Virus record (IMG/VR): IMGVR_UViG_3300035659_000002
Source of the DNA: a virus
Lineage: Duplodnaviria; Heunggongvirae; Uroviricota; Caudoviricetes
Length of the DNA stretch: 64,000 nucleotides
Reading direction: 5' to 3' (one strand)
The translations under genes and the position numbers were made by a program. Below are positions 1 through 64,000 of the stretch, piece by piece. How positions within the stretch are numbered: position 1 is the stretch's first letter; each line of letters begins with the position of its first letter. The notes beneath the pieces were generated by a model. That model made no database searches and was not told the DNA's origin. It was given only the letters and a program-made list of their open reading frames with translations.

Positions 1-13
1 TTGTATTTGGTCA

Positions 14-448
14 TTATTCATCTCCCTTAATTTTTCCGCAGCCATCGCAATCAGGACATTGGCTTTTTTTCGTTATTTTTCCGGTTCGATTTTTCACGGC
101 CATGCTTTGTATTCCTGACCCTCCACAGGTCGGGCAAGGATCACCCGGTTTCGGTGCCGGGAATTGCATGACAGGAATTTCAACCGTGGTTGGTTTTTTT
201 CTTGGATCAGTTCGAGGGGTGATTTCGCCCGTGTATGGGTCTTGCCACAAATTCCATTTATCCAAAAATTCAATCTTTTTAACTCCTTGAATTATCTCAA
301 TACTCCGTGCCTTTAATTTGTCTGGATATGCGGCCTGGGCGACATTGCCTTTCACGGGAACGATATGACCGGTTTCTGTTTCGATAAACGTCCCGATGAC
401 AAGCCCTTTATTAAGCAATCGCCTTGCAAGGACAAATGTATAGGTCAT
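14..448 (-). CDS. Shared-N-module protein with DnaJ-type CxxCxGxG zinc finger
   Basis: 144 aa. N-terminal MTYTFV...TGxxVPVKG module is shared with five neighbouring genes. C-terminus has PCPTCGGSG and CPDCDGCG repeats. Confidence 0.5.
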   Translation of the reverse strand: MTYTFVLARRLLNKGLVIGTFIETETGHIVPVKGNVAQAAYPDKLKARSIEIIQGVKKIEFLDKWNLWQDPYTGEITPRTDPRKKPTTVEIPVMQFPAPKPGDPCPTCGGSGIQSMAVKNRTGKITKKSQCPDCDGCGKIKGDE

Positions 449-452
449 GGTA

Positions 453-797
453 TCACTTGATATGACGTAGTATTCGACGCATTGAGATTAAAATGTTTTT
501 GTACCTGGGCAACCAACCTACATGCCATTTCCTGATTTTCTCATTCCAAACTTGTTGAAGGAGGTCCAGATCCTTGTTTTTTATCCTCGTGTGTTGAAGA
601 AAACAATATTGGTCCCGAGCAACCTTTATTGCTTTGAATGCTCGCCAATATCGTTCATATTCATCGATCCGTTTTTTTTCTTTATCAGTTATTTCTTTTC
701 TTTTCCGAAGTCTTGCCAATTTGTTTAGGATGTAATGACCTCTTACCTCATTCAATGTTTCAACATATACCAAATCCAAGTCCATGCAAATATCCAT
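453..797 (-). CDS. hypothetical basic protein
   Basis: ORF 453..866; the likely start is an internal Met after the prim-pol stop. Lys/Arg-rich (RLRKRKEITDKEKKRIDEYERYW). Confidence 0.35.
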   Translation of the reverse strand: MDICMDLDLVYVETLNEVRGHYILNKLARLRKRKEITDKEKKRIDEYERYWRAFKAIKVARDQYCFLQHTRIKNKDLDLLQQVWNEKIRKWHVGWLPRYKNILISMRRILRHIK

Positions 798-804
798 GAT
801 CGGT

Positions 805-2361
805 TCACACGTATTGATCAGGATGTGCAAGCACGTAATCAGGATCGGCATGAACATCTGGATCAAAGTTTAATTTTTTGAAATTAATCGGAACACTAGC
901 GAAACAAGAATCCCACCGCAGCGAGAATGGTACAACCACCACCTTGTTCGATGAACTACCTTGCGACCAATCAATTGAAATATATCCTTCTGGTGGATGC
1001 TGCACGCCCGCAACAAACTTCGGTGGTTTTCTAAATGCTGTCGATGCCATGCGGAGATTCAAATCCTCGACCAGGCTTTCGACCATTGATCGTGCTTTAA
1101 CGATATTAAGTTCGATATTTTCCTTGGGTTGATAGAAAACGTGATATCCGGTTTTACCACTAAATACCGTCCATGGATAATATTTATCGAGCATGAGATT
1201 TTCGATAAGCTGCGTTGCCCAAACGGCATCAAGTTTCGGAACATTCACGTCAATATCAAGCATGTAGACTTTTGGATTTTTTGGAACGCGTGTCATGATA
1301 TCCGATATACCGCTGTTTATTTCTTGAAGCTTGGCTATTGGCTCTTCAAGTGCTAATATGGATTCGACACTAGCTATACTTCTAAAAATTGCTTTTTTAG
1401 CATAGGTGATTCCATCCAATTCTTTTGGCTTGTTAATGTTGCGATCAAATTCATGCTCGGAGATGAGCCAAGTATCAATGCGTGTCCCATTAAACCATTT
1501 GATAAAAGATATGATCTGCTTCGAGATAAACGGGTTCGTGTAATATGCCCATCGTGCGGCCTTGTCCCAAACCTTGCATTTCACTTTCCCCCACCGTGAA
1601 TCGAGAGGAACGATTTTTTGTGGAATTGTAGTTTTGGGTTTAATCGCCGGTGTTTTGGTCACGGGTTTCTCTTCTTCACCTAATGTTTCAGCCTGCACGA
1701 GCCAATTCGATGGACCACGACCACCTTTGAAAATCGAAAGCTTTATACCAATATCTATCAATCGAATATTGAAATGATCTTCGTGCCGCGTGACCTTGGC
1801 TTTACCACGTTGCACGACTTCCCAATGTCCAGCTTTTGAAGGTCCGGCCTCGGCAGGAATATCACCACTATCGGATGTTAAAAAACTGATCGGGTGGGCC
1901 GGTTGAAAAAATAAAGGTACTTTTCTATTGATTGGGAAATAAGGAGTCTTTGCCTGGACCATAGCTTTGGTTGCCCCGGCAACAACAAAATCCACGCAGA
2001 ACGGATCAGCACGATCCCCCACGGCAAAATCAAAGTGCGGGCGATTGTTATAATGAACGCGTATAGCATATTCCAGATCACGTTCGATAAAAGGAGGATG
2101 ATTCAATAGATCGAGGCTAGGTGGTCCTTCAGTATAAACATACGGTTTGGAGATTGAAAAATATTTCAATAGGAATGGTTTTGCCTTGGGTGTTGAGAGA
2201 ACGTCGATTTTTTTTGTTGCTAACAATTCTTCGCTCGTTGTTTGAAGTAAAACACCCTTGACAGGAACAAGATCACCGGTTTCTCTATTGACAAAAAATC
2301 CGGTGATCCGGTCACCATGCGTTTCTGTTTTCACGAATGCGTATGTCATGATTTTCCCCAC
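805..2361 (-). CDS. Archaeo-eukaryotic primase/polymerase (prim-pol) with shared N-module
   Basis: 518 aa. Carries YMLDIDVNV (DxD) and FSGKTGYHVFY (sGxGyH) prim-pol motifs. N-terminal MTYAFVKTETHGDRITGFFVNRETGDLVPVKG module. Confidence 0.6.
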   Translation of the reverse strand: MGKIMTYAFVKTETHGDRITGFFVNRETGDLVPVKGVLLQTTSEELLATKKIDVLSTPKAKPFLLKYFSISKPYVYTEGPPSLDLLNHPPFIERDLEYAIRVHYNNRPHFDFAVGDRADPFCVDFVVAGATKAMVQAKTPYFPINRKVPLFFQPAHPISFLTSDSGDIPAEAGPSKAGHWEVVQRGKAKVTRHEDHFNIRLIDIGIKLSIFKGGRGPSNWLVQAETLGEEEKPVTKTPAIKPKTTIPQKIVPLDSRWGKVKCKVWDKAARWAYYTNPFISKQIISFIKWFNGTRIDTWLISEHEFDRNINKPKELDGITYAKKAIFRSIASVESILALEEPIAKLQEINSGISDIMTRVPKNPKVYMLDIDVNVPKLDAVWATQLIENLMLDKYYPWTVFSGKTGYHVFYQPKENIELNIVKARSMVESLVEDLNLRMASTAFRKPPKFVAGVQHPPEGYISIDWSQGSSSNKVVVVPFSLRWDSCFASVPINFKKLNFDPDVHADPDYVLAHPDQYV

Positions 2362-2370
2362 ATGAATATT

Positions 2371-3501
2371 TCAATAAGCATGACTCCTTACTTTTTTAGT
2401 CGTGCCGTCTGGATTAGCATAGATAGTAATATTGTCAATATCGCATTCTTCAACGCTGCCATCGCATTCTTCTGACCAGCTCTTCAAAACCACGGGTTTT
2501 CCGGTACGCTTGGCTTCCTCGAACCTTGATTTTTCTACATCCGCTTTCTTGGCAGCTATCTCCTCTTTTCTTTTCTTCTCCGCTTCGATTATTGGTTTCA
2601 TGTATGCTTCGGCTTGCTCGATTGTAAATTCCTCGCCTAGTACCTTGATAATTTGATCATCAACATGATACCCCCATCCACTGACATAATGAGCAAGGCC
2701 AAGTTTTTCAAGTGCTTTGGCTTCGTCGCCGTGAAGCATCCATCCTGATAAATATTCTCCCTCATAATAATAGGGCTTTATCATCATTCTACTTTGTGTT
2801 GATTGCCGTAATGCTTGCATTTTAGCATCCCAATTTTTGTGTTGGAACTTCAAGCCATCCTCGGCTTGCTCCAAGGTTTCATTCACGATTATGCCGGTTA
2901 TTTCACCAAATTCATTAGCATTTGGAGCGAAAAACTTTGAAAGCCATGACCCATTCCCGCTTATAGCAACACGACCATAAATTCCCGATATGCTTGGTGT
3001 CTTGAACCACCATTCTATCCCGGTAGGATCGGTAACCGGTTTGCGGGCCGAACCATAACGCGACCAAGGATCAAATTCAATAATGGTTCTCATTTCAAAT
3101 ATATTTTGTCTATCCAGAGACAACGGATAATTTAGATAAATGCAATATTCATCGGCCAAGGCCGGGACTTGCTCGACAATTCTAAACACTTTCATTATCA
3201 GTTTGGAACTCGGTAATCCATATTCACTAATCTGTTCTAGTGCCTCGCTTGCAATCCTGTTTCCTATCGGTTTTCGTGAGCTATAGATATATACACCTTC
3301 CACAGGTCTCATTCCTTTCAAATATCGTTCGGCATCCCCACCCTTAACAATTGGAATGCTTTTTGTTGCAAGCATGTTTTCACTTGTTCTTTGAAATAAA
3401 ATGCCTTTGACTGGGACCGGTTTTCCTGTTTCTATGTCGATGAAAAACCCTTTGATTTCCGTTCCTTGTGAACTCGTTTGCACGAATATATATTTGGCCA
3501 T
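2371..3501 (-). CDS. Shared-N-module protein, function unknown
   Basis: 376 aa. N-terminal MAKYIFVQTSSQGTEIKGFFIDIETGKPVPVKG module; the rest is unrecognised. Confidence 0.5.
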   Translation of the reverse strand: MAKYIFVQTSSQGTEIKGFFIDIETGKPVPVKGILFQRTSENMLATKSIPIVKGGDAERYLKGMRPVEGVYIYSSRKPIGNRIASEALEQISEYGLPSSKLIMKVFRIVEQVPALADEYCIYLNYPLSLDRQNIFEMRTIIEFDPWSRYGSARKPVTDPTGIEWWFKTPSISGIYGRVAISGNGSWLSKFFAPNANEFGEITGIIVNETLEQAEDGLKFQHKNWDAKMQALRQSTQSRMMIKPYYYEGEYLSGWMLHGDEAKALEKLGLAHYVSGWGYHVDDQIIKVLGEEFTIEQAEAYMKPIIEAEKKRKEEIAAKKADVEKSRFEEAKRTGKPVVLKSWSEECDGSVEECDIDNITIYANPDGTTKKVRSHAY

Positions 3502-3505
3502 TAAC

Positions 3506-5074
3506 TTATCGCTTTTTTTTATTTGCGTGTTTCTTGGGTTTCTTGTTATACCCCTTGAATGTTTTTACCGAACCATCGGCCATGAAAACGGTGATGTCCT
3601 TGAACCTGTGTGAATATGCTTGATCTTTGCGAATGAAAACAACGGCCTCACCAAGATTCTTAAAGGTCATTGACCCACCCAACGGCATATTAACTTTAAA
3701 CCATGTATCGGTATTGGTCTGGAATTGCTCGATGGTATATTCACCAATTCCTGATCCAATGGTTACTTGTTCAATTCCCGCCTTTGCCCAATTTGGTCGG
3801 TCCTTGCGTTCCGAACCCGCAGCTATACCGAGCAATATACCCAAGTTTTCCTCGGCAGATAATTCGGTGTCTAGATAGCCCCGGTCCCAATCCTCTGGCA
3901 TGTGCGGAATTGAACGTGCCGATGCAGCTTCACGACCATATTGTAATACATTCGCACGTTTCCAATAATCCGTCCACATGCGCGGAAGCTGAATTTTCAA
4001 CAATTCTATTTTCGAGACCTCTGTTTTGATTTTTCCGAGCTTTTGCATGGGCTTGAATCCACCGGTAGCTGGATCATGCACAAGCCCCTTGGCCTTGAAA
4101 AATTCTTGCGCGGCCTTTCCCTTGATCGTGGTAACACTAGTTGCTTTTAATTCCCTTTCACTAGCGGTCCTAACCGTACCACCTTCCATGGGAATAATCT
4201 CGCCGGTGTCTTTTTCGATAAATACGCCGGTAACCAGGCCCGGTCGTGGACTCCCCGTTTTAACGAACTGATAGATCGATCCTGCCGCGGAATTTTGTTT
4301 TAATTTCATTGATGATTGTTTCAATGTTTTCACGGCTGATTTTGGTTTGTTTATAATTTCTTGAGTCTTTAGAGGATTGGGTTCTGTTTTTTCAAAAGAA
4401 TCAATTATGGCTTGTCGAATCTTTGCCCAATCTTTTCTTGGCTTTATGCCTTGGTTTTTTAATTGAATGTTTGCAGCTTTAAACTTCTCATATTCTATTT
4501 TCATTAGCATTTTTAGTCCTGGGTAATTTTTGATATCAACCCCTATAGCATTGGTGAATGTACTTATCAAATTTCCTGTCCCACAATGCGGATCTAATAT
4601 ATACACGTCACCAACAAGTGATTTGAACCATTCCGAAAATTCGGTTGGCTTCTCGCTCACCTTGGCCTTGGTGAATGAATTGACATAATATTTCAAGAAT
4701 ACCGTATCAAATGAAGGGAATTGATAATTTCCCTTGGTGAAAAATAAAATATATTCACAATGCCTTCGAGGGCGAGGATCATCAAGGTTTCCTCCACCGG
4801 CGGTAAATTTATTCCAAATTTGAAATGTGACGAATTTCCATCCTATTACCCTCGCTGTACTAACCAGAGCGGTCATGCCTAAAAAATGGCTGAACGTGAT
4901 CAAGAACGAATCAGTTTTTGTTTGTAAATAGGTTCTTTCCATAAATTGTATCGGATCAAAATATTCCTCACCTAATTGACCTGATAAAGAACCGATATAA
5001 GGCACATCGGTAATGACACCATCAAAAACGGCTGGAAGATCAGTCGTATAATAATTTGCTTTGATAAATTGCAT
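3506..5074 (-). CDS. SAM-dependent methyltransferase (beta-class amino-MTase fold, non-canonical DVPY motif IV) with internal copy of shared module
   Basis: Motif IV-like FDGVITDVPY lies upstream of motif I ILDPHCGTGN (beta order). The C-terminal half contains YQFVKTGSPRPGLVTGVFIEKDTGEIIPMEGG. The ORF track starts at TTG 5101; ATG 5074 is preceded by GGGTGA. Confidence 0.55.
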   Translation of the reverse strand: MQFIKANYYTTDLPAVFDGVITDVPYIGSLSGQLGEEYFDPIQFMERTYLQTKTDSFLITFSHFLGMTALVSTARVIGWKFVTFQIWNKFTAGGGNLDDPRPRRHCEYILFFTKGNYQFPSFDTVFLKYYVNSFTKAKVSEKPTEFSEWFKSLVGDVYILDPHCGTGNLISTFTNAIGVDIKNYPGLKMLMKIEYEKFKAANIQLKNQGIKPRKDWAKIRQAIIDSFEKTEPNPLKTQEIINKPKSAVKTLKQSSMKLKQNSAAGSIYQFVKTGSPRPGLVTGVFIEKDTGEIIPMEGGTVRTASERELKATSVTTIKGKAAQEFFKAKGLVHDPATGGFKPMQKLGKIKTEVSKIELLKIQLPRMWTDYWKRANVLQYGREAASARSIPHMPEDWDRGYLDTELSAEENLGILLGIAAGSERKDRPNWAKAGIEQVTIGSGIGEYTIEQFQTNTDTWFKVNMPLGGSMTFKNLGEAVVFIRKDQAYSHRFKDITVFMADGSVKTFKGYNKKPKKHANKKKR

Positions 5075-5078
5075 AGGG

Positions 5079-5855
5079 TCACCCGGATGCTCGAATACCA
5101 ATTGAATTTGGAAATGCCGTGATCAAGCTTGCTTCTCCCGTTCCCGTTAGATATGGATCTAACACGGCCTTTTCGACAAGTGATTTATTTCTTTTTGCTT
5201 GGCGTAGTTCTTTTGATGGCTTGCGACCACTAACAATTTGTTTGAACATCCATGAAAAATCCTCTTGTTTTTCAAAGTTCCAAACCGTGTGTGTCGTGCC
5301 ATCATCGAATTGAATTTCTGCTTGTGGTTTTGGTTTTCCATACATCGGGCTTTTACTATCTCGCTCTTCATGAATTTGGTCATCGAGAATTTCATCAAAA
5401 AGCGGAAATGAATATTTTCCTTCATATTTGGCTTTTTGATAACCACCCGCACGCGCACCATGTTCTTGTCCAGGTACTACCGTGCCTTTCCACCATGAAA
5501 ATAATTCTTCTTGGTCCGGTGGTATTCGGTTTTTTCCAAAATATAAAATAAATTGAACATCTGCATGATGCATTTGTCCCTTTGCCCAAACTTGTTTTTC
5601 ATATAATATCCATTCCTTTTGCTCGGTAATTTTACCGGCGAGGACCAAATCAGGAACTTCAAATATACTCGTGAATACAATCAGAAAACCATAATCCTTG
5701 GTATCATCAAATGCCTTGGCCATGAACGTGTTAAATCTCGAAGGTTCTAGCGGGCCGGTTGGGCCTGCAGTAATGATCCCGTCGAATTGACCTTTTTCAA
5801 AAACCTTTTCCTGATAATCGCCGCGCAATATTTTCATGAATATTATTGCCCCCAT
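5079..5855 (-). CDS. Methyltransferase paralog with degenerate catalytic motif
   Basis: 258 aa. FDGIITAGPT aligns to FDGVITDVPY of the neighbouring gene (DVPY -> AGPT). Motif I LDPYLTGTGEAS is conserved. Confidence 0.5.
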   Translation of the reverse strand: MGAIIFMKILRGDYQEKVFEKGQFDGIITAGPTGPLEPSRFNTFMAKAFDDTKDYGFLIVFTSIFEVPDLVLAGKITEQKEWILYEKQVWAKGQMHHADVQFILYFGKNRIPPDQEELFSWWKGTVVPGQEHGARAGGYQKAKYEGKYSFPLFDEILDDQIHEERDSKSPMYGKPKPQAEIQFDDGTTHTVWNFEKQEDFSWMFKQIVSGRKPSKELRQAKRNKSLVEKAVLDPYLTGTGEASLITAFPNSIGIRASG

Positions 5856-8167
5856 GGATCAATGATCGTGCCATCTTTCAACATTACCTTGAATACATCC
5901 TTGACGTTCTTGGCCCAGGATATTACATAATGCTTTTCGGCTTGATATAACAACATTCGACGGAAAAAGTGCATTCCCAGATACATCAGGGAATAGAAAC
6001 CCGGCGTGGGAATACCACCCATGGCTTCATTAATTGCTTGTGTGAACTCCATGCGTGGCACGTCCATGCCATCCAGGATGTCCACGATGATACAATGCGT
6101 TCGCCGAAAATCGGTTGATTCACCTAGATGCAATCGCATTGCCCGTCCAATCCGCTGATACGTCCGCGTGAATGATTTACCACCTTGTAGCACTATGCAA
6201 AGCATTAATTCATTTATATCGAGGCCCTCACCGACCATGCCGGTCGTGCCGATCAGGACGTGAGTTTTTTTCATGGCAACATCCTTGAATACCATATCCC
6301 TGGTTCGCACGTTCGGATCTTTGCTTTTAACATCGGTAATGATTTCAACCCGTGGACCGGCTACAGCTTCATTTTCCTCTTCTTCAATTTCTGTTTCCTC
6401 GCCAGGATCTTCCTTGGAAGCAACCATTTCAACCTTGAAAGGATACTCGCCATGCTTTGGGATATTCATTTTATCGAGCATCATTTTCAATTGAACGCCT
6501 TGCTCGATTTTTTCAACAACAATAAGCGTGGGCATTGCTCGCTTGTATCCTTCAACACAAATATCTGCGACGAGTTTGTTTCGTGCTTTGTTTAGTGCTA
6601 TGAATGCCTCGATGAATGATGGATAACGATTAGGCATCCGCGTGAGAATTTCTCCTCGTTGCGCTGCTCGTGTTTCTGCTCGCTCGACCGCCGCTGCATA
6701 TATTTTATTGAATAATGGAATAAGGTCATCAGCAATGGGATTCGCAATTAGCTTAATAATTGGTTGCGATAGATATTGATTGCCGTCCTCATATTCAATT
6801 AGCTTCGATGCCGGGAGGTCATAAAGAATATCACCAAGTTTTTCCCTGACTTCCAATGTTTCTTTTGGAGTATCAGCAAACGGGGTTGCACTCAATCCAT
6901 ACCGAAAACTTGCAGGGTTCGCCCTGGCTGCCGCAGCATAGGTTGTCGCCTTGACATGGTGGGCCTCATCAAACACGAGAACGTTAGCTTCTTTCATGAA
7001 GTCGAAAAATATTTTTTTCTGGGTTTCAAATCGTTTCTTTGCTACCGGGTCATTGGATTTTCTTCGACCACTAACCCCGAGCATCATTTCGACGCTATTG
7101 ATCACGGCCACGTTCACATCTAGCTGTCCCGGCGTGTTTGGTATCATTTCAATCTCCGGCTCACCAGGATCTGGTTTCTCGCCGTAGAGGATACCAACAT
7201 GTGGAAAACCACGTTCCCTAAAACGGTCTCGTGTTTGCTTTGCCAGGTTTTTGTTAGGCACGATAAACAAAGCATCCTCACCTAATTTTCCGATCAAGCC
7301 AATACCAATCTCCGTTTTACCTGATCCCGTGGCAAGGCGAAGAATCCCGTTCTTGCGTTTAAGTGCAGCTTCGATGGCCCTGTGTTGATAATCCCGGAAC
7401 TTGAATGGTCGGCCTTTTTTATCGGGATGACCTTCTATCTCGATAAAATTATTAGCAATCTTTTTTCGTTGGTCATCAATCACGACTCGATATTTTTGTG
7501 AAATGAGATGGTCAGCACAATAATACAACAACCCAATATCAGCCATGGCGAGCGATGGTTTTCCCCCAGGACATTTAATCGTTTTTCCATTGATGACCAC
7601 CATGCTCTTGTCATGTTCCTTATCCAAATTCAATTTTCTCAAACAAACAGGACATTGCCAAAACACAAAATATGCTTGATAGTGTTTTGCCCGTTTTCCA
7701 ACACCGGCTATTACATCAGCTTCAGCATACCGCCTTAAGACGCTGTATGCGTTATGGAGATATTGCTCGTTTTCACATCCGAACGTGAAAATATTTTCAC
7801 GATTCTTCACACGGAATATTATTGGTGGAGCGTTCGATGCTTCTTCGGTCGGTGCTGACGGGACATATTCGGGAATGTCAGGTTTGGACGTTGGAACGAA
7901 TCTATCATCGCCCGGTTCCCAATATACCAATTCATGGCTTTCGGACCATTGAAAACCCTCCATGGCAAAGAGCTTCATGAAATTGGGTGTATTCTCTCGG
8001 GAGTATTTATAAAATTCATCGAACCCAGGAATCATGAGATATGGATCTGTTTTGTGTAGAATTTTGTCACGCGTGATACCGGTGTTATCAGTAACCATCC
8101 GGTGCTTATTCGGAGGCATTTTTTTCATTATTTCTTTTAACTGATCAAGCGTTTGAATTTTTGCCAT
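5843..8167 (-). CDS. Superfamily-2 DEAH-box DNA helicase
   Basis: Walker A LATGSGKT, VLVFDEAHH, motif VI QRIGRAMR. N-terminal ~300 aa has a CPVC...CPGG zinc ribbon. Start ATG 8167 is preceded by AGAGGT. Confidence 0.7.
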   Translation of the reverse strand: MAKIQTLDQLKEIMKKMPPNKHRMVTDNTGITRDKILHKTDPYLMIPGFDEFYKYSRENTPNFMKLFAMEGFQWSESHELVYWEPGDDRFVPTSKPDIPEYVPSAPTEEASNAPPIIFRVKNRENIFTFGCENEQYLHNAYSVLRRYAEADVIAGVGKRAKHYQAYFVFWQCPVCLRKLNLDKEHDKSMVVINGKTIKCPGGKPSLAMADIGLLYYCADHLISQKYRVVIDDQRKKIANNFIEIEGHPDKKGRPFKFRDYQHRAIEAALKRKNGILRLATGSGKTEIGIGLIGKLGEDALFIVPNKNLAKQTRDRFRERGFPHVGILYGEKPDPGEPEIEMIPNTPGQLDVNVAVINSVEMMLGVSGRRKSNDPVAKKRFETQKKIFFDFMKEANVLVFDEAHHVKATTYAAAARANPASFRYGLSATPFADTPKETLEVREKLGDILYDLPASKLIEYEDGNQYLSQPIIKLIANPIADDLIPLFNKIYAAAVERAETRAAQRGEILTRMPNRYPSFIEAFIALNKARNKLVADICVEGYKRAMPTLIVVEKIEQGVQLKMMLDKMNIPKHGEYPFKVEMVASKEDPGEETEIEEEENEAVAGPRVEIITDVKSKDPNVRTRDMVFKDVAMKKTHVLIGTTGMVGEGLDINELMLCIVLQGGKSFTRTYQRIGRAMRLHLGESTDFRRTHCIIVDILDGMDVPRMEFTQAINEAMGGIPTPGFYSLMYLGMHFFRRMLLYQAEKHYVISWAKNVKDVFKVMLKDGTIIDPWGQ

Positions 8168-8174
8168 GAGTGAT

Positions 8175-8627
8175 TTACCTCTTGCTTTTTTTACATGCGT
8201 TGAATACCACGAATGCTTTTGGCGATCCGACGAGCTGTTCAATGAACCGTGGCTGCGGCAATGGAGCTGGCACCGGCGAAGGACCGGGAATCGAAGCAAT
8301 CGAAGGAACGGGTTGTCTTGCCTTTAACTTGGCTCTTGCCTTGGCCATGCGTTCCTCCGGGGTAGGGGCATAAGGTTCGACTTTAATAGCTCTTGGCAAG
8401 GGTTGGTTTTCAGCTTCCCATATTTCTCGAGGGATACTTGTAATGAAGGGTTTAGCATCTGGACCTTTAATAAGTCCTACTCTACGTTGTGCTAGCATTT
8501 GTTCTTCGGTTATATTAAATACACGATTCTTGACGGGAACATATTTCCCCGTTTCTGCATTCACGAAGAACCCGACAAGCTGTTTGTTTTCCATTTCCCG
8601 TGTTACAATAAACACGAATGATGGCAT
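8175..8627 (-). CDS. Shared-N-module protein with Pro-rich tail
   Basis: 150 aa. MPSFVFIVTREMENKQLVGFFVNAETGKYVPVK module, then a PVPSIASIPGPSPVPAPLPQP stretch. Confidence 0.5.
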   Translation of the reverse strand: MPSFVFIVTREMENKQLVGFFVNAETGKYVPVKNRVFNITEEQMLAQRRVGLIKGPDAKPFITSIPREIWEAENQPLPRAIKVEPYAPTPEERMAKARAKLKARQPVPSIASIPGPSPVPAPLPQPRFIEQLVGSPKAFVVFNACKKSKR

Positions 8628-8634
8628 GTTCTTT

Positions 8635-9126
8635 TCAACCTCTCATGTATGATAGTGGTGGATCTTGATCAGGATCAGCACCGGGTTGGCTGTACCACGC
8701 GATGCGTTTTTTGATAAATGCATTTGCTCGAAGTATTGTATCAGCACTAACATTGCCTTCAAGTGCTTTTTGTTCGTTATCTTGAATTATTTTCATGTAC
8801 CTTTCAATTTTAGCAACACGACGTTGTTCTTTAGCTTGGATGCTTTGATCTTCCCGCTTCGCAACGCGCCGGGGCTTGGTTGTCTTGGCAGTCGTTGATG
8901 TTTGTGTTTTTGGCTTGCGAGGTTTTGATATAATGCCCTGCGCTTCGAGATATGGCCTCGATGCTTCTCGTGGGAGAACCTTGATCATTTTTATTGCTAA
9001 TAATTCCTTGCTCGTGGTTTGAAGCAATTTACCCTTTATGGGGACCGCTTGGCCGGTTTGAAGATCGACAAAGAACCCGGTGATTGTCTCACCTTGCTTT
9101 CCTGTTTTCACGAATGCATAGATCAT
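8635..9126 (-). CDS. Shared-N-module protein with basic tail
   Basis: 163 aa. MIYAFVKTGKQGETITGFFVDLQTGQAVPIKG module, then a Lys/Arg-rich region. Confidence 0.5.
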   Translation of the reverse strand: MIYAFVKTGKQGETITGFFVDLQTGQAVPIKGKLLQTTSKELLAIKMIKVLPREASRPYLEAQGIISKPRKPKTQTSTTAKTTKPRRVAKREDQSIQAKEQRRVAKIERYMKIIQDNEQKALEGNVSADTILRANAFIKKRIAWYSQPGADPDQDPPLSYMRG

Positions 9127-9130
9127 GTTA

Positions 9131-9607
9131 TCATTTCTTATTTTTGATGAGATTCCAGCATTGCTCTAATAAATCTTCCCGTATCAGCACGTCATTCAAA
9201 TAATCTGCTTCACTTGAAATTAATCGTGCAGTTTCGATACCCTCTTCTCCATCTTTTTCAAACATGTCATGAATAAGCATGGCAAGATCTGAAAAAAACG
9301 ATTCTAATGAATAGGATTTTGAATCGGACGATTCAAGATATTCCTTGCCTATGTCAAATAGCATCTGCCCAAAATCTCGTGCCGTAATATTTGCCCGATC
9401 AACCTTTGCTTCATTCCTTTTCGTGTACCGTGGTTTTACAATTGAATATTTCTTAACGTATAAGATTTCATCAACATCTCCACCCATGCGCCCCTGGGAT
9501 TGCTCTTTTCTTATAACATTGCCTTTGAACGTGAAAAGTAACTTCCCGTCGGTGTCACGGATCCGGACACGAAACTTGCGTGACATGATTGGTTGAAATG
9601 CCGTCAC
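9131..9607 (-). CDS. hypothetical protein
   Basis: 158-aa ORF with an apparent GTG start; no recognisable motifs. Confidence 0.4.
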   Translation of the reverse strand: MTAFQPIMSRKFRVRIRDTDGKLLFTFKGNVIRKEQSQGRMGGDVDEILYVKKYSIVKPRYTKRNEAKVDRANITARDFGQMLFDIGKEYLESSDSKSYSLESFFSDLAMLIHDMFEKDGEEGIETARLISSEADYLNDVLIREDLLEQCWNLIKNKK

Positions 9608-9680
9608 GCGTCTATAAAATGTTTTCCCCGGTCAATACCCGGATGCCTTGTTAGAGAATAGAAAAAAGGATAAATGGATA

Positions 9681-10130
9681 TTACTTCTTTTTTTTCGGTT
9701 TTACCGTCTTTATTTTTGCCCATTCGCCAAACGTGGCCTTTTTCCAGCTGCCACTGACTTCACGCATCCACACGCTATTATCTTTGGTCCTGATGTCATA
9801 TTGATATTCAGCCCAATCATCATATCCAACAATATTGTCAATCTCCCAATCGCCAGCTGACAATACATCTCCTCTTCTTACACCGGCTTTTATTTTGGCC
9901 TCGCTTAAATCGTGTCTTACCGCTAATTGTGCAACCCGCTCGGCATTCAGTTTTTCTACAATATCCTTCCTGGCAAAATCAATCGTGTGACCCTTGGCAA
10001 CCTTGATGATGTTATCAATGCTCTTATCTTTTAGTGCTTGTAACGCAATACCAAGACCTTCGGGATAGCCGTCAAAATGCGTGGCAATCAAAGGATCGCC
10101 ATTTAGTGATATCATTGCTCGTGTTCCCAT
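9681..10130 (-). CDS. hypothetical protein
   Basis: 149 aa. Preceded by the promoter-like motif TTTTAACAAAAATG-TTTATCTA at 10150-10180. Confidence 0.45.
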   Translation of the reverse strand: MGTRAMISLNGDPLIATHFDGYPEGLGIALQALKDKSIDNIIKVAKGHTIDFARKDIVEKLNAERVAQLAVRHDLSEAKIKAGVRRGDVLSAGDWEIDNIVGYDDWAEYQYDIRTKDNSVWMREVSGSWKKATFGEWAKIKTVKPKKKK

Positions 10131-10149
10131 GGTGAATCGAGCAATATCT

Positions 10150-10182
10150 CGATCAGAAATAGATAAACATTTTTGTTAAAAA
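10150..10182 (-). promoter_or_regulatory. conserved promoter-like motif (minus orientation)
   Basis: TTTTAACAAAAATGTTTATCTA lies ~30 nt before ATG 10130. Confidence 0.4.
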
Positions 10183-10183
10183 A

Positions 10184-10690
10184 TCAGGATTCCAATCGTT
10201 GAACGTCATAACCCTTGCGATTGGCAATGCTCACGAGTTCTTGATAAATTGACGGTGTGACCTCGCCCCTGGCAAGAATCCACAAATATCTTTTGCTACT
10301 ACTACCAACGATAGCATACTGATAATTCTGGTCAACGAACTCGATAATATAATCAGCCTTGGGTTGTAACCAAAAAAATTGCACGAGCAACGTGTTTTTT
10401 TTGTCAGAGGGAAATGCTTTACCCATTTGAATTTTCCGCGTGCCATCGGATCGCGTACCTGCATTCTTTACCTCGATATAACCGTCCATCATCGTGTATT
10501 CTGCTGTGACCTTGGATAATCCACGTTGAAACCATGCAGGAAACGCGGCCACTTGATGCCATACTTTTTCACGTTTGTTTAATCCGGTGCCAATATAGTT
10601 ATCGAGATTGATAGATTGCACTTTAACAAGTGCAGAATTAGATTTGTTTGGTCGTGCTTTACCAACCGTCCAAATATTAATCCCTGGCAT
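10184..10690 (-). CDS. Lipocalin-family protein (bacterial Blc-like)
   Basis: C-terminal YQYAIVGSSSKRYLWILARGEVTPSIYQELVSIANRKGYDV resembles the Blc/lipocalin_2 signature (DYxYAlVGxPdRxYLWILSRtP...GfD). Confidence 0.5.
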   Translation of the reverse strand: MPGINIWTVGKARPNKSNSALVKVQSINLDNYIGTGLNKREKVWHQVAAFPAWFQRGLSKVTAEYTMMDGYIEVKNAGTRSDGTRKIQMGKAFPSDKKNTLLVQFFWLQPKADYIIEFVDQNYQYAIVGSSSKRYLWILARGEVTPSIYQELVSIANRKGYDVQRLES

Positions 10691-10807
10691 GATCGTTCAC
10701 GGTATTTGTCCAAGCATCCCGCTAATTTGGGCCTGGATATATTGGTATAGGAAATATCCACCAATGCACGCTGCAAAGAACATGATCAAGAAAAACACCA
10801 GGATGCC

Positions 10808-10975
10808 CGTGTTCAGTTTAACCAATGATTCCATTGATCGGTTTTTCTTTTTTGTTGGCATGATGTTTCACGCAATCACAATAAATAATTTCAAGCATGT
10901 TGCCATAAGGATCAGTTTTCATGTATTTGATACCACTATCGCCGCACTTGTTACACATTATCAATTCACTATTGA
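10808..10975 (-). CDS. small zinc-ribbon protein (56 aa)
   Basis: Manual translation MCNKCGDSGIKYMKTDPYGNMLEIIYCDCVKHHANKK.... Below the ORF-track cut-off. TATA-like TTTTAAAT sits ~27 nt upstream of the ATG. Confidence 0.25.
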
Positions 10976-10991
10976 ATCATTTAAAACCTTA

Positions 10992-12308
10992 TTAGTCAGG
11001 ACGGGTAAATAAAAGCCAATTTGGGCCTATATAGGTCAATGCACAAAGCCCCGTGGCTGATATGGTTAAAACATTTGCGTCCGCGCTAGCCGTGCTAGGA
11101 TCATTCATTCCCATTGACACGGTAATTACTTGAGGAACATCGGTTACATATACATCATAAGCGGTTAATCCGTTAAACATGAAAATTGCCATTGCCGTTG
11201 GAAAAGATGTAACTGAAAATGAAACGGTTGATAGAACACATGTGAATCCCGGCATTGCATTGGACCAATATATTAATACATCGTTTTCATTAGGAGGGTT
11301 TGGTGAAACGGGAAAATTCACAACCACGTTGACACCATCTGATCCTATCATGAAATCCTCGCCAATGGCAGCCACGGAATAAGAATACTCTCCCGAACTT
11401 TGAATCGTGTCGGTATAAGAAATCACATTACCTAACGATGCAAGTAATACCGCTCCCTCGGAATTGCTTGCACGATATACCTCGTAAGATGTCGCTCCCG
11501 GTGTTGCCGTCCATTGAAGATAGAAAATTCCATTCGTTGATGTTACAGGAGAAACCGTTAATTGTGGCTGCTTCGGTATCACGTTCACGGTGACGACATT
11601 GGATATCGGGCTGTCGCCACCGAGGTTGTAAATTGCCACGGCATAATAATACGTGCCTGGGATAACCATGTCCCATGAATTGTATATGTTAGGTTGATCA
11701 ATATTATAAATCAATTGTGCTTCCGATGCTTTCGAGAAAAACATGGTCGAGCGGTAGACCCGCGTTTGTAATGAAGGATCTGCCGTCCAGGATAGTAGAA
11801 TGATGGAATCTGTTTGCGAGTACGGGAGTTCATTTAGAAACGGAGCAGCTGGAGGATATATCGTTACTATGCCTCCTATATCAATACTACCGGGGATGGT
11901 AACGGTAACAGAAACCAAGTTTGAGAATGGGCTTTCTCCTATCGTGTTACTCACGGTCACAGCATAATAATACAAGCCATTTTTCGTGATCGTGTCCTTG
12001 TATTGATTTGCTATCACGTTATCTAAATATCCAATTAATTCAGCTTGAGATTTATCGGTGAACTCGACGTTTGATCGATAAACACTTGCAATCGTTGTGG
12101 GGGCTGCTTGCCATGTTAAAAAGATTATTCCTGTTTCTGACGTGAACGGTAGATTATCAAGGGTCGGCGCATTAGGCAATCGATCTTGAATGATATTATC
12201 CGGTGGAGTTATCACTTCAGCTTTTGGCCAAAGCACGACGGTTAAACTCGCCCCTGCAATCAATCCGATAATCACGAGAACATATATTAATCCTTTTTTC
12301 ATGATCAT
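10992..12308 (-). CDS. Membrane-anchored FN3-repeat protein (paralog A)
   Basis: N-terminal TM helix. Repeated FN3 signatures (LTWQAAP...VYRS, YYYAVTVSNTIGESPFSN, FYLQWTATPGATSYEVYRA). Conserved C-terminus TISATGLCALTYIGPNW. Confidence 0.6.
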   Translation of the reverse strand: MIMKKGLIYVLVIIGLIAGASLTVVLWPKAEVITPPDNIIQDRLPNAPTLDNLPFTSETGIIFLTWQAAPTTIASVYRSNVEFTDKSQAELIGYLDNVIANQYKDTITKNGLYYYAVTVSNTIGESPFSNLVSVTVTIPGSIDIGGIVTIYPPAAPFLNELPYSQTDSIILLSWTADPSLQTRVYRSTMFFSKASEAQLIYNIDQPNIYNSWDMVIPGTYYYAVAIYNLGGDSPISNVVTVNVIPKQPQLTVSPVTSTNGIFYLQWTATPGATSYEVYRASNSEGAVLLASLGNVISYTDTIQSSGEYSYSVAAIGEDFMIGSDGVNVVVNFPVSPNPPNENDVLIYWSNAMPGFTCVLSTVSFSVTSFPTAMAIFMFNGLTAYDVYVTDVPQVITVSMGMNDPSTASADANVLTISATGLCALTYIGPNWLLFTRPD

Positions 12309-12416
12309 GATCTTGATTAAACAATTGAATATTAAATGAATGAACCGCTATACCAATATAAAAATCTTTTCTCCCAATTATACAGATTAAATGATAAATA
12401 AAAAAAGAATTGTTGA

Positions 12417-13538
12417 TTAGATGCTAATTTTGAGAACTTCAGCCGTCATTAGGTCTTTGAAATTAGGTGAAACGCCTTGAACGGTCATATACCATGCATT
12501 CTTAACACTTGATTTAAACAACCAACAAATACCGTCGTTCAAGTTAATCCCTCCAGCCATGTGCCATCCGTTGGTCGCCACGAATACACAACCCGTTCCA
12601 TCGGCAAGATATAATGATGTCGTTATACCGAGCTTGATTCTTAAATCATCATCGGATAGCTTTACCCTAAACGCGGAAGGGCTTGTATATTGGGTCGTTA
12701 TCGTGTAATCAGGTTGGACAGCTAATGTACCATCATAAATCAATGCGGGATACCACATTGATGCATCAATGGATTGAACTCGATCCGTTGGTGTAAGAAT
12801 GAATGCGGCCAAATTCACGACGACAGATGCAACATTAGACATGGCACTTGCCCCCGCATCGTCTAGTGCAACCACGGCATAATAAAATTCTCCTGAAATG
12901 AGGAATTGAGTAGTTATGTATAACCCTTGGCCTACCGTCAGCGTCATTAAAAGAGATGCACTAACAACGTCCGTGAAAAATACATCAGAACGATAAATCT
13001 TGTAGCTCGTTGCTTCGGGAGATTCCGTCCATGCAATCTTGACCGTTCCATCCGTCGATGTTTGAGGGGTTATCGTCACGAATGGTGGTGTCACGGTTGC
13101 CATGCCTACCGGGGGCTTGCTCACGGTCACGGAGACCACGTTCGATAAGTCGCTATCTCCTATCGCATTGCTCACGACCACGCCGTAATAATACATGCCA
13201 TCATCGGCAACCGTATCCGTGTAGGTAAATGCTTGCACGTTCGGATCATTCAAGGTTGCGATCAATGTCGCTTGCGACGCGGCCGAGAACTCGGCACTAG
13301 CACGAAAGACCTTTGTTGATAAAGATGGTTCAGCTTGCCAATTCAATTCGATGACACCGGATGTAGAAGTCATCAGAATAGTGTTTAATGTCGGAGGGTT
13401 TGGTACTCGGTCTTGAACGATGTTATCCCGTTGCGTTGTTGGCTTCGGGAGAAACGCTAGGGTTAACCCGATAGCAGCTCCCACCGCGATCAAGATCAAG
13501 ATGAACGCAATTCCTTTTCTACCTAATTTGAGATTCAT
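12417..13538 (-). CDS. Membrane-anchored FN3-repeat protein (paralog B)
   Basis: TM anchor followed by ELNWQAEPSLSTKVFRAS, YYYGVVVSNAIGDSDLSN, VKIAWTESPEATSYKIYRSD. Confidence 0.6.
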   Translation of the reverse strand: MNLKLGRKGIAFILILIAVGAAIGLTLAFLPKPTTQRDNIVQDRVPNPPTLNTILMTSTSGVIELNWQAEPSLSTKVFRASAEFSAASQATLIATLNDPNVQAFTYTDTVADDGMYYYGVVVSNAIGDSDLSNVVSVTVSKPPVGMATVTPPFVTITPQTSTDGTVKIAWTESPEATSYKIYRSDVFFTDVVSASLLMTLTVGQGLYITTQFLISGEFYYAVVALDDAGASAMSNVASVVVNLAAFILTPTDRVQSIDASMWYPALIYDGTLAVQPDYTITTQYTSPSAFRVKLSDDDLRIKLGITTSLYLADGTGCVFVATNGWHMAGGINLNDGICWLFKSSVKNAWYMTVQGVSPNFKDLMTAEVLKISI

Positions 13539-13641
13539 GATAACATGCCTTTTTGATTCATTTGAATAATGTGTAAAGAACCCGTCTTGCCGATATAAAT
13601 GGTTTTCCCTGGGTTATAGGAAAATAAAAGAAAAAAAGAAT

Positions 13642-14706
13642 TTAACCACCAGGACGAACATACAGATACCAATTCGGGCCGATGAATGTCAAAGCACAAA
13701 GCCCATTGGCAGAAATTGTATAAACACCGGATTGGGTACATGCCTTGTAATTAATTAATTCCACGCCTGTTTCCATCACTCCTTTAACATCATAATCAGT
13801 TATTTGATATATCTTTAACTCGCCCAATATTCCGAGCATCGACGGGGAGCTAAATGATGACAAGGAAAACGAAATAGCTGATTGACTAAATGCTATATAG
13901 CTTTGGATTTTGAGTTGCCAATATGCTATGACATCGGAAACAGGAACATTAATCACCACGTTGTTGTTCCAAGTATTTGAGATGGCACTTTGCGTACCTT
14001 CACTATTAATGGCAACCACGATATAATAATAAACCCCCGGAAAATTAATCTGGTCGGTATATCTAAACAAAGGAGCTGGAATGCCTGGAGAAAAATCATC
14101 TCCCTCTGAAACTGCGCTACTCAATATTGATGTGAGGAATGCGGCATCAGCAAAAGTATGAATATAATTGTCCGAACGGTACACGTCATAACGAACCGCT
14201 TGTGGTGATTTGGTCCAAGCGATATGCACGATTCCATCCGTCGAAGTCGCAGGGGTTACTAGAACAGCAACCGGAGCTATTGCCACATACGGGAATGTCA
14301 CGGTTACACTTACCACATTTGAAAGGCCGGTAGTATCAGCATAGGTTCTCACGCCAATGGCATAGAAATATATACCATCAACCGAAACTATATCCGTGTA
14401 TGTATAATGCCCCGGTTCAACAAATGCTGCAATTATCGCTGCTCCTGATTGAGTCGTGAACTCGTGATTTGAACGGTAGATCCATGTACCTGGGACTTCC
14501 TCGCTTTGCCATGTTAGGGTAATAATACCTGTTTCCGATGACGGGGATAAATTGTCCAAGGTAACAATATAGTTTTGTTCGATATGATCTGGTGGATTTA
14601 TCGTTTCTGTTTTTGGAAGTAATGCCATCGTGATACCGATAGCTGCCACTATAGCAATAACCACGAGAATGAATGCTTTTCCTTTTCTTGATATTTGGAT
14701 GGTCAT
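13642..14706 (-). CDS. Membrane-anchored FN3-repeat protein (paralog C)
   Basis: Real start MTIQISRKGKAFILVV at 14706 by alignment with paralog B. IYFYAIGVRTYADTTGLSN, YYYIVVAINSEGTQSAISN; C-terminus TISANGLCALTFIGPNW. Confidence 0.55.
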   Translation of the reverse strand: MTIQISRKGKAFILVVIAIVAAIGITMALLPKTETINPPDHIEQNYIVTLDNLSPSSETGIITLTWQSEEVPGTWIYRSNHEFTTQSGAAIIAAFVEPGHYTYTDIVSVDGIYFYAIGVRTYADTTGLSNVVSVTVTFPYVAIAPVAVLVTPATSTDGIVHIAWTKSPQAVRYDVYRSDNYIHTFADAAFLTSILSSAVSEGDDFSPGIPAPLFRYTDQINFPGVYYYIVVAINSEGTQSAISNTWNNNVVINVPVSDVIAYWQLKIQSYIAFSQSAISFSLSSFSSPSMLGILGELKIYQITDYDVKGVMETGVELINYKACTQSGVYTISANGLCALTFIGPNWYLYVRPGG

Positions 14707-14836
14707 GATAATATACCTTTTCGATTCACTATAATAATGTGTGAATACCCCGTCTTGCCCATATAAATGGTTTTCTCCAAAAACCACGTAATCTTCTTAT
14801 ATGCCTTGAAAATATGTTATGGCGAGGTGAATCAAT

Positions 14837-15277
14837 TTGTATGTCTATCGATCATCTAGCCATAATGGTGACGGATGCACGAGCTTGATTGTTGTTATTG
14901 CTATCATCGCCGGTATCGTTGGTTGGATTGGTTATCAATCACTATCGCATCCTCCAATCACCACGGAGTACACGGGCATCGTGAATGAAGTACAATCAAC
15001 CTCTACATTTGGAATACATTCATGGTACGTGAAAATAGGAGATACTAGCATCTATTATCAATCCTATTATGAAATTAAAACTTTCAAGTTTTCCTTGACC
15101 CTGGGCAATGGCACGATATATAATTGCCAAAAGATTTATGTGGCAAGAACTAGTGCTATTCCATTGGATAGAACCTATGTCACGGAAAATATCTTTAATG
15201 GTTGGAACATTACCGTTGGTGGATCATGGGATCGACCTAACAACATGTTCCTGATCAATACCTTGGTCAAAAACTAA
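14837..15277 (+). CDS. small membrane-anchored protein
   Basis: 146 aa with an N-terminal hydrophobic helix. Confidence 0.4.
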   Translation: MYVYRSSSHNGDGCTSLIVVIAIIAGIVGWIGYQSLSHPPITTEYTGIVNEVQSTSTFGIHSWYVKIGDTSIYYQSYYEIKTFKFSLTLGNGTIYNCQKIYVARTSAIPLDRTYVTENIFNGWNITVGGSWDRPNNMFLINTLVKN

Positions 15278-15320
15278 TTTATTTTTTTATTATTTTTTTA
15301 TAAAAATGTTTGATGGATAA

Positions 15321-16439
15321 TTACCACCAACATAAGGTTGTCATGCCCCAGGTTAATTGCATGTTGATGATGCTATTCCCTGACACGTACCAATATCCAT
15401 AGTATGTCGTGAGGGTTGCCAGGAGGTCATGGATAATAAATGCCATGCATGTTGAATTAATCTTGTATCGTTGCATGTTATAGTTATTGTTGTTCTTCAC
15501 GCGAAAATCAGTTATTCCAATGGCATTCCTAAATACAATTTTGATTTCTATATTCGTTTCCTCTTCCCGAGAATAATCAAAGGTGGGAACATACCCACAT
15601 CCTGGTTCTGATTTATTTGCCCCCACGATAATGGTGATATTCTCCCCGGTGCCTTTGGCAGGATCGACCGATGTTAAATTCATGAACAGGATGCTCATTC
15701 CCGAGCTTGATGGCAAGGCGAAGGTCACGAGGTCATTCGATGTATCCGGTCGGATCTGCGCCCAGCGCGTGTAGTAAATCTTGTTGCCTTCTTCATTCGT
15801 TCCATTGTATTCGATGAAATAAAACTCATAGCCATAATCATCAAAATCAAAATATTTCAAATGATGTATTCCTTCAGAAGTTTCGAGAAGGACAAATCCA
15901 CTGAAGTCACACGGGTCATCGTTCACGCCATAAAGCTTGTAACCGAAATAATACTCGTCTAATTCATCACCTGATAATCCATCAGAAATCGTGACCGAAA
16001 ATTCATGTGGCTGATATGGCATTGGTGGCCCTGGATATGGAATATAACACATTGCTACCAAGATCACAGGAATTAATACTCCGATAGCAAGGGTGGCTAA
16101 AATCTTTTCTTTGCGTTGTTGTTTTTTGCGATAACGTAGGTTTTCGGTTTCATGTCGTGTTAATCGTGAACGTGGATGTGAACGTGGATGTGGATATGAT
16201 ATTATCAAGTCTTTATCAAGATCGTGAATGACATCTGAATCGGCCATCTCCTCCAATTCAGGTAGCTTCTTAAGATCATCTTCATCTATTTCTATTTCAC
16301 GACGGGAAGGCCTAGTATCTGGAGGACCAGGATATTCCTTTTCAACAAGCTTGGCATCGTGTTCCTTGCTTCCAGCTTCCCATTTCTTGAATTGCTCGTC
16401 TAGCTCGTCAATCTTTTTATCAAGATCCTCATCGGGCAT
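15321..16439 (-). CDS. single-pass membrane protein with acidic N-terminus
   Basis: 372 aa: D/E-rich N-terminal region, one TM, C-terminal ectodomain. The ectodomain is paralogous to 17243..18214. Confidence 0.45.
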   Translation of the reverse strand: MPDEDLDKKIDELDEQFKKWEAGSKEHDAKLVEKEYPGPPDTRPSRREIEIDEDDLKKLPELEEMADSDVIHDLDKDLIISYPHPRSHPRSRLTRHETENLRYRKKQQRKEKILATLAIGVLIPVILVAMCYIPYPGPPMPYQPHEFSVTISDGLSGDELDEYYFGYKLYGVNDDPCDFSGFVLLETSEGIHHLKYFDFDDYGYEFYFIEYNGTNEEGNKIYYTRWAQIRPDTSNDLVTFALPSSSGMSILFMNLTSVDPAKGTGENITIIVGANKSEPGCGYVPTFDYSREEETNIEIKIVFRNAIGITDFRVKNNNNYNMQRYKINSTCMAFIIHDLLATLTTYYGYWYVSGNSIINMQLTWGMTTLCWW

Positions 16440-16582
16440 GAATTCATCACTCTCGAAACATCATCGTGCCATTTCATTTAAACAATTTTGTTAAAGGGTT
16501 TTAACAATATTATTTAAATCCTTGCTATTGCATCACCAATAACGGTACTCGATAAATATAACTAACCGAGGTTGAAAATAAA
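16440..16582. promoter_or_regulatory. divergent promoter region carrying two copies of the conserved motif
   Basis: atttaaacaattttgttaaa at 16476-16495 (minus orientation) and ttttaacaatattatttaaat at 16499-16519 (plus orientation). Confidence 0.45.
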
Positions 16583-16894
16583 ATGAACCAATACGATCTT
16601 TTGCTTTTGCTAACCATAATCATGACCCTGATCGTTTTTTCCACAGCGTTAGTTCCTGTTGTCATTGAATGGAATCGTTCCCGAGAAGAATACAAGGTTT
16701 GGAAAATCATGAAGCAAGAACTAGGCACGTCACCTACTCCCGAGCAATTTCATGCTTTTATTGAGAAGCATCCCAAGTTTCATTCTGCCATGTACCGGAT
16801 TTCGGTCAAGATGGAAATGGCATCATTGGCCAAGGATTTGATGCAATCACTACGAGACTTGTTAAAGAAAATGCAAGAGGACATGGATGAGTAA
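16583..16894 (+). CDS. hypothetical protein
   Basis: 103 aa. GAGGT lies 11 nt upstream of the ATG. Confidence 0.45.
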   Translation: MNQYDLLLLLTIIMTLIVFSTALVPVVIEWNRSREEYKVWKIMKQELGTSPTPEQFHAFIEKHPKFHSAMYRISVKMEMASLAKDLMQSLRDLLKKMQEDMDE

Positions 16895-16973
16895 TCATGC
16901 CTGAAAGCGTCGAACGTATATTTTTTCCCGTATGCCCCAGATCGATTTATCACGAGCATTTGATACATGATGG

Positions 16974-17240
16974 ATGTGCATGATAGCGTTACAGAACCGA
17001 TACAGTTCTTTGAAAACAAGGAGAATGATTCAAATGCAGAAAAAAAATGATCGGGAAGATTATTGGTTGTTTTTAATAATGTTAATTGTTTTTCATGCCT
17101 TGATAATCGGTACTATAATAGAATATGGTTTGAATGTTGCATTAACCATGTTTTTAATATTGTTGCTTCCACTTTTATCTGTAATGATTCCCATTGTATC
17201 TAACATGTATAAACAATTGAAGAACAAAGAGAATGATTAG
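16974..17240 (+). CDS. small membrane protein
   Basis: 88 aa with two hydrophobic helices. Confidence 0.3.
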   Translation: MCMIALQNRYSSLKTRRMIQMQKKNDREDYWLFLIMLIVFHALIIGTIIEYGLNVALTMFLILLLPLLSVMIPIVSNMYKQLKNKEND

Positions 17241-17242
17241 AA

Positions 17243-18214
17243 ATGCCCGCACGACCACCAACCATTAGGCCCGCATCACGTCCGGCCTTCCGGCCCCCCG
17301 TGAGCCATTCGACCCCGCCGAGCATCAGGCCCTCGACACCCCCACCATCTTTCAGGCCGCCGGTTCATCATGACAATCCACCGTCCCGGCCTCCACCCCC
17401 GCCGACGGTAATCCACCGGCCATCAATCCCGCCGATTGTTACCACTGCGATCATCATCAATTCGATGACACATCAAGATCCACCCGTGCATCAAAGCGAA
17501 CCCGTGCATCAAGATGAACCCTTGCATGAATCGGACGACTTCAAGGAAACAGCATACGAGCAACCATTACCACCTCCGTCCAAGTGTTGCCGGTATTGTG
17601 GCGAGGCGATCACGTCAGGAGACATTTGCCCGAAATGTAAATTAACACACGATGAACAGAAGTACCCGAATGATGATGTTATAGATCGGGATTATGACGA
17701 TGACCATGATCAAGAAAAGTCAAAATACATGCATCATCTTGCATCCCCAAATTATTTTCACGAATCTAAATCACGTTACCTGTGTCATCGAGGAATGTCC
17801 AATGAAAAGAAAATGATGTATGCCATTGCCATAGCGGTCGGACTTCTCATGCCGATAGCATTCGTTTACATGATGCCATACTTGTTATACATGCCTTCAA
17901 CCGTGGCCTACAAGCATGGACCATTCCAGGTGAACTCCCTTCATTTCGTGGACGGGAACGATGGCACGGAATATGCGGGGGTTGAATATTTTGAACTTTA
18001 TGTCTCCAATAATTCCGAACGATATGATGAATATAATTTCATCACCAACGGAACGGGTTCAGTTTCCCAGGTTCTTGCCGCTCTTGCAAGCATTCCTGAA
18101 TCGGAGTATTATTTACAAGTCGTTCTATATTCCGATGGCTATGCTCCTTACGGCGATAGCTGGGACATCATTACCACCGGCAATAATTGGATCTATCTTT
18201 ATCCCATTCCATGA
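17243..18214 (+). CDS. Pro-rich single-pass membrane protein with zinc ribbon
   Basis: RPPTIRPASRPAFRPP... low-complexity Pro tract, CCRYCGE...CPKCK, TM segment. The ectodomain is similar to the 15321..16439 product. Confidence 0.5.
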   Translation: MPARPPTIRPASRPAFRPPVSHSTPPSIRPSTPPPSFRPPVHHDNPPSRPPPPPTVIHRPSIPPIVTTAIIINSMTHQDPPVHQSEPVHQDEPLHESDDFKETAYEQPLPPPSKCCRYCGEAITSGDICPKCKLTHDEQKYPNDDVIDRDYDDDHDQEKSKYMHHLASPNYFHESKSRYLCHRGMSNEKKMMYAIAIAVGLLMPIAFVYMMPYLLYMPSTVAYKHGPFQVNSLHFVDGNDGTEYAGVEYFELYVSNNSERYDEYNFITNGTGSVSQVLAALASIPESEYYLQVVLYSDGYAPYGDSWDIITTGNNWIYLYPIP

Positions 18215-18232
18215 AAACCGAAGTGAATGAAC

Positions 18233-18406
18233 ATGGCACGAAAGAAAGAGAAACGAGTATATCTCACTCCCATGGGAAAGATCGTCGCAATGGGCGAAAT
18301 ATCATTACGAATGCGGGAGACCGGCAAGACCGCTCAACAAGTAATGGACGACAATGAACGAGAAATACAAAAGAAAATGGAGAACGATGATCATGAAAGG
18401 AAATGA
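18233..18406 (+). CDS. small hypothetical protein (57 aa)
   Basis: Manual ORF MARKKEKRVYLTPMGKIVAMGEISLRMRETGK...; below the track cut-off. Confidence 0.2.
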   Translation: MARKKEKRVYLTPMGKIVAMGEISLRMRETGKTAQQVMDDNEREIQKKMENDDHERK

Positions 18407-18548
18407 CGTGATACTCTGGATTGGAACGATCTGCTTGTGTATCAATATTATCTTTATATTATTGGATGGCATGAATGTTATCAATACCATCGGAGTAATA
18501 TCGGGCATCCTTTGTGTTGTCTCTGCATTATCAGAACAGATCGATTGA
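18354..18548 (+). CDS. small membrane protein
   Basis: 64 aa, hydrophobic. Confidence 0.3.
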   Translation: MNEKYKRKWRTMIMKGNDVILWIGTICLCINIIFILLDGMNVINTIGVISGILCVVSALSEQID

Positions 18549-18627
18549 TTGTCTTGTTTCTTTTTTTTTTCAACAAGCCATGTTATCACCTTACCTTGTT
18601 TTAGGCAAACGGGCTTTTTTTTATCGG

Positions 18628-18647
18628 TTTAACAAAATGATTTAAAT
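18628..18647 (+). promoter_or_regulatory. conserved promoter-like motif TTTAACAAAATGATTTAAAT
   Basis: The TATA-like box lies ~25 nt upstream of ATG 18668. Confidence 0.45.
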
Positions 18648-18667
18648 TTTTGGTAAAGGTATAAAGT

Positions 18668-19003
18668 ATGATTATTATGCCTGTAGATACATCAAACCTT
18701 TCAAAAACTGAAAAACAATACGCTGCTCCTACCCTGGTTATTATTCACGATAAGAATGTTCCTATCGAAGTAATGCGTGGCCTTCTATTCTTCTTTGAAG
18801 GAAAAATTAATTGTAATAAAGACAAAGATGAGATACGTCGGGAGCTACGTAGGTATTTGAAATATGAAGGCAATACCGAGAAATTGGTTGATGCCATCAA
18901 GAAAACCATATTGGGAGAACCTGAATCCAATCAGAACATTAGTTCGGAATCAATGTTGGATTCAAATCCTGTTATTGGAAAAATAATTGATTCCCATGAT
19001 TAG
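18668..19003 (+). CDS. hypothetical protein
   Basis: 111-aa ORF immediately after the promoter motif. Confidence 0.45.
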   Translation: MIIMPVDTSNLSKTEKQYAAPTLVIIHDKNVPIEVMRGLLFFFEGKINCNKDKDEIRRELRRYLKYEGNTEKLVDAIKKTILGEPESNQNISSESMLDSNPVIGKIIDSHD

Positions 19004-20872
19004 TATTTTTTAATTCCATTTTTTCTTTTGATTATCTTATCAAGTTACCTTCTTTTGACCAATTGGGCTTTTTTTGTTGAAGATAACCGGTTTGTTACAA
19101 CCTGATTACTTCGTGCATCCAAACCGGTATATTATAAATTTTGACTATAGCGGTCCCCGCACCTCTCGAGTTGATCCTTCTGCCGATTTTTAGCCCACCT
19201 TTTCTTGGTTAATGATTACATTAAATACATTTGTAAAGGCATGAGGTTTTTTATGATCTTGTTTTTTATCTATCAAATGCTTAAAATATCCTTTGATTTT
19301 AAATCCCTAACTTCTCAAACCTATCATTTTATCATGTATCCATGATACTTTTCATATATAAATGAAACCAAATTGATATATTTTCGAGTAATGGTGATAA
19401 ACCTTTGAATCAAAAATATATACCAAAAAGGCAAACCGGGCTTTATATTTGATTGAAATTTTGACTTTCCCTCCTTGGTTCTCGAGCGTTCTACACCAAT
19501 TATAATAGGTCAATCATTGATTATATCCACGTTTAGATTAGTTAAATGTCATCTAGCATAGGGTTTAATCAATGGGATACAAACAAAGCATTTTTATACC
19601 ATGTATTATCAAGTTATCATTTTTGATGAAAACGGGCTTTTTTTGACCAATTATGAAAAAGTAATCAAGTTACCTATCTCCGAGAAAACGGGCTTTTTTT
19701 GGCTTTTTTTCAATTTTATCAATCCACGCTCCTGGCACGTGTATCCTGAATGCTCGACATGGCCTATTTTGCCTTTTTTAGTATTATCAAGTTACCTCTA
19801 TCATAAAATGCCCTTTTTTTTGAAAATAGGCGTTTTTAGGCATTTTGACGTGTTTTTGCCCATTTTGACCATGTTTTAGGTGTCGAAAACGTGCCTTTTT
19901 GACCTATTTTGACCTATTGTTTGACCCATTTTCGAGCATGAAAATGGCGTGTTTTTGGCTTTTTTTGCATCATTTTTGACCGGCAGCTGCGACGATTTTC
20001 GAGGCCTGAACGACTAAAAATTCACCCGTTTTTGCATCATTCGACCACGATCCAAGCCCTGATTCATCGGTAAAAACACCTTTTTTTGACCTTTTTTTGC
20101 CCATGAAAATACCATTTTCGACCATTTTTCGTGCATTTTTGGTCTCGGGATGTTTTTCGATGGTTGGTGACCGGATTGACTATCCGGGCTTTTTTTTCGG
20201 AATGATGGCTTTTTTTTCGGGGATCCGGGGCAACCGTGGCTCGAATTGGCCATTTTCCCGATCCTAGCTACTCGGGATCTTGCAAGGTCGATTATCGGGA
20301 TTCAATCAATTCCCACCTTTTTTTCCAACGTATATCATCAAGTTATCCCCTCTTGATAAAGGACGTATTTTTTAGAAAAGGATGGAATAATCGTGGAGAA
20401 CAGGGTGTATTCTGGAGGGTATCGGATGGAATCGGATGGAGATGAAGAGCAAGTTTTTTTGGAAACGTGCGGGGAAGGAGATAGAGTATAACTTGATGAC
20501 ATGCGGCAATCCCACTTTTTTTTTGCATGATCGAAAAGTAACTATCCCGACAAAATCAACCAAGGCTTCTAACGACGAACCGCAACACGCCCACGGAATG
20601 CCGAGATAGGCGTTCCCGTTGAAAATAACGGCTCCGTCTTGGACCCTGAATGGACAATGGAAATAGATGTCATGGGCGAGGTCCAGGGAATAACTTCAAA
20701 TATCGATCATGGTACTTTACTATTGCGAATCATCTCGACTCACATCAAACTCGCGCATCCTACAAGGTTCGTTGTTTTCAGTCATTTTCGTTTTTTCTCC
20801 ATGGTGTTTCACCGGGATAGGGAGAGGGGTCACCCTCCCCTTCCCAAATTTTTTTTAGATGCGGGCGAGTAA

Positions 20873-20919
20873 CCCCCGGCGGGGGGAAATCGAGTCCCCC
20901 CGCCTTTTCATTCCTTTTT
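20873..20919 (+). terminator. intrinsic terminator-like hairpin
   Basis: ggcggggggaaatcgagtccccccgcc stem-loop followed by ttttcattcctttttt. Confidence 0.55.
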
Positions 20920-20940
20920 TAACAAAATGATTTAAATATA
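20917..20940 (+). promoter_or_regulatory. conserved promoter-like motif TTTTAACAAAATGATTTAAATATAC
   Basis: About 45 nt upstream of ATG 20983. Confidence 0.45.
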
Positions 20941-20982
20941 CACGGTCGAATCCTTGCTATAGATACTCGAAGTGTATCTAAC

Positions 20983-21315
20983 ATGGCACGCTTAACAAAA
21001 TTGGAATCCGAAGCCAAAAAAGCCAAGATCGCGGCGATGCTCGCCACAAACACGTCGTGGGCCATGATTGTCAAGGAAACGGGGTGCAGCTTCCAGACCA
21101 TTGCAGCGATCAGGAATGATAGTGGTAATCATAGTAAGAAAAAAACCGAACTTGATTCAAGGCAAGCCGAGAATGCAATGTTGAAAGATAAACTTCGTTT
21201 TCTCAACGCATTTTTCAAGGATAACCTAGATTACTTGTTCCAGAGCAAGAAAATTCAAGATTTCGTGATAAATCATCAAGAATTTGACGAGGTAGATACG
21301 TTATGCCAAGCTTGA
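20983..21315 (+). CDS. small HTH-like protein, paralog 1 of 3
   Basis: 110 aa. N-terminal TSWAMIVKETGCSFQTIAAI helix-turn-helix-like. C-terminal FLNAFFKDNLDYLF...VDTLCQA is shared with the next gene. Confidence 0.45.
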   Translation: MARLTKLESEAKKAKIAAMLATNTSWAMIVKETGCSFQTIAAIRNDSGNHSKKKTELDSRQAENAMLKDKLRFLNAFFKDNLDYLFQSKKIQDFVINHQEFDEVDTLCQA

Positions 21316-21560
21316 GAGAAATGATGCTTCAAAAACAGCAAGAAGCTACCGAAGCTGCCAAGAAAAGTGATCTTATCACCAAGCAAGCTAGTCCCGATAT
21401 AGGATCTGCTAGTAATCCGAAGGTATTGGCCAATCTAAAATTTCTTAACGATTTTTTCAAAGCCAACGCGGAATATCTTTTCTCAAATGAACAGATCGCC
21501 GCATTTATCGAAAAAAACACGGAAAAATTCAACGAGGTAGAAACACTATGCCAAGTTTAG
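21303..21560 (+). CDS. small protein, paralog 2 of 3
   Basis: Begins MPSLREM... and ends FLNDFFKANAEYLF...VETLCQV. Start overlaps the previous stop (ttATGccaagcttGA). Confidence 0.45.
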   Translation: MPSLREMMLQKQQEATEAAKKSDLITKQASPDIGSASNPKVLANLKFLNDFFKANAEYLFSNEQIAAFIEKNTEKFNEVETLCQV

Positions 21561-21817
21561 CTGAAATGCTCGCTGACAAGAAGCGACAAGAAGCTGCCGA
21601 AGCTGCAAAGCAAGCCTTAAAGAAAGAAGCCAAAGAGATTCTTCCATCTGATCCAAAAAACAAATTCTGTCCTGTTGATTGTGATTCGCAAAATGACAAG
21701 CATAATTGTCGTGATTGTGCAAGAAATACCAATTCACGGCCCGATTTATATAAGAAGATGTCATCATTCAAGGAAATGATGGAAGCCAAGGGATGGAAGC
21801 CAAGGGAAAACTCTTGA
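21548..21817 (+). CDS. small Cys-containing protein, paralog 3 of 3
   Basis: Begins MPSLAEM... with the same overlapping junction ctATGccaagtttAG. C-terminus CPVDCDSQNDKHNCRDCARN. Confidence 0.45.
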   Translation: MPSLAEMLADKKRQEAAEAAKQALKKEAKEILPSDPKNKFCPVDCDSQNDKHNCRDCARNTNSRPDLYKKMSSFKEMMEAKGWKPRENS

Positions 21818-21891
21818 ACAAGAAGTCCAAGCTGGCATCTAACATGTTCCCTGTTTTAAATACCGAATTGGCATATATTATAAAGTTAAAG

Positions 21892-21993
21892 TTAAATATA
21901 CTAAAAACCATAACATAAATGTACATAAAAATTAGGTGAAAATTAAATATACTAAAAACCATAACATAAATGTACATAAAAATTAGGTGAAAA
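21892..21993. repeat. perfect ~51-bp tandem duplication in front of ATG 21995
   Basis: ttaaatatactaaaaaccataacataaatgtacataaaaattaggtgaaaa occurs twice. Each copy carries the TTAAATATAC box and an AGGTGA. Confidence 0.7.
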
Positions 21994-21994
21994 A

Positions 21995-22681
21995 ATGTTC
22001 ATCGGAACATACAAGATTAACCAAGCCAAAATCTATCTCCCATCAATATGGCTCAAAAGTAATAAAGACGTGAAGGAGGTCGATGTTTTCATTGATGATA
22101 ATATCATCACTATCAAACCCGCCTCCGTGGATAAAACATTGACGAAAATAAAAGATGCACAAGAAATAAAACAAATCGAAAATTTTGAAATCAATTCAAA
22201 AGATGAATTAATGGATCTGGCCTTGTTTTCTTTCATGAATGTTTTCATGAATGATGTCGTGGGAATACCAACCTATGCTCAAATCAGAACATTTTTCACG
22301 TCATTACATATACAAGCCGAGAAGGTAGCAATCACGGTATTACGGGGGTTACAAAGCAACACGATTTGCATTCACGAGCAACCACAAGACGAATACGGGA
22401 TATTTTTGGAATTTTTGTTGAAATGGCTGCCGCCAGGTCTCGTTAATTTTCAACTTCCTCATACATTTTCGATCCAAGAAGCATTCTCGCAATTTTCCGG
22501 GCTTGGATTTAAGGATATTCACGGATTCGTGGCATTTCTCGAAAGAATTTCCACGATGTATCCTGACGTGCTAGGTTTCAGTTCGGAGAAACTCGGACAT
22601 GTAGCAAATTTAGTAACGATCAGGAATGTGTTTTCTGAAAAGCTTTTATTTGCTCGTGATGATGCATGGAAGGTGAACTAG
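21995..22681 (+). CDS. hypothetical protein
   Basis: 228 aa; AGGTGA lies 6 nt upstream. Confidence 0.5.
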   Translation: MFIGTYKINQAKIYLPSIWLKSNKDVKEVDVFIDDNIITIKPASVDKTLTKIKDAQEIKQIENFEINSKDELMDLALFSFMNVFMNDVVGIPTYAQIRTFFTSLHIQAEKVAITVLRGLQSNTICIHEQPQDEYGIFLEFLLKWLPPGLVNFQLPHTFSIQEAFSQFSGLGFKDIHGFVAFLERISTMYPDVLGFSSEKLGHVANLVTIRNVFSEKLLFARDDAWKVN

Positions 22682-24811
22682 ATGGGTATATTCCAAGAAT
22701 ATGAACGGTTCATCAGGGATTTCACATATAATGAGGACTTGGCAAAAACCGCAATATCAATTTTTAAAGGCGAGGGAAATGCACAAATCATCACGCCAAA
22801 TCTAGCACAGAAAAACACCCGTCACGTCCAAGACGTGATAATCGCCTCACGTGTCATGGAAAACGGGTTGAAAAGTATTCATGATGGTATAAAAAAACTG
22901 CTTTCCGACAAACAGCAATTTTCTGGAAGTTTATTCTATTTTTCTCAATATGGTGGAAGTAAAACCCAGTTTTTAAATTATATTTTTGATGAGATACAAA
23001 CGAAAATTTCTGATTGTATCATCATTATGTTTAATGATATAAATGAACTGAATCCATTAATATTATTCGACAAAATTAAACAATCCACGTATTATACCAT
23101 ACCAAAGTTACCACGGCTTGGCAATGATGAGGAAGCATTTTCCAATCTCATTAGTAAATTGGAAGGTGTTTCATCTGATATATTCGTGGAACTTCGTCAT
23201 TCATCAAATTTACAAAAAGCAAAATCAATTTCAGGTCAAATTAGAACTACATTAAAAAACAACCCCGACATCGTGAAAAAAATAAATGAATTGGACGAAG
23301 TATTGTATTCAACGATTTTAATTGATTCTGAATCCATTATGAAAAAAGTCCAAGATTTCATGCGAGAAATTACCGAGATGGGTATTGTTTTTTTATTTCT
23401 TTATGATGAGGTGGATCTTTGGATCGATGAAACATCAGAAGGAATAACATTTAGCGACAAATTCAACGGGTTAAACAAGGTGATGAAATTGCTTTTTCAA
23501 AGTTCGCAAGAAAGCGTGAAGGTGTTTCATGTGTTTGCTTGTACGGAACGTGTAAATTCGATTTTTGAAAACAATAGGTATAATGGTTTTTCTAAAATGT
23601 CCCCCGCTGCGAGCAGGCTGATTCAATTATATGATAGAAGCGATAAAATTACCGAATCAGGGTGTTATGATGGAAAAATGGATATCGCACTTGCCAAGAT
23701 TGCTTCTTTCTACTCCATTGCGAATAATAAATTCATGTTTGATGAAGAATTTCTCAATCAATTATTGGAATCAATAAGTGAAAAATTTGGAAATTCTTCT
23801 CGTCGTGTTGTAAATTCTCAAATCATAAAATTACTAAAAACATACCACGTTTATCATGGCCCAATGAAACGAGGTCTCAAAGAATGGAAGGATAATGCAA
23901 GAAAATATGGCAACCTGCTACAAGAACACATTACGCCAATTCTTAATCAGTTAAACATAAAATTTGAGCGAAATGACGTTAAAATTAATCCTGAAAATCC
24001 ATCTAGCGATAAAATTGATGGTTGTTTCATTAATTATGATATGGATGGAAAAGAAATCAAGACATATAGCGAAATCAAACTAACAGGAAATTTTAAGAAA
24101 GAAAAAGCATATCAAGCATTCCAATGGTCCCAGTTACGAAAAGAACCTATCATAATGATTATTTTTTGCCCAGATAGCAAAGAAGATATCAAGAAAGAAA
24201 TTAATACGTATGCCATACAAAATGGATTTTTGCCGGAGGATACAGCGAGAATAAAAATATTACACATAAGAAATCCCTTTGCATTCGTATCAATTATTGG
24301 CGTTGAAAATGTAATGTCTGATCATCAGAATCTTATGGATTTTTATAACACGATGGCTTTGTGGCTTGATATGTTCGGTAACTTCACCGATAATTATCAT
24401 GATTTAAAGAAAGAAATTGGTCTTTCCATCAAATTGCCATTGATATCGCCACCAGTAGCTGATCATAAGAACCCGCTTCAAATTAGTAATGAAAAAGCAG
24501 ATGATGTTCCTCCGGTCCAATTTACAAATGAACAATCCATGTGTATAGGTTTGCTCATCAAGTTATTCCAAGAAAAGAAGTTTAACCCGTCAGGTAAACT
24601 GAATAAATCAATCATTGAAAAGGTTAATAACGATTTCGGCCTTGGTATTGGAGATTTGGAACAAATTTATGAAGTAATGCAGAAATATAATATTGTCATT
24701 AAAATCAATCCTAAACAAGTGACATTTCAACCAGAAATAATATCCTGTGATGGAACGAATAATTTTCTCGACGTTTGTAGAAAGTATTTTACATCTATTA
24801 AAGGGATTTGA
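22682..24811 (+). CDS. large hypothetical protein, possible P-loop NTPase
   Basis: 709 aa. GGAAGGTGA SD. Deviant Walker-A-like SQYGGSKT and Walker-B-like IVFLFLYDEVD. Confidence 0.3.
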   Translation: MGIFQEYERFIRDFTYNEDLAKTAISIFKGEGNAQIITPNLAQKNTRHVQDVIIASRVMENGLKSIHDGIKKLLSDKQQFSGSLFYFSQYGGSKTQFLNYIFDEIQTKISDCIIIMFNDINELNPLILFDKIKQSTYYTIPKLPRLGNDEEAFSNLISKLEGVSSDIFVELRHSSNLQKAKSISGQIRTTLKNNPDIVKKINELDEVLYSTILIDSESIMKKVQDFMREITEMGIVFLFLYDEVDLWIDETSEGITFSDKFNGLNKVMKLLFQSSQESVKVFHVFACTERVNSIFENNRYNGFSKMSPAASRLIQLYDRSDKITESGCYDGKMDIALAKIASFYSIANNKFMFDEEFLNQLLESISEKFGNSSRRVVNSQIIKLLKTYHVYHGPMKRGLKEWKDNARKYGNLLQEHITPILNQLNIKFERNDVKINPENPSSDKIDGCFINYDMDGKEIKTYSEIKLTGNFKKEKAYQAFQWSQLRKEPIIMIIFCPDSKEDIKKEINTYAIQNGFLPEDTARIKILHIRNPFAFVSIIGVENVMSDHQNLMDFYNTMALWLDMFGNFTDNYHDLKKEIGLSIKLPLISPPVADHKNPLQISNEKADDVPPVQFTNEQSMCIGLLIKLFQEKKFNPSGKLNKSIIEKVNNDFGLGIGDLEQIYEVMQKYNIVIKINPKQVTFQPEIISCDGTNNFLDVCRKYFTSIKGI

Positions 24812-24821
24812 AGAACGAACG

Positions 24822-24845
24822 TTTAACAAAATAGTTTAAATATAC
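24822..24845 (+). promoter_or_regulatory. conserved promoter-like motif TTTAACAAAATAGTTTAAATATAC
   Basis: About 50 nt upstream of ATG 24895. Confidence 0.45.
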
Positions 24846-24894
24846 TCGGTCGGACGATTGCTCGGTACTACAAGATTTTGCAAGGTAATATCTC

Positions 24895-25317
24895 ATGGGA
24901 AAACCAGCAGCAAAACCGACGGGCGACAAGCCCGAGGACAAGAAGGATGCCCTTGCTGACGACGACGAGGATGAAATGGACGAAGCGGAAGATGACCTCA
25001 CCGATGAGGATGACGAAGATGAGGACGAAGATGACGAAGGAGTTAGCGAACTCTTGACCCAAGTAACGACCATGGTTGATAGCATGTTGGGGTCAATCGT
25101 GCGAAATGTTCAAGCCCTCAACCTGGATAACTTGATCTGCTCGAAGATTTCGACATTGATCGCTGACCTCGATTTCGAGAAGCCCTTACCCGATAACAAG
25201 AAAACTGCTATTGATACCCTCGTGAAACTTCGCACGACCTTGTTCGGCCAGGGCATCCCCATGTTCCCGTCCAACATCATGAACTCGGCCATGAAGGGCC
25301 TGGATGACAAGGAATAA
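24895..25317 (+). CDS. highly acidic protein (poly-D/E tract)
   Basis: DDDEDEMDEAEDDLTDEDDEDEDEDDEG followed by a helical C-terminal part. Confidence 0.45.
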   Translation: MGKPAAKPTGDKPEDKKDALADDDEDEMDEAEDDLTDEDDEDEDEDDEGVSELLTQVTTMVDSMLGSIVRNVQALNLDNLICSKISTLIADLDFEKPLPDNKKTAIDTLVKLRTTLFGQGIPMFPSNIMNSAMKGLDDKE

Positions 25318-25556
25318 AAACTCTTTTTTTTCTTTTTAATTTACAAGCAAAGGCCATTAATCATGGAAACTGATAAAGAAATCACGAATTGTTTGAAAGA
25401 TAAAATCAATTATCTCGAAACACTTATCACGATATTCAACACGCGTGTTCCACGATTTTTCGTCAAGAGAGTTTATAAAAAAATGAAAGAAACAAGAATA
25501 AAGAACCCAAAAATATAGTAAACAAAAAGCCATCACCCCATTGAAGATGACATGAA

Positions 25557-26060
25557 ATGGTACAATCTATTTGGTTGAAATTGGACAAGCCACGAAAACA
25601 AGACGTGATCTATTCGATACTTGATGCGAAATACAAGCTCGAACCATATAATCAACAGGATGGTTCGTCCAGGGATATACACAAGCGATATAGCATCGAA
25701 AAAGGATTCACGTTTGTTGACAAGAGCATCATCGAATCAGCATTGCGAAAAATAATCACCGATTATGATAAAAGTCTTGACTGCAAGTGCGAATTTTGCA
25801 CGATGCTCAAGACCCGTGGTAATTTGGTCGTGTACATGTTCGGTATTACCTTCAGTCCATCTATAGATGATCTCATGGCTAACAAACCGGATGCGTTAAT
25901 AACGACCATCGGAAGAAATATCTGGATGGCCAATTGGATGTGTTTCATTCAAGATGACCGGCTCAAGCTACTCAATCATTTCTTGGAAGATATCAAGCAA
26001 GAACTAGCAAAATCAGAAATTGAATCGACGCTTGACATGAATGATTGTGATTTAGAATGA
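25557..26060 (+). CDS. hypothetical protein
   Basis: 167-aa ORF; its stop overlaps the next start (ATGA). Confidence 0.4.
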   Translation: MVQSIWLKLDKPRKQDVIYSILDAKYKLEPYNQQDGSSRDIHKRYSIEKGFTFVDKSIIESALRKIITDYDKSLDCKCEFCTMLKTRGNLVVYMFGITFSPSIDDLMANKPDALITTIGRNIWMANWMCFIQDDRLKLLNHFLEDIKQELAKSEIESTLDMNDCDLE

Positions 26061-26644
26061 AAAAAATACCAAGCATTTTCGCACGGGATTGGGAAAAGAA
26101 TCCTGACGATATTTTACCGATTGCCGATCCGGGTTGCGATTGGGTGTTTCGCAACGAAGGAATCCCCACGAGAAAATGGGATGGCACGGCCCACATGGTC
26201 AAGGATGGCAAACTCTACAAGCGATATGATGCAAAAAAGGGCAAGCCCGCTCCACAAGGGGGCATTCCATGCCAAGATCCGGACCCGATAACAGGACATT
26301 GGCCACATTGGATACCCGTTGATTTCAATGCGCCAGATGCAAAATGGGGAAAAGAGGCTTGGGATGAATCACTCAAAATTGATGGAAGTGTTTTATCAGA
26401 TGGTACATACGAACTTTGCGGGCCAAAAATAAACGCCAATCCCGAGCATCTTGCAATGCATCAATTGATTCGCCATGGCGAGGAAAGAGTTAATTTCCGG
26501 TTCAACGGTTCAACCGTGGAAGAATGGTTCAACGAAGTTAAAACATTTCTATCGACCGTGAACATCGAAGGTATCGTTTGGCATCATCCTGACGGTCGAA
26601 TGGCCAAGATCAAGAAAAAAGATTTTCGGTTGCCACGTCAATGA
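26057..26644 (+). CDS. minimal covalent nucleotidyltransferase, ATP-dependent RNA/DNA ligase-like
   Basis: Motif I RKWDGTAHMV (KxDG), then EGIVWHHPDG and AKIKKKDF (motif IV/V-like EGhV...K-x-K). Confidence 0.4.
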   Translation: MKKIPSIFARDWEKNPDDILPIADPGCDWVFRNEGIPTRKWDGTAHMVKDGKLYKRYDAKKGKPAPQGGIPCQDPDPITGHWPHWIPVDFNAPDAKWGKEAWDESLKIDGSVLSDGTYELCGPKINANPEHLAMHQLIRHGEERVNFRFNGSTVEEWFNEVKTFLSTVNIEGIVWHHPDGRMAKIKKKDFRLPRQ

Positions 26645-26895
26645 TGCTTGATAAATTCCAATATTTTTTTCTTGAATAATTTATGATCCTTGTCCATGAT
26701 ATCCTTGAGCATGAGTACATCATCGCCCTTGCGGAGCGCGGGAACAGCACGAATGTTGAGCATCAATGCATCGGTTTCTGCTTCCGGGTCCGTGTCGATC
26801 ACGCGCTTGATAGTCTTGATATGAAGTTCCTCGTGGAGATATTCAATCAGGACCGGGCATCGAACGCATGTCGAAGTGGTAAAAAGTTCAAGCAT
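26638..26895 (-). CDS. glutaredoxin/NrdH-like thioredoxin-fold protein
   Basis: ~85 aa from MLELFTTSTCVRCP (CxxC), with a downstream VPAL cis-Pro-like motif. The longer ORF start overlaps the neighbouring gene. Confidence 0.4.
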   Translation of the reverse strand: MLELFTTSTCVRCPVLIEYLHEELHIKTIKRVIDTDPEAETDALMLNIRAVPALRKGDDVLMLKDIMDKDHKLFKKKILEFIKHH

Positions 26896-27443
26896 TATTT
26901 CTTGCCTAATTTTTTCAATTGTTTCGGGTTCTGTGCCAGATAAATCACCGTGGCCAAGAACGCGTTGAACATGATGTAGAGGCCCATCATCGGCCATTCA
27001 AAAATGCGGAAGTATTCAGATTCCCCGTGAGTAACCATGTTTTGCGTGCCAATGATCGTTGACCATAGTAGCCCTGCAAGGAATATCAAGACCGGCCATG
27101 AACTTTTCCATCGTTTAGCAAGAACCATGGTCGCCAGGACCAGGTTAATGACATGAATCAAGATCACGTTAGTCATGAATATAATATCCACGATTGTAAC
27201 GAGATAAATACACCAATACCCGATCACGATGGAATTGAGAAATGGATAATCGACAAACAAGGCCGCTGATGATAGAATCACCGAAATGGTACAAATGACA
27301 AACACGGGCAAGATGCCCGGTATTTGCGCTGACATGACAAATGCGATAAAAAAGGCAACGATCAATCCCATGCCGAAAAACTTGGGATGCTTGATAACGT
27401 AGTTCTGTGCCTTGCCATATTGTTTCTTGAAGTTTTTACTCAT
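26895..27443 (-). CDS. multi-pass membrane protein
   Basis: 182 aa with 4-5 hydrophobic helices. Confidence 0.4.
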   Translation of the reverse strand: MSKNFKKQYGKAQNYVIKHPKFFGMGLIVAFFIAFVMSAQIPGILPVFVICTISVILSSAALFVDYPFLNSIVIGYWCIYLVTIVDIIFMTNVILIHVINLVLATMVLAKRWKSSWPVLIFLAGLLWSTIIGTQNMVTHGESEYFRIFEWPMMGLYIMFNAFLATVIYLAQNPKQLKKLGKK

Positions 27444-27672
27444 GATCGCTTCCTTTTTGCTTCATTAAATTCCTAACTTTGCCAATAGAATCGGTTATGC
27501 CTTTTATCATTTTTTCCTCTTTGCCAGGCCAATATTCATGGACAAAATCGGCAATCTCTGATTCGCTAGGATTCATTCCGATTTCAGAAATAACAATGCG
27601 TGTGAGTATGATATCAATGTCGTTTTCTGCTTGTTTTACTTCCTTATTATTTCGACACCACCATTTGGGCAT
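27436..27672 (-). CDS. hypothetical small protein
   Basis: 78-aa ORF. Confidence 0.3.
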   Translation of the reverse strand: MPKWWCRNNKEVKQAENDIDIILTRIVISEIGMNPSESEIADFVHEYWPGKEEKMIKGITDSIGKVRNLMKQKGSDHE

Positions 27673-27685
27673 TTGTTAATCTACC

Positions 27686-28237
27686 TCATGTGAATGGCAC
27701 GTTCAAGAAGTCATTTATTGCATCGAGAATTTCCATGACCGTCATTTCCTCGTTGCCTTGATGCATCGGAACATCGTTCATGATATAATCGAGGGACGGA
27801 ATAACAGGACGTGTCAAGTACCATTCATGCGTGTTATACATGGATGCTTGAAACAAGAACTGATAAGTGACCTCGCCAATGATATTTTCTTTATACACGA
27901 TACCGTACACGGAATAACTGAACATGTCATAACTGATGCCCGTGGCCTTGATGATTGCAAGCACGTCAACCGTATCAAAGACCTTATAGACCGTGATCGA
28001 AATATCATCATTAAACTCCTTTGAATGTACCACGAGCAAGTCATCAATCGGGTCGTAGGTGTCAACCAGGATCTGCGCGTAGAATTGTCCATGGGACATT
28101 TCATCAAATCGAATATTGGATGGTTTCACGGAATAAATATAATCAGGAACGACCAAGAACCCTACTCCTATTACGGTAGCAAGCAAACCGATGGCTAAAA
28201 AAGTGAAGAACCGTCGTTTCTTGTCGTTCAATGGCAT
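27686..28237 (-). CDS. membrane-anchored hypothetical protein
   Basis: 183 aa with an N-terminal TM. Confidence 0.4.
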   Translation of the reverse strand: MPLNDKKRRFFTFLAIGLLATVIGVGFLVVPDYIYSVKPSNIRFDEMSHGQFYAQILVDTYDPIDDLLVVHSKEFNDDISITVYKVFDTVDVLAIIKATGISYDMFSYSVYGIVYKENIIGEVTYQFLFQASMYNTHEWYLTRPVIPSLDYIMNDVPMHQGNEEMTVMEILDAINDFLNVPFT

Positions 28238-28273
28238 GATATTTACATCCGATTTTCAATCAAATAAACATTT

Positions 28274-28765
28274 CTAAAAGAGCAAGTAAAGCAAAATACA
28301 AGCCACGAAGCACGCCATAGTATTCAGTCCGAGCCATTTATCCGTGTTCTTGGCCGTCATGCGATCCAATCCAAGTTCCTCGGCATTTTTATTCTTCTTT
28401 TTTCGTTTAACGAAGCCCGGTTTCACGATGCAATACGTTCCCATTTTCCCTTTGCTTTTAATTTTCAAATCGAGAAGTAAATGCAATCCATAAGCCAGGG
28501 TAAAAAAGAAAACGTCATAATATCGTCCCTGATTCCAAAATAGCATGTAAATGATTGTCAGGAACGGGAACAGGGCCGAATGCGTGAAACAATCACGATG
28601 CCGGTGTAGCATGTGATCGAGGTCCGGGAATGTCGAACCGACCACGCCGAAGAATAAAAGCGAGAATGTATCCCCGTTATCAAAATAGTAATACGTGAGA
28701 ATATAGATCACGAGACAGGCCAAGAACCCGACGGGAATGTGAACGCGGCCATCCATCAATATCAC
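28274..28765 (-). CDS. membrane metal-dependent hydrolase-like protein (DUF457/YdjM-like)
   Basis: His/Asp-rich FPDLDHMLHRHRD plus GLHLLLDL, within a polytopic membrane context. Confidence 0.3.
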   Translation of the reverse strand: MILMDGRVHIPVGFLACLVIYILTYYYFDNGDTFSLLFFGVVGSTFPDLDHMLHRHRDCFTHSALFPFLTIIYMLFWNQGRYYDVFFFTLAYGLHLLLDLKIKSKGKMGTYCIVKPGFVKRKKKNKNAEELGLDRMTAKNTDKWLGLNTMACFVACILLYLLF

Positions 28766-28766
28766 T

Positions 28767-28997
28767 TCATGCCAAACCGTGCTTTATATAATATTCCTTC
28801 AATCCTTTTACTTTTCCTTTGATCGTTTCATCAAGATATCCGCCTTCCCGAAGTTCCTCGATGAACACATCTTTGGCAGATTCAAGGAAACAGCCAGATC
28901 GGATAGCAAAATCGAATCCTTGAACCCATAAAAGTAATAAACGGTATCGGGCCTTCAATTTATCATATCGTGCTTTACTTATCGTGCCTTTTTTCAT
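28767..28997 (-). CDS. hypothetical small protein
   Basis: 76-aa ORF. Confidence 0.3.
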   Translation of the reverse strand: MKKGTISKARYDKLKARYRLLLLWVQGFDFAIRSGCFLESAKDVFIEELREGGYLDETIKGKVKGLKEYYIKHGLA

Positions 28998-29134
28998 AAA
29001 AAATCTCCCATTTTATCCAACACGTCGGGATTTTTCTTCAATATTTTATTAAAATCATTGACTGCTTCTTGTAGCAATTGATTTAATCGGAGTTCATTAA
29101 CCCTGGGATCTTCTTCGATTTTTCGATGCATTAG

Positions 29135-29497
29135 TTAATCATTTCGTGGTTTTTTTTTTTGCAATCGACCGGGAGGATGATTCGGTGGGGCATATATCGT
29201 GTAGAGCTTGAGAAAGTTTTCCCCTGACCTGTTAATCACGTCATGATAATTTCCAGCGGGAACAATGATAGCATCTCCACTTTCCAAGAAATAATTCTTC
29301 TTGTTTATGACAACAAGAGCTTCTCCCTCTTCAACGCGGAAAAATTGGTCAACGTGATCGTGTATTTCCCATCCTATTCCTTCTAGCGGTTTCAAGGACA
29401 TCAAAACGAGCTGAAGATTCCTTCCGGTAAAAATCACCTTCCGGTAATTGATATTGTTGATCGTTTCCTTATCTATGCTGAATTTAATTTTTGGCAT
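29135..29497 (-). CDS. cupin-domain protein
   Basis: GWEIHDHVDQFFRVEEGEALVVI...GDAIIVPAGNYHDVIN cupin motifs. Confidence 0.5.
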   Translation of the reverse strand: MPKIKFSIDKETINNINYRKVIFTGRNLQLVLMSLKPLEGIGWEIHDHVDQFFRVEEGEALVVINKKNYFLESGDAIIVPAGNYHDVINRSGENFLKLYTIYAPPNHPPGRLQKKKPRND

Positions 29498-29503
29498 TGC
29501 TTA

Positions 29504-31195
29504 TTATCCTCCTGAAACATTTGTCGATTTGATGCTTCGGACCTCGCCTTTTTTGACCTTGACACCGGCGGCGAGAAATGGCTTCCAGGGTTTCGATGCA
29601 AGCCCCTTGATGACATATCCCGAGATTTTCCCCGTGCCTAATACAGCTTGAATTGCTTGCGGAGTTAATTCATCACATGAATTGTATTTCGATGCAAGTT
29701 TTCTAGCTGACGTTTTTCCGAGATATGGAACATTCAAAGCGGCAAGAAGCAAATCAAACGGGAGCATCTTTAGATTCTGGAGGAGATTGTAAATTTTCAC
29801 CCCGTTTTTTCCGAACGTGTTAGTCATATATTGCTCGGAAAGCTTGAATAAATCGGCCGCGTGTTTAATTGCACCGGTATCCCACATCGCACGAAGCGTT
29901 GAAGGTCCAAGTCCCTCGATATTCACGGCTTCCACAAAATGTAATGCAGTTTGGAATTTGGTTTCATTACAATTCGGATTGGTACAATATAAGAATTTAT
30001 CACCAATAAATTCAGTTTTCCCTCCACATTCAGGACATTGGGACGGGATCACGGCAGGAAAATTGGTAGTTTTGATTACCTGTTGCACGTTGGGAATAAC
30101 ATCACCTGATCGTTCAATGACCAAACTATCACCTGGAGCAATTTGATTATCAAGCACGAATCGAGCATGAAGAAGATTCGCATGTTCGATATTTGCCCCT
30201 AGAATAGGGATTGGTTCTAAATTAGCGACCGGTGTTATTCGACCTTTTGGACTTATTTGCCATGAAATTGATAAAAGTTTGGTCACGGCCACTTCTGGTT
30301 CAAATTTGAGAGCCATGATCCATCTTGGAAATTTATTATTCACGCCTCGAAGTTTCTGCCGATCAGGATCATTGATTTTGAAAATCAATCCGTCGAGGTC
30401 AAAATCATAGCGGTCCCTTGCCGCCGTGACTTTTTGAAACAGATCAGGGATAGCTCGCGTGTCAATAACACCCTGGTTTGCTGATATGAACCCTAGATCA
30501 CGCACTATTTGTATTGTTTCTATGACCGTGAATTGCTTACCAGGCATGATAAAATCCCATGTCATGAATCGCATCCCTCGTTGTTTTGCTTCTGATGGCA
30601 CTTCACTATTGATCGCACCGGAGGCCACGCAGCGGGGTGATTTTAATTGCTCGAATCCTTTAGCTGCAAGTTCAGCATTAACACGTTCAAATTCACTTTC
30701 CGGTTCATACGCTTCCCCGCGTACCACGCAATTAATTTTTTGAGGCAAAACCTCGGGGATGTCCTTTAAAAAGAAGGCATGTTGTGTTTTATTTTCTCCT
30801 TTTATCCCGTTCCCTCGTGTTGAAGCAGAAATCAATTTTCCCAGGTTGTAAATCAATTCTAATGATAATCCATCAACCTTGAATCCCCACACTATAACAT
30901 CCCCAGCTGCCCATTTAACCACCTCCTCGGCGGTATAAACTTTATCAGCGGATAACATGGGTGGATCATGAATAAGATCGCCGGTGGGAGTTTTTTTTAA
31001 TTGCTTGAGAATTTTGTCCTTTTTGAGTTTATAACCAACCACTTTTAAAACCGGATTTTGAGGATCTAGATTACGCAATTCTGCTTCGAGCTGATCATAT
31101 ACTTCATCCGCAACCAATGGTGTTCCTGTTGTATCATAAGCTATTTTGAATTTTCGCAACAAATTTTCGAGTTCCTTTATGCGTGCTTGGCTCAT
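29504..31195 (-). CDS. ligA: NAD-dependent DNA ligase
   Basis: 563 aa. MLSADKV, KxDG (FKVDGLS), STRGNGIKGEN, CPECGG...CTNPNC zinc finger, and a C-terminal HhH region. Confidence 0.8.
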   Translation of the reverse strand: MSQARIKELENLLRKFKIAYDTTGTPLVADEVYDQLEAELRNLDPQNPVLKVVGYKLKKDKILKQLKKTPTGDLIHDPPMLSADKVYTAEEVVKWAAGDVIVWGFKVDGLSLELIYNLGKLISASTRGNGIKGENKTQHAFFLKDIPEVLPQKINCVVRGEAYEPESEFERVNAELAAKGFEQLKSPRCVASGAINSEVPSEAKQRGMRFMTWDFIMPGKQFTVIETIQIVRDLGFISANQGVIDTRAIPDLFQKVTAARDRYDFDLDGLIFKINDPDRQKLRGVNNKFPRWIMALKFEPEVAVTKLLSISWQISPKGRITPVANLEPIPILGANIEHANLLHARFVLDNQIAPGDSLVIERSGDVIPNVQQVIKTTNFPAVIPSQCPECGGKTEFIGDKFLYCTNPNCNETKFQTALHFVEAVNIEGLGPSTLRAMWDTGAIKHAADLFKLSEQYMTNTFGKNGVKIYNLLQNLKMLPFDLLLAALNVPYLGKTSARKLASKYNSCDELTPQAIQAVLGTGKISGYVIKGLASKPWKPFLAAGVKVKKGEVRSIKSTNVSGG

Positions 31196-31244
31196 GAAAA
31201 ATCACTATGCTTGATATTACCGATTTCCGATATTTATGTTTTTC

Positions 31245-31511
31245 TTAATACTTGCTTCCACAATATCTGCAAAATCTCGAATCTTTTTCGCGTTCAACCC
31301 CGCAAAATTTACATTTCCCCACGATAGGCATTTCTTTGGGGATGTTTGAAGAAATCGTGTAAATAGGTTCTGATTTTTCTAGAGCGTGTTGTTGGATGTC
31401 CAATTTTTTCAATTTATTTTGCTCGTGTTTCCTCTTGTAATGTTGAATGACAAAGACAAGAATAAAAAAAAGAACGGAAATCGCAATGATCCCGTAAATT
31501 ATGAAAACCAC
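31245..31511 (-). CDS. membrane protein with C-terminal zinc ribbon
   Basis: TM helix followed by CKFCGVEREKDSRFCRYCGSKY. Confidence 0.4.
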   Translation of the reverse strand: MVFIIYGIIAISVLFFILVFVIQHYKRKHEQNKLKKLDIQQHALEKSEPIYTISSNIPKEMPIVGKCKFCGVEREKDSRFCRYCGSKY

Positions 31512-32483
31512 TTATCGCACACCTACCAATATCGACAAAAAATCTCCGAGTACCAGGGTCGTTCCCGGCGGTAGATTTTCAAGTGCTTGAATGTACAAGA
31601 ACGCGAGAACATGGGAAGCATTCATTCCTGTTGCAGCCATAAGATCAGCCAAGGTAGTGGATTCCATCGAGCGAGAAATATTCAATGCACTTGCTTGGGC
31701 AAGAGCTTCGATATGTGTCACGTTGGAAGCGGCGTAGGCATCGATCAATGAAATATTGGCTAATGCTTGTGCTTGAACGACACCTATCTGTGCTGCTATC
31801 ACGGCTGCCTGAAGCTCGTATTGAGCTATGACTTGTTTCAATTTCGCCACTTCGACTTGTTCCGTTGCGTTCATGAATGATGCCGGAAGCGTGATCGTCC
31901 GTAGCTGGAATGCCTCGACATCCACGTTAATATCAGTAAGAGAGTTCCATAAATCGGTCCTCATAGCTTCTGATACGTTTTCCCGGTTTTGAAGGAATTG
32001 CGTTGCGCTGTATTTGCTTGCCGTGTTTCTCAATGAGCCTCGTGCGATCTGGAGCAATTTCGAGCTATAACTATTACTATAATTCATATAAATCGCGTAC
32101 AAGCTCTCCATTTTTAACTTGTATTGAAAGCTCGCATCAAACGTGATCGCCAATCCATCTTTTGTTTGAGTAATAACCGGATAGTCATCACCTTCGATAT
32201 CCCCAGGAATAAATTCGACCGTTACCCACGTTGCAGGAAAACGAATATAGTCATAGAATGCTCCAACAAAATGAAGTCCTCCTCCGCGTTTAGGAATCGG
32301 ATCGACATTTCTTGTTATCACATCCACTTTCAAGCCATATTCGTTTTCTCCAAGATTTTCAAAGCTAAACGCTAAAAAACCAATACCAATACCTGCTCCT
32401 ATAATAATTAAAATAAGAGCTACCCCGGCTGCTTCGTCATTATCTGTCATGGTTATTTTCCGACCTTTTTGTATAGTTAACAC
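31512..32483 (-). CDS. SPFH/band-7 (stomatin/prohibitin-like) membrane protein
   Basis: N-terminal TM, SPFH-like core (GLKVDVITRNVDPIPKRGGGLHFV...), C-terminal Ala/Gln-rich coiled-coil. Confidence 0.55.
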   Translation of the reverse strand: MLTIQKGRKITMTDNDEAAGVALILIIIGAGIGIGFLAFSFENLGENEYGLKVDVITRNVDPIPKRGGGLHFVGAFYDYIRFPATWVTVEFIPGDIEGDDYPVITQTKDGLAITFDASFQYKLKMESLYAIYMNYSNSYSSKLLQIARGSLRNTASKYSATQFLQNRENVSEAMRTDLWNSLTDINVDVEAFQLRTITLPASFMNATEQVEVAKLKQVIAQYELQAAVIAAQIGVVQAQALANISLIDAYAASNVTHIEALAQASALNISRSMESTTLADLMAATGMNASHVLAFLYIQALENLPPGTTLVLGDFLSILVGVR

Positions 32484-32520
32484 GATTCAACAACGTGCAA
32501 TAGAAAAACCGAATTTAACC

Positions 32521-32541
32521 ATTTAAACAATTTTGTTAAAA
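32521..32541 (-). promoter_or_regulatory. conserved promoter-like motif (minus orientation TTTTAACAAAATTGTTTAAAT)
   Basis: Sits between the tRNA cluster and the SPFH start. Confidence 0.4.
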
Positions 32542-32554
32542 AGATGAAAAATGA

Positions 32555-32642
32555 CGCGACGGGGCGGGATTGAACCGCCGTCGGTTTTTAAGCCTTACTC
32601 GGTTAGCAACCGAGCGCATTAACCTAACTATGCTACCGTCGC
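32555..32642 (-). tRNA. tRNA-Ser (anticodon GCU), class II
   Basis: Hand-folded. Acceptor GCGACGG/CCGTCGC; D-arm GCAT/ATGC; anticodon arm CTCGG-TTGCTAA-CCGAG; 18-nt variable arm; GGCGG-TTCAATC-CCGCC T-arm. No encoded CCA. Confidence 0.7.
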
Positions 32643-32647
32643 AATAA

Positions 32648-32796
32648 TGGCGTGCGAGAGGGGATTTGAACCCCCGACGGCTTTCGCCGCTACCGGCTTT
32701 CCGAGCCGGGTCACTTGGTGAACACCGGATTCAAGGCCGGGTCATTTGATGACCGGCATTCGAGGCCGGGTCATTACCAGGCTATGTAACTCGCAC
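32648..32796 (-). tRNA. Atypical 146-nt tRNA-Ser-like gene with three tandem anticodon stem-loops (CGA, UGA, GGA) and an encoded CCA
   Basis: Acceptor GTGCGAG/CTCGCAC, D-arm, then CCGGC-CTCGAAT-GCCGG, CCGG-CCTTGAAT-CCGG and CCGGC-TCGGAAA-GCCGG. These are followed by a CGGC-GAAA-GCCG variable arm, a GGGGG-TTCAAAT-CCCCT T-arm, G, and CCA. Confidence 0.55.
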
Positions 32797-32805
32797 GTTT
32801 CTTGA

Positions 32806-32884
32806 TGGCCGTGACGGGAATCGAACCCGCACTACGCTTGGATGGCTTTTAAGGCCATTGTCTTTTCCAATCGACCACGCGGCC
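32806..32884 (-). tRNA. tRNA-Leu (anticodon UAA)
   Basis: Anticodon arm ATGGC-CTTAAAA-GCCAT, T-arm GCGGG-TTCGATT-CCCGT, 11-nt variable region. Confidence 0.65.
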
Positions 32885-32892
32885 TTTTGATA

Positions 32893-32971
32893 TGGGCGAG
32901 GAGAGAATCGAACTCTCAATACGCTAGGACGGTTTTTGAAACCGTTGCCGTTCCCACTTGGCTACACGCCC
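32893..32971 (-). tRNA. tRNA-Leu (anticodon CAA)
   Basis: Anticodon arm ACGGT-TTCAAAA-ACCGT, T-arm GAGAG-TTCGATT-CTCTC. Confidence 0.65.
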
Positions 32972-32980
32972 GTTATTTCA

Positions 32981-33059
32981 TGGGAACGGAGGGAATCGAA
33001 CCCCCATTACGCTCTGCCGGTTCCTTGGACCGGTGCCTTTTCCAATCGGCTACGCTCCC
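32981..33059 (-). tRNA. tRNA-Leu (anticodon AAG; unusual C33)
   Basis: Anticodon arm CCGGT-CCAAGGA-ACCGG, T-arm GGGGG-TTCGATT-CCCTC, acceptor GGGAGCG/CGTTCCC. Confidence 0.55.
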
Positions 33060-33195
33060 CTCGATTGCGTGGCAAGAAAAAATTAGCGATGACTTCGATG
33101 ATTAGCCCTTCGCTACGCTCGATTGAGCGAGGATAGTGATAGCGATAACAAGATGCTAATCGTGAATGCCATGAAAAAAATAAGGTGATGGTTCT

Positions 33196-33336
33196 ATTTC
33201 AATTTCTCTTTTAATCGTTCAAGAACTTTTTTCTCGAACTCGCCAACCAGATCCCTGAACCACCTATTATCAAAATCGCTAGAAACCGTTATTTCACCAT
33301 TATTTAATATAAGGACGCTAATCACTTTTTTGGCCA
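33196..33336 (-). CDS. small protein (46 aa), paralog of 33379..33543
   Basis: Manual ORF MAKKVISVLILNNGEITVSSDFDNRWFRDLVGEFEKKVLERLKEKLK. Confidence 0.3.
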
Positions 33337-33378
33337 TTTTTATTCATCTTTTCGTTGAATACACGCTTTATCTCGGAT

Positions 33379-33543
33379 TCAAAAACTTTTTTGGTTATGT
33401 ATATTCATTTTTTCGTTGAACACGTACTTTATCTCGGATTCAAAATCATCTGAAATTGCACTAAACCATCCTACATTAAAATCGCTTGAATATTTCGACG
33501 TTCCATCGTCTCGAATCGTGATTTGATAAATTATCTTTGCCAT
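33379..33543 (-). CDS. small protein (54 aa)
   Basis: Manual ORF MAKIIYQITIRDDGTSKYSSDFNVGWFSAISDDFESEIKYVFNEKMNIHNQKSF. A 45-bp stretch of its 3' end is repeated in the intergenic DNA downstream. Confidence 0.3.
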   Translation of the reverse strand: MAKIIYQITIRDDGTSKYSSDFNVGWFSAISDDFESEIKYVFNEKMNIHNQKSF

Positions 33544-33545
33544 GA

Positions 33546-35525
33546 TTATTCCTTGCGGAGGATTTTCAAGAATGATTCCTTGTCGATATTCTCCGGTGAA
33601 AGGTCCACGTCACATTCACCACGGTTCTTTTTCTCCGTGATGATGGTTGCCCCTGCCATCCGCAAGAGGTCATTTAACGTTATTGGATTCGAGTAGAATG
33701 ACACAAGATATTCCAGGGCGTGCATCGAGTTTTTATCCATTGATATTGACCGTGCATTCCCGAGCTGCGTTTCCGAGAAGTAAAAACGGGTACTTCCGTT
33801 CTTGATGATAAGCAGTCCCATGATCTTTTGTTTCCTATCCATCTTGGTCTTGCTTTTACAGATAATCTTGTTGGGGTTTATCATGTAATTACTTGGAAGG
33901 GTTTTCAAGGTTTCTTTTCCGACGAAGATGGTGAACGGGACAGGCACATCCTTATCGTGATTGAAATAATTAACGGATAAAATATAATTGCCATCGGCTT
34001 GATTCTTTACATAGAACATTTCGGAAGCCCCGTTGCTTGCATCGGTAACATCCCCGGAGAAAAGGATATTCTGCCCACTCGACCTATATTGCCCGTCCCA
34101 CCCGATCTTGGCATCAACGCTAGTCAGGGCAAGGTCAAGATCGATCCGATGGTCCCCGACATTTTCCCAATATATCCCGGCTATCAAGTCATTCTTGACC
34201 TCGACAAATGAACCTGACGGAATATTCCCGGTGAATTGCTTTTCGCTTGATGGCAAGGCATACACGATATTCTCCGGGATGTAGATTTTTTTCCCGTTCA
34301 TCTGTTTTAAATCATCCACGATGGACCCGATCACCACATCTAATGCCGGTTTTACCAGATCCGGGACAGGAAACTTAAACTCCGTCGAAAAAGCGGTGCC
34401 GTTCCGTATCTTGTACATAATCGACGTGGGGTTTTCCGATCTGAATTTCAAGGCATAAGCAAGCCTCGCTTTTCTAAACACGTTAGCATTTGCCAATCGA
34501 GTCTCTAATTCCCATTTTGATATTTCTCCTTTTTTACTAATTTTAGCGGTCACGGAGTTCAAATAATCCTCGGGCATAGCTTCGTGATATTTCTTTGATA
34601 GCTTGCTTATCACGTTCACGTAATTTTTTAATTTGGTATTGGTCTTGAAGGCCAAGAATAATGGTTTGAATCGGTTAAAGACGGCAGATAGCTTCTTGAA
34701 TCCATACATGTCATCATATTTCTTGAATATCTTGGCAAGCTGCAGGTTATTATTCACCTTTATCGAGGTGATCAGCTCCTCATTCTTGATGAGCAAGGTC
34801 GTGTTGGTTGCCTTGTAGACGATGAATCGCAAGAACTCGACGGGATCTTCCGGTATTTTATCAAGGTGATCATAGAGCATTACCCTCGCTTCCTTGTTTT
34901 TGATCTTGGAAATATGTGATTCTTGTATGTCCAAGAAAATAGCAAGGTCAACAACATCCTTGATAGTGGTTTCATTTAATGCTATCCCGGACGAGAGAAG
35001 TATCATCAATTTATCCATCATTTCTGCCCTGGTATATCCTTTTATCACCGATAACGGGATATCGCATTCCAACCCAGGCACGCTCAATTCTTCCTTTGGA
35101 ATGTAGATCGAGTCCTTGTTGAAAATGCCAAGTCGCTCAAAGCCATAAGTAGTGATATAATGTACTATTTGCTCTAAAACGAGCTGGCAGATGCTCGATT
35201 GGGCAATTTTCTCCCATGATTTATGAAACGAGCTGTTCATTTGAGAACCTGATAACCCGATCTCTTCCTTCACGATGGAGATAATGTTCTTGATCTCCGC
35301 GTTGTCATGGCTGGCGATGACTTCCGGGGCAAGGAAAAAACCATGTTGTATGGTTTCATTAAAAAAAGCATTTTTATCAAGCCCATTCGCAGGGTTGATA
35401 GCATCTTTAATTATAACGGCCTTGAATAAGCGTATTGCTGACCTCATGATTAAATCACTAGGCGGGGAGTAAAATCTGCAAAGGATGTGAGAGGAACTCC
35501 CTATGCCTCGAATAATATTGATCAT
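33546..35525 (-). CDS. large hypothetical protein (659 aa)
   Basis: Long ORF without recognisable motifs. Confidence 0.5.
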   Translation of the reverse strand: MINIIRGIGSSSHILCRFYSPPSDLIMRSAIRLFKAVIIKDAINPANGLDKNAFFNETIQHGFFLAPEVIASHDNAEIKNIISIVKEEIGLSGSQMNSSFHKSWEKIAQSSICQLVLEQIVHYITTYGFERLGIFNKDSIYIPKEELSVPGLECDIPLSVIKGYTRAEMMDKLMILLSSGIALNETTIKDVVDLAIFLDIQESHISKIKNKEARVMLYDHLDKIPEDPVEFLRFIVYKATNTTLLIKNEELITSIKVNNNLQLAKIFKKYDDMYGFKKLSAVFNRFKPLFLAFKTNTKLKNYVNVISKLSKKYHEAMPEDYLNSVTAKISKKGEISKWELETRLANANVFRKARLAYALKFRSENPTSIMYKIRNGTAFSTEFKFPVPDLVKPALDVVIGSIVDDLKQMNGKKIYIPENIVYALPSSEKQFTGNIPSGSFVEVKNDLIAGIYWENVGDHRIDLDLALTSVDAKIGWDGQYRSSGQNILFSGDVTDASNGASEMFYVKNQADGNYILSVNYFNHDKDVPVPFTIFVGKETLKTLPSNYMINPNKIICKSKTKMDRKQKIMGLLIIKNGSTRFYFSETQLGNARSISMDKNSMHALEYLVSFYSNPITLNDLLRMAGATIITEKKNRGECDVDLSPENIDKESFLKILRKE

Positions 35526-35555
35526 TCAATGATATATAAACCATGTTGTTAAACA

Positions 35556-35891
35556 TCAAAAAAGGGTTTTTTGTCCTGTTTTTTGTTGATGCATTCGTGT
35601 TTTACTCGATTGTTTCATTTCGAGAAGGCATCGTTTCTTGTATTCCTGGTAGGTTGTTTTCCAATCCGGTTTCTCGATAAACTTATCACATGGTTTCTCA
35701 TACTTGATCACGCATCTCCCGGTGATTTTACACGTTTGAAAACCATCAGAGCTTCCCCACCCGTGATCGTCGCCATTGATACAATCACCACATGCCGGGC
35801 GACCAACCCCCTTGTAGTCGCCATCTGGATCATTTTCACACATATCTTCCCAATCTAATATCCAACCGTAAGCTTTCGTCCATCGTGGCAT
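35556..35891 (-). CDS. Cys-rich small protein
   Basis: 111 aa with many Cys/His/Trp (CGDCINGDDHGWG...CKITGRC). Promoter-like motif at 35914-35936. Confidence 0.4.
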   Translation of the reverse strand: MPRWTKAYGWILDWEDMCENDPDGDYKGVGRPACGDCINGDDHGWGSSDGFQTCKITGRCVIKYEKPCDKFIEKPDWKTTYQEYKKRCLLEMKQSSKTRMHQQKTGQKTLF

Positions 35892-35956
35892 ACCTGAACG
35901 GGGAAAAAGGAAAATATATAGTATTTTGTTAAAAAGAAAAAAGAAAAATAGCGTAT

Positions 35957-36247
35957 TTAACTCGACTTCTTTTCATCCAACAGCGCAAATAACACTTGTG
36001 GTCTACCGCGTGAACGTTCCGTGGCAAAGACGGGGTATTTCTTGACCTCGTTTCGTCTGATCAGCGTTTTCAACCCGTCATAGATCGTGGTACGGGGCAT
36101 GTCCAATTTTTGACAAAGCTGATTACGGGTTAATGGACCTTCCTTCAAAACCCCTAACAATTTGTCCTCAATTGGCTTTATCGACGTTAATTTCAAGTCA
36201 TCCTTTTCGGATGACAAATTAAAAGAGCTGACTTCTACACCTGCCAT
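35957..36247 (-). CDS. winged-helix transcriptional regulator
   Basis: LTRNQLCQKLDMPRTTIYDGLKTLIRRNEVKKY HTH plus wing pattern. Confidence 0.5.
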   Translation of the reverse strand: MAGVEVSSFNLSSEKDDLKLTSIKPIEDKLLGVLKEGPLTRNQLCQKLDMPRTTIYDGLKTLIRRNEVKKYPVFATERSRGRPQVLFALLDEKKSS

Positions 36248-36301
36248 GAAAAAAACCGACCGGGGTTATTGATCCCCTTCAATGATTCAGTTATTGATCA
36301 T

Positions 36302-37075
36302 TTAAGCATTTGCGTTAATATTTCCGGCATGTTTTTGTATGCAATGCTCGTATGCCTTTGCCTTGGACTTGAATAGGATTCGACACTGAATGCAAAACAT
36401 CGTGTAAGACGGGTTTGCAGCAATAAAATCCTTCCATTTTCCCTCGACACGATGACTAATCTCGAATTTATTAATGGGTTTGATCATGCTGCTTACTATC
36501 GCCTCACCATCCCTGATCCGTTCATCCGGTGTTTTTAATGGAGGGATTATCTCAAACACGAGTTTGGGCTGCCACGTGGGTTCAATTGGTTTCGGGATTA
36601 ATGGAACAACATGCTTGCCCATTTGCTTGTATTTCTCCCACCAAGCACGACATTCTTCCGAGCAAAATATATTTTTCTTGTTTTTCGGAAGAATGAATTT
36701 TCCACATGCCTTGCATGGTTTTTGTCGTGTTGCTTCCTTGTGTCGAAATGATCTGCGTGTTATAGCACATTCTATTGAGCAATATTTCGAGAATCTATGT
36801 CCTCCTTTAAATCGTAAGCCTGGTTGTCGCCTGGAGATAAATTCTTTACCACATACCCAACAAATAACAATTTTTTTTTGGAGCTTATATTTTGGCCGAT
36901 TGCTTTGATGCACTCGCATGTGAATATTGACACCTTGCTTGTTATGACAATGCAAGCCGCATTTCGGGCAATTTGAATCATGAGTTCGTTTATGGTTTTT
37001 CAATCCCCGAGTACCGGAGCAGATTCTACCACATGATTCACATTTTAATGGTTCTTTTGGTGAGCTGTTGCTCAT
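36302..37075 (-). CDS. multi-finger C2H2 zinc-finger protein
   Basis: CESCGRICSGTRGLKNHKRTH, CPKCGLHCHNKQGVNIHMRVH, CIQCRILFKSKAKAYEHCIQKH (C-x2-C-x12-H-x3-4-H), plus further CxxC pairs. Confidence 0.6.
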   Translation of the reverse strand: MSNSSPKEPLKCESCGRICSGTRGLKNHKRTHDSNCPKCGLHCHNKQGVNIHMRVHQSNRPKYKLQKKIVICWVCGKEFISRRQPGLRFKGGHRFSKYCSIECAITRRSFRHKEATRQKPCKACGKFILPKNKKNIFCSEECRAWWEKYKQMGKHVVPLIPKPIEPTWQPKLVFEIIPPLKTPDERIRDGEAIVSSMIKPINKFEISHRVEGKWKDFIAANPSYTMFCIQCRILFKSKAKAYEHCIQKHAGNINANA

Positions 37076-37272
37076 AATTTCACTTTTTCTTTGTGGGTTT
37101 TCTCTTGAAAAAAGTACATTTTTAGCAAGGATAACTTTCAGGCCAAGGCCAAGTGATTATGAGCTGATTTTTTCGTTTCTTGCACTTTGGACGTTGATTA
37201 TTCATGTATCCGTATTTACAAATTCGCCATTTGTAGGGCATTTTCTCACTTTTTGAAAATCTCAATATTTTC

Positions 37273-37476
37273 TTATGTTATTTTATTTGATCGTTCATTG
37301 CGTTTTCTAATACGTTCCATTTCATCATGAAAATCGAACTCCACTGCCCATTGTAAAAAATGCTGATTGCAAAAATATCGTTCAAATAACATGTGCTCGG
37401 CAGGTTTGTCACATCGTTCGCATTTTTCATTCATGATTAACTCGCCACTTGCATGTGTTTTCTTACTTTTTGGCAA
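37273..37476 (-). CDS. small zinc-binding protein
   Basis: CERCDKPAEHMLFERYFCNQHF. Confidence 0.3.
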   Translation of the reverse strand: MPKSKKTHASGELIMNEKCERCDKPAEHMLFERYFCNQHFLQWAVEFDFHDEMERIRKRNERSNKIT

Positions 37477-37675
37477 AGTTCAAGCATTTTTCATAGAATA
37501 CCGTATGTCGAAACTTAATCTCGATCTTGGCCGGGATCGCGGCCTTTATTTCTTGTTGAATCCTTATTGCGTGTTTTTTACAAATTTCTTTAGTGATTGC
37601 ATCGCAAATAGATTCATTCTTGCATTGCCCACAACCATAGCTATGTTTTATTCGTTTGAATTTGATTAATGTCAT
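37463..37675 (-). CDS. small Cys-containing protein
   Basis: CGQCKNESICDAITKEICKKH. Confidence 0.3.
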   Translation of the reverse strand: MTLIKFKRIKHSYGCGQCKNESICDAITKEICKKHAIRIQQEIKAAIPAKIEIKFRHTVFYEKCLNFAKK

Positions 37676-37835
37676 GGTTTTTCAACAGGGTCATGATAAT
37701 CTCGGTAGCTAATATCATTGCCACGAAAATTAGCAAGGGAATCGTGGTTGAAAAAACTCGTGGCCGTATTATCGTTACTATTAATAACATTATGACCAAT
37801 ATCCCTGAAATAATAAATTCGTAGTTTTTATTCAT
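37641..37835 (-). CDS. small membrane protein
   Basis: 64 aa, two hydrophobic helices. Confidence 0.3.
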   Translation of the reverse strand: MNKNYEFIISGILVIMLLIVTIIRPRVFSTTIPLLIFVAMILATEIIMTLLKNHDINQIQTNKT

Positions 37836-37836
37836 A

Positions 37837-38058
37837 TTAAATTAACCCTTTAATTTTCAATTGCTTTTCTTCCATTTCGGCTTTTTCATGACATTTCTTG
37901 CATAAAGGAATTAAATGCTCACCATTTATAGGTTTTCTCGTGTGATGCACGGTAAGTAAATCGTGATCTTGTGGTGGAAAAATCGTTTGGCAATTCGCAC
38001 AAGTCCAATGCCATTTCCGGCGAACATTATCCTTGATTTCTTTTTTCAAATGTGTCAT
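37837..38058 (-). CDS. small HNH endonuclease
   Basis: TVHHTRKPINGEHLIPLCKKCHEKAE with a CANC pair upstream. Confidence 0.5.
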   Translation of the reverse strand: MTHLKKEIKDNVRRKWHWTCANCQTIFPPQDHDLLTVHHTRKPINGEHLIPLCKKCHEKAEMEEKQLKIKGLI

Positions 38059-38780
38059 TTTTCTCTCCCTAGTTTAAATTGCTCGAAAAGATATTTACTG
38101 AAGGCCGGTGGAATGGCTTCCGTGAATGCATTATGTCCATCCCACGTCGTGATGTTAAGCGGGATATGAAATAACCCCATTTCAATTGGCCACCAATATT
38201 TCATTTGCTCATATCGCTCGTGGCCGCCATTCTTCGTCGTTGATACCAAGCGACCGACGACCGAGAATAACTGCCTCTTCTCTGAAGGTATATCCTTGGT
38301 TTTGATATGGATGGGTTGTATCACGGAAAATGAACACTCGAAAACACGATGTCGGTCGAGCCGCAGGCCGAACATGTATCCATCGAGGTCCACATCGGCA
38401 CGCATCATTTTGTATTTATAGGATGCGGGTGGTACATTCTCGATGATATAGGGAATACCGAGCTTCAAAGCTAGTTTCCTCGCCGCCGGAATGTAATTCG
38501 GGTGCTGCTTGGTTTTTCCTCGAATGTTCCGCATCGCGGTGGCAAATTGACACGGGCAGCTGAACCATAAAAGATCAAAATGTTTGTCGATAAGTTTCGT
38601 GCTATCCAATAGCACGATTTTTTCAATGTCCTCGAACCGACCTTGATGAAACTCACCTGGATAATAATCGCCACATTTCGGATCAATATCAACGCCGATG
38701 ACCATTGCTCCCGCTTGGATCATGCCCATGGCCGCGCCACCACGCCCGCAAAAAACGTCCAAGACCAATAATTGTTTCAT
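38055..38780 (-). CDS. C5-cytosine DNA methyltransferase (compact)
   Basis: Motif I LDVFCGRGG, motif IV FSCPCQFA (PCQ), motif VI IIENVP. Confidence 0.55.
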   Translation of the reverse strand: MKQLLVLDVFCGRGGAAMGMIQAGAMVIGVDIDPKCGDYYPGEFHQGRFEDIEKIVLLDSTKLIDKHFDLLWFSCPCQFATAMRNIRGKTKQHPNYIPAARKLALKLGIPYIIENVPPASYKYKMMRADVDLDGYMFGLRLDRHRVFECSFSVIQPIHIKTKDIPSEKRQLFSVVGRLVSTTKNGGHERYEQMKYWWPIEMGLFHIPLNITTWDGHNAFTEAIPPAFSKYLFEQFKLGREK

Positions 38781-40076
38781 TTATATCCGCGCCCTTTTTT
38801 CGTATTGTGTGATATATGATATATTCCCGTTCTCGTTAACCACGCGATAAACGATTATTCTCCTGAATTTTTCATCATATCGAGGGAATACAACCATTCG
38901 GTGCGTTGCCCCCGCCCGCATGGTTTTTGATTTCCATGTTATTTTCCCGAATGCTCCAGCAGAATTACGTTTATTAGTGGACCACACGAGAGAAGGATAA
39001 TCACTTGCCGGGGAATAGGTAATAGATTCTTCCATTTCACGAATATCCCGTGCCAATTCCGAATCATCACCATAAATCTCTTTAGATATTGCATCATCAC
39101 GAATCTCGTTCCGGTAAATTCTCGAATGAATATTTGAAAATTTCATGAACCAGAGCCAATTTTCATCCATTTTTTTATATTCATCTTGCATCAATGCCCA
39201 ATCATCATTATCAAATAACATGCGATAATCAGGATCTTGCAAAGCAAGGATAAAACATGCTTTTTCAAATACCCTATCCCTCACGATTAAACGGGAATGA
39301 TTCAAAATATCCTCTTTCCGCAATTTCACCAATTTCAATAAAAGTTTAACGAACCTATTTGAAACTTTATAAAACCGGACATTAATCTTGTCAAAATTGA
39401 TTACCTTGGCAAATTCGAGTATTTCTTTTTTATTCATGTATTTATAATATCTGCTATCAAAATTTAGATTAATAAATGAGGCGTGTTTAATCACGAATGC
39501 AATCACTTTTCGAGGAGAAATTCCATATTCGATGCATGAATCAACATATTGCGTAACCGAATAATGATTATAATCTTTCTGGCGATCAAGCATTGCACTA
39601 ATTGCTGGAAACATGATGTCATCAGCAAGATATTGATAATAGCGCTCGAAGAACCATAATTTATGGCTATCAGGCATCTGCAAAAATCGTTCCATCATTT
39701 CTCCTTCAATTTTCTTATTTGCAGCTTTATCAACCGTGGATAATTCTAAAAGAATCTCGACAGCAATACGTGAATCCAAAACCCTCGGATCATATCCCGA
39801 TTCTGCCCAACCTTGAATATTTGACGCGTGAGCAACAAATTCAGTATCCGGATCTATTTTTATTTTCTTGCGTGCATTTATTTGTAATTTCTTGATTGCC
39901 TCATCCATGGTGAAAAGTCCTTGGTCATTATTGTCAATAATTTGAAGGATTGCATGATGGCATTGCTGAATCCATTTCCCATCAACAAGCACGCCTACTC
40001 GATTCTTTTGGTCCATTCCCACGGATAAATGCTCGTTGATAACGTGTTCCCTAATAATCTCGTGTGTATTTACCAT
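38781..40076 (-). CDS. hypothetical protein (431 aa)
   Basis: Long ORF abutting the C5 methyltransferase start. Confidence 0.45.
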   Translation of the reverse strand: MVNTHEIIREHVINEHLSVGMDQKNRVGVLVDGKWIQQCHHAILQIIDNNDQGLFTMDEAIKKLQINARKKIKIDPDTEFVAHASNIQGWAESGYDPRVLDSRIAVEILLELSTVDKAANKKIEGEMMERFLQMPDSHKLWFFERYYQYLADDIMFPAISAMLDRQKDYNHYSVTQYVDSCIEYGISPRKVIAFVIKHASFINLNFDSRYYKYMNKKEILEFAKVINFDKINVRFYKVSNRFVKLLLKLVKLRKEDILNHSRLIVRDRVFEKACFILALQDPDYRMLFDNDDWALMQDEYKKMDENWLWFMKFSNIHSRIYRNEIRDDAISKEIYGDDSELARDIREMEESITYSPASDYPSLVWSTNKRNSAGAFGKITWKSKTMRAGATHRMVVFPRYDEKFRRIIVYRVVNENGNISYITQYEKRARI

Positions 40077-40242
40077 GTGTTTAACCGTTTATTGTTTTTC
40101 CAATTCAGATCCCATAATTTCATTTGCATATCTCGACTAAACATGGCGAGCGTATGACCGATGCAATCAGTTAATACCGGGCATTTGTCAGGATAACAAT
40201 GTGCATATTTACTTCGCCATCGACCATAACATTCAGGTTTTT

Positions 40243-40635
40243 TCATTTCATCAATCTCGTTTGTTTTATTTTATCCAATGCATCGAAATTCCACAATCCA
40301 AGACTCCCCTTCGCATGAATCGGGGCCGACAATTTGATGAGATAATGCAATATCCATCCATACCGTCCGGCAGTAAAATCACCATATTCATCGGGCTTGG
40401 CTAATGGGCTTGGAAATTGCACGCAATTCATCAATGTAACGATGCAAAGAATCTTGCCACGTTCTATCGTTTTCGGATCATAACCGAATTGCTTGCACGC
40501 CTCTTTATCAACCTTCATGCTCGCGTGGATGGCGAGTTCTCCACGGTACTTCGTTGACCATGACCTGGTTTCGATAGTTTTTCGGCCATCATGGATCAAG
40601 GAGGCCCAGGGCTGTATCAATGACAATGCTTTCAT
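40243..40635 (-). CDS. ASCH-domain protein
   Basis: MKALSLIQPWASLIHDGRKTIETRSW matches the ASCH core; AGGTGAG precedes the start. The longer ORF extension overlaps the neighbour and is likely spurious. Confidence 0.55.
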   Translation of the reverse strand: MKALSLIQPWASLIHDGRKTIETRSWSTKYRGELAIHASMKVDKEACKQFGYDPKTIERGKILCIVTLMNCVQFPSPLAKPDEYGDFTAGRYGWILHYLIKLSAPIHAKGSLGLWNFDALDKIKQTRLMK

Positions 40636-40661
40636 TTTCTCACCTTTTTGAGTCTTAAAAA

Positions 40662-40952
40662 TTACATGCCACGTATGTCCTTCAAGACATTCAACATCTC
40701 TTCTCGTGAATCGAACTTCACTAAAATTCCTTCCACAATTCCTTCTTCCGTTCGTGGAAGCGTGATCGAGATGGAATATCCATCCGAGCAATGACATCCA
40801 GATAACCCACAACCTTTGCCTACTCCACAAAAAATCCCGCCTTTCGTGAGAACTTCACCTTGCTCCTCCCGTTGAATTGCACGGTATTTGAATCGTTTTG
40901 TTAGTATCCCGTCCGGTTCGACATTCTCATAACGATATTTTTCAAATTTCAT
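40662..40952 (-). CDS. hypothetical protein with Cys cluster
   Basis: 96 aa; CGVGKGCGLSGCHC. Confidence 0.4.
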   Translation of the reverse strand: MKFEKYRYENVEPDGILTKRFKYRAIQREEQGEVLTKGGIFCGVGKGCGLSGCHCSDGYSISITLPRTEEGIVEGILVKFDSREEMLNVLKDIRGM

Positions 40953-41153
40953 GTTGTTTTTTCCCTCTACTATATTGGTATAGTTTCAATCTTATTTTTT
41001 CACCTGTTTGAGTCCGGTGATGATATCATTTGCCATTTTCATTGCTTGTCTTTTGTTGATTTGCCTATCCCTATATTTCATCATTACATCAAGCATATCA
41101 TAAAATGGAGAATATGATGACTTCACTTGTTTTTTTCTAAAACACGTTTTTAT

Positions 41154-41516
41154 TCACCGTTTAGACTTCAAGGATTTTCTCAATATTATCAAAGCATCAT
41201 GGGGATTCAACGGAAGGTCATCTATTGCCTTGAATATGCTTTCCGTGAGATATTTATATCTACGGTATGCTTTTTTTGCATTATCTCTGATTCTTCGGTT
41301 CTTTTCTCGTAAATAATGATTCTCCCTTGCTACTCCTATATTAACATCTTCACTTTCCCTTGAAATGATAATATATTTATCAAGTAGCCAATCAGCAAGA
41401 TTTTCATACGATCTTTTGATTTCATGGCCCAAAAAATCCCATTCCAATTCTCGTTGGTCATTATCTCCGACTTCATGCACATAAATCTCTTTAGCGAGTT
41501 CATCCGTTTCTATCAT
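41154..41516 (-). CDS. hypothetical protein
   Basis: 120-aa ORF. Confidence 0.35.
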   Translation of the reverse strand: MIETDELAKEIYVHEVGDNDQRELEWDFLGHEIKRSYENLADWLLDKYIIISRESEDVNIGVARENHYLREKNRRIRDNAKKAYRRYKYLTESIFKAIDDLPLNPHDALIILRKSLKSKR

Positions 41517-41974
41517 TGATTTTCATCCTTTTTTGAGATATTAAGACATGCTCTTTCATATTCCTTTGAACCATGAATGTCCATTTTAAGGCTGTTCTTC
41601 TCGCAAAAATCCACGAGCGCGTGTATCAAAGGATACCACATGCTAAAAAATGAATAATAGAACTTGTAGGTATCAAAGCCCATGCTATCAATCCGTCCCT
41701 TGAACACGCGAGTAACGAACTCGTCTTTTGTACAATCATCATGAATCTCGGCAAGATTATCCTTTTCATAGATCAATCGTATCAATTGCTCACGGATCAC
41801 ATCGGACATGGTATCGTTGTTTTCTTCAGTCGTTGTTTTTTCACCTTTTGATAGATCACGAGTTTCACGGGGCCATTCATTCCTTGGCCTTGCTCCGTAT
41901 AACGTTCCTCGAAAGCATCGTTTTCTTCGGCAAGATAGGCAATAATACAATTTGCTGCTTCTTGCGCTCGCCAA
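41513..41974 (-). CDS. hypothetical protein
   Basis: 153-aa ORF with a 4-nt overlap with the downstream gene. Confidence 0.4.
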   Translation of the reverse strand: MASARSSKLYYCLSCRRKRCFRGTLYGARPRNEWPRETRDLSKGEKTTTEENNDTMSDVIREQLIRLIYEKDNLAEIHDDCTKDEFVTRVFKGRIDSMGFDTYKFYYSFFSMWYPLIHALVDFCEKNSLKMDIHGSKEYERACLNISKKDENQ

Positions 41975-42005
41975 AAACTCGGATACACGTGAGCATGAAC
42001 CTTTT

Positions 42006-42272
42006 TCATAGATTCACCTTTTTGATCACGCTCTTAAACATGGTCCATTCTTGATCGGTTAAATCTTCCAAGTTTGTTGATCGCATTGCTTTATCGAGTA
42101 AATCATATTCATTCTTATCCAAATTATATGGATTAGGTGATGTGTCTAAATACGACGATAATATTTCAATCAAATTTGACACGTATCGCTTGATTATTTT
42201 TAATCGAGTTAATTCGATGCTCATTTGAACGACCTGATTATACCATCCCATCCGAATCGAAATAATGTCCAA
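42006..42272 (-). CDS. hypothetical protein
   Basis: 88 aa. Confidence 0.35.
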   Translation of the reverse strand: MDIISIRMGWYNQVVQMSIELTRLKIIKRYVSNLIEILSSYLDTSPNPYNLDKNEYDLLDKAMRSTNLEDLTDQEWTMFKSVIKKVNL

Positions 42273-42395
42273 TTGTTGTTACCGCATTTCGGGCATTTTG
42301 TGATTGAATCCATAAGCTTATCCCGAATATAACCGATGTGGATGAATCCACAATTGACGCATTTGTATTCTGGCGGGTGTCCTGGCATTATTATT

Positions 42396-42722
42396 TCACT
42401 TGTTAAAAAATTCTATCAATTTTCGTTGCTTGTGAGAAACGTCAATATCCAAATCATTAACGGAAATGTAGTAAAATCCCGGTTTGTAATCGGCATATCC
42501 AACGTATTCATATTGATAATAAATTTTCACGTTATCAGGAACGGTACGGTATTCATCATAGAACCCGTTGGTATCGACCCGGTTATCCATGTTTTGCTGC
42601 ATGTGTTCACGAATAATTTGCTCGGGCTTGAACTCGACATAATCCCCCCGTCTGCCATGCACGACACGGATATAATCAGTCGCTATTTCCGTTTTCCTTT
42701 TTGTTGCTATCATTCCAATCAT
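42396..42722 (-). CDS. hypothetical protein
   Basis: 108 aa. Confidence 0.35.
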   Translation of the reverse strand: MIGMIATKRKTEIATDYIRVVHGRRGDYVEFKPEQIIREHMQQNMDNRVDTNGFYDEYRTVPDNVKIYYQYEYVGYADYKPGFYYISVNDLDIDVSHKQRKLIEFFNK

Positions 42723-42894
42723 TGACCTTCTTAATTTTAAGGAGTTTTTTGATATTCTTTCTTACCATTTTCTGTATCTCCGAATTTGGTAGTGATTGTG
42801 TAACGATCTTCTTTAAATCTTCAAGTGCTTTTTTGATATTATATAGATCATTAATATCCTTCAATCCAATTGCTTTTTTTGTCATTTCATCCAT
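42676..42894 (-). CDS. hypothetical small protein
   Basis: 72 aa. Confidence 0.3.
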   Translation of the reverse strand: MDEMTKKAIGLKDINDLYNIKKALEDLKKIVTQSLPNSEIQKMVRKNIKKLLKIKKVNDWNDSNKKENGNSD

Positions 42895-43703
42895 GTCTCC
42901 AGGGTCTTATATTTCGGTTCCGGTGGAACAGGTCGTTTTCGCCACGGGTGGGATTGGCCGTGGCACTTGGTACAAAGGGCAATGAAATTATTTTCATCGA
43001 AAATGGACATAATATTAGTTTTATTGGCATAACAAACCGGGACTTTATGGTGAACATTGATAATTGGATATCGTGAATATACCATGTCAACGGATGCAAG
43101 AACTCCACATTTTTCACAAATGACCACGCGGGAGCTACCATTATGAAAATATGGTTCAGATCCATACGCCTTGCCTTCATCATGTAATATTATTCGTTTT
43201 TCTGCGATCAAATCGGCAAATCGTTCTTGTATCAACGGTATCTGTTTTTCTGCCAGCTTGATGATATATAGCCATCTTGATCGTGCAAAATTGAGGAATG
43301 TTTCATTTTTCCATTTCTCATGTTCGTCGTCTTGTCTTTTACACCAACGTTGCGCAGCACAATGCTTTCCTTTTTTGGTGAGTAATTCGGCCCCGCAAGC
43401 CCGACAAACGTGATAACCGTCCTTGTCAAACACGTCAAACCAATCGACAGGAACTATTCGTTTATTGGCAATGGTCGTGGCATCCTGGTCTAATCCGTCT
43501 TGATGTGCCGGGCAATATCTATTCCAGGTACGTAATGGAGCGATAAACATGCTCTCCTTTTCGGTTTTATCGAGCCATTCATTATATTCTTCACGTTCCT
43601 GTTTCGACATGTTACCGCGATAACCTTGGTTATGTTCAACATAACGTTTCTCGAATAGGCACGTCGGACAGATTTTATAGACTTGCGGGGTTATGTTTTC
43701 CAT
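42882..43703 (-). CDS. HNH endonuclease with N-terminal zinc ribbons
   Basis: C-terminal HHKVPVCYANKTN...NFIALCTKCH (HNH motif); N-terminal CPTC / CPAH / CRACG. Confidence 0.55.
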   Translation of the reverse strand: MENITPQVYKICPTCLFEKRYVEHNQGYRGNMSKQEREEYNEWLDKTEKESMFIAPLRTWNRYCPAHQDGLDQDATTIANKRIVPVDWFDVFDKDGYHVCRACGAELLTKKGKHCAAQRWCKRQDDEHEKWKNETFLNFARSRWLYIIKLAEKQIPLIQERFADLIAEKRIILHDEGKAYGSEPYFHNGSSRVVICEKCGVLASVDMVYSRYPIINVHHKVPVCYANKTNIMSIFDENNFIALCTKCHGQSHPWRKRPVPPEPKYKTLETWMK

Positions 43704-43962
43704 TATCTTGCATCGGTAATTGTTTTTCTACTATCGAACCTTTTTCCACGATTACTTGGCTGTCTATATATTTCAACACTTCAACCATTTTTCCGGTTGC
43801 TATTAACGATTCTTGATGCTTGATCTTTGTTCCTGGTGGATAATTCAATTTCATGAAAAAATCCATGATGTCTATTGCATCATGCTGAAAATCTATCTTC
43901 GATTTCTTTTGGTCAATATTAAAGAAACTCATGAGATTGTTGAATTCTTCAAGATCCATCAT
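43675..43962 (-). CDS. hypothetical protein
   Basis: 95 aa. Confidence 0.3.
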   Translation of the reverse strand: MMDLEEFNNLMSFFNIDQKKSKIDFQHDAIDIMDFFMKLNYPPGTKIKHQESLIATGKMVEVLKYIDSQVIVEKGSIVEKQLPMQDNGKHNPASL

Positions 43963-43965
43963 TTT

Positions 43966-44280
43966 TCACTTTCCTTTAATTTTCAATTGTTCTTGTGCGA
44001 AATGATATAATTTTACTCCATGATTGAAGAACTTAAGAATTAGATCCGCTGTTTCTTTACTTTTTACAGGAATTTTCAAGTCATCTGATTGCTCGCCTTC
44101 ATTGATATAACGATCTAATTCTTTTTCATATTCTTGCAATGCTATGAGCATTTCATCAGCAAGATGCTTGAAATGGTTATCCATTTTGTATCCTTCGATT
44201 AATTCACGCATTAAATCTTCGATCAAGCTAATGTTGGAATCACCGTTGTTTTTTATTGAATATCCATGAATGATAAACAA
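43966..44280 (-). CDS. hypothetical protein
   Basis: 104 aa. Confidence 0.3.
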   Translation of the reverse strand: MFIIHGYSIKNNGDSNISLIEDLMRELIEGYKMDNHFKHLADEMLIALQEYEKELDRYINEGEQSDDLKIPVKSKETADLILKFFNHGVKLYHFAQEQLKIKGK

Positions 44281-45274
44281 ATTTACCTTGTGTTGCGAAC
44301 AAGAAATAGTCCGTTCGATAATCCCGATTTAGAACATATTTTTCATCCAGGCATTCATGATACAAATCAATGGTTACGGGTTTCACCGTTCCCGTTGCCC
44401 CGTGAAAGTTTCCACCCGGTATCTCATGAAGATAAATCCATTCGGGATTCATTGTTTTAACAATATCGAGATAATTGCGAACCACGACCGGTTCCATCTC
44501 TTGAAAGCTCGCTGCATTCCAGAAAATGTTGATTTTTACATTTCTCCATTCGGGCAATTTCCAATTTGGTGAAATAATGATTTTCCCTTGACATGATGAC
44601 AAGTTATTTAGTTTGATCGCCTCGTTATATTCGACTACGCGGCCTGGAAAAACGTGGGATAAATATTGATTTATAGCATAAAGGGTTGGTGGAATGTCAA
44701 AAATCAAAAATGTCATCCGGGGAAAAATCTTGGCAATCACCTCAACCTGCCTTCCGCAGCCAGCTCCTAGCTCGACAAATACACTCGAATCCTCAAATTT
44801 GATACATGAATAAGCATCAATAAAGATTTTACAATAATTTAGATGCCAGGTCGAAAAATATTTATCATCGAATTTGGCTCGTGCATTTCTACATCCCACG
44901 AGAGACATTCCCGGTAGTTTCAATCCCGCCGCTTCAAATTTATCCTTGGTCACGGAATAAAAATATTCCAAGGGAGAAAGACTTATTTCAAACCATTTTT
45001 TTATGAATGGAATGATCCATGGCATGAATCGCCGCGCTCCGAGAATGCTTGTTTTCATTGCTAGAAAATCGAGCAATTCACGATCATTTGCTCCAATTTT
45101 GTCCAACATGGACGGGCTTCTATCCCTGAACCCATTCAATCCTTTTATCCTCAATTCTTGAATTATCTTGGGAATAAATAATGCCCAATATCGAGTGGGT
45201 TGATAAAGCATTTCTGCTTTGTGTTGATCGATCAACATTTCATTCAACAATTCCAAATTATCCAAGTTTTTCAT
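44240..45274 (-). CDS. class-I SAM-dependent methyltransferase-like protein
   Basis: VELGAGCGRQVEVIA glycine-rich motif I in a Rossmann context. Confidence 0.4.
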   Translation of the reverse strand: MKNLDNLELLNEMLIDQHKAEMLYQPTRYWALFIPKIIQELRIKGLNGFRDRSPSMLDKIGANDRELLDFLAMKTSILGARRFMPWIIPFIKKWFEISLSPLEYFYSVTKDKFEAAGLKLPGMSLVGCRNARAKFDDKYFSTWHLNYCKIFIDAYSCIKFEDSSVFVELGAGCGRQVEVIAKIFPRMTFLIFDIPPTLYAINQYLSHVFPGRVVEYNEAIKLNNLSSCQGKIIISPNWKLPEWRNVKINIFWNAASFQEMEPVVVRNYLDIVKTMNPEWIYLHEIPGGNFHGATGTVKPVTIDLYHECLDEKYVLNRDYRTDYFLFATQGKFVYHSWIFNKKQR

Positions 45275-45468
45275 ATTTGTGTTATCTCCTTTGTCTTATT
45301 TTCAATACCGTATCCAAAATAAACCCGAATATTATAAATCATCAATATGGTTAAAACTACAAGTAAAGAAACAGAAAGTATTAGATTTCCTGAAGATGTC
45401 ACGAACCATAATGATATGATCCATAAAAAAATAAAAATCCCGATAAATCCGTAATCATCAATTTTCAT
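45271..45468 (-). CDS. small membrane protein
   Basis: 65 aa, two TM helices. Confidence 0.3.
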   Translation of the reverse strand: MKIDDYGFIGIFIFLWIISLWFVTSSGNLILSVSLLVVLTILMIYNIRVYFGYGIENKTKEITQI

Positions 45469-45482
45469 TCAATTCACTTCAA

Positions 45483-46610
45483 TTAAAATAATGTCGTTTG
45501 TCGTTTTTCCGGTTTCTTTTGTGGCATGGGCTTAATTGCCTTTGGTGGATTCTCTTTTGATTCTTGCTTTGCTGAAAGGTCATCCGCTTCTTGCAAGGCT
45601 TTTTTTAATTTCTCCACGACTACCGGTTGAGCCGTGATTTTCCCCTTGGCCTTGAATGTTTTTCCCTTGAAATTAACGTTCTTGGTGATTTTTTTGGATT
45701 TTCGTGGGCATTTGTTTTCTAAACGTGTTCCATTGCAGCTTGAATGAGTATGCTTGCATAAATTCACGTCACCCCAAGGTTCTATATCCTTGCAAGGCGA
45801 GATTGATTTAAAATTACATCCCTTGGTTCTGCATGTTAATATCTCGACACCATTATCAAATTCAGATTTCCACGAGTTCATTCCACACTTGAGACATTTT
45901 TGAGTTTTTTCATCGCCCGCTTTCCCACCAGGGTTGGGGACCATATCCCGCGCTGCTGGCTGTGATTCGGAATGCTGATCAGTTCCCCCTCGAATCGTGG
46001 GGGCATTAGGGGTGGGCTTTTCATCCTCGGAAAAACATGCCTTCTTAATCTCATCCGTGTGATCCCGGTCATCGGAATAATACGGTAATGCCATGCGGAT
46101 CATTTTTTTCTTGCATCCTGATTGTGCAAAAAAAGGTTTGCGACTATTTGCGAAATACACGCATTCAAAGCAATTCTTGGGAGTCTTGCTAGACCATTCA
46201 CCATCAAAACTTTTGGGAGGTTCTATTTTATCAAATTCAAAAACAATTGACGTGGCATTGATTGCCGTCTTGTTAACGCCAGGCCCAGGCATCCAATTCA
46301 TTAATTCGGGTTCTAGTGGTTTTTCTAAAGAAATGGAAGGATCAGGTTTCATGATAAAAATGGCTGCTTTACATTTCTCGCATTGAAACAACCCGCTACC
46401 ATCAGGATGTGGAATGAGCAATCCCCCACAATCACATTTATTTTTTCCTTTTTTGGTTTCTTTCCTTGCCGGAAAATCCTTGTATTGATCAATTGCTCCA
46501 CATTTCAAGCATTTCCACGATCCTGATTTTTCATCGGTTTTATCAATCAGTTCGTGATCCGTGTAATTTTTACAGGTTGGGCAGAATTTTGGATCGGTTA
46601 CCATGATCAA
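45483..46610 (-). CDS. Cys-rich multi zinc-ribbon protein
   Basis: 375 aa; CPTC...CLKCG, CDCGG, CEKCK, CLKCG, CRTKGC and others. Confidence 0.4.
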   Translation of the reverse strand: MIMVTDPKFCPTCKNYTDHELIDKTDEKSGSWKCLKCGAIDQYKDFPARKETKKGKNKCDCGGLLIPHPDGSGLFQCEKCKAAIFIMKPDPSISLEKPLEPELMNWMPGPGVNKTAINATSIVFEFDKIEPPKSFDGEWSSKTPKNCFECVYFANSRKPFFAQSGCKKKMIRMALPYYSDDRDHTDEIKKACFSEDEKPTPNAPTIRGGTDQHSESQPAARDMVPNPGGKAGDEKTQKCLKCGMNSWKSEFDNGVEILTCRTKGCNFKSISPCKDIEPWGDVNLCKHTHSSCNGTRLENKCPRKSKKITKNVNFKGKTFKAKGKITAQPVVVEKLKKALQEADDLSAKQESKENPPKAIKPMPQKKPEKRQTTLF

Positions 46611-46843
46611 ACCTTGGTCCTGTCGAAGAGTTTTGAATTTACCAATGATTTTTCAGTTTTCCCGATTAATGGCAACATGTATTTCAAGTGTGTTTTAATT
46701 TCGTTCACGTAGTTCATTTCAAAGCGTTTCGATTTTGGACCTATATCTTGCGTCAAAATTGCTTTAAGCATTAAATCTAATCTTTTTTCGAGATGTTTTA
46801 ACAAGTCATCAAGAAATACAGGGCTTCGTGTATCGAGCATCAT
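46607..46843 (-). CDS. hypothetical small protein
   Basis: 78 aa. Confidence 0.3.
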   Translation of the reverse strand: MMLDTRSPVFLDDLLKHLEKRLDLMLKAILTQDIGPKSKRFEMNYVNEIKTHLKYMLPLIGKTEKSLVNSKLFDRTKV

Positions 46844-46852
46844 GATTTTTTT

Positions 46853-47104
46853 TCACATGTACTCCGAATTTGTTATATCAACGATCAATTTACATTTCTT
46901 GCAGATCATGTATATACTATTCATTACACCATCAGATCGTGACGATATCAACCAATCATGGTGAGGGTGATTTCTTTCAACCACTTCTGCCGCAAATATC
47001 TCCTTTTCATCCATCAGAAACGAGATTCTCTTGGCCTTGTAGGTTCTTCCATCAACGCATTTTACTTCTTCGAGATTCTCATTCATTTTTCCGTATCCGT
47101 CCAT
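46853..47104 (-). CDS. small zinc-ribbon protein
   Basis: 83 aa; CVDG...CKKCKL. Confidence 0.3.
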   Translation of the reverse strand: MDGYGKMNENLEEVKCVDGRTYKAKRISFLMDEKEIFAAEVVERNHPHHDWLISSRSDGVMNSIYMICKKCKLIVDITNSEYM

Positions 47105-47229
47105 TTTTCAATCACGACTCCCATGTTACTTTGACTTGCATGATAGCACGACGCAATTTAGAGGGTTTGTTATCAAGATCAATAAATTCTTGAAAACAAG
47201 TATGGGCCGTGTCAATGGTGAATAGTTTT

Positions 47230-47508
47230 TTACAAAATGGACATGAAATTTGGGTTTTCATGATAATCAAATTCCTCGATTAAGTGATATATAATATCGT
47301 GCGCTCGTACCCGGCGGTCATCAGGATGCTCGTGCCGCCATTTCCGATAACAATAATATACACTGCCTATCATGATGCCGGTCATTCGGCTAACAACCTT
47401 GGGCTTTGGCAAAGCCACGTCCATTCGTTCCGGGAGTAAAAATGTATCCAGATAGGCAAAGATTTTCTGTTTTTTCTGATACCATTCTGTTTTAGTTTCC
47501 GATACCAT
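47230..47508 (-). CDS. hypothetical protein
   Basis: 92 aa. Confidence 0.3.
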   Translation of the reverse strand: MVSETKTEWYQKKQKIFAYLDTFLLPERMDVALPKPKVVSRMTGIMIGSVYYCYRKWRHEHPDDRRVRAHDIIYHLIEEFDYHENPNFMSIL

Positions 47509-47652
47509 TAGGGAAAGCCTCCTTTATCGTGAATTTTTTGTGGCAATCTTCATTATAGCAAAGCATGTGGCAAATATCAGGATCAACGTTACTAGGAACG
47601 TAACGAAGCTCGGCAACGCCACAATATGGGCATTTTACCGTCCTGACCGGCA

Positions 47653-48063
47653 TTACATGTACCCCTTGGTTTTTGACGGTGGTTTTTTAACTTTTTTAAC
47701 ATTTCGAGCTGCTATCTCCCCACCTAATTTGTCCAAGGCAATGAAAACTTCTCGGGGATAACTGCTGAATATTATTTTCAAACAACGACAGATTTTGATA
47801 AACTTGTCCTCATCATGGGCATAATTTAAATAAATATCATCAACAAAAATCATGAACGCGGAGATGAGCTGGGCATCATCTGGAATATCATTAACGCTCT
47901 TCATTAATTCATCTTCTCGTTCGACGGCGGGTTTTTCAGGAAGGAAAATTTGATCGAAAATCTCCTTGGCTTGGCCCATCTTGGTCATCATGCGTTGATG
48001 TCGGTCCAATCGCCATTCTCGGTTTTGAGCCATGACATTATACCTTCCCGGTGATTTTGACAA
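47653..48063 (-). CDS. hypothetical protein, paralog of 48038..48442
   Basis: Shared REWRLDRHQRMMTKMGQAKE versus RDDLLDRHKRCMTMITNAKE. Confidence 0.4.
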   Translation of the reverse strand: MSKSPGRYNVMAQNREWRLDRHQRMMTKMGQAKEIFDQIFLPEKPAVEREDELMKSVNDIPDDAQLISAFMIFVDDIYLNYAHDEDKFIKICRCLKIIFSSYPREVFIALDKLGGEIAARNVKKVKKPPSKTKGYM

Positions 48064-48442
48064 GCAATTTCATGAACTCGCCGGTTTGAATGGAATCACC
48101 TATTTTCTTGATTAAATTTTGATATTTCATGACGCTTGGAGCAGATTGCCGTAAATTATCGAGAAAAACAATGAATACACCAATCAATCCGGCCTCATTT
48201 TCCTCCTCGGGAGCTTTCGATGCTCTGGTGAGTTTTTCCTTCAACGACACATCCGAGAGAATTGTCCAATCAAGCCATTCCTTTGCATTAGTGATCATGG
48301 TCATGCATCGTTTATGACGATCAAGCAAATCATCGCGTGAGATGTTTATACCCATCGCCGTCACTCTCGGTCTCGGCATGAAAAACAAAGCCGGTTCTTG
48401 GGTATCTGCTTGCAATATTCGGTTTGACCACATTTTGCACAA
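48038..48442 (-). CDS. hypothetical protein, paralog of 47653..48063
   Basis: See the paralog entry above. Confidence 0.4.
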   Translation of the reverse strand: MCKMWSNRILQADTQEPALFFMPRPRVTAMGINISRDDLLDRHKRCMTMITNAKEWLDWTILSDVSLKEKLTRASKAPEEENEAGLIGVFIVFLDNLRQSAPSVMKYQNLIKKIGDSIQTGEFMKLLVKITGKV

Positions 48443-48582
48443 TCAAAATGCTGCCAATGCTCATCGAGAACGTATTTGTCTTTTTGCTGTTCCATGTGTT
48501 TTTCACGTTTATGTTTTTTCTCTAATTTGTAGCGTGTAGGTGAACTCATTAAGACCTTTTTTCCGTGTGAAATACCCACCAA
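48361..48582 (-). CDS. small zinc-ribbon protein (boundaries uncertain)
   Basis: CAKCGQTEYCKQIPKNRLCFSCRD. It overlaps neighbouring ORFs, so the true start is probably an internal Met. Confidence 0.25.
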   Translation of the reverse strand: MVGISHGKKVLMSSPTRYKLEKKHKREKHMEQQKDKYVLDEHWQHFDCAKCGQTEYCKQIPKNRLCFSCRDRE

Positions 48583-48781
48583 AATTCTTGAACCTGGCCA
48601 GGTGATAATTTCCCACGTCCATGCTATCGGTGGTCATGAGGTCGGTAATTTGTTTTCGCACTTCGGCCATTTCATTTCTTGCTTTTTTCTCTGCAGCTAG
48701 CAATTTCGACCATTTATCAAGCAATGGAAGTAATTTTTGCTCGATATCTGTTTGCTTTTCATTCGGATTATTAGTTTCCAT
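48509..48781 (-). CDS. hypothetical coiled-coil protein
   Basis: 90 aa. Confidence 0.3.
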   Translation of the reverse strand: METNNPNEKQTDIEQKLLPLLDKWSKLLAAEKKARNEMAEVRKQITDLMTTDSMDVGNYHLARFKNFGGYFTRKKGLNEFTYTLQIREKT

Positions 48782-49139
48782 ATTTATAGACCTGTTCGAG
48801 TAGATTTTTCACGAAAGTTCGATGGCATTTTGTCGCATCCTTTTCAAAACATACAAGAAACAATGTTTTCCCTGATCGCACTATGGTCCGCAATCGAAAT
48901 AGTTCCTCCTGGGCATCCGGATCCCGATCAAATTGCTTGCCTAATTCAACAAAATATCGTTCGATTGGCCATTTTTCCGATTTGGCAGCATTCAATAAAT
49001 CCCAAGTGGGGGACAAGACGGAAGGCATGGTATGATGCGGAGAAAATGTTTGCCGCGTAATAACCTCGAACACGGCATTCGGATACTCGTGCATGAATCG
49101 TTCAAGCACGGCGACATAGCAATCAACGCGTATGCTCAT
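48771..49139 (-). CDS. DUF488-family protein
   Basis: C-terminal KTLFLVCFEKDATKCHRTFVKNLL matches the DUF488 CaEkdpxxCHR motif. Confidence 0.45.
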   Translation of the reverse strand: MSIRVDCYVAVLERFMHEYPNAVFEVITRQTFSPHHTMPSVLSPTWDLLNAAKSEKWPIERYFVELGKQFDRDPDAQEELFRLRTIVRSGKTLFLVCFEKDATKCHRTFVKNLLEQVYKYGN

Positions 49140-49156
49140 TCAATTTCCCCTTGTTT

Positions 49157-49921
49157 TCAAATGTGGCAATCCACCAAGGTCAATAATGTCTCCGGGGGTA
49201 AAGAATCGATCAGCTCACGAACCTTGGCTCTCCAGGTTTTATCATCTATTTCTTTCTCGAACATTCCCCACCAACCATGCTTGCCTTGCGTGTACCATTG
49301 CCCGTCCTTGAGAATATCCGCGGGATAATGTCTATTATCAGCCCTGTCCAAAAACTCTTCAACGGTCTTGGGCTTTTCGCTCGTGAACCAATCATACCCT
49401 TGCTCTTCACCAGGGACATTACCACCAGCTTCTTTAACGGCATCTTCTAGAGATTTGCGTTTTTCAGCAACCATGCCATCCCAATCAATATCACATGCAC
49501 GGGCTTGATCCGCGTGATCTGGCCTAGTTTCAAAAGGAGTCATCAATCCAGGTTTCCCACATTTCCCTTTTGCACCGGGCTTGAGCTTGAAATACCCCGT
49601 CCAACGGCCTCCTATTTGATACCAATCCCATTTATCATTCGGGTTATGATAATGCCCCCAATCGCCATTTTCATTTTGAGAATAACCATGCCATTTATTA
49701 ATCCAATTACGTGCATTTTTATATTTTAGCTTGGCTTGTGAATCAGGATCTTCCTTTTTCCATTTTTCAAATTCCTTGCTAACATCATCCTTTTTGATTT
49801 TCATTTCAAACACGGCACGATGGTCTTTTCTCATTTCATCGTCGGAAAGATCCAATTCCCAAAAGGGTTCGAGCTGCTTCTCAACGTCATTACCAATAAC
49901 TAATACCACAAAATGCGTCAT
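49157..49921 (-). CDS. hypothetical protein (254 aa)
   Basis: AAGGAG SD; promoter-like motif TTTTAACAAAAATGTTTTTATAGA upstream at 49940-49990. Confidence 0.45.
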   Translation of the reverse strand: MTHFVVLVIGNDVEKQLEPFWELDLSDDEMRKDHRAVFEMKIKKDDVSKEFEKWKKEDPDSQAKLKYKNARNWINKWHGYSQNENGDWGHYHNPNDKWDWYQIGGRWTGYFKLKPGAKGKCGKPGLMTPFETRPDHADQARACDIDWDGMVAEKRKSLEDAVKEAGGNVPGEEQGYDWFTSEKPKTVEEFLDRADNRHYPADILKDGQWYTQGKHGWWGMFEKEIDDKTWRAKVRELIDSLPPETLLTLVDCHI

Positions 49922-49939
49922 GATGTTTTTTCTCCTTGA

Positions 49940-49981
49940 AGTATGACCTTAAATCTGAAAAAATCTATAAAAACATTTTTG
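49940..49981 (-). promoter_or_regulatory. conserved promoter-like motif (minus orientation)
   Basis: TTTTAACAAAAATGTTTTTATAGA, then AAGGAG, before ATG 49921. Confidence 0.4.
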
Positions 49982-51421
49982 TTAAAACAATTTCATTTGT
50001 CCCGGTTCGGGTTCGTCATTATTAATACGTTTTCTTGCGATGGCCGCGTACTCGGGATTTATCTCGATGCCGATCATGTCCACGCCGATCTGTTCACCGG
50101 CGAGATGTGATGAACCGGCACCGGCAAACGGGTCAAGGCCAAGACCTTTTCGATACGAGACATTGCAACCACAATCAGACCAATATTTTCCGTCGATCCG
50201 GACACGGGGCAGCTCGCACTTGGTACATATCTCCCGTGGGCAAATTGCATCGAGCATCCTGGCTGCAAGTTCCACCGGGAATGTGGCAAAATGCCCTCCG
50301 GTGAATTTTGACGTGGGTAAGGACCAGGTTGATGTCATGTTTTTGTTACCATCGTGCGCCGTCGAGTCATATTCGTTACCTGAATAACGCGGGTTGCCGT
50401 AACCTTTGGCCTTGTTACCTCCGAAGCGACGCGATCCCTTTACGTCGGGATGCTTTTTGGGAATGAGCATCTGGTTGAAATAATACTTGAAGGCCATCCA
50501 TGTACTCCGTTTCATGTATCCTTCCTTGCCGTACTTACGGCATTTTGCACAGCCCTTGCCATCACAGGCCCGATGTGGCTTCCATTCCCAATCAACATGT
50601 TCCTGGCCATTAATGCCCGGTGGTTTTCCCCGCTGCGCGTGATAATTGATTCTATTCACGTAGAAATACGGTTTTTTGGGTACTTGCTTGCTAAAAAACC
50701 AGATATATTCATGATCATTGGTAAATCGTGTCGTTACCGATTCCCGTGATGGGTCCGGTTTATACCATACCAGGTCATTGTGTAAACACCAACCATGGTG
50801 GTCAATTAATTCCATAGCGGTCCTGGCAGGCACGAGAAATAAGCATTGATCGGGATAGTCTTGGGTTTGCTGTTTCCATTTTGCTTCAAGTGCTTTTTTA
50901 CCAACATTCCAATCCCCACCCGCTCCACCTGACCCGGCGTAACTATCGCCCATGTTTATCATCATGCAACCCCAGGGTTTCAAAACTCGATAGCATTCAT
51001 CGCAGATCGCAGCAACATGCTTGATATAAAGGCCAAAGGTTGGTTCGGCCCCCAAATCACCTCGCCATGCTCCGCATTTCGAACAAGTATCAGATGCCTT
51101 GCCCGGTCGCAATCGTTCGATGGGCTGATTCTTAAAAATTGCATTCGGGCCTGGAATATCGCCCTTTGTTGCTTTTCGTGCCGGTTCGATATGAATCCAA
51201 TCATGCTTGCAATCAGGATCACCATCCCAAATGATCGCCTGGACCACGCGCTTGCCTTTTTCCTGGGTATAATCACGCTTGGAGTAATATGGTGGACTGA
51301 ATGCAATGGCATCCAGGCTTTCCGATGGAATCTTGCGTAGCACGTCCAGGACATGCCCGACATAGATCACATTTCGTTGAAGGTTCTCCATTTCTTGATA
51401 CGGGACAATTACTATTTTCAC
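49982..51421 (-). CDS. DNA methyltransferase, beta-class amino-MTase (N4-C or N6-A) with large insertion
   Basis: Motif IV AFSPPYY near the N-terminus and motif I LDPFAGAGSS near the C-terminus. GTG start. The insert is Cys-rich. Confidence 0.6.
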   Translation of the reverse strand: MKIVIVPYQEMENLQRNVIYVGHVLDVLRKIPSESLDAIAFSPPYYSKRDYTQEKGKRVVQAIIWDGDPDCKHDWIHIEPARKATKGDIPGPNAIFKNQPIERLRPGKASDTCSKCGAWRGDLGAEPTFGLYIKHVAAICDECYRVLKPWGCMMINMGDSYAGSGGAGGDWNVGKKALEAKWKQQTQDYPDQCLFLVPARTAMELIDHHGWCLHNDLVWYKPDPSRESVTTRFTNDHEYIWFFSKQVPKKPYFYVNRINYHAQRGKPPGINGQEHVDWEWKPHRACDGKGCAKCRKYGKEGYMKRSTWMAFKYYFNQMLIPKKHPDVKGSRRFGGNKAKGYGNPRYSGNEYDSTAHDGNKNMTSTWSLPTSKFTGGHFATFPVELAARMLDAICPREICTKCELPRVRIDGKYWSDCGCNVSYRKGLGLDPFAGAGSSHLAGEQIGVDMIGIEINPEYAAIARKRINNDEPEPGQMKLF

Positions 51422-52524
51422 AAAATCGACCTGTTATAATTGCGAAGCATGATTGTTAAAAAGGTACTACTTGCGAAGGTAATCAAAAAAATAACGAGAG
51501 GATGACACGCAATGCCCAAGCTACTAAAAATACGAGAAATTAAAATCATCGTGATTAAATGTAGCACGTAAATACCCATTGATAAATCAGAAAAATAACT
51601 GATAATTCGTGGGGGGGTTTTCTTTATCATTAAAAACACGCAAAGTAATCCCATTGAAAAAAATACCAAGGATACACGAGCATAATCAAAATATACTCCA
51701 TTTACATAGCAAAATGTGAACCCAAGTATTCCAACACACCAATTTTGCATACGGGCTAATGCCTCGATGAATGCGGTGATCGTGCCCGATCCAAATAATA
51801 CCAGGATTATAATCCATTTCTTGTGCTCGGTATTTATCATGAGTATTATAAGGGACGAGAAAACATATGGAATGTAATTGAGGGGATTGGCATAAATTAA
51901 TGATGTCCCGAATATTTTATGAGTAATTGCATCTCCAAAAACCATCAAGATCAAGCTTGCAATAAAGGACATTACAATGATAATCACGTACCTGATCTGG
52001 TGATTTTTCTTTATTTTGTCAAGTAAGATGGAAAATAGGAACGAGATAATGCTTAAAACAATCAAGGAAAATACATAATAAATTGGAGTCCAATGTCCAA
52101 CGATGAAATGAATTAAATTGATTGGATTTTCAAATAACGCCGCAATATCTCCAACTAGGACCCAATTTATCACGAGCCAGAATCCATAGATGATCATGAG
52201 TTCCTTTATTCGCTTGATCAACATGACCTTTTTCTTATCTGTTGTTAAAATCTTCGAGTTAAACAAGTATAACGATATTTGGAAAAACACGGGAACGCCT
52301 AACATCCCATAATAATATAATAAAACATAATTCAATAACGGATTATCCACGAATGTAAAATACGTCGTATGCATCAACACGATTGCTATGCAGAAGAAAA
52401 CCCGTAGCCAATCAATCCCATGATAATATTCGTTTTTTTCATTCACGATGATATTAGGTTGCACGGTCATTTTTCTCTTCTCCATGGTTTGGGTAATGTA
52501 TTGCGTATCGGGCAAGAATGCCAA
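51418..52524 (-). CDS. acyltransferase-3 family integral membrane protein
   Basis: GIDWLRVFFCIAIVLMH N-terminal signature and ~10 TM helices. Confidence 0.55.
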   Translation of the reverse strand: MAFLPDTQYITQTMEKRKMTVQPNIIVNEKNEYYHGIDWLRVFFCIAIVLMHTTYFTFVDNPLLNYVLLYYYGMLGVPVFFQISLYLFNSKILTTDKKKVMLIKRIKELMIIYGFWLVINWVLVGDIAALFENPINLIHFIVGHWTPIYYVFSLIVLSIISFLFSILLDKIKKNHQIRYVIIIVMSFIASLILMVFGDAITHKIFGTSLIYANPLNYIPYVFSSLIILMINTEHKKWIIILVLFGSGTITAFIEALARMQNWCVGILGFTFCYVNGVYFDYARVSLVFFSMGLLCVFLMIKKTPPRIISYFSDLSMGIYVLHLITMILISRIFSSLGIACHPLVIFLITFASSTFLTIMLRNYNRSIL

Positions 52525-52693
52525 TTAAATGTTTTATTATCAAGAACCCGCGGTGGATTGAACGCATGGCAAAAATAACGCTTAAGTGGATACTCGCCTT
52601 CAAGAGCATGATTCGGGCATTTCAAGCAATTATGGCCTATCCATTGCGGGGACTTGGTTCGCTCCGGTGGTTTATGTCGAGATGGCATGATGA

Positions 52694-52882
52694 TTATTTC
52701 TTGCCAGGACCAAATGCCATTTGTAGCATGTCCAGGGCTTGTTCTTGTGTAAATCCTTCCGATTCGATCATTTTTTCTAACTTCTCGCTTGATTCAGTTT
52801 CAAGCACGTCAATATTGAAATACACGGCCTGTTCCCGTGCATGATTCATGAGAATGATTATCATGCTTGCGCTTGCGTCCAT
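52694..52882 (-). CDS. hypothetical small acidic protein
   Basis: 62 aa. Confidence 0.25.
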   Translation of the reverse strand: MDASASMIIILMNHAREQAVYFNIDVLETESSEKLEKMIESEGFTQEQALDMLQMAFGPGKK

Positions 52883-52883
52883 G

Positions 52884-53213
52884 TTATTCGCCCTCGTTGT
52901 ATTTTTCTCCGTAATCTTGTTCGTATTGCTTGATCAGGTCTTCCGTTGGTCTATAATTGGAACATGATTCATGACTTCCTAAACACGAAGCATCTAATTT
53001 TTTGAATTTTTGCTTTGAATTATGCGAGCATTCAATATTTCCACATGAATCATCAATACTATACGTTACTACATAATTTTGAATGATCGTGAATAACGTG
53101 CTACATGTTTCACATTTGACAACCAAGGTTCTACCGTCGCCGTAGATATCATCAAAATGATGGCACGGATCGACTTTTTCATTACATTTCGGGCAATTCA
53201 CGTCGTTGCTCAT
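52884..53213 (-). CDS. Cys-rich zinc-binding protein
   Basis: CPKCNEK...CHHF...CETCST...CGNIEC. Confidence 0.35.
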   Translation of the reverse strand: MSNDVNCPKCNEKVDPCHHFDDIYGDGRTLVVKCETCSTLFTIIQNYVVTYSIDDSCGNIECSHNSKQKFKKLDASCLGSHESCSNYRPTEDLIKQYEQDYGEKYNEGE

Positions 53214-53219
53214 GGTAGG

Positions 53220-53444
53220 TCACGTTGGAAATAGTATCTTTCCATCCTTGTAATGGAACACGCATTCATCGCCGGTATCGGCCATCACGATTTCACAAAT
53301 ATCTTGGTCAGCCATCAATACACCGAGCAAGTTACTAAATTCTTTAGTGGTTGTTTTAACGCCACGTTCATGTTTTCCACCGAGGGACTTTCGATACAGG
53401 TAAAGGTAAAACATTTCTTCATCGCTCATTATTTCATTCTCCAT
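53220..53444 (-). CDS. hypothetical small protein
   Basis: 74 aa. Confidence 0.3.
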   Translation of the reverse strand: MENEIMSDEEMFYLYLYRKSLGGKHERGVKTTTKEFSNLLGVLMADQDICEIVMADTGDECVFHYKDGKILFPT

Positions 53445-53766
53445 GTTGATCTATCATCAATGCTCGCCATCGTTGACAATCCTTGCATTTACATTTCTCT
53501 CGATCAGGAACGATGCCCTTTTTTGCACATCGTTCGATGGCCTGTTCCTCGGTTTCTCCTTGGCGAATTACAGGAACTCCATGCTCGATTTCTATATGCT
53601 CGTATAATTCTTCATCGGTCTTGAATATACGATCCGTGTTGGCGAGTGAAAATCCCTTCTCGGCAATACATATTTTGCATGTTAACATGGTTTCATTCAT
53701 CTTGCTTGGTTTGTTTCTTGATTCCGTAAATCTCGGGATATTCCCAATAGAAAAATAATATACCAT
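53434..53766 (-). CDS. zinc-ribbon protein
   Basis: CKICIAE...CKCKDCQRW. Confidence 0.35.
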   Translation of the reverse strand: MVYYFSIGNIPRFTESRNKPSKMNETMLTCKICIAEKGFSLANTDRIFKTDEELYEHIEIEHGVPVIRQGETEEQAIERCAKKGIVPDREKCKCKDCQRWRALMIDQHGE

Positions 53767-53896
53767 AAATTGCCAAGAGAATCACGCCCGGCCAGGTGAA
53801 CCATTCAATTCTTGTTCCGATGCAAGTGAGGATCGTGCCTGCCAAGCCGAACAAGAACGTGATGAGAAAATGCTTGTCTCTCGTTTCTAATTTCAT
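53693..53896 (-). CDS. small membrane protein
   Basis: 67 aa, two TM helices. Confidence 0.3.
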   Translation of the reverse strand: MKLETRDKHFLITFLFGLAGTILTCIGTRIEWFTWPGVILLAIYGILFFYWEYPEIYGIKKQTKQDE

Positions 53897-54381
53897 GGTT
53901 TTATTTCATCTTGATGTTCTTTCTTGTATTCCTTGCTTGCAAGCACTTTCTCGATGATATCTCGTGCTGATGCAAGATGCTCCTTGAGATGTTCCAATTC
54001 ATGATCCATTGACCGTGGGATATGGGTGATAAGTTTTCCTGACCATCCCAACACGTAGGCAATCATCGTGAATGCACGCGGCCAATCCAGATCATCATCT
54101 AGCATGATGCATTTATCCGAGACAACACCCGTTCGGTATGGATTATTCTTGGCATTACAAAGGAAACGTTTGGGACATGCTTCGCATCCAAAAACATAAT
54201 CCATGCCAAAAGCGATCTTGTCATCTCGATACTCCTCGATGAGAACACGCTGTTCCTTTTCTAATGCATCCAGATCTTTTTGCAGGGTCTTTACCTTGGC
54301 CATCGAAACACCAACCTTTACCATTCTCATCGTTTTGGCCAAGAATGCAATGATATTCGTTTCATTTTCCATGTAAATCAT
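53893..54381 (-). CDS. hypothetical protein
   Basis: 162 aa. Confidence 0.35.
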   Translation of the reverse strand: MIYMENETNIIAFLAKTMRMVKVGVSMAKVKTLQKDLDALEKEQRVLIEEYRDDKIAFGMDYVFGCEACPKRFLCNAKNNPYRTGVVSDKCIMLDDDLDWPRAFTMIAYVLGWSGKLITHIPRSMDHELEHLKEHLASARDIIEKVLASKEYKKEHQDEIKP

Positions 54382-54749
54382 TCCTCGTTATATCCATCCA
54401 AATCAACCAATCCGTGAATCTTGTCAAAAAAATCAGCCAGCTTCCGCATCCACTTCAACGTGTTTTCACTATTGAAGTAATCCTTTTTGCCATTGATCCA
54501 ATAATAAAGATAATGGGCTTCTTGAAGGATGTGTTTCGGGTCATCGGCAACAGCCTCGAATAGCTCGGCCTTGTTTCGCAAGATACGGGCAATGATCTTG
54601 CAATCTGCTTCACTCATCGGGGCATACACGCCATATTTCTTTTTCAAACCCCAACAAAGCCAAGTAAGACATTCACCGGCATAAAAATTCATATCAAATT
54701 TCAGCAAGCCCCATTTCATCTTGCCATATAGCGTCGTTCCCATGATCAA
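54378..54749 (-). CDS. hypothetical protein
   Basis: 123 aa. Confidence 0.35.
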   Translation of the reverse strand: MIMGTTLYGKMKWGLLKFDMNFYAGECLTWLCWGLKKKYGVYAPMSEADCKIIARILRNKAELFEAVADDPKHILQEAHYLYYWINGKKDYFNSENTLKWMRKLADFFDKIHGLVDLDGYNEE

Positions 54750-55237
54750 ATCCCATCCTCATCGCCAAGATCGCAAAGCGGAAACCATTCGATGATATCA
54801 TGCCAACAGCTCCCTGCATCATCGGCTATTTCTTTTTCGCTACGATAATACACGTTATCAAGATAATTGCCATTTTTCAATCGTGCAATGATATTCACCT
54901 TTTCTTTGCCTTCAGGCTTCTCATCTGGGTACTTTCGCCATCGTTCCATGAAGCATGACTTCAAGATAAAACGAGCTTGAATCCGGTAATTTTCACGTTG
55001 AATTTCAGTAATATATTTCCATTCGTTAAAAGATTCCAATCCCGTGCCATTGCATTGTGGGCATTTCTCATCATTATCACGTGAAAGACCACCGGCATCA
55101 CGGAATACTTCGCCCCCGTCACAAAAAACCTCGACACCATTCTCCTTGACATCATTATATGAGCATCGTTTCTTGTTCTGCTTGTCAACCTCATACGAGG
55201 TTGTATGAAGTAATTTTGCCAATGTTTCAACATCCAT
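54746..55237 (-). CDS. hypothetical protein with CxxCxGxG motif
   Basis: CPQCNGTG. Confidence 0.35.
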   Translation of the reverse strand: MDVETLAKLLHTTSYEVDKQNKKRCSYNDVKENGVEVFCDGGEVFRDAGGLSRDNDEKCPQCNGTGLESFNEWKYITEIQRENYRIQARFILKSCFMERWRKYPDEKPEGKEKVNIIARLKNGNYLDNVYYRSEKEIADDAGSCWHDIIEWFPLCDLGDEDGI

Positions 55238-55250
55238 GTTTATACACCAT

Positions 55251-56066
55251 TTAATATAATTTATCTTGATACACCGGGGTTTTCAGATCCACGTTCTTGG
55301 TTGCTAATTTTACGCCTAACGGAAATGCACGCGGCCATTTAGTCGGATATGGCCTTTTATCATGCTGCACGATTGAGTTTTTCACGAATACCGGGATCCG
55401 GTTCTCTCCTAGCCATTTCACGAATGATTCAATAATCGAATAATCCTGGCGGGATAACACGGGCAGGGGCTTCGTGCGAACTCCGATAAGAATCCATTGA
55501 ACGTTCAATGATGATAAAAGTTTCTTGTATTCATCGATCATTTTAACAGCAAACGGTTCTATTGAAAGCCATTTCCGTGGATATTCGAGAAGATTGATCG
55601 TAGCAAGTCGTTCTTGTACCGACGGTGCTTTTGGTGAACTATAATCAAGGTCCAAGGTCGTGCCTAACCAGATGTGCTTATCTCGATTCATGATAATTGG
55701 CTTGCGTTCTTGGCCCTTTATTTCGAGATAATCAGTTTCACCTTCCACGAGTTCAATATATCGCTTCGGGTTCTTGGTCAGGTTCATGTAAGTAACCCGT
55801 GGGTTTTCATGTTCCGCGGCGATCACCTGATCGATCCAATCCCGTGAAACCCAATCACCAAATGCTTCACCCGCCGAACCTTGAAATATAATCCCGGCCT
55901 TGAGCTTGGCTGTTTCGTGTAATCGCTCGGGATGAAATGCCGGTTTGAAGTCATAATCACCTTGCAAAGCCGCAAGTTTCGGAGCGTAACAATACGGGCA
56001 TAAAAAGTAGCATCCTGTTATTGGATTCCAGCTATAATCGAATGATTCTATACCTGTTTTCTGCAT
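55251..56066 (-). CDS. DUF5131 (phage Gp37/Gp68-like) family protein
   Basis: N-terminal IESFDYSWNPITGCYFLCPYCYA matches the IEWTDxTWNPVTGC...CxYCYA signature. Confidence 0.55.
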   Translation of the reverse strand: MQKTGIESFDYSWNPITGCYFLCPYCYAPKLAALQGDYDFKPAFHPERLHETAKLKAGIIFQGSAGEAFGDWVSRDWIDQVIAAEHENPRVTYMNLTKNPKRYIELVEGETDYLEIKGQERKPIIMNRDKHIWLGTTLDLDYSSPKAPSVQERLATINLLEYPRKWLSIEPFAVKMIDEYKKLLSSLNVQWILIGVRTKPLPVLSRQDYSIIESFVKWLGENRIPVFVKNSIVQHDKRPYPTKWPRAFPLGVKLATKNVDLKTPVYQDKLY

Positions 56067-56081
56067 ATCCTTTTCACGTCG

Positions 56082-56603
56082 TCATGTCTTGATCCCATAA
56101 ATTATAGGGTTCACACGTCCAATATTTTTAGCGTGTTGCTTGATTTTTATCACGACATCATCGAGATTATTGAATATCGGTTTGCCAGGATGAAGCAATT
56201 GGATCTGTTCAATGACATCGGTTAACCGAGGGTATTTCGGATCGCATCCGATAACGAGTTCAACCCTTCCAGGATGACCCAATTTATCATACATTGACCA
56301 TGTTCCTAACTCGAATAACACGATAGGTTGCACGGTCTCCGCGGCGAACCAGAACATGATACACGTCGATTTTCGGAAATGCTCGTATTCCCATTTTATC
56401 TGTGCCTTCGCAGCCATCGGATCATTTATTGGAAAATTCTTGCGACGCGGGTTGAAAATAACAATATCAATATCCTTCAATTTCTGCACGACCAATGCCT
56501 GCCAATCAGGACACCCGGTAATGCCTCCGGCAAGAAATACGCGAGGCCACGTATAATCACATTCAGATTCAAGTTCGTTCAGAGCTTCGATGTAGATCAT
56601 TTT
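56082..56603 (-). CDS. nucleoside 2-deoxyribosyltransferase-like protein
   Basis: From MIYIEALNEL; PRVFLAGGITGCPDWQ...IVIFNPRR Rossmann-like pattern. The upstream ORF extension is probably not translated. Confidence 0.35.
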   Translation of the reverse strand, partial: KMIYIEALNELESECDYTWPRVFLAGGITGCPDWQALVVQKLKDIDIVIFNPRRKNFPINDPMAAKAQIKWEYEHFRKSTCIMFWFAAETVQPIVLFELGTWSMYDKLGHPGRVELVIGCDPKYPRLTDVIEQIQLLHPGKPIFNNLDDVVIKIKQHAKNIGRVNPIIYGIKT

Positions 56604-56859
56604 TAATTTTCCTCCGAAAATGCTTGTTTTTGAACCGCAAATCTGCTTCCATGGGACAACATGATTGATAGTTTTTGCTCTCGTCGCAATATCCAATTTT
56701 ACATTTCTCGGTCTTGTAATTGAAGTGATCACAATGAGGACGACTCCAAAATCCACCTATTAAATTAAAATGCTCACGTCGGCCACATTTGATACATATC
56801 CGAATACCATCTTTAAATTCAAACCATTCATGAAAACATTTCATGATAATTCCTCTCAA
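56569..56859 (-). CDS. zinc-ribbon protein
   Basis: CFHEW...CIKCGRREH...CDHF...CKIGYCDESKNYQSCC. Confidence 0.3.
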   Translation of the reverse strand: MRGIIMKCFHEWFEFKDGIRICIKCGRREHFNLIGGFWSRPHCDHFNYKTEKCKIGYCDESKNYQSCCPMEADLRFKNKHFRRKIKNDLHRSSERT

Positions 56860-57833
56860 ATCTTGCTCATCGGATCGTTGTTCTTGGTTTGCTTATCCCA
56901 TGCCTTGAAGTATCCGTCGCAAAGATCGGCCAATTCATTCATGGTCATCGGGTGATCTTCCTGGATGGCCGGGATTTGATCTTCTTTCAAATTTAATTTC
57001 AATTTGAGATAGGCAAAACGAACAACATCATTCTTGATGGAAGGGGTTAACTTGGCAATTTCTTCATCATGGGAGGCAACCATGCTAACGAAATTCTCCG
57101 TGAGGGCATGAATATCCATGCTGTTAAAAGTCATTTCCCTGATAACGGCATCAACCAGGACATCAACCTCGAAATGCGTGGCAACCTTCATTATTTCAAT
57201 CCCGACCTTGCTTGCATCCAATTTCATGCCTGGCAAATGTTTTAACACGGCGACTGAATCCTTCACCATTCCTGCAAGCGTGAATTGGCCATAAGCAACG
57301 TGAGGGTGATGAATCTGATGACCTTTGTGTTCGATATATGCCTGATCAAAATCCAAACTATCATCAAATGGTTTTTGGGTTTGAATTATTGCCGAATTGA
57401 AATTATAATCATGAATGGCACTTGGCTGCTTGGGATATGCATTCGGATAATAATCAACAACCTGGACCCCGATAGGTTCTACTAATTGGATAAGTTCGTT
57501 ATAACCATCGAGTTCTTTCATTTGTTTCCTTGCCCCGTACTTGATCGGGACGTTGATAACATCGTTATTATTGATTGAAATGGTTGCTTGAATGACTGAA
57601 TATCCAGCTATCTTGAATGCTTGCATGTAATCATAGATCCACCAGATAATCACGACCATAAAAAATATTATCCATGTTCCATAAAATATCGTTGAATACG
57701 AGCCAATCACTTCACCTGGTAAAAACTTCACCCACGTTTGAAAAGCAGTAGCCGACATGAAAAGGGTCATCATGCCAAACATCAAAATATATTGAAAAGT
57801 CTCTCCTTTTCGTGTCATTCCTTTTCGTGTCAT
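56856..57833 (-). CDS. membrane protein (325 aa)
   Basis: Two or three N-terminal TM helices followed by a soluble domain. Confidence 0.4.
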   Translation of the reverse strand: MTRKGMTRKGETFQYILMFGMMTLFMSATAFQTWVKFLPGEVIGSYSTIFYGTWIIFFMVVIIWWIYDYMQAFKIAGYSVIQATISINNNDVINVPIKYGARKQMKELDGYNELIQLVEPIGVQVVDYYPNAYPKQPSAIHDYNFNSAIIQTQKPFDDSLDFDQAYIEHKGHQIHHPHVAYGQFTLAGMVKDSVAVLKHLPGMKLDASKVGIEIMKVATHFEVDVLVDAVIREMTFNSMDIHALTENFVSMVASHDEEIAKLTPSIKNDVVRFAYLKLKLNLKEDQIPAIQEDHPMTMNELADLCDGYFKAWDKQTKNNDPMSKI

Positions 57834-57845
57834 GATAATCTCCTT

Positions 57846-58295
57846 CTAATTGATATCATCAATCTCCAATCGTGGTAAATGTATTTTCTCTTTCAATTTC
57901 TTTACTTCAAATGTCAAGTCGAAATACTTGCCTTCCGGCAATAAAGATTCTAATATAGCGATAAATGCTTCTTTATCATTAAAAATGGGGCCATTTCCAT
58001 CAAAATCCTCATCAAGACCTGGTGTTTTTCGTTTGAAATTGACATTAACAACATGATCGTCAATATCCTTGATCGACAAAATATCCGATTTTTTCTTGAA
58101 GTCAGGCCGCAAGAACACGATGGCAAAGACTACACCAATAAAGGGCAATAAAGCAAAAATCGTGACAAGTAACACGTTTCCAGATAAAAAACCAATGGCA
58201 AATGCCATGCCAACGATGTACCATCCTGCAAACGTATCAATGACATCCTGGTTTGTCAACCAAAATAATTTCTCTTTTATCATGTTCATGATCAT
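57846..58295 (-). CDS. membrane protein
   Basis: 149 aa, two TM helices. Confidence 0.35.
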   Translation of the reverse strand: MIMNMIKEKLFWLTNQDVIDTFAGWYIVGMAFAIGFLSGNVLLVTIFALLPFIGVVFAIVFLRPDFKKKSDILSIKDIDDHVVNVNFKRKTPGLDEDFDGNGPIFNDKEAFIAILESLLPEGKYFDLTFEVKKLKEKIHLPRLEIDDIN

Positions 58296-59192
58296 TCACG
58301 CTTCAAAAGCAACGGGGGCTTGGCCATTGTTCACGATCCAAAGATTCGCATTTTTGATATTTTGCATGAATCCATTTTCAGATTTGGACAATTCATGCAA
58401 TACATTCTTGTCATCTTCAAACACGTTGATTTCTCCTTGTAAATTTGAATTCATCAAGGTGTCTGACCAATCCCACATCAATTCACCAAGCTTGCTTACT
58501 TTACGATTTACATAATCAACATGTGATGCATCGTAAGTGTTTTTATTATCATTCCATTCAACGCTCACGAAACCATGCATCAACACATTACAATGATGTT
58601 CAAACCATTTCTTCGTAATTTCCTCATGTTCCTTGTATCGCCCCGTTACAATAATATTAACTGATAACGGCCTAAAATATCCATATACCCAAGAGAAGGG
58701 TTTGACTCTTGCTAGATCGGATAAAAATTCATCAGTCAAAGTATTATTCTTGTTTCCTCGAATCCGGTCATTTGTAAAAATACTCGGGCAGAGCGTATTA
58801 TCAACATCAATAAAATTTACAATCCCAAATTCAAAACCACATTTTGGACAAATAAGATGACCATAATGCGCTCCTCCTTTCGGAGGTTGCCAAATAATTT
58901 CAAGGTTCTCTAGGCGATTGTCATTTTTGATGCCATTTCGATGATGTATTTTTTCATTTGGCCAAAGATAACGTCCAAGATGTTTTTCCATTACAAGTAC
59001 ATGTTCCCAAACGTGATTACCAACTGCACGAGGATGATTGGGTATATATACCAAAACATATCCCCGTTTCATACGTTTCTCTTTTGTAGCCAATTTGGAT
59101 CGACATTTTAATGAGCATGTACTTCTCATTTCAAAATCTCGTGGATTGGCATAAAATCTCTTTCCACATGCTTTACATGATTTATAGGGCAT
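58296..59192 (-). CDS. HNH homing-endonuclease-like protein
   Basis: NHVWEHVLVME...EKIHHRNGIKNDNRLENLE (HNH_3-type), with an N-terminal CKACG...CSLKC zinc ribbon. Confidence 0.6.
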   Translation of the reverse strand: MPYKSCKACGKRFYANPRDFEMRSTCSLKCRSKLATKEKRMKRGYVLVYIPNHPRAVGNHVWEHVLVMEKHLGRYLWPNEKIHHRNGIKNDNRLENLEIIWQPPKGGAHYGHLICPKCGFEFGIVNFIDVDNTLCPSIFTNDRIRGNKNNTLTDEFLSDLARVKPFSWVYGYFRPLSVNIIVTGRYKEHEEITKKWFEHHCNVLMHGFVSVEWNDNKNTYDASHVDYVNRKVSKLGELMWDWSDTLMNSNLQGEINVFEDDKNVLHELSKSENGFMQNIKNANLWIVNNGQAPVAFEA

Positions 59193-59271
59193 TGATTATC
59201 ACGACTAATCCCTTGTAGTGCTTTAAAATCTCGGCAATGGCTTTCCGTATTTCTTGATCGGTCATTTTATT

Positions 59272-59892
59272 TCACTTCTTTGTTTTTGATACTTTTGGAA
59301 CAAAATCAGGATCACGGTCGCTTCCCAGCTCCGAAAAATTGATGAAATATTGATTATATTTATCCGTGAAAATATTGAATCGGCGTGATGGTTTCGTGAC
59401 TTCGTGATAATTGCCTTTTTTATCAGTATAAGAATACTGATCATAAACGATGCCTTCACTGCCCCATGCATCTGCACAAACGGTAGTACCTTGAAAACAC
59501 GCGCCGATCACCTCTTTCGTTGATGCTTCTCGCAGCTTTAATGCAATGTCTTTCCAATGGCCAGGATCTGGCATTTCAGATACTATCAGGTCTATTGCAT
59601 CCGCAACCATCGTGAAATCCTTTTTTGCTATCATTGCCCCGTCGTAGGTAATATTCAAGGTAATTCGATGATGACGTGGCACATCTTCTCGTTTCACCAG
59701 ATTCCAAAATGGTTCAAGTGATTCCGAACTACACGCGGATTTTATGAATAACCCAATACCGTCTGCTTGCGGAAAGTATTTTTCCGCTAGAAAATCCCAC
59801 ATGATCAACCATCCACGAAAGGAATTACCAAACTCTGCAAATTCGTGTAAATCACCTTTCATGTCGATGGTGAACATTCGCAAGCTACTCAT
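59272..59892 (-). CDS. hypothetical protein
   Basis: 206 aa. Confidence 0.4.
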   Translation of the reverse strand: MSSLRMFTIDMKGDLHEFAEFGNSFRGWLIMWDFLAEKYFPQADGIGLFIKSACSSESLEPFWNLVKREDVPRHHRITLNITYDGAMIAKKDFTMVADAIDLIVSEMPDPGHWKDIALKLREASTKEVIGACFQGTTVCADAWGSEGIVYDQYSYTDKKGNYHEVTKPSRRFNIFTDKYNQYFINFSELGSDRDPDFVPKVSKTKK

Positions 59893-60479
59893 GGATTTTT
59901 CCCTTCACGCTTTTCTTTTATGTCCTTTCGCAATAGCTCATCGAACTCCGGTGGTTTGATACGGATCACTTTTGCGTACCTGCGTAGCGGAATTAATTTG
60001 TCATACGACTCCGCTGTTGGCCCGCCGCCGGTGTGAACGCCTTCCAAGTTCAGCATCATGCAGTTCGTGCAATAATACTCGATAGGATGGCTCGGATATT
60101 CCCGTTTCCACCACCATGTTGCATAACAAGCCCATTCCGCGATCTTGGTACATGCTTCCTCATCACCATCCTCGCATTTTATTTCGGGTTTGATCCTGGT
60201 CATGCGGTTTCGGATGCTACTACACCATGAAAAGAACATGTCCAATGCCCTGCCATAATTATGATATGACCAGGTAGCAAAAAGGGACACGATAAAGCCA
60301 ATTCCGAATTGTAGCGGAAAATACACGCACAACATGATCATGATACCTTCGGGCGAGAATTGCCATACGTTCAAGGCAAAGAGCGCGGCAAACATCATGG
60401 TCCAGGTCGCCGTGATGGCGAGGGCTTGCTTGTTTTTCGGTTTTTGTTGGATTTTCGGTTGTTTGATTTTTGGTTTCAT
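59889..60479 (-). CDS. membrane protein
   Basis: 196 aa with a basic N-terminus and TM helices. Confidence 0.4.
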   Translation of the reverse strand: MKPKIKQPKIQQKPKNKQALAITATWTMMFAALFALNVWQFSPEGIMIMLCVYFPLQFGIGFIVSLFATWSYHNYGRALDMFFSWCSSIRNRMTRIKPEIKCEDGDEEACTKIAEWACYATWWWKREYPSHPIEYYCTNCMMLNLEGVHTGGGPTAESYDKLIPLRRYAKVIRIKPPEFDELLRKDIKEKREGKNP

Positions 60480-60793
60480 CGTTCCAACCTCTTTTCATAA
60501 TACCGGTATTTTCCCCAATGAACTGTACATAGAGCCAATTTGCGTTCGTGATCGAGTTTGATCTTGTTTATGCCTTCCATGTTAAATTGCTTCTTCATGT
60601 CGTTATATAATCCATCGGCTGTTGGTTTCTCTGGCTTTGGATATACCCCCGTGTCACCACACCAATCACAAACCAGGTCATTATTCGGCTCGTAAGGATC
60701 GTCACTAGGAACGCTGCCCGTGCCATCACAATGACGGCACTTGTGGTCCTTGATATATTGTTCGATCCATTTCTCCATTTCGGTTTTTTCGCT
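60476..60793 (-). CDS. zinc-finger protein (start probably internal Met)
   Basis: CRHCDGTGS...CDWCGDTG. The ORF extension overlaps the upstream gene. Confidence 0.3.
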   Translation of the reverse strand, partial: SEKTEMEKWIEQYIKDHKCRHCDGTGSVPSDDPYEPNNDLVCDWCGDTGVYPKPEKPTADGLYNDMKKQFNMEGINKIKLDHERKLALCTVHWGKYRYYEKRLER

Positions 60794-60809
60794 CATGGTT
60801 TTCACGCTC

Positions 60810-61235
60810 TTATCCACAATCACATTTCCAAACGTTTTTTCCATCGAACTCGTGATATTTAGAACGGGGATAATCGAATAGCTCGGTCCTGCACATTGAA
60901 TCATTATTGTTAGGGCATTTTGGAGCGACCACGCCATTATAAAGACAGATTGCTCGGAGATGGCCATTTTCCATTCGATGAAAGAAAAGATCACGTTTAT
61001 CATGTTTCTTGATGGTCAGTCGCACGAACGCGGTCACGTTCATTATCCCGAAATAAACAAGAAGCAACAATTGGCTCGTATTAGTCATGGAGGCAAAATA
61101 AATGATACCAATACTTGCAGCGGTGATATAAATTCCCCAACCTAAACGTGATTCACCCTTCACGGAGATATGTACCGATCCGAACATGGTTATGCCCATG
61201 TAGACCCAACCAAGCAATTCAATGATGTCCATCAA
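60810..61235 (-). CDS. membrane protein
   Basis: 141 aa with 3 TM helices. Confidence 0.35.
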   Translation of the reverse strand: MMDIIELLGWVYMGITMFGSVHISVKGESRLGWGIYITAASIGIIYFASMTNTSQLLLLVYFGIMNVTAFVRLTIKKHDKRDLFFHRMENGHLRAICLYNGVVAPKCPNNNDSMCRTELFDYPRSKYHEFDGKNVWKCDCG

Positions 61236-61465
61236 GCATCTCCTTTCACTTCAATATCCGGCGCACTCACAGGAGCTACACCGGATTTGATATTATTGAA
61301 TGCATCTCGTAACTTCTTGCCCAAAATTTGTTTGGCCCGGCATCCAGGTAGATCCTTATCATAGTAGGGACATTCAATGAACGGATATGCATTTGCCTTG
61401 GATAGACGGTTCTGGATCGTTCTCCTCCAAATGCAGCTCTTCTTGTTACAGCTATTATACGACAT
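61232..61465 (-). CDS. hypothetical small Cys-containing protein
   Basis: 77 aa. Confidence 0.3.
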   Translation of the reverse strand: MSYNSCNKKSCIWRRTIQNRLSKANAYPFIECPYYDKDLPGCRAKQILGKKLRDAFNNIKSGVAPVSAPDIEVKGDA

Positions 61466-61466
61466 C

Positions 61467-62039
61467 TTATTTTTTCTCCTTGGCTTTCCACGTATCGAAT
61501 TTTTCCGTTTCCTCGATGCAATCCTTGATCAAGTCTTGATCACAATTGCACGGGCAAAGGTCACTTAATTTCTTGTAATTTCCATAGCACTTCGGCCAGC
61601 CGGTTCGGCCATGCGTGTTTAGAACGGGTTGCTCGGTTTTATCGACAACATGCGTTCCGAAATGATGCCCTGGCTTGCTTATTGCTATTCTATCGCTGAT
61701 CCGCCGTAATTCAAGTTCCTCTTCGCCAATATCATCTCGTTCATCGGGCCTGGGCTTGATGTGATCGGGTGATCGCCATGTCGGTTTGTACCCTCCGCAA
61801 ATATATAATTCGCATTTAAATTGCTCGCATTTGTCGCCTTGCTTGTGATTGCAATCAACAGGACACAATCGAACCCGGTCATCCTTCAATTGCTGATATT
61901 CCTTCCGCAATTCCAGGAGTTTTTTCGGGGCCGAATCAACGCATGACCGACAAAAGAACAACCCTTCAGATAAAAAATAAATACCGGTGCCTTCAGAAGC
62001 TTTGCATAAGGCACATTTCTTGGGAGATTCATTTGACAT
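61467..62039 (-). CDS. Cys-rich protein
   Basis: CALCK...CRSC, CPVDCNHKQGDKCEQFKCELYICGG, CPCNCDQDLIKDC. Confidence 0.4.
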   Translation of the reverse strand: MSNESPKKCALCKASEGTGIYFLSEGLFFCRSCVDSAPKKLLELRKEYQQLKDDRVRLCPVDCNHKQGDKCEQFKCELYICGGYKPTWRSPDHIKPRPDERDDIGEEELELRRISDRIAISKPGHHFGTHVVDKTEQPVLNTHGRTGWPKCYGNYKKLSDLCPCNCDQDLIKDCIEETEKFDTWKAKEKK

Positions 62040-62355
62040 CGTTCATGTCCACCGTTTCGATTCCGGTTTCACAATCATCGTTGCTACATCGGATATTGAT
62101 TTTACCATCTTTTATCGGAATGATGATCAATTCCGATTCACACACGCCACATTTTTCAGGGTCTTTACCGATTAGTTCTTTTATTCGCCCCCATGAAATG
62201 CTATTGATCACGTCCTCCCCGGTCATTTGAGGATGTTCAGCGACAAGCTGTTCGATGATTTTAACCGGTGAACGAATCTCCTCGACACGTTTTTTATAAT
62301 ATTGCATGAAATACTTTGAAATGCGTGCAATATCATTGGAAGGTTTTTTGATCAT
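62029..62355 (-). CDS. small protein with zinc ribbon
   Basis: CGVCESE...CSNDDCETG. Confidence 0.35.
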   Translation of the reverse strand: MIKKPSNDIARISKYFMQYYKKRVEEIRSPVKIIEQLVAEHPQMTGEDVINSISWGRIKELIGKDPEKCGVCESELIIIPIKDGKINIRCSNDDCETGIETVDMNDVK

Positions 62356-62720
62356 TTCTTTTCGCCTGATTCTTTTTCACGCTTGGCGATTTCTAATCGT
62401 TCTTCGAGGCGAGCCAGCTTGTATTCCATCCACCGATTGATATCATCCTTGAACGGGTGCGCGGCATCGTTGAGCCGCATTAATTTCATTTGTTCGATCA
62501 TGAGACTCACATCCGCTACCTCCTCGGCCATGTCCTCCCGTGCTTCGAGATACAATCCACCGGTTGCTAGCTTCCGCTTGTATTTTTGAATTGCACGAAT
62601 TAACTCGGCACATTCCTCCACGATCAATTCAAGCTGTAGATTCTCGCCCCAGGTCATAATCGCACGTTCATAAATGCTCGGTTTTTCTTGTCCTGGTTGT
62701 TGCCGCAATGTTTTACTCAT
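62352..62720 (-). CDS. MazG-like nucleotide pyrophosphohydrolase
   Basis: ELIVEECAELIRAIQK ... EEVADVSLMIEQM matches the EExxEl / eElgDvl MazG helices. The longer ORF extension overlaps the upstream gene. Confidence 0.45.
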   Translation of the reverse strand: MSKTLRQQPGQEKPSIYERAIMTWGENLQLELIVEECAELIRAIQKYKRKLATGGLYLEAREDMAEEVADVSLMIEQMKLMRLNDAAHPFKDDINRWMEYKLARLEERLEIAKREKESGEKK

Positions 62721-63987
62721 GATCGTCATCGACATCCTCATTTTTCTTGACATGAAATAGGGGTTTCTTTTGCAGCATGTCAACCAGGAACGTGCCTTCA
62801 TCCTCCACGATCTTGTCAACGACTTGCCGCACGATTGCCTTAAAATCCGGGTACGGGTGTATATTTGGTGTTTTGATAAATTGCCGCAAGTCCTCAATCG
62901 TGGTGAATCCACGTTTGTTAAATTCATCAAGCTGGCCTCGGCTGAAATGGTGAGCATATTTGATAATGAGGAACTTCCTGAAGTCAATATCATTCTCCGT
63001 AACCTGGGATTTGATCGTGACATGCATGGCACGGGATTCCCCCTTGCCATTAAGCATTACACGTTTCAAACGATACCGTGAATTTTCCTTGTCAATTTCT
63101 TGCTTGCAATGGTCCTTGATGCCTTTGATCGTTTCACGATGATTTGTCTTGTAGATACGTTTCCGTGTTTCGACTCGCATCCCACGACGGGTTGGAGGAA
63201 ATGCAAAACGCAAAAAGGGAAATGCAACGACCGCTAAAAATATATCGAGAATGAACAACCAGGCCGCCGCCGTGTAATAACCCCACATTTCAAACGTCAA
63301 ATACCATGAAATTGTATCCATTACCAAGAGGAACATGGCTATTAAAAACACCGGGGGATCGATTCGCCATTTTCTCGATCCTGGGAGATTGGATTCACTA
63401 ATCAATCGTTTCATGGGTTCGGCCTTTAATTCGTGCATGTCCATCCATTTACGTCGTGCATCATTAGCAATAATTACCGAACCACATCGCGGACAAAATT
63501 TTGCATCCTGTTCGGGAATTATGTTACCACATCGTGGGCAAATTGTCGATGCTTTGATCTGATCAATCTCGTGATGAAGATCCGTTATGGTTTTCTCGAG
63601 TTCCTTGACATGTCTAATGTGATCCTGCTTTTCCTCCGTCCAGCCTCGTTCGAGTTCCCTGATATGATAATTCTTTTCCTCGATGATAGCTTCATGACGT
63701 TGAATCAATTTAACGAGGTCACTGCTAATCATGGGGACGCGTGGTATCGAAGGGATACGTGGTGGTAGTACCGGGTGAACCCACGGATGAATCTCTGAAC
63801 GTTTCCTTCTTTTCATCATGTCCTCGACTATCTTCATCATGTCAGCATCACGCTTGGCTTTTCCCCCGTGTATTTTCAATTTCAATTTATCTTTTCGCTT
63901 CCATTTCTCGCAGGGTTTGTCCTCGTGCTGACCGGCGGGACATTCATTCTGTTCAGCACAGGCATCACATGATCGTGGCGACCACAA
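62713..63987 (-). CDS. coiled-coil / zinc-ribbon / TM protein
   Basis: 424 aa; CPRCGNIIPEQDAKFCPRCG and a hydrophobic segment. Confidence 0.45.
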   Translation of the reverse strand: MWSPRSCDACAEQNECPAGQHEDKPCEKWKRKDKLKLKIHGGKAKRDADMMKIVEDMMKRRKRSEIHPWVHPVLPPRIPSIPRVPMISSDLVKLIQRHEAIIEEKNYHIRELERGWTEEKQDHIRHVKELEKTITDLHHEIDQIKASTICPRCGNIIPEQDAKFCPRCGSVIIANDARRKWMDMHELKAEPMKRLISESNLPGSRKWRIDPPVFLIAMFLLVMDTISWYLTFEMWGYYTAAAWLFILDIFLAVVAFPFLRFAFPPTRRGMRVETRKRIYKTNHRETIKGIKDHCKQEIDKENSRYRLKRVMLNGKGESRAMHVTIKSQVTENDIDFRKFLIIKYAHHFSRGQLDEFNKRGFTTIEDLRQFIKTPNIHPYPDFKAIVRQVVDKIVEDEGTFLVDMLQKKPLFHVKKNEDVDDDHE

Positions 63988-64000
63988 GTAAAAATCCTGA

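Follow-up and report, generated by a model that had tools for sequence, protein, structure and literature searches.

A domain of about 64 residues shared by tandem phage genes with dissimilar cargos and its possible role in docking

Described systems with shared tags or joined activities

Dockerins are extracellular and usually C-terminal modules, which consist of two calcium-binding repeats and have a cognate cohesin scaffold. The capsid-targeting sequence of T4 is a short unfolded N-terminal peptide (~10-20 residues) that the prohead protease removes at a consensus site. Polyvalent proteins combine 2-15 effector domains in each polypeptide (Iyer et al., 2017; PMC5512222), and LPD1 is typical of proteins that are predicted to be delivered with DNA (PMC5512222).

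In a 64-kb stretch of DNA from an uncultivated virus, the whole of which we refer to as the window, we examined a previously undescribed folded domain of ~64 residues (the module) that recurs across a gene array. By analogy, the module works most plausibly like the dockerins of cellulosomes, in which a module of ~60-70 residues is likewise linked to many unrelated enzymes, often from clustered genes, and serves one platform. In contrast to dockerins, the module region is without any Pfam family, and no scaffold with repeated receptor domains was found here. The polyvalent proteins and P1 Dar proteins share with this virus and its relatives the use of DNA methyltransferase, SF2 helicase and primase-type domains and of LPD1, as well as the deployment of many DNA-directed activities together. 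However, their activities are joined in one polypeptide that is predicted or shown to be packaged with the DNA, whereas separate genes with a common tag are found here, each encoding the module and at most one or two recognizable domains, and LPD1 occurs only in the relative P0014 and not in the window. The T4 signal and the N-terminal domains of polymorphic toxins (MuF, LXG) resemble the module in placing a constant N-terminal element before a C-terminal cargo that varies; one genome may contain several such genes. The module differs from the T4 signal in being a 64-residue domain that is predicted to be folded and has no conserved cleavage motif, and its cargos differ from toxins in being DNA-metabolism proteins of 80-520 residues; Pfam gives no family over the module.

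Module copies and cargos in the window and beyond

The original prediction described a module shared by six genes, N-terminal in five of them and embedded in the sixth, a methyltransferase gene. Six copies are present in the window at these genes, all on the minus strand, with gene and module coordinates checked via translation (Table 1). The similarity withstands proper statistics: when profiles built from five copies were searched against the six-frame translation of the window (1,180 fragments), the sixth copy was retrieved each time at E-values on the order of 1e-13 to 1e-23 (2.7e-13 to 6.7e-23), and the best non-module fragment reached an E-value of at least 0.035. Any single copy used as a phmmer query retrieved the other five (E 1e-18 to 0.014), and a profile search found no seventh copy in the 64 kb. 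An antisense fragment (2251-2472) with a weak profile match (E 0.01-0.2) was taken as noise. Pairs of copies are 25-58% identical in amino acids, and F5, G17, F19, T24, G25, P29 and L43 are invariant across the six. Between copies, synonymous sites have almost reached saturation (identical codons at 141 of 318 positions vs 116 expected), which indicates that selection acts on the protein sequence itself and led us to reject an RNA- or DNA-level cause of the repeat.

Table 1. Module-bearing genes and the two genes without the module that lie among them (window coordinates).
Feature	Gene	Length	Strand	Module	Matches
g1	14-448	144 aa	-	251-448 (residues 1-66)	
g2	805-2361; probable true start M5 at 2349	514 aa	-	2158-2349 (residues 1-64)	
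g3	2371-3501	376 aa	-	3307-3498 (residues 2-65)	
g4	3506-5101; likely start 5074	522 aa	-	4085-4279 (residues 266-330), internal	
258-aa protein	5079-5855	258 aa	-	none	no Pfam match of its own
SF2 (ResIII/DEAD) helicase, inside array	5843-8167		-	none	ResIII, E 1.7e-22; PHROG 16, E 3e-56
g5	8175-8627	150 aa	-	8430-8624 (residues 2-66)	
g6	8635-9126	163 aa	-	8935-9126 (residues 1-64)	

With the modules masked, the array proteins gave no mutual BLASTP match at E <= 0.01, so the claim that the module is joined to otherwise unrelated domains holds at BLASTP sensitivity. The labels assigned to the cargos (DnaJ-type zinc finger, prim-pol and methyltransferase) appear correct, with weak supporting scores. 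The C-terminus of g1 matches the DnaJ CXXCXGXG family (PF00684) at E 2.7e-6, which is under the Pfam curated cut-off, and contains two CxxCxGxG motifs, CPTCGGSG (residue 105) and CPDCDGCG (residue 131). The C-terminal part of g2 appears to be a prim-pol of the archaeo-eukaryotic primase type: it matches LigD_Prim-Pol with 22.6 bits (E 8.8e-5), short of the cut-off of 27.4, and features a DxD motif (DIDV, residue 365) and an sGxGxH-type motif (SGKTGYH, residue 397). For the g3 cargo, the sole PHROGs match is PHROG 33472 (unknown function) at the C-terminus, and PDB sequences gave no match. In g4, an N6/N4 methyltransferase-like N-terminal part (N6_N4_Mtase, E 0.009) is followed by the module and then by a C-terminal domain of ~190 aa. 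The tail of g5 is rich in proline and bears a C-terminal motif that is conserved, and that of g6 is basic; the g6 orthologue P0019 is 49% identical over the full length.

The helicase likely starts at M45 (774 aa), as in the gene calls of public assemblies, and g5 always lies immediately upstream of it, an adjacency that recurs in the related contigs L001, L004 and L005. That the array flanks this helicase, as originally predicted, is true both here and in a relative with ~52% helicase identity; in L004, too, an SF2 helicase lies inside the array. For the neighboring 258-aa protein, a methyltransferase-like link appears only indirect: direct BLASTP against g4 gave no match, and a 254-aa orthologue in L004 matches the 258-aa protein at 58% and the N-terminus of g4 at 30%.

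Overlapping public contigs revealed that the array runs on past window position 1, and on one contig of 137,329 bp the module starts 14 of 18 consecutive co-directional genes over ~21 kb. The predicted count of six is therefore right for the window but not for the genome, where 14 copies exist, because the window edge cuts the array. Further cargos include a LigA-type BRCT protein (E 6e-7), an ArcS-like DUF5591 protein and DNA methyltransferases; the NAD ligase of the virus itself (29504-31195) gave no BRCT match. The identifiable cargos relate to DNA replication or modification. Since no function can be assigned to most cargos (g3 and the proteins of 581, 336, 532, 179, 477 and 272 aa), the description "DNA enzymes" fits the identifiable minority only.

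A word-indexed search of 5.8 billion proteins returned nothing for the six copies and two family members for 25 copies, and an exhaustive search was required. The exhaustive search of 1.84 billion representatives yielded ~24 family members, all on related metagenomic contigs, or ~24 module clusters among 15 billion proteins, and the module clearly exemplifies a protein family that is very young or very restricted. For neither the module nor the helicase did IMG/VR yield a relative, GTDB genomes yielded none, and megablast of the first 10 kb against deposited phages gave no match; three short contigs of the same virus were found in JGI metagenomes. The lone tblastn match obtained from three copies, in Tenacibaculum phage PTm1 (E 0.8), was rejected, as the family profile misses that locus.

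Relatives carry at least five copies on the 12.7-kb L004 contig and at least three on the 4.9-kb L009 contig. Modules are also fused to other proteins in related viruses, which the original prediction had proposed to look for. In P0014, the module lies on an LPD1 protein (LPD1 E 8.8e-17), and in the more distant P0035 (contig L015) it lies on a Lys-rich protein encoded among membrane and PKD-repeat genes. Conversely, the g2 prim-pol orthologue in L014 lacks the module and carries a precomputed LigD_Prim-Pol match, the methyltransferase part of g4 is a separate gene of 269 aa in L004, and P0012 matches g4 residues 253-423 without the methyltransferase. The L014, L004 and P0014 examples suggest that the module can be swapped between cargos, as an adaptor would be.

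Across phages, the g1-, g4-, g5- and 581-aa-type modules group by orthologue; the L004 copies cluster by genome, and g2 and g6 show recent exchange (25 of 35 codons identical vs 12 expected). The last two patterns, together with genes that are tandem, co-directional and in several cases only 4-9 nt apart, would be expected if the array were a by-product of serial tandem duplication and replacement of 3' parts, which would leave the module as a cassette for folding, solubility or translation start that confers no shared function. We consider this account very improbable: the protein sequence is kept despite saturated synonymous sites, the module persists in relatives with differing cargos and moves between cargos, and a translation-start cassette does not explain the internal (g4, P0012) and stand-alone copies.

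Predicted fold and likeness to propeller blades

The module had not been recognized as a named domain, and database searches agree. Over all array proteins, no match in Pfam, PHROGs, NCBIfam or PADLOC covers the module, and a profile search of PDB sequences with the module returned nothing below E 0.025, the best matches (eS25 and RimM) being not significant. Structure prediction of the module alone with AlphaFold (AF2) gave a confident small beta-rich domain, with pLDDT values of 85.5 and 86.1 from two alignments and identical secondary structure, and with no significant structural neighbor among known folds. The model is a compact monomer in which a beta-hairpin and short strands precede a beta-alpha-beta-alpha segment that contributes the two helices. 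Because of this confidence (pLDDT 86) and because a relative encodes a stand-alone copy of 60 aa (L004:8376-8558), the module qualifies as a genuine autonomous domain. Across 33 distinct copies, the conserved columns comprise the hydrophobic core and one turn, and none holds a conserved basic, catalytic or aromatic-surface residue. Conservation stops where the module ends, and several copies continue with a Pro/Lys-rich stretch; the 45 residues next to the module contain neither a conserved cleavage motif nor any other common motif. Inspection by eye ruled out a signal peptide, as the first strand is insufficiently hydrophobic. Two readings suggested by downstream peptidase genes were also rejected: the order of strands and helices is not that of a ubiquitin-like beta-grasp, and the cargos are large proteins rather than the short core peptides that a leader peptide would precede.

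With hhalign, module residues 3-38 can be aligned to strands B-C-D in the blades of lactonase-type propellers (probability 96%, P 6e-9, 39 columns), with statistics that are inflated because the target blades had been pre-selected with the module profile itself. That profile matches PF10282 proteins in 4-7 stretches each, at an individually insignificant 3-18 bits per blade, and a profile of those blades in turn retrieved all six window copies and nothing else. In the same six proteins, hmmscan with the Pfam Lactonase model (PF10282) gave no module match at E <= 0.1. The module and the blades have in common the pattern aromatic-x-F-V ... G-F/Y-x-I/V-D-x-x-T-G-x-L/V-x-P-V over residues 3-38, and the AF2 strands of the module fall at matching positions. 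In contrast to the seven-bladed lactonase-type propellers (YVTN-type repeats), a class with 6-8 tandem four-stranded units that close into a ring, the module is one blade-like unit per protein, and it has the beta-alpha-beta-alpha extension in place of the fourth strand. Other, unrelated repeat proteins share the hairpin h-D-x-x-T-G-x-x-h-P-V only, which makes convergence a live possibility. Judging by these alignments, the first ~38 residues appear to resemble one lactonase-type blade, a likeness that falls short of proven homology, and the module may derive from a single propeller blade. Such an origin would be relevant to the emergence of new domains from ancestral peptides. No propeller with a gap that a single blade might fill was found in the window.

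The blade-like half raises the question of whether modules pair with one another by their edge strands into a hetero-oligomeric ring or stack, similar to a propeller or an Sm/LSm ring. Such a ring would be a hub of up to 14 separately encoded subunits, each bearing a different enzyme, and would be a natural assembly of single-blade-like paralogues. In addition to the strand alignment and the reciprocal profile matches, conservation that is limited to the core is what contacts made by the backbone would give, a module without cargo exists in L004, and single blades that oligomerize are documented (PMC6805158, PMC9218822). However, the blade likeness amounts to ~8-18 bits each with inflated statistics, the Pfam model misses the module, and AF2 yields a compact two-helix monomer rather than a four-stranded blade. 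Furthermore, copy number varies from 14 here to at least five and at least three in L004 and L009, which does not suggest a fixed ring. We judge self-assembly to be quite improbable.

Possible roles of the module

The same module stands on 14 mutually dissimilar cargos in one gene block, which leads us to favor, tentatively and as a distinct possibility, that it is a lineage-specific docking domain that would anchor proteins of DNA replication and modification on one shared platform. The non-conserved stretch would join each module to the protein that follows it, and every module would bind the same site on one platform, most likely the viral replication and DNA-modification machinery around the SF2 helicase of the array. 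Tethered enzymes would thereby concentrate on newly made viral DNA, and together they would form a non-covalent counterpart to the polyvalent proteins that unite several enzymes. Conservation of core and turn without a conserved basic or catalytic residue fits a role in binding or scaffolding better than an enzyme or a binder of the phosphate backbone. P0024 is a fusion of a g1-like protein with the methyltransferase that the next downstream gene encodes, which suggests that module proteins may work physically with methyltransferases. We infer that the partner of the module is a protein rather than DNA, is shared and is part of the replisome. Several observations argue against docking. A common binding site might be expected to be more conserved, whereas between orthologues the modules (25-74% identity) are no more conserved than their cargos (36-62%), and no conserved exposed polar residue marks a common interface. 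In addition, the P0035 gene, with its membrane and PKD-repeat neighbors, has no helicase within 10 kb.

The partner could instead be nucleic acid, with the module a small beta-rich DNA- or RNA-binding unit that tethers enzymes to viral DNA, possibly modified DNA. Every identifiable cargo acts on DNA, 10 of the 12 modules measured are mildly basic (net charge +1 to +6), and the weak structural neighbors of the AF2 model include small nucleic-acid-binding barrels and Cas12 subdomains. However, the lack of a conserved basic residue weakens the case for direct DNA binding, as no column of the 33-copy alignment holds a conserved basic or aromatic surface residue, and the other two modules have net charges of 0 (m336) and -2 (m581). 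No known DNA-binding fold gave a significant match. Direct binding of nucleic acid is a rather unlikely role.

A constant N-terminal domain with variable cargo is also the architecture of known trafficking tags, and the original prediction had raised packaging or injection alongside recruitment to a common partner, a functional reading that is consistent with our findings. In the packaging scenario, which resembles the T4 capsid-targeting sequence or the P1 Dar system, the module would dock cargos inside the procapsid, on the scaffold, portal or shell, for delivery with the DNA, and the injected set would consist of anti-restriction and early-replication proteins, with many tagged proteins in place of one polyvalent protein. 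The methyltransferases, the prim-pol, the adjacency to an SF2 helicase and LPD1 in P0014 overlap the polyvalent-protein repertoire (PMC5512222), and the LPD1 cargo in particular points towards packaging. The basic-tailed g6 and P0035 could be DNA-associated internal proteins, and the array directly follows same-strand genes with Ig/FN3-like domains, one of them tail-protein-like (PHROG 7440, E 6e-7). Against this, 64 folded residues far exceed the 10-20 residues of the T4 signal, no conserved cleavage motif follows the module, and 14 would be an unusually high number of packaged proteins. Neither the surroundings of the array nor the rest of the window contain a recognizable capsid, portal or terminase gene, no link between the array and a head, portal or MuF gene was found, and the window proteins contain none of LPD1-40, MuF, DarA-N or DdrB-ParB. 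Moreover, the BRCT protein, which would complement the BRCT-less ligase, and the ArcS-like enzyme look like intracellular factors for replication and modification. Packaging is, in our estimation, unlikely, and the DNA-related cargos and neighbors favor recruitment over it only mildly.

Should the module prove to be a docking tag, the lineage of this virus would possess a system of its own for organizing the proteins that replicate, methylate and hypermodify DNA. Its logic would be that of dockerins, applied to DNA enzymes within the cell, and it would be an alternative where other phages use giant polyvalent proteins. A pull-down with the module would then provide a handle on the hub of a replication system that otherwise resists annotation, and the module itself could serve as a portable 64-residue tag for enzyme co-localization.

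A scan of positions 1-17,500 for promoters and terminators showed no enrichment relative to shuffled sequences. Genes for a PAPS reductase and a DUF362 protein lie just downstream of the array, and the repeat proteins near the array (10992-14787) have an N-terminal membrane anchor.

Six copies of the module within the window

The open reading frame list contains six minus-strand genes (g1-g6) within 14-9126 that have in common a segment of about 64 residues, the module, which is N-terminal in five of the six and internal in the other. Translation confirmed the DNA coordinates of all six modules, and the consensus given for them in the original prediction is correct. As a guard against circular statistics, profiles built from five copies were run against the 1,180 fragments obtained by six-frame translation of the window. 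The left-out copy ranked sixth every time (E 2.7e-13 to 6.7e-23) and no unrelated fragment scored better than E 0.035, which indicates that the similarity survives proper statistics. Each copy used as a single-sequence query also retrieved all others among the window fragments, and a profile scan of the 64-kb window found no seventh copy. An all-against-all BLASTP comparison of array proteins with the module masked gave zero matches at E <= 0.01, which indicates that their cargos, i.e., the remainder of each protein, are unrelated at that sensitivity, as had been proposed.

Coordinates of the module genes and other features (window positions unless a contig is named)
Feature	Position	Strand	Details
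g1	14-448	minus	144 aa; module N-terminal
g2	805-2361	minus	start probably ATG at 2349 (514 aa, matching public gene calls); module N-terminal, 2158-2349
g3	2371-3501	minus	376 aa; module N-terminal
g4	3506-5101	minus	likely start 5074, giving 522 aa; module internal, residues 266-330
258-aa protein	5079-5855	minus	no Pfam match
g5	8175-8627	minus	150 aa; module N-terminal
g6	8635-9126	minus	163 aa; module N-terminal, 8935-9126
Lipocalin	10184-10690	minus	bacterial type; Lipocalin_2, E 3e-27
Three tandem paralogues	10992-14787	minus	438, 373, 381 aa; Ig/FN3-like repeats
Low-G+C stretches	18001-20000, 22001-24000		
RNA-ligase-like gene	26057-26644		
NAD-dependent DNA ligase	29504-31195	minus	adenylation, OB, zinc-finger and HhH domains
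SPFH/Band 7 gene	31512-32483		
Four clustered tRNA genes	32553-33059	minus	Ser-GCT, Leu-TAA, Leu-CAA, Leu-AAG
DNA methyltransferases	38055-38780, 49982-51421		
HNH endonucleases	42882-43703, 58296-59192		
Nucleoside 2-deoxyribosyltransferase-like gene	56082-56756		
Module-bearing BRCT protein	L007:3618-5144		LigA-type
Genes after the last module gene	L020:4902-13743		same genome, past the left edge of the window
Module region of a distant relative	L015:3-9413		one copy

The array and its cargos

The window starts at the g1 stop codon, and three public contigs with identical genes (L001, L007 and L020) extend further. A family-profile scan of these overlapping contigs gave the array order g6, g5, (SF2 helicase), (258 aa), g4, g3, g2, (132 aa), g1, (505-aa methyltransferase), followed by proteins of 581, 336, 532, 179, 504/508, 477, 272/275 and 361 aa, where parentheses mark genes without the module. 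The predicted number of six module genes thus holds within the window and is too low for the whole array, as 14 of its 18 genes, over about 21 kb, carry the module. In an exact-sequence look-up that left out g6, g1-g5 and all eight products from outside the window were found on a single contig of 137,329 bp.

Some cargos are recognisable: g1 carries a DnaJ-type zinc finger, g2 a prim-pol, and g4 an N6/N4 DNA methyltransferase-like part. The 504/508-aa protein, encoded just outside the window, ends in a BRCT domain of NAD-dependent ligases (NCBIfam E 6e-7), and the 361-aa protein carries DUF5591, a domain that occurs in archaeosine synthase-type enzymes. No function could be assigned to seven cargos. 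The NAD-dependent ligase encoded in the window gave no BRCT match, and the module-bearing BRCT protein appears, from domain content, to complement it; the two may constitute a split ligase.

Among the array genes without the module, the SF2 helicase has an N-terminal extension of about 250 residues, and the 505-aa methyltransferase-like protein has a DPPY motif, identified by eye. One protein of the related virus contig L004 matches both the 258-aa protein (58% identity) and the N-terminal part of g4 (30%; g4 3506-5074). The 258-aa protein and g4 gave no direct BLASTP match, so any methyltransferase-like paralogy would be indirect, through this L004 orthologue. After the last module gene, the same genome encodes a 543-aa glutaredoxin-domain protein that also has a JAMM-like H-x-H...S-x-x-D motif (by eye), a C39-like peptidase-domain protein of 754 aa, a DUF362 protein and a PAPS-reductase-type protein. 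This gene set looks like a DNA-modification cluster, and its peptidases would in principle be able to process the tagged proteins.

Conservation, relatives and possible function of the module

Between copies, identical amino acids are encoded by identical codons at 141 of 318 positions versus 116 expected, no more than codon usage predicts, which indicates that the copies are old and maintained by selection on the protein. The exception is the g2 and g6 pair, with 25 of 35 identical codons versus 12 expected, which suggests a recent exchange, i.e., duplication or gene conversion; all other pairs are saturated. In a neighbour-joining tree, modules of the g1, g4, g5 and 581-aa types cluster by orthologue across viruses, and the L004 copies cluster by genome. 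Orthologues are about equally conserved in module (25-74%) and cargo (36-62%). This long-term conservation of the protein makes it very improbable that the modules have no common function. Conserved columns comprise F5, G17, F19, L43, other hydrophobic positions and a D/E/N21-x-x-T24-G25 turn, and the alignment of the copies holds no conserved basic residue, which renders direct DNA binding by the module unlikely.

The virus of contig L004, whose helicase is 52% identical to that of the window, has at least five module copies in the same order (lipocalin, module genes, helicase, ..., zinc-finger protein), and one of its genes, of 60 residues, is the module alone. A methyltransferase corresponding to that of g4 is a separate gene there, and P0012, a protein from the profile search, combines the module with the g4 C-terminal domain and lacks the methyltransferase. 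The prim-pol orthologue of L014 has no module. By comparison of these genes, the module has evidently been gained or lost independently of its cargo. P0024 fuses a g1-like protein to the methyltransferase that lies immediately downstream of g1 in the present genome, and fusions of this type suggest that the partners work together. Relatives carry the module on other proteins too, with at least three copies on L009, one of which has an LPD1-domain cargo. This LPD1 domain, together with an overlap with the polyvalent-protein repertoire (PMC5512222), lends support to a tag for capsid packaging or injection, a reading that we regard as doubtful. In the distant relative L015, a lysine-rich protein of 394 aa carries one copy, which has an insertion of 13 residues. 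The genes next to it encode a PKD-repeat protein of >1,386 aa and a protein of 900 aa, each of which ends in a membrane anchor and contains numerous N-x-S/T sequons, giving them the look of archaeal surface proteins.

An exhaustive profile search among 1.84 billion cluster representatives yielded 43 proteins, about 24 of which are true family members of 89-574 residues, each with a single full-length match that is nearly always N-terminal. We found no member in 50,697 deposited phage genomes (tblastn, three copies as queries), none in IMG/VR and none in GTDB genomes. The remaining proteins are repeat proteins, mostly lactonase-type seven-bladed propellers (PF10282, E 1e-30 to 1e-50). In alignments, module residues 3-38 correspond to strands two to four of each blade, and a blade profile matched all six copies and nothing else in the window. 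An hhalign comparison of the module alignment with blades that had themselves been picked by the module profile gave 96% probability. Homology to the blades is nevertheless not established, because single blades score only 3-18 bits each in the module-profile search, where small E-values arise by summing over near-identical repeats, the module is not matched by the Lactonase model of Pfam, the blades were module-selected, and the h-D-x-x-T-G-x-x-h-P-V hairpin is also found in repeat proteins that are unrelated (P0028 and P0038, which are tail-fibre-like, and P0037 and P0039). The resemblance is an interesting lead since there is precedent for single blades being reused and oligomerising (PMC3797127, PMC6805158, PMC9218822). 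Self-assembly of the module into a hub, for which the blade resemblance and one to small barrels are all that speaks, is quite improbable. Membership tests placed the module in none of the families considered, and the domain family is new.

In the layout of these proteins, a stretch that is not conserved joins a small, constant folded domain to a variable cargo. This architecture, repeated 14 times in one block with the domain swappable between cargos, is that of docking or trafficking modules. We tentatively favour a docking domain that would concentrate the tagged proteins on a platform shared by all of them inside the cell, with the replication and modification machinery as the most likely candidate. 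We favour it because of this architecture, the DNA replication and modification cargos and neighbours, the helicase conserved in the array, and the BRCT protein that appears to complement a ligase without a BRCT match. By analogy, the module would work most like a dockerin or trafficking domain. Placing one tag on many cargos is a known principle; to our knowledge, no virus has been described that tags a whole set of DNA enzymes with this many copies, and our literature search found nothing similar to many-cargo tagging of viral DNA enzymes.

Genome setting

The element appears to be a large virus from sediment-type metagenomes. Genes for DNA methyltransferases and HNH endonucleases are numerous in the window, which also encodes four tRNAs, an NAD ligase, a lipocalin and an SPFH protein; none of its genes was recognisable as encoding a capsid, portal or terminase protein. 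Within 1-17500, few genes are preceded by a Shine-Dalgarno sequence, many start in A/T-rich or '..C ATG' contexts, and sigma-70-type promoters and intrinsic terminators were not enriched over shuffles, which suggests that host expression signals may be atypical, e.g., Bacteroidota-like or archaeal.

The lipocalin gene lies directly upstream of the array, a position kept in L004 (60% identity). A single L004 protein matches all three Ig/FN3-like paralogues; the 438-aa product begins with a hydrophobic segment resembling a membrane anchor, and one paralogue matches a tail-protein PHROG through its Ig-like part only. Both low-G+C stretches (0.35 versus about 0.42 elsewhere in the window) are located around the strand switch, at which gene orientation changes to plus.

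Follow-up and report, generated by a model that had tools for sequence, protein, structure and literature searches.

A possible strand-polar array of archaeal oligo-U terminators at the sole long non-coding stretch in 64 kb of a probable Asgard virus-like element

The window, by which we mean the whole 64,000-nucleotide stretch of DNA analyzed here, contains a single long non-coding stretch, at positions 19004 to 20980. The initial annotation had singled it out as the only one, which is borne out: small same-strand ATG ORFs tile all other apparent gaps. Within 19004-20980, we found no credible ORF, Rfam family, or tRNA, and pseudogene traces were sought and found to be absent, ruling out small proteins or pseudogenes as the content of the region. 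The best Rfam match, SNORD100, scored 23.7 bits, where the gathering score is 58 (E 0.064), and spans a T7 run. Apart from the terminal hairpins, there is no structured RNA in the region, such content being ruled out by the Rfam scan together with folding compared with shuffles. Small ORFs or noncoding RNAs accounting for the region had been named as part of what would speak against an origin or regulatory hub; no ORF, Rfam family, or structured RNA accounts for this DNA.

The genes on both flanks of the region are on the + strand. A minus-strand gene block directly upstream, and with it a strand switch at the region, had been proposed, but this was a misreading, as the ORFs at 16583-19003 are on the + strand, and are served by + strand promoters of their own. 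The minus block extends no farther than 16439, and the strands actually switch at about 16.5 kb, at a divergent promoter pair (approximately 16440-16580) with back-to-back motifs at 16494 (-) and 16501 (+). The repeat unit described below is confined to 18583-20373, so that the feature begins about 420 nt to the left of 19004 and encloses a 111-aa gene (Table 1). A further full unit to the left of the interval first annotated, U0, had been missed. The structure model of the 111-aa protein is all helical and of low confidence (AlphaFold pLDDT 48), and the proteins flanking the region have no Pfam, PHROG, or PADLOC match.

Table 1. Features of the non-coding stretch and its left extension, in window coordinates
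Feature	Position	Strand	Remarks
T10 run	18561-18570	+	First terminator-like tract; 13 nt past the stop codon of the small ORF that closes the upstream + operon
Unit U0: TTATCACCTTACC, 15 nt, GGGC, T8	18583-18622	+	nhmmer E 1.3e-8; outside the interval first annotated; next promoter motif 5 nt past its end
BRE/TATA-like promoter TTTAACAAAATGATTTAAAT of the 111-aa gene	18628-18647	+	PWM score 32.2
111-aa gene, between U0 and U1	18668-19003	+	70%-identical homologue in a related contig
Unit U1: TTATCAAGTTACC, 15 nt, GGGC, T7	19037-19076	+	Begins 33 nt past the stop codon; two T6 runs before
AT-rich core	19181-19470	.	24% GC, AT skew near 0; TATA-like words, short inverted repeats
Unit U2: TTATCAAGTTATC, 15 nt, GGGC, T7	19606-19645	+	Promoter-like AACAAAGCATTTTTATA just upstream, 19581-19598
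Unit U3: TAATCAAGTTACC, 15 nt, GGGC, T7	19662-19710	+	Followed by tandem duplicate GGCTTTTTTT
Unit U4: TTATCAAGTTACC, 13 nt, GCCC, T8	19784-19821	+	
Degenerate array (GAAAAY)-GC-T5-7-G(A)CC	19822-20140	+	Local 10-11-nt tandem duplications
Small hairpin CCGGATTGACTATCCGG, then GGCTTTTTTTT	20171-20217	+	With 20-nt duplicate
Unit U5 (loose): TCATCAAGTTATC, 17 nt, G, TATTTTTT	20335-20373	+	Left arm of inverted pair
Inverted copy U6 (TCATCAAGTTATA)	20487-20499	-	No T-run after; right arm of 23-nt inverted repeat
Strain-variable right part	20514-20958	.	16-19 differences from two variants; to its left, both match the window at 100% identity
Two GC-rich hairpins, each with a T-run after	20824-20920	+	T8 at 20849-20856; TTTTCATTCCTTTTTT after 20904
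BRE/TATA-like promoter of the downstream operon	20918-20940	+	Near-identical copy at 24822

Runs of six or more T's number 22 on the + strand of 19004-20980 and 0 on the - strand, compared with 8.9 +/- 2.4 (maximum, 16) in 1000 dinucleotide-preserving shuffles. In all, the + strand carries 56 tracts of T4+, with 22 of T6+ and 14 of T7+ (the latter being T7-9), and the T7+ runs are preceded by C in 12 of 14 cases and followed by G in 9. This polarity is the same as the orientation of the flanking genes. Between 19820 and 20140, the T4+ tracts recur with a phase of about 11 nt (power of 10.8 versus a 99% null of 8.5). The ATTTTGACC repeats, of which about six had been counted at first, come down to 2 exact copies, with some 10 one-mismatch copies in the region and no enrichment window-wide. 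The AT-rich core has the second-lowest GC content in the window; that of 21796-22081 is lower, and several coding stretches have GC contents nearly as low. Hairpins followed by a T-run in the manner of Rho-independent terminators occur only at 20171-20197, 20824-20856, and 20878-20920 (z -5.2) and not at the 13-mer units. The GC-rich hairpin terminator that had been noted at the end of the region is thus present: a first GC-rich hairpin with its T8 occupies 20824-20856, and a second, with its T tail, occupies 20878-20920. No other non-coding DNA of the window has a GC-rich hairpin like that at 20873-20904, and in strain variants the stem of the hairpins is retained, with loop and stem length altered.

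Intermingled with these tracts is a two-part repeat unit consisting of TTATCAAGTTAYC, exactly 15 variable nucleotides, GGGC, and then T7-8; the spacer is exactly 15 nt long in 4 units, and the spacer sequences are completely different. The repeats are non-random. ATCAAGTTAYC, allowing at most one mismatch, has 14 matches in the window versus 2.9 +/- 1.7 in shuffles, and GGCTTTTTTT occurs 10 times in the window, each time on the + strand and 7 times inside the region, compared with 0.58 in shuffles. At least five copies of ATCAAGTTAYC had been reported, which agrees with the 5 exact + strand copies (19039, 19608, 19664, 19786, and 20337) and 1 inverted copy with 1 mismatch (20487-20497) seen here. 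The accompanying claim that each copy is followed by AACGGGCTTTTTTT is right for three of the five exact copies, which have GGGC-T7 at the fixed distance, but not for the fourth, which has GCCC-T8, or the fifth, which is loose. The 13-mers are spaced by 454, 569, 56, 122, and 551 nt. A 23-nt inverted repeat (20329-20351 and 20483-20505) flanks a purine-rich 131-nt segment of about 40% GC, within which the previously described atcggatgga tandem is found as two copies of ATCGGATGGA (20421-20440). The direct, inverted, and tandem repeats were all recovered by repeat finders.

The units contain no RNA hairpin and fold no better than shuffles (z -1.1 to +0.9), and complementary targets of the 15-nt spacers within the window are no more frequent than expected by chance. 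TATA-like words do not stand at a constant distance from the units, as they would if the 13-mer were part of a promoter. No other operon end in the 64 kb carries the unit, nor does any of the 79 kb of related Asgard sequence compared, and scans with the unit motif gave no match in IMG/VR and single chance matches only in JGI metagenomes. Nor do the units form a CRISPR array, the finders returning a 13-mer split from GGGC-T7 by a 15-nt spacer, in units at irregular intervals. The conserved box at a fixed spacing would point to recognition of the unit by a sequence-specific factor.

Promoters and terminators across the window follow a common grammar. Ten copies of a BRE/TATA-like promoter, TTTAACAAAAT-NN-TTTAAAT(ATA), each point at a start codon and have PWM scores of 27 to 32, compared with 14.7 or less for everything else; just upstream of 6 of the 10 lies a T5-8 run. 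Hairpin-less T7-8 runs follow stop codons at 0 to 46 nt, for example, at 25324, 13637, 12406, and 31471. The PWM scan detected no promoter of this class inside the region. Sigma-70-type sites are not enriched, ruling out a bacterial reading with sigma-70 promoters. Searches for the promoter motif in IMG/VR and GTDB genomes yielded single chance matches only, in unrelated taxa, and a literature search on the promoter word was unproductive. The 709-aa protein of an accessory cassette has homologues (47% to 53% identity) in Promethearchaeota MAG chromosomes, its matches being in host chromosomes and none in viruses, and a 110-aa HTH protein of the cassette has a homologue in a Sigynarchaeota contig. 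Based on these homologues and on the style of promoters and terminators, the window is probably an archaeal virus-like element with an Asgard host. The early suggestion that the hairpin-less oligo-T tracts would fit archaeal-type termination is well matched by the BRE/TATA-like promoters, the T-runs past stop codons, and the Asgard homologues.

The promoter copies at 20918 and 24822 bound a 3.9-kb cassette missing from other strains. Over the T-rich part, four variants (L343, L346, L344, and L345) match at 100% identity; since the same holds for their flanking genes, this conservation is uninformative on constraint. The strain-variable segment at 20514-20958, to judge from its pattern of differences, marks a boundary of recombination among the strains. 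A pair of Logan contigs from other samples break off at the same point, 19960/19961, but three assemblies continue straight through the region, and the contig ends may be due to no more than low coverage or homopolymer heterogeneity. By DNA similarity, neither the region nor the window has a match among INPHARED phages or PLSDB plasmids, and an IMG/VR protein search with three flanking proteins found no relatives. In the contigs carrying homologues of the HTH protein (L335 and L337) or of the 111-aa protein (L339), the adjoining upstream and downstream regions are short and unrelated.

Considering these data, we tentatively propose, at somewhat less than even confidence, that 18560-20980 is a strand-polar array of archaeal oligo-U terminators that forms a transcriptional boundary or control zone. 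RNA polymerase that sets out from the 16501 or 18629 promoter in the + direction would meet 22 sense-strand T6+ tracts, and the archaeal enzyme would be expected to stop at such tracts, helped by aCPSF1/FttA. With so many stop tracts ahead, the downstream module would be reliant on its own promoter and expressed only from 20919 or, in cassette-less strains, from 24823. Six of the tracts belong to the two-part unit, and a factor reading it could modulate termination or bind DNA there; the zone may, in addition, function in cis in replication or recombination. If the T tracts do terminate transcription, the zone might serve insulation or temporal control. The regulatory hub envisaged in the initial annotation is compatible with these observations.

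Archaeal terminators are tracts of 4 to 7 U's, with more tracts giving stronger termination; such oligo-U terminators, intrinsic or aCPSF1/FttA assisted, have been mapped in Methanococcus maripaludis and Thermococcus kodakarensis, and Lokiarchaeal aCPSF1 recognizes the same signal (PMC8716108). The tracts described here resemble them in being sense-strand T4-8 runs that are stacked directly past genes and free of hairpins, and their length is at least the 4 to 7 T's expected. The proposed terminator zone further agrees with the archaeal grammar across the window, with the Asgard homologues of the accessory cassette, and with a T-run excess over shuffles that is restricted to the + strand and oriented like the flanking genes. 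U0 and U1 each follow a + strand ORF, about 35 nt past its stop codon (18548 and 19003, respectively) and behind a first T-run, and the lack of RNA hairpins in the units is as expected of archaeal terminators; no ORF, pseudogene signal, Rfam match, or other structured RNA accounts for the DNA instead. On the other hand, one or two U-tracts suffice elsewhere in the genome, so that 2 kb with 22 strong tracts and almost no genes between them far exceeds what a boundary needs and is unlike known archaeal terminators, as is the coupling of 6 tracts at a fixed distance to a conserved 13-mer. The 13-mer unit is moreover missing at other operon ends and in related Asgard sequence and is therefore not a general terminator module. 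A further reading, in which the units are bipartite 3'-end-formation signals, with UUAUCAAGUUAYC read by a host or viral factor 15 nt from a GGGC-U7-8 termination or cleavage site and the array acting as a temporal gate comparable to phage lambda anti-termination, strikes us as very improbable.

The replication origin proposed initially is, in our judgment, a less likely explanation. In that scenario, the 13-mers would bind an initiator, the 24%-GC core would unwind, and the 11-nt phased T tracts would bend the DNA, with the T-runs excluding transcription or acting as pyrimidine-rich priming templates. Origin-like traits are indeed seen: the region is the sole long non-coding stretch, has a family of direct repeats with one inverted member, an AT-rich core, phased T4+ tracts (19820-20140), and local slippage duplications, and is bordered on its right edge by the strain recombination boundary and the cassette indel. 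Iteron or AT-rich origins such as lambda ori, R6K, P1, and T4 oriE, and the lytic origins of large DNA viruses (herpesvirus oriLyt and baculovirus hrs), which are transcribed and rich in repeats, are similarly long, ORF free, recombination prone, and furnished with repeat families, AT-rich cores, and phased T tracts. Unlike in iteron origins, however, the repeats here are irregularly spaced, the T tracts are confined to one strand, and there is no adjacent initiator gene. The strand-switch argument was false, the actual switch being at about 16.5 kb, and although a shallow local minimum in cumulative GC skew is seen at about 20 to 21 kb, gene orientation alone explains the skew pattern in this 64-kb window of a 137-kb contig, leaving no independent inflection. 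Archaeal chromosomal origins have ORB/mini-ORB elements flanking a DUE beside orc1/cdc6; the region shares with them dispersed short repeats in a long intergenic region, including one inverted pair, but its motif is unrelated to ORB and the pair surrounds purine-rich rather than AT-rich DNA. No orc1/cdc6 gene was found in the window, and no Rep, Orc1/Cdc6, or MCM gene is adjacent; a PrimPol-like gene (805-2361) and a helicase gene (5843-8299) lie in the minus block, 11 to 18 kb away. The core is, in addition, not the lowest-GC spot of the window, and related elements lack such a region.

Other cis-acting roles, namely, a partition centromere of 11-bp phased repeats or a packaging or terminus region (pac or cos) with GC-rich hairpins, seem to us quite unlikely. 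The phased direct-repeat array and the gene for a small protein modeled, at low confidence, as helical inside the zone recall parC of plasmid R1, in which ten 11-bp direct repeats are bound by the small ParR protein, and the GC-rich hairpin at 20873-20904, without a counterpart in the non-coding DNA, and the coinciding Logan contig ends could point to a terminus. The array is, however, degenerate and embedded in a much larger T-rich zone, no ParA/ParM-type NTPase or terminase gene is nearby, and the uninterrupted assemblies and the trivial explanations of the contig ends given above weaken the case for a terminus. We accord equally little probability to a largely functionless spacer made of terminator-module leftovers after the loss of small cassettes and grown by replication slippage. 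Cassette gain and loss by recombination between duplicated regulatory modules does occur next door, there are several perfect 10- to 20-nt tandem duplications, and the U0-U1, U1-U2, and U4-U5 intervals (454, 569, and 551 nt) approximate one small-gene cassette, with an ORF left in the first only. Yet the exact 15-nt spacing and the boxes are kept despite fully diverged spacers, which argues for selection on the units; pseudogene traces are missing, and the T-run excess exceeds a composition effect. Even less probable, in our view, is a cluster of tiny noncoding RNA genes of about 25 to 40 nt each, in which a constant 5' box or 3' GGGC-U7 tail would accompany a variable 15-nt "guide." Such genes would fit the conserved boxes around a 15-mer that is constrained in length and variable in sequence, the archaeal terminator closing each unit, and the scattered TATA-like words, including the promoter-like AACAAAGCATTTTTATA 8 nt before U2. 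Against them stand the absence from the region of a promoter of the genome's own class, the inconstant TATA-to-unit distance, the lack of secondary structure and of an Rfam match, and the number of 15-mer targets in the window, which is not above chance.

To our knowledge, almost nothing is known about where transcription starts and stops or where replication starts in Asgard archaea and their viruses. With the large Asgard viruses recovered by metagenomics and enrichment, the element shares its size (about 100 kb or more) and its probable Asgard association. One of these viruses, NMV1, is 96.6 kbp long (bioRxiv 10.64898/2026.08.12.739948), and term searches of papers on large Asgard viruses, NMV1 included, found no mention of a comparable replication origin, promoter, or non-coding region. 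The window offers testable signals, i.e., a sharp BRE/TATA-like promoter, hairpin-less oligo-T terminators, and a two-part unit with a fixed spacer, which suit existing archaeal in vitro and reporter systems, some already using Lokiarchaeal aCPSF1. An origin, if true, would make this the first proposal of a cis replication element in an Asgard virus, and a 13-mer that modulates termination, if true, would be a new kind of archaeal terminator.

Our analysis bore out the description of 19004-20980 as a gene-free region. We found no credible ORF there, the longest candidates being low-complexity frames that cross T-runs, and no tRNA, no hit to any Rfam family even when thresholds were relaxed, and no pseudogene signal when every ORF of the window was compared with the region by tblastn. 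The only significant RNA structure in it is a GC-rich hairpin pair at 20800-20910. An independent Logan contig covers the whole region and matches it base for base across that contig's 2.5 kb, and two further contigs from other samples, one from ENA and one from JGI, cross it as well and are identical up to 20346-20513; the region is therefore no assembly artefact.

Most of the repeats that the initial annotation had reported proved to be real. ATCAAGTTAYC occurs there in five exact plus-strand copies and one inverted copy with one mismatch (14 matches in the window at up to one mismatch versus 2.9 expected), and GGCTTTTTTT occurs 10 times in the window (0.58 expected), always on the plus strand and in 7 of the 10 cases within the zone. 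The tandem of ATCGGATGGA and the hairpin closing the zone were likewise recovered; a sixfold repetition of ATTTTGACC had been overstated, as this sequence has two exact copies and lacks window-wide enrichment. By aligning the 13-mer copies, we defined a two-part unit, which in its full form consists of the 13-mer TTATCAAGTTAYC, a spacer, GGGC, and T7-8. In four units the spacer is exactly 15 nt long, yet these spacers share no sequence relationship. Unit U0, the first, is located beyond the limits originally proposed, behind a T10 run that follows the upstream operon, and ends 5 nt ahead of the promoter motif of a gene encoding 111 aa; U1 is placed after that gene in the same manner, and the feature therefore spans about 18560-20980, with one small gene inside it. 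When searched with a profile HMM built from the unit, the 64 kb gave only the known copies, each on the plus strand, and 79 kb of related Asgard sequence gave nothing. Searches of phage, plasmid, viral-contig, and metagenome collections and of Rfam likewise gave no match to the unit; no RNA secondary structure was found in the units, and complementary targets of their spacers were no more frequent in the window than chance predicts.

Features of the zone and its surroundings
Feature	Position	Strand	Remarks
Units U0, U1, U2, U3	18583, 19037, 19606, 19662	+	15-nt spacer
Unit U4	19784	+	13-nt spacer, GCCC-T8
Unit U5	20335	+	looser form
U6, seventh 13-mer	20487-20499	inverted	without T-run
Core	19181-19470		24% GC, AT skew balanced
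T-rich part	19600-20330		T4+ tracts phased at ~11 nt; perfect 10-20-nt tandem duplications
Purine-rich segment			131 nt; inverted 13-mers at both ends
Repeat-free part			330 nt
Hairpin-plus-T terminators			two
Promoter copies	16501, 18629, 20919, 24823	+	PWM
Promoter copies	49985, 35932, 35552, 32539, 16494, 10179	-	PWM
228-aa + 709-aa module	21995-24811		Asgard contigs: L331, 9298-12118; L332, 4422-7230; L334, 1836-4698
tRNA cluster	32553-33059	-	Ser-GCT, Leu-TAA, Leu-CAA, Leu-AAG

Inspection of the 70 nt preceding each ORF, followed by a motif search and a PWM, revealed a recurrent promoter motif, TTTTTAACAAAAT-NN-TTTAAAT(ATA), whose ten copies score 27 to 32 (all other sites, at most 14.7) and each aim at a start codon 20 to 75 nt downstream. 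The motif resembles an archaeal BRE/TATA-box combination, and sigma-70-type sites were not enriched. The best matches in Asgard host contigs are weaker versions, AAAAT-NN-TTTAAAT; host basal promoters vary far more than this family does, an observation suggestive of an element-specific transcription factor. Operons end in T5-8 runs 0 to 46 nt past the stop codon, without a hairpin, and such a run also lies just upstream of 6 of the 10 promoters, so that the initial remark on archaeal-type termination was right. The strand switch that had been placed at the zone is not there: the ORFs at 16583-19003 are on the plus strand, as is the block at 20983-26644, the minus-strand block ends at 16439, and the real switch lies at the back-to-back promoters at 16494 (minus) and 16501 (plus). 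The noncoding zone sits inside a co-oriented plus-strand block, with promoters at 18629 and 20919 on either side. The stretch directly to its left, 10184-18214, encodes proteins predicted to lie in the membrane or at the surface, among them a lipocalin-like protein, three proteins of 370 to 440 aa that have a transmembrane segment and Ig/FN3-like features, and a Pro-rich zinc-ribbon membrane protein of 323 aa, called with different lengths in different strains (249 versus 323 aa).

The gene content of the window, which derives from a 137-kb contig, is phage-like, with a helicase, a PrimPol-like domain, an NAD-dependent DNA ligase, an RNA ligase, several methyltransferases, an HNH nuclease, a MazG-like protein, a nucleoside deoxyribosyltransferase, and four tRNAs. 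Most of its proteins had no match, and no DNA similarity to known phages was found. Homologues of the 709-aa protein (22682-24811), 47 to 53% identical and in cellular gene surroundings, come where named from Promethearchaeota and Odinarchaeota MAGs and from a marine-sediment metagenome (LCGC14), and the HTH protein (20983-21315) has a homologue beside an integrase in a Sigynarchaeota contig. Because of the promoter style, the hairpin-less T-runs, and these Asgard homologues, we read the window as a putative virus-like element of an Asgard archaeon, with the caveat that both host-linking proteins sit in a cassette that is absent from other strains.

Archaeal terminators are U4-7 tracts, and termination strengthens with tract number, a rule that a lokiarchaeal aCPSF1 also obeys (PMC8716108). 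Runs of T6 or longer number 22 on the plus strand of the region and 0 on the other, and 1,000 dinucleotide-preserving shuffles gave 8.9 +/- 2.4 (maximum, 16). Given an archaeal host, the physically safest statement is that these sense-strand T6-9 tracts would form a very strong one-way stop for plus-strand transcription. The units occupy terminator positions, after stops and before promoters, lack hairpins, and are oriented as the local genes are. For these reasons we rank first, tentatively and at somewhat below an even chance, a polar terminator array or transcriptional boundary built on a factor-read bipartite unit. In this scenario, the zone would insulate or temporally gate the downstream module, and the 13-mer would be read by a factor. 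The weak point is economy, as 2 kb is more than a boundary needs.

A replication origin, as initially proposed, strikes us as possible but rather unlikely. This is the only ORF-free zone, and its AT-rich core, phased T tracts (power of 10.8 versus a 99% null of 8.5), inverted pair, slippage, and recombination boundary at the edge would all suit an origin; however, it lacks regular iterons, an adjacent initiator gene was not found, the strand switch is absent, and cumulative GC skew gave no signal beyond gene orientation. Low probability attaches to a centromere or packaging site and, equally, to slippage-expanded relics of lost cassettes, and we regard tiny RNA genes as the least probable reading. 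Overall, the earlier observations largely stood and were extended, while their interpretation held for termination and failed for the strand switch. The zone is akin to known kinds of elements, a terminator cluster or an origin-like control region, and, whatever its putative function, it provides well-defined cis signals that experiments on Asgard-archaeal transcription, and possibly replication, can address.

Strain variants of the element, among them L343 and L346, turned up when the upstream gene and spurious ORFs within the zone served as queries in exact look-ups. These two match the window at 100% identity from 14850 or 16535 through 20346-20513, show 16 to 19 differences in 20347-20958, almost all from 20514 rightward, and are 98.7 to 99.5% identical farther right; a recombination boundary therefore lies toward the right of the zone, where the inverted pair is located. 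The stem of their hairpin at 20873-20904 is kept, whereas loop and stem length vary. Two Logan contigs, from two other sequencing runs, stop at 19960/19961, within a GGCTTTTTTT tract; low coverage, or a population that is heterogeneous in homopolymers or repeats, could be the cause, and the coincidence carries no weight in our interpretation.

The same two variants lack 20959-24822, with the junction within a duplicated promoter, which marks the HTH-to-709 block as an accessory cassette (3.9 kb; HTH protein of 110 aa and proteins of 85, 89, 228, and 709 aa). Since near-identical promoter copies (20918-20958 and 24822-24862) form its ends, the cassette looks to have been gained or lost through recombination between these duplicates. 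The 228-aa and 709-aa proteins constitute a two-gene module conserved in Asgard host chromosomes (47 to 53% identity), without a match in Pfam, PADLOC, or PDB; weak winged-helix matches occur among homologues of the smaller protein. Possibly the element carries this pair as a defence or regulatory module acquired from a host. The lowest-GC stretch of the window (21796-22081; 23.5%) has direct repeats of ATAAAAATTAGGTGAAAA just upstream of the 228-aa gene, and Logan assembly breaks within it, with contigs ending at about 21921 and 21964.

No region homologous to the zone was found in any collection searched, and relatives sharing flanking genes have short, unrelated intergenic regions. In the case of the 111-aa homologue, the downstream sequence consists of a T7 run with other genes after it. 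In other Asgard elements (L335, 9900-10000; L337, 280-400), the 400 to 500 nt ahead of the HTH homologue contain operator-like repeats that flank a TATA box; ATCGTAGTG is present there in four copies, three in direct and one in inverted orientation, placed around a TTTATATA box, an arrangement that looks like an autoregulatory operator. The equivalent position of the window holds the palindrome AGATACTCGAAGTGTATCT (20961-20979). Elsewhere in the window, a shifted self-hit between a strain variant and the window brought to light two adjoining 61-nt segments at 33324-33445 that are 85% identical to each other.
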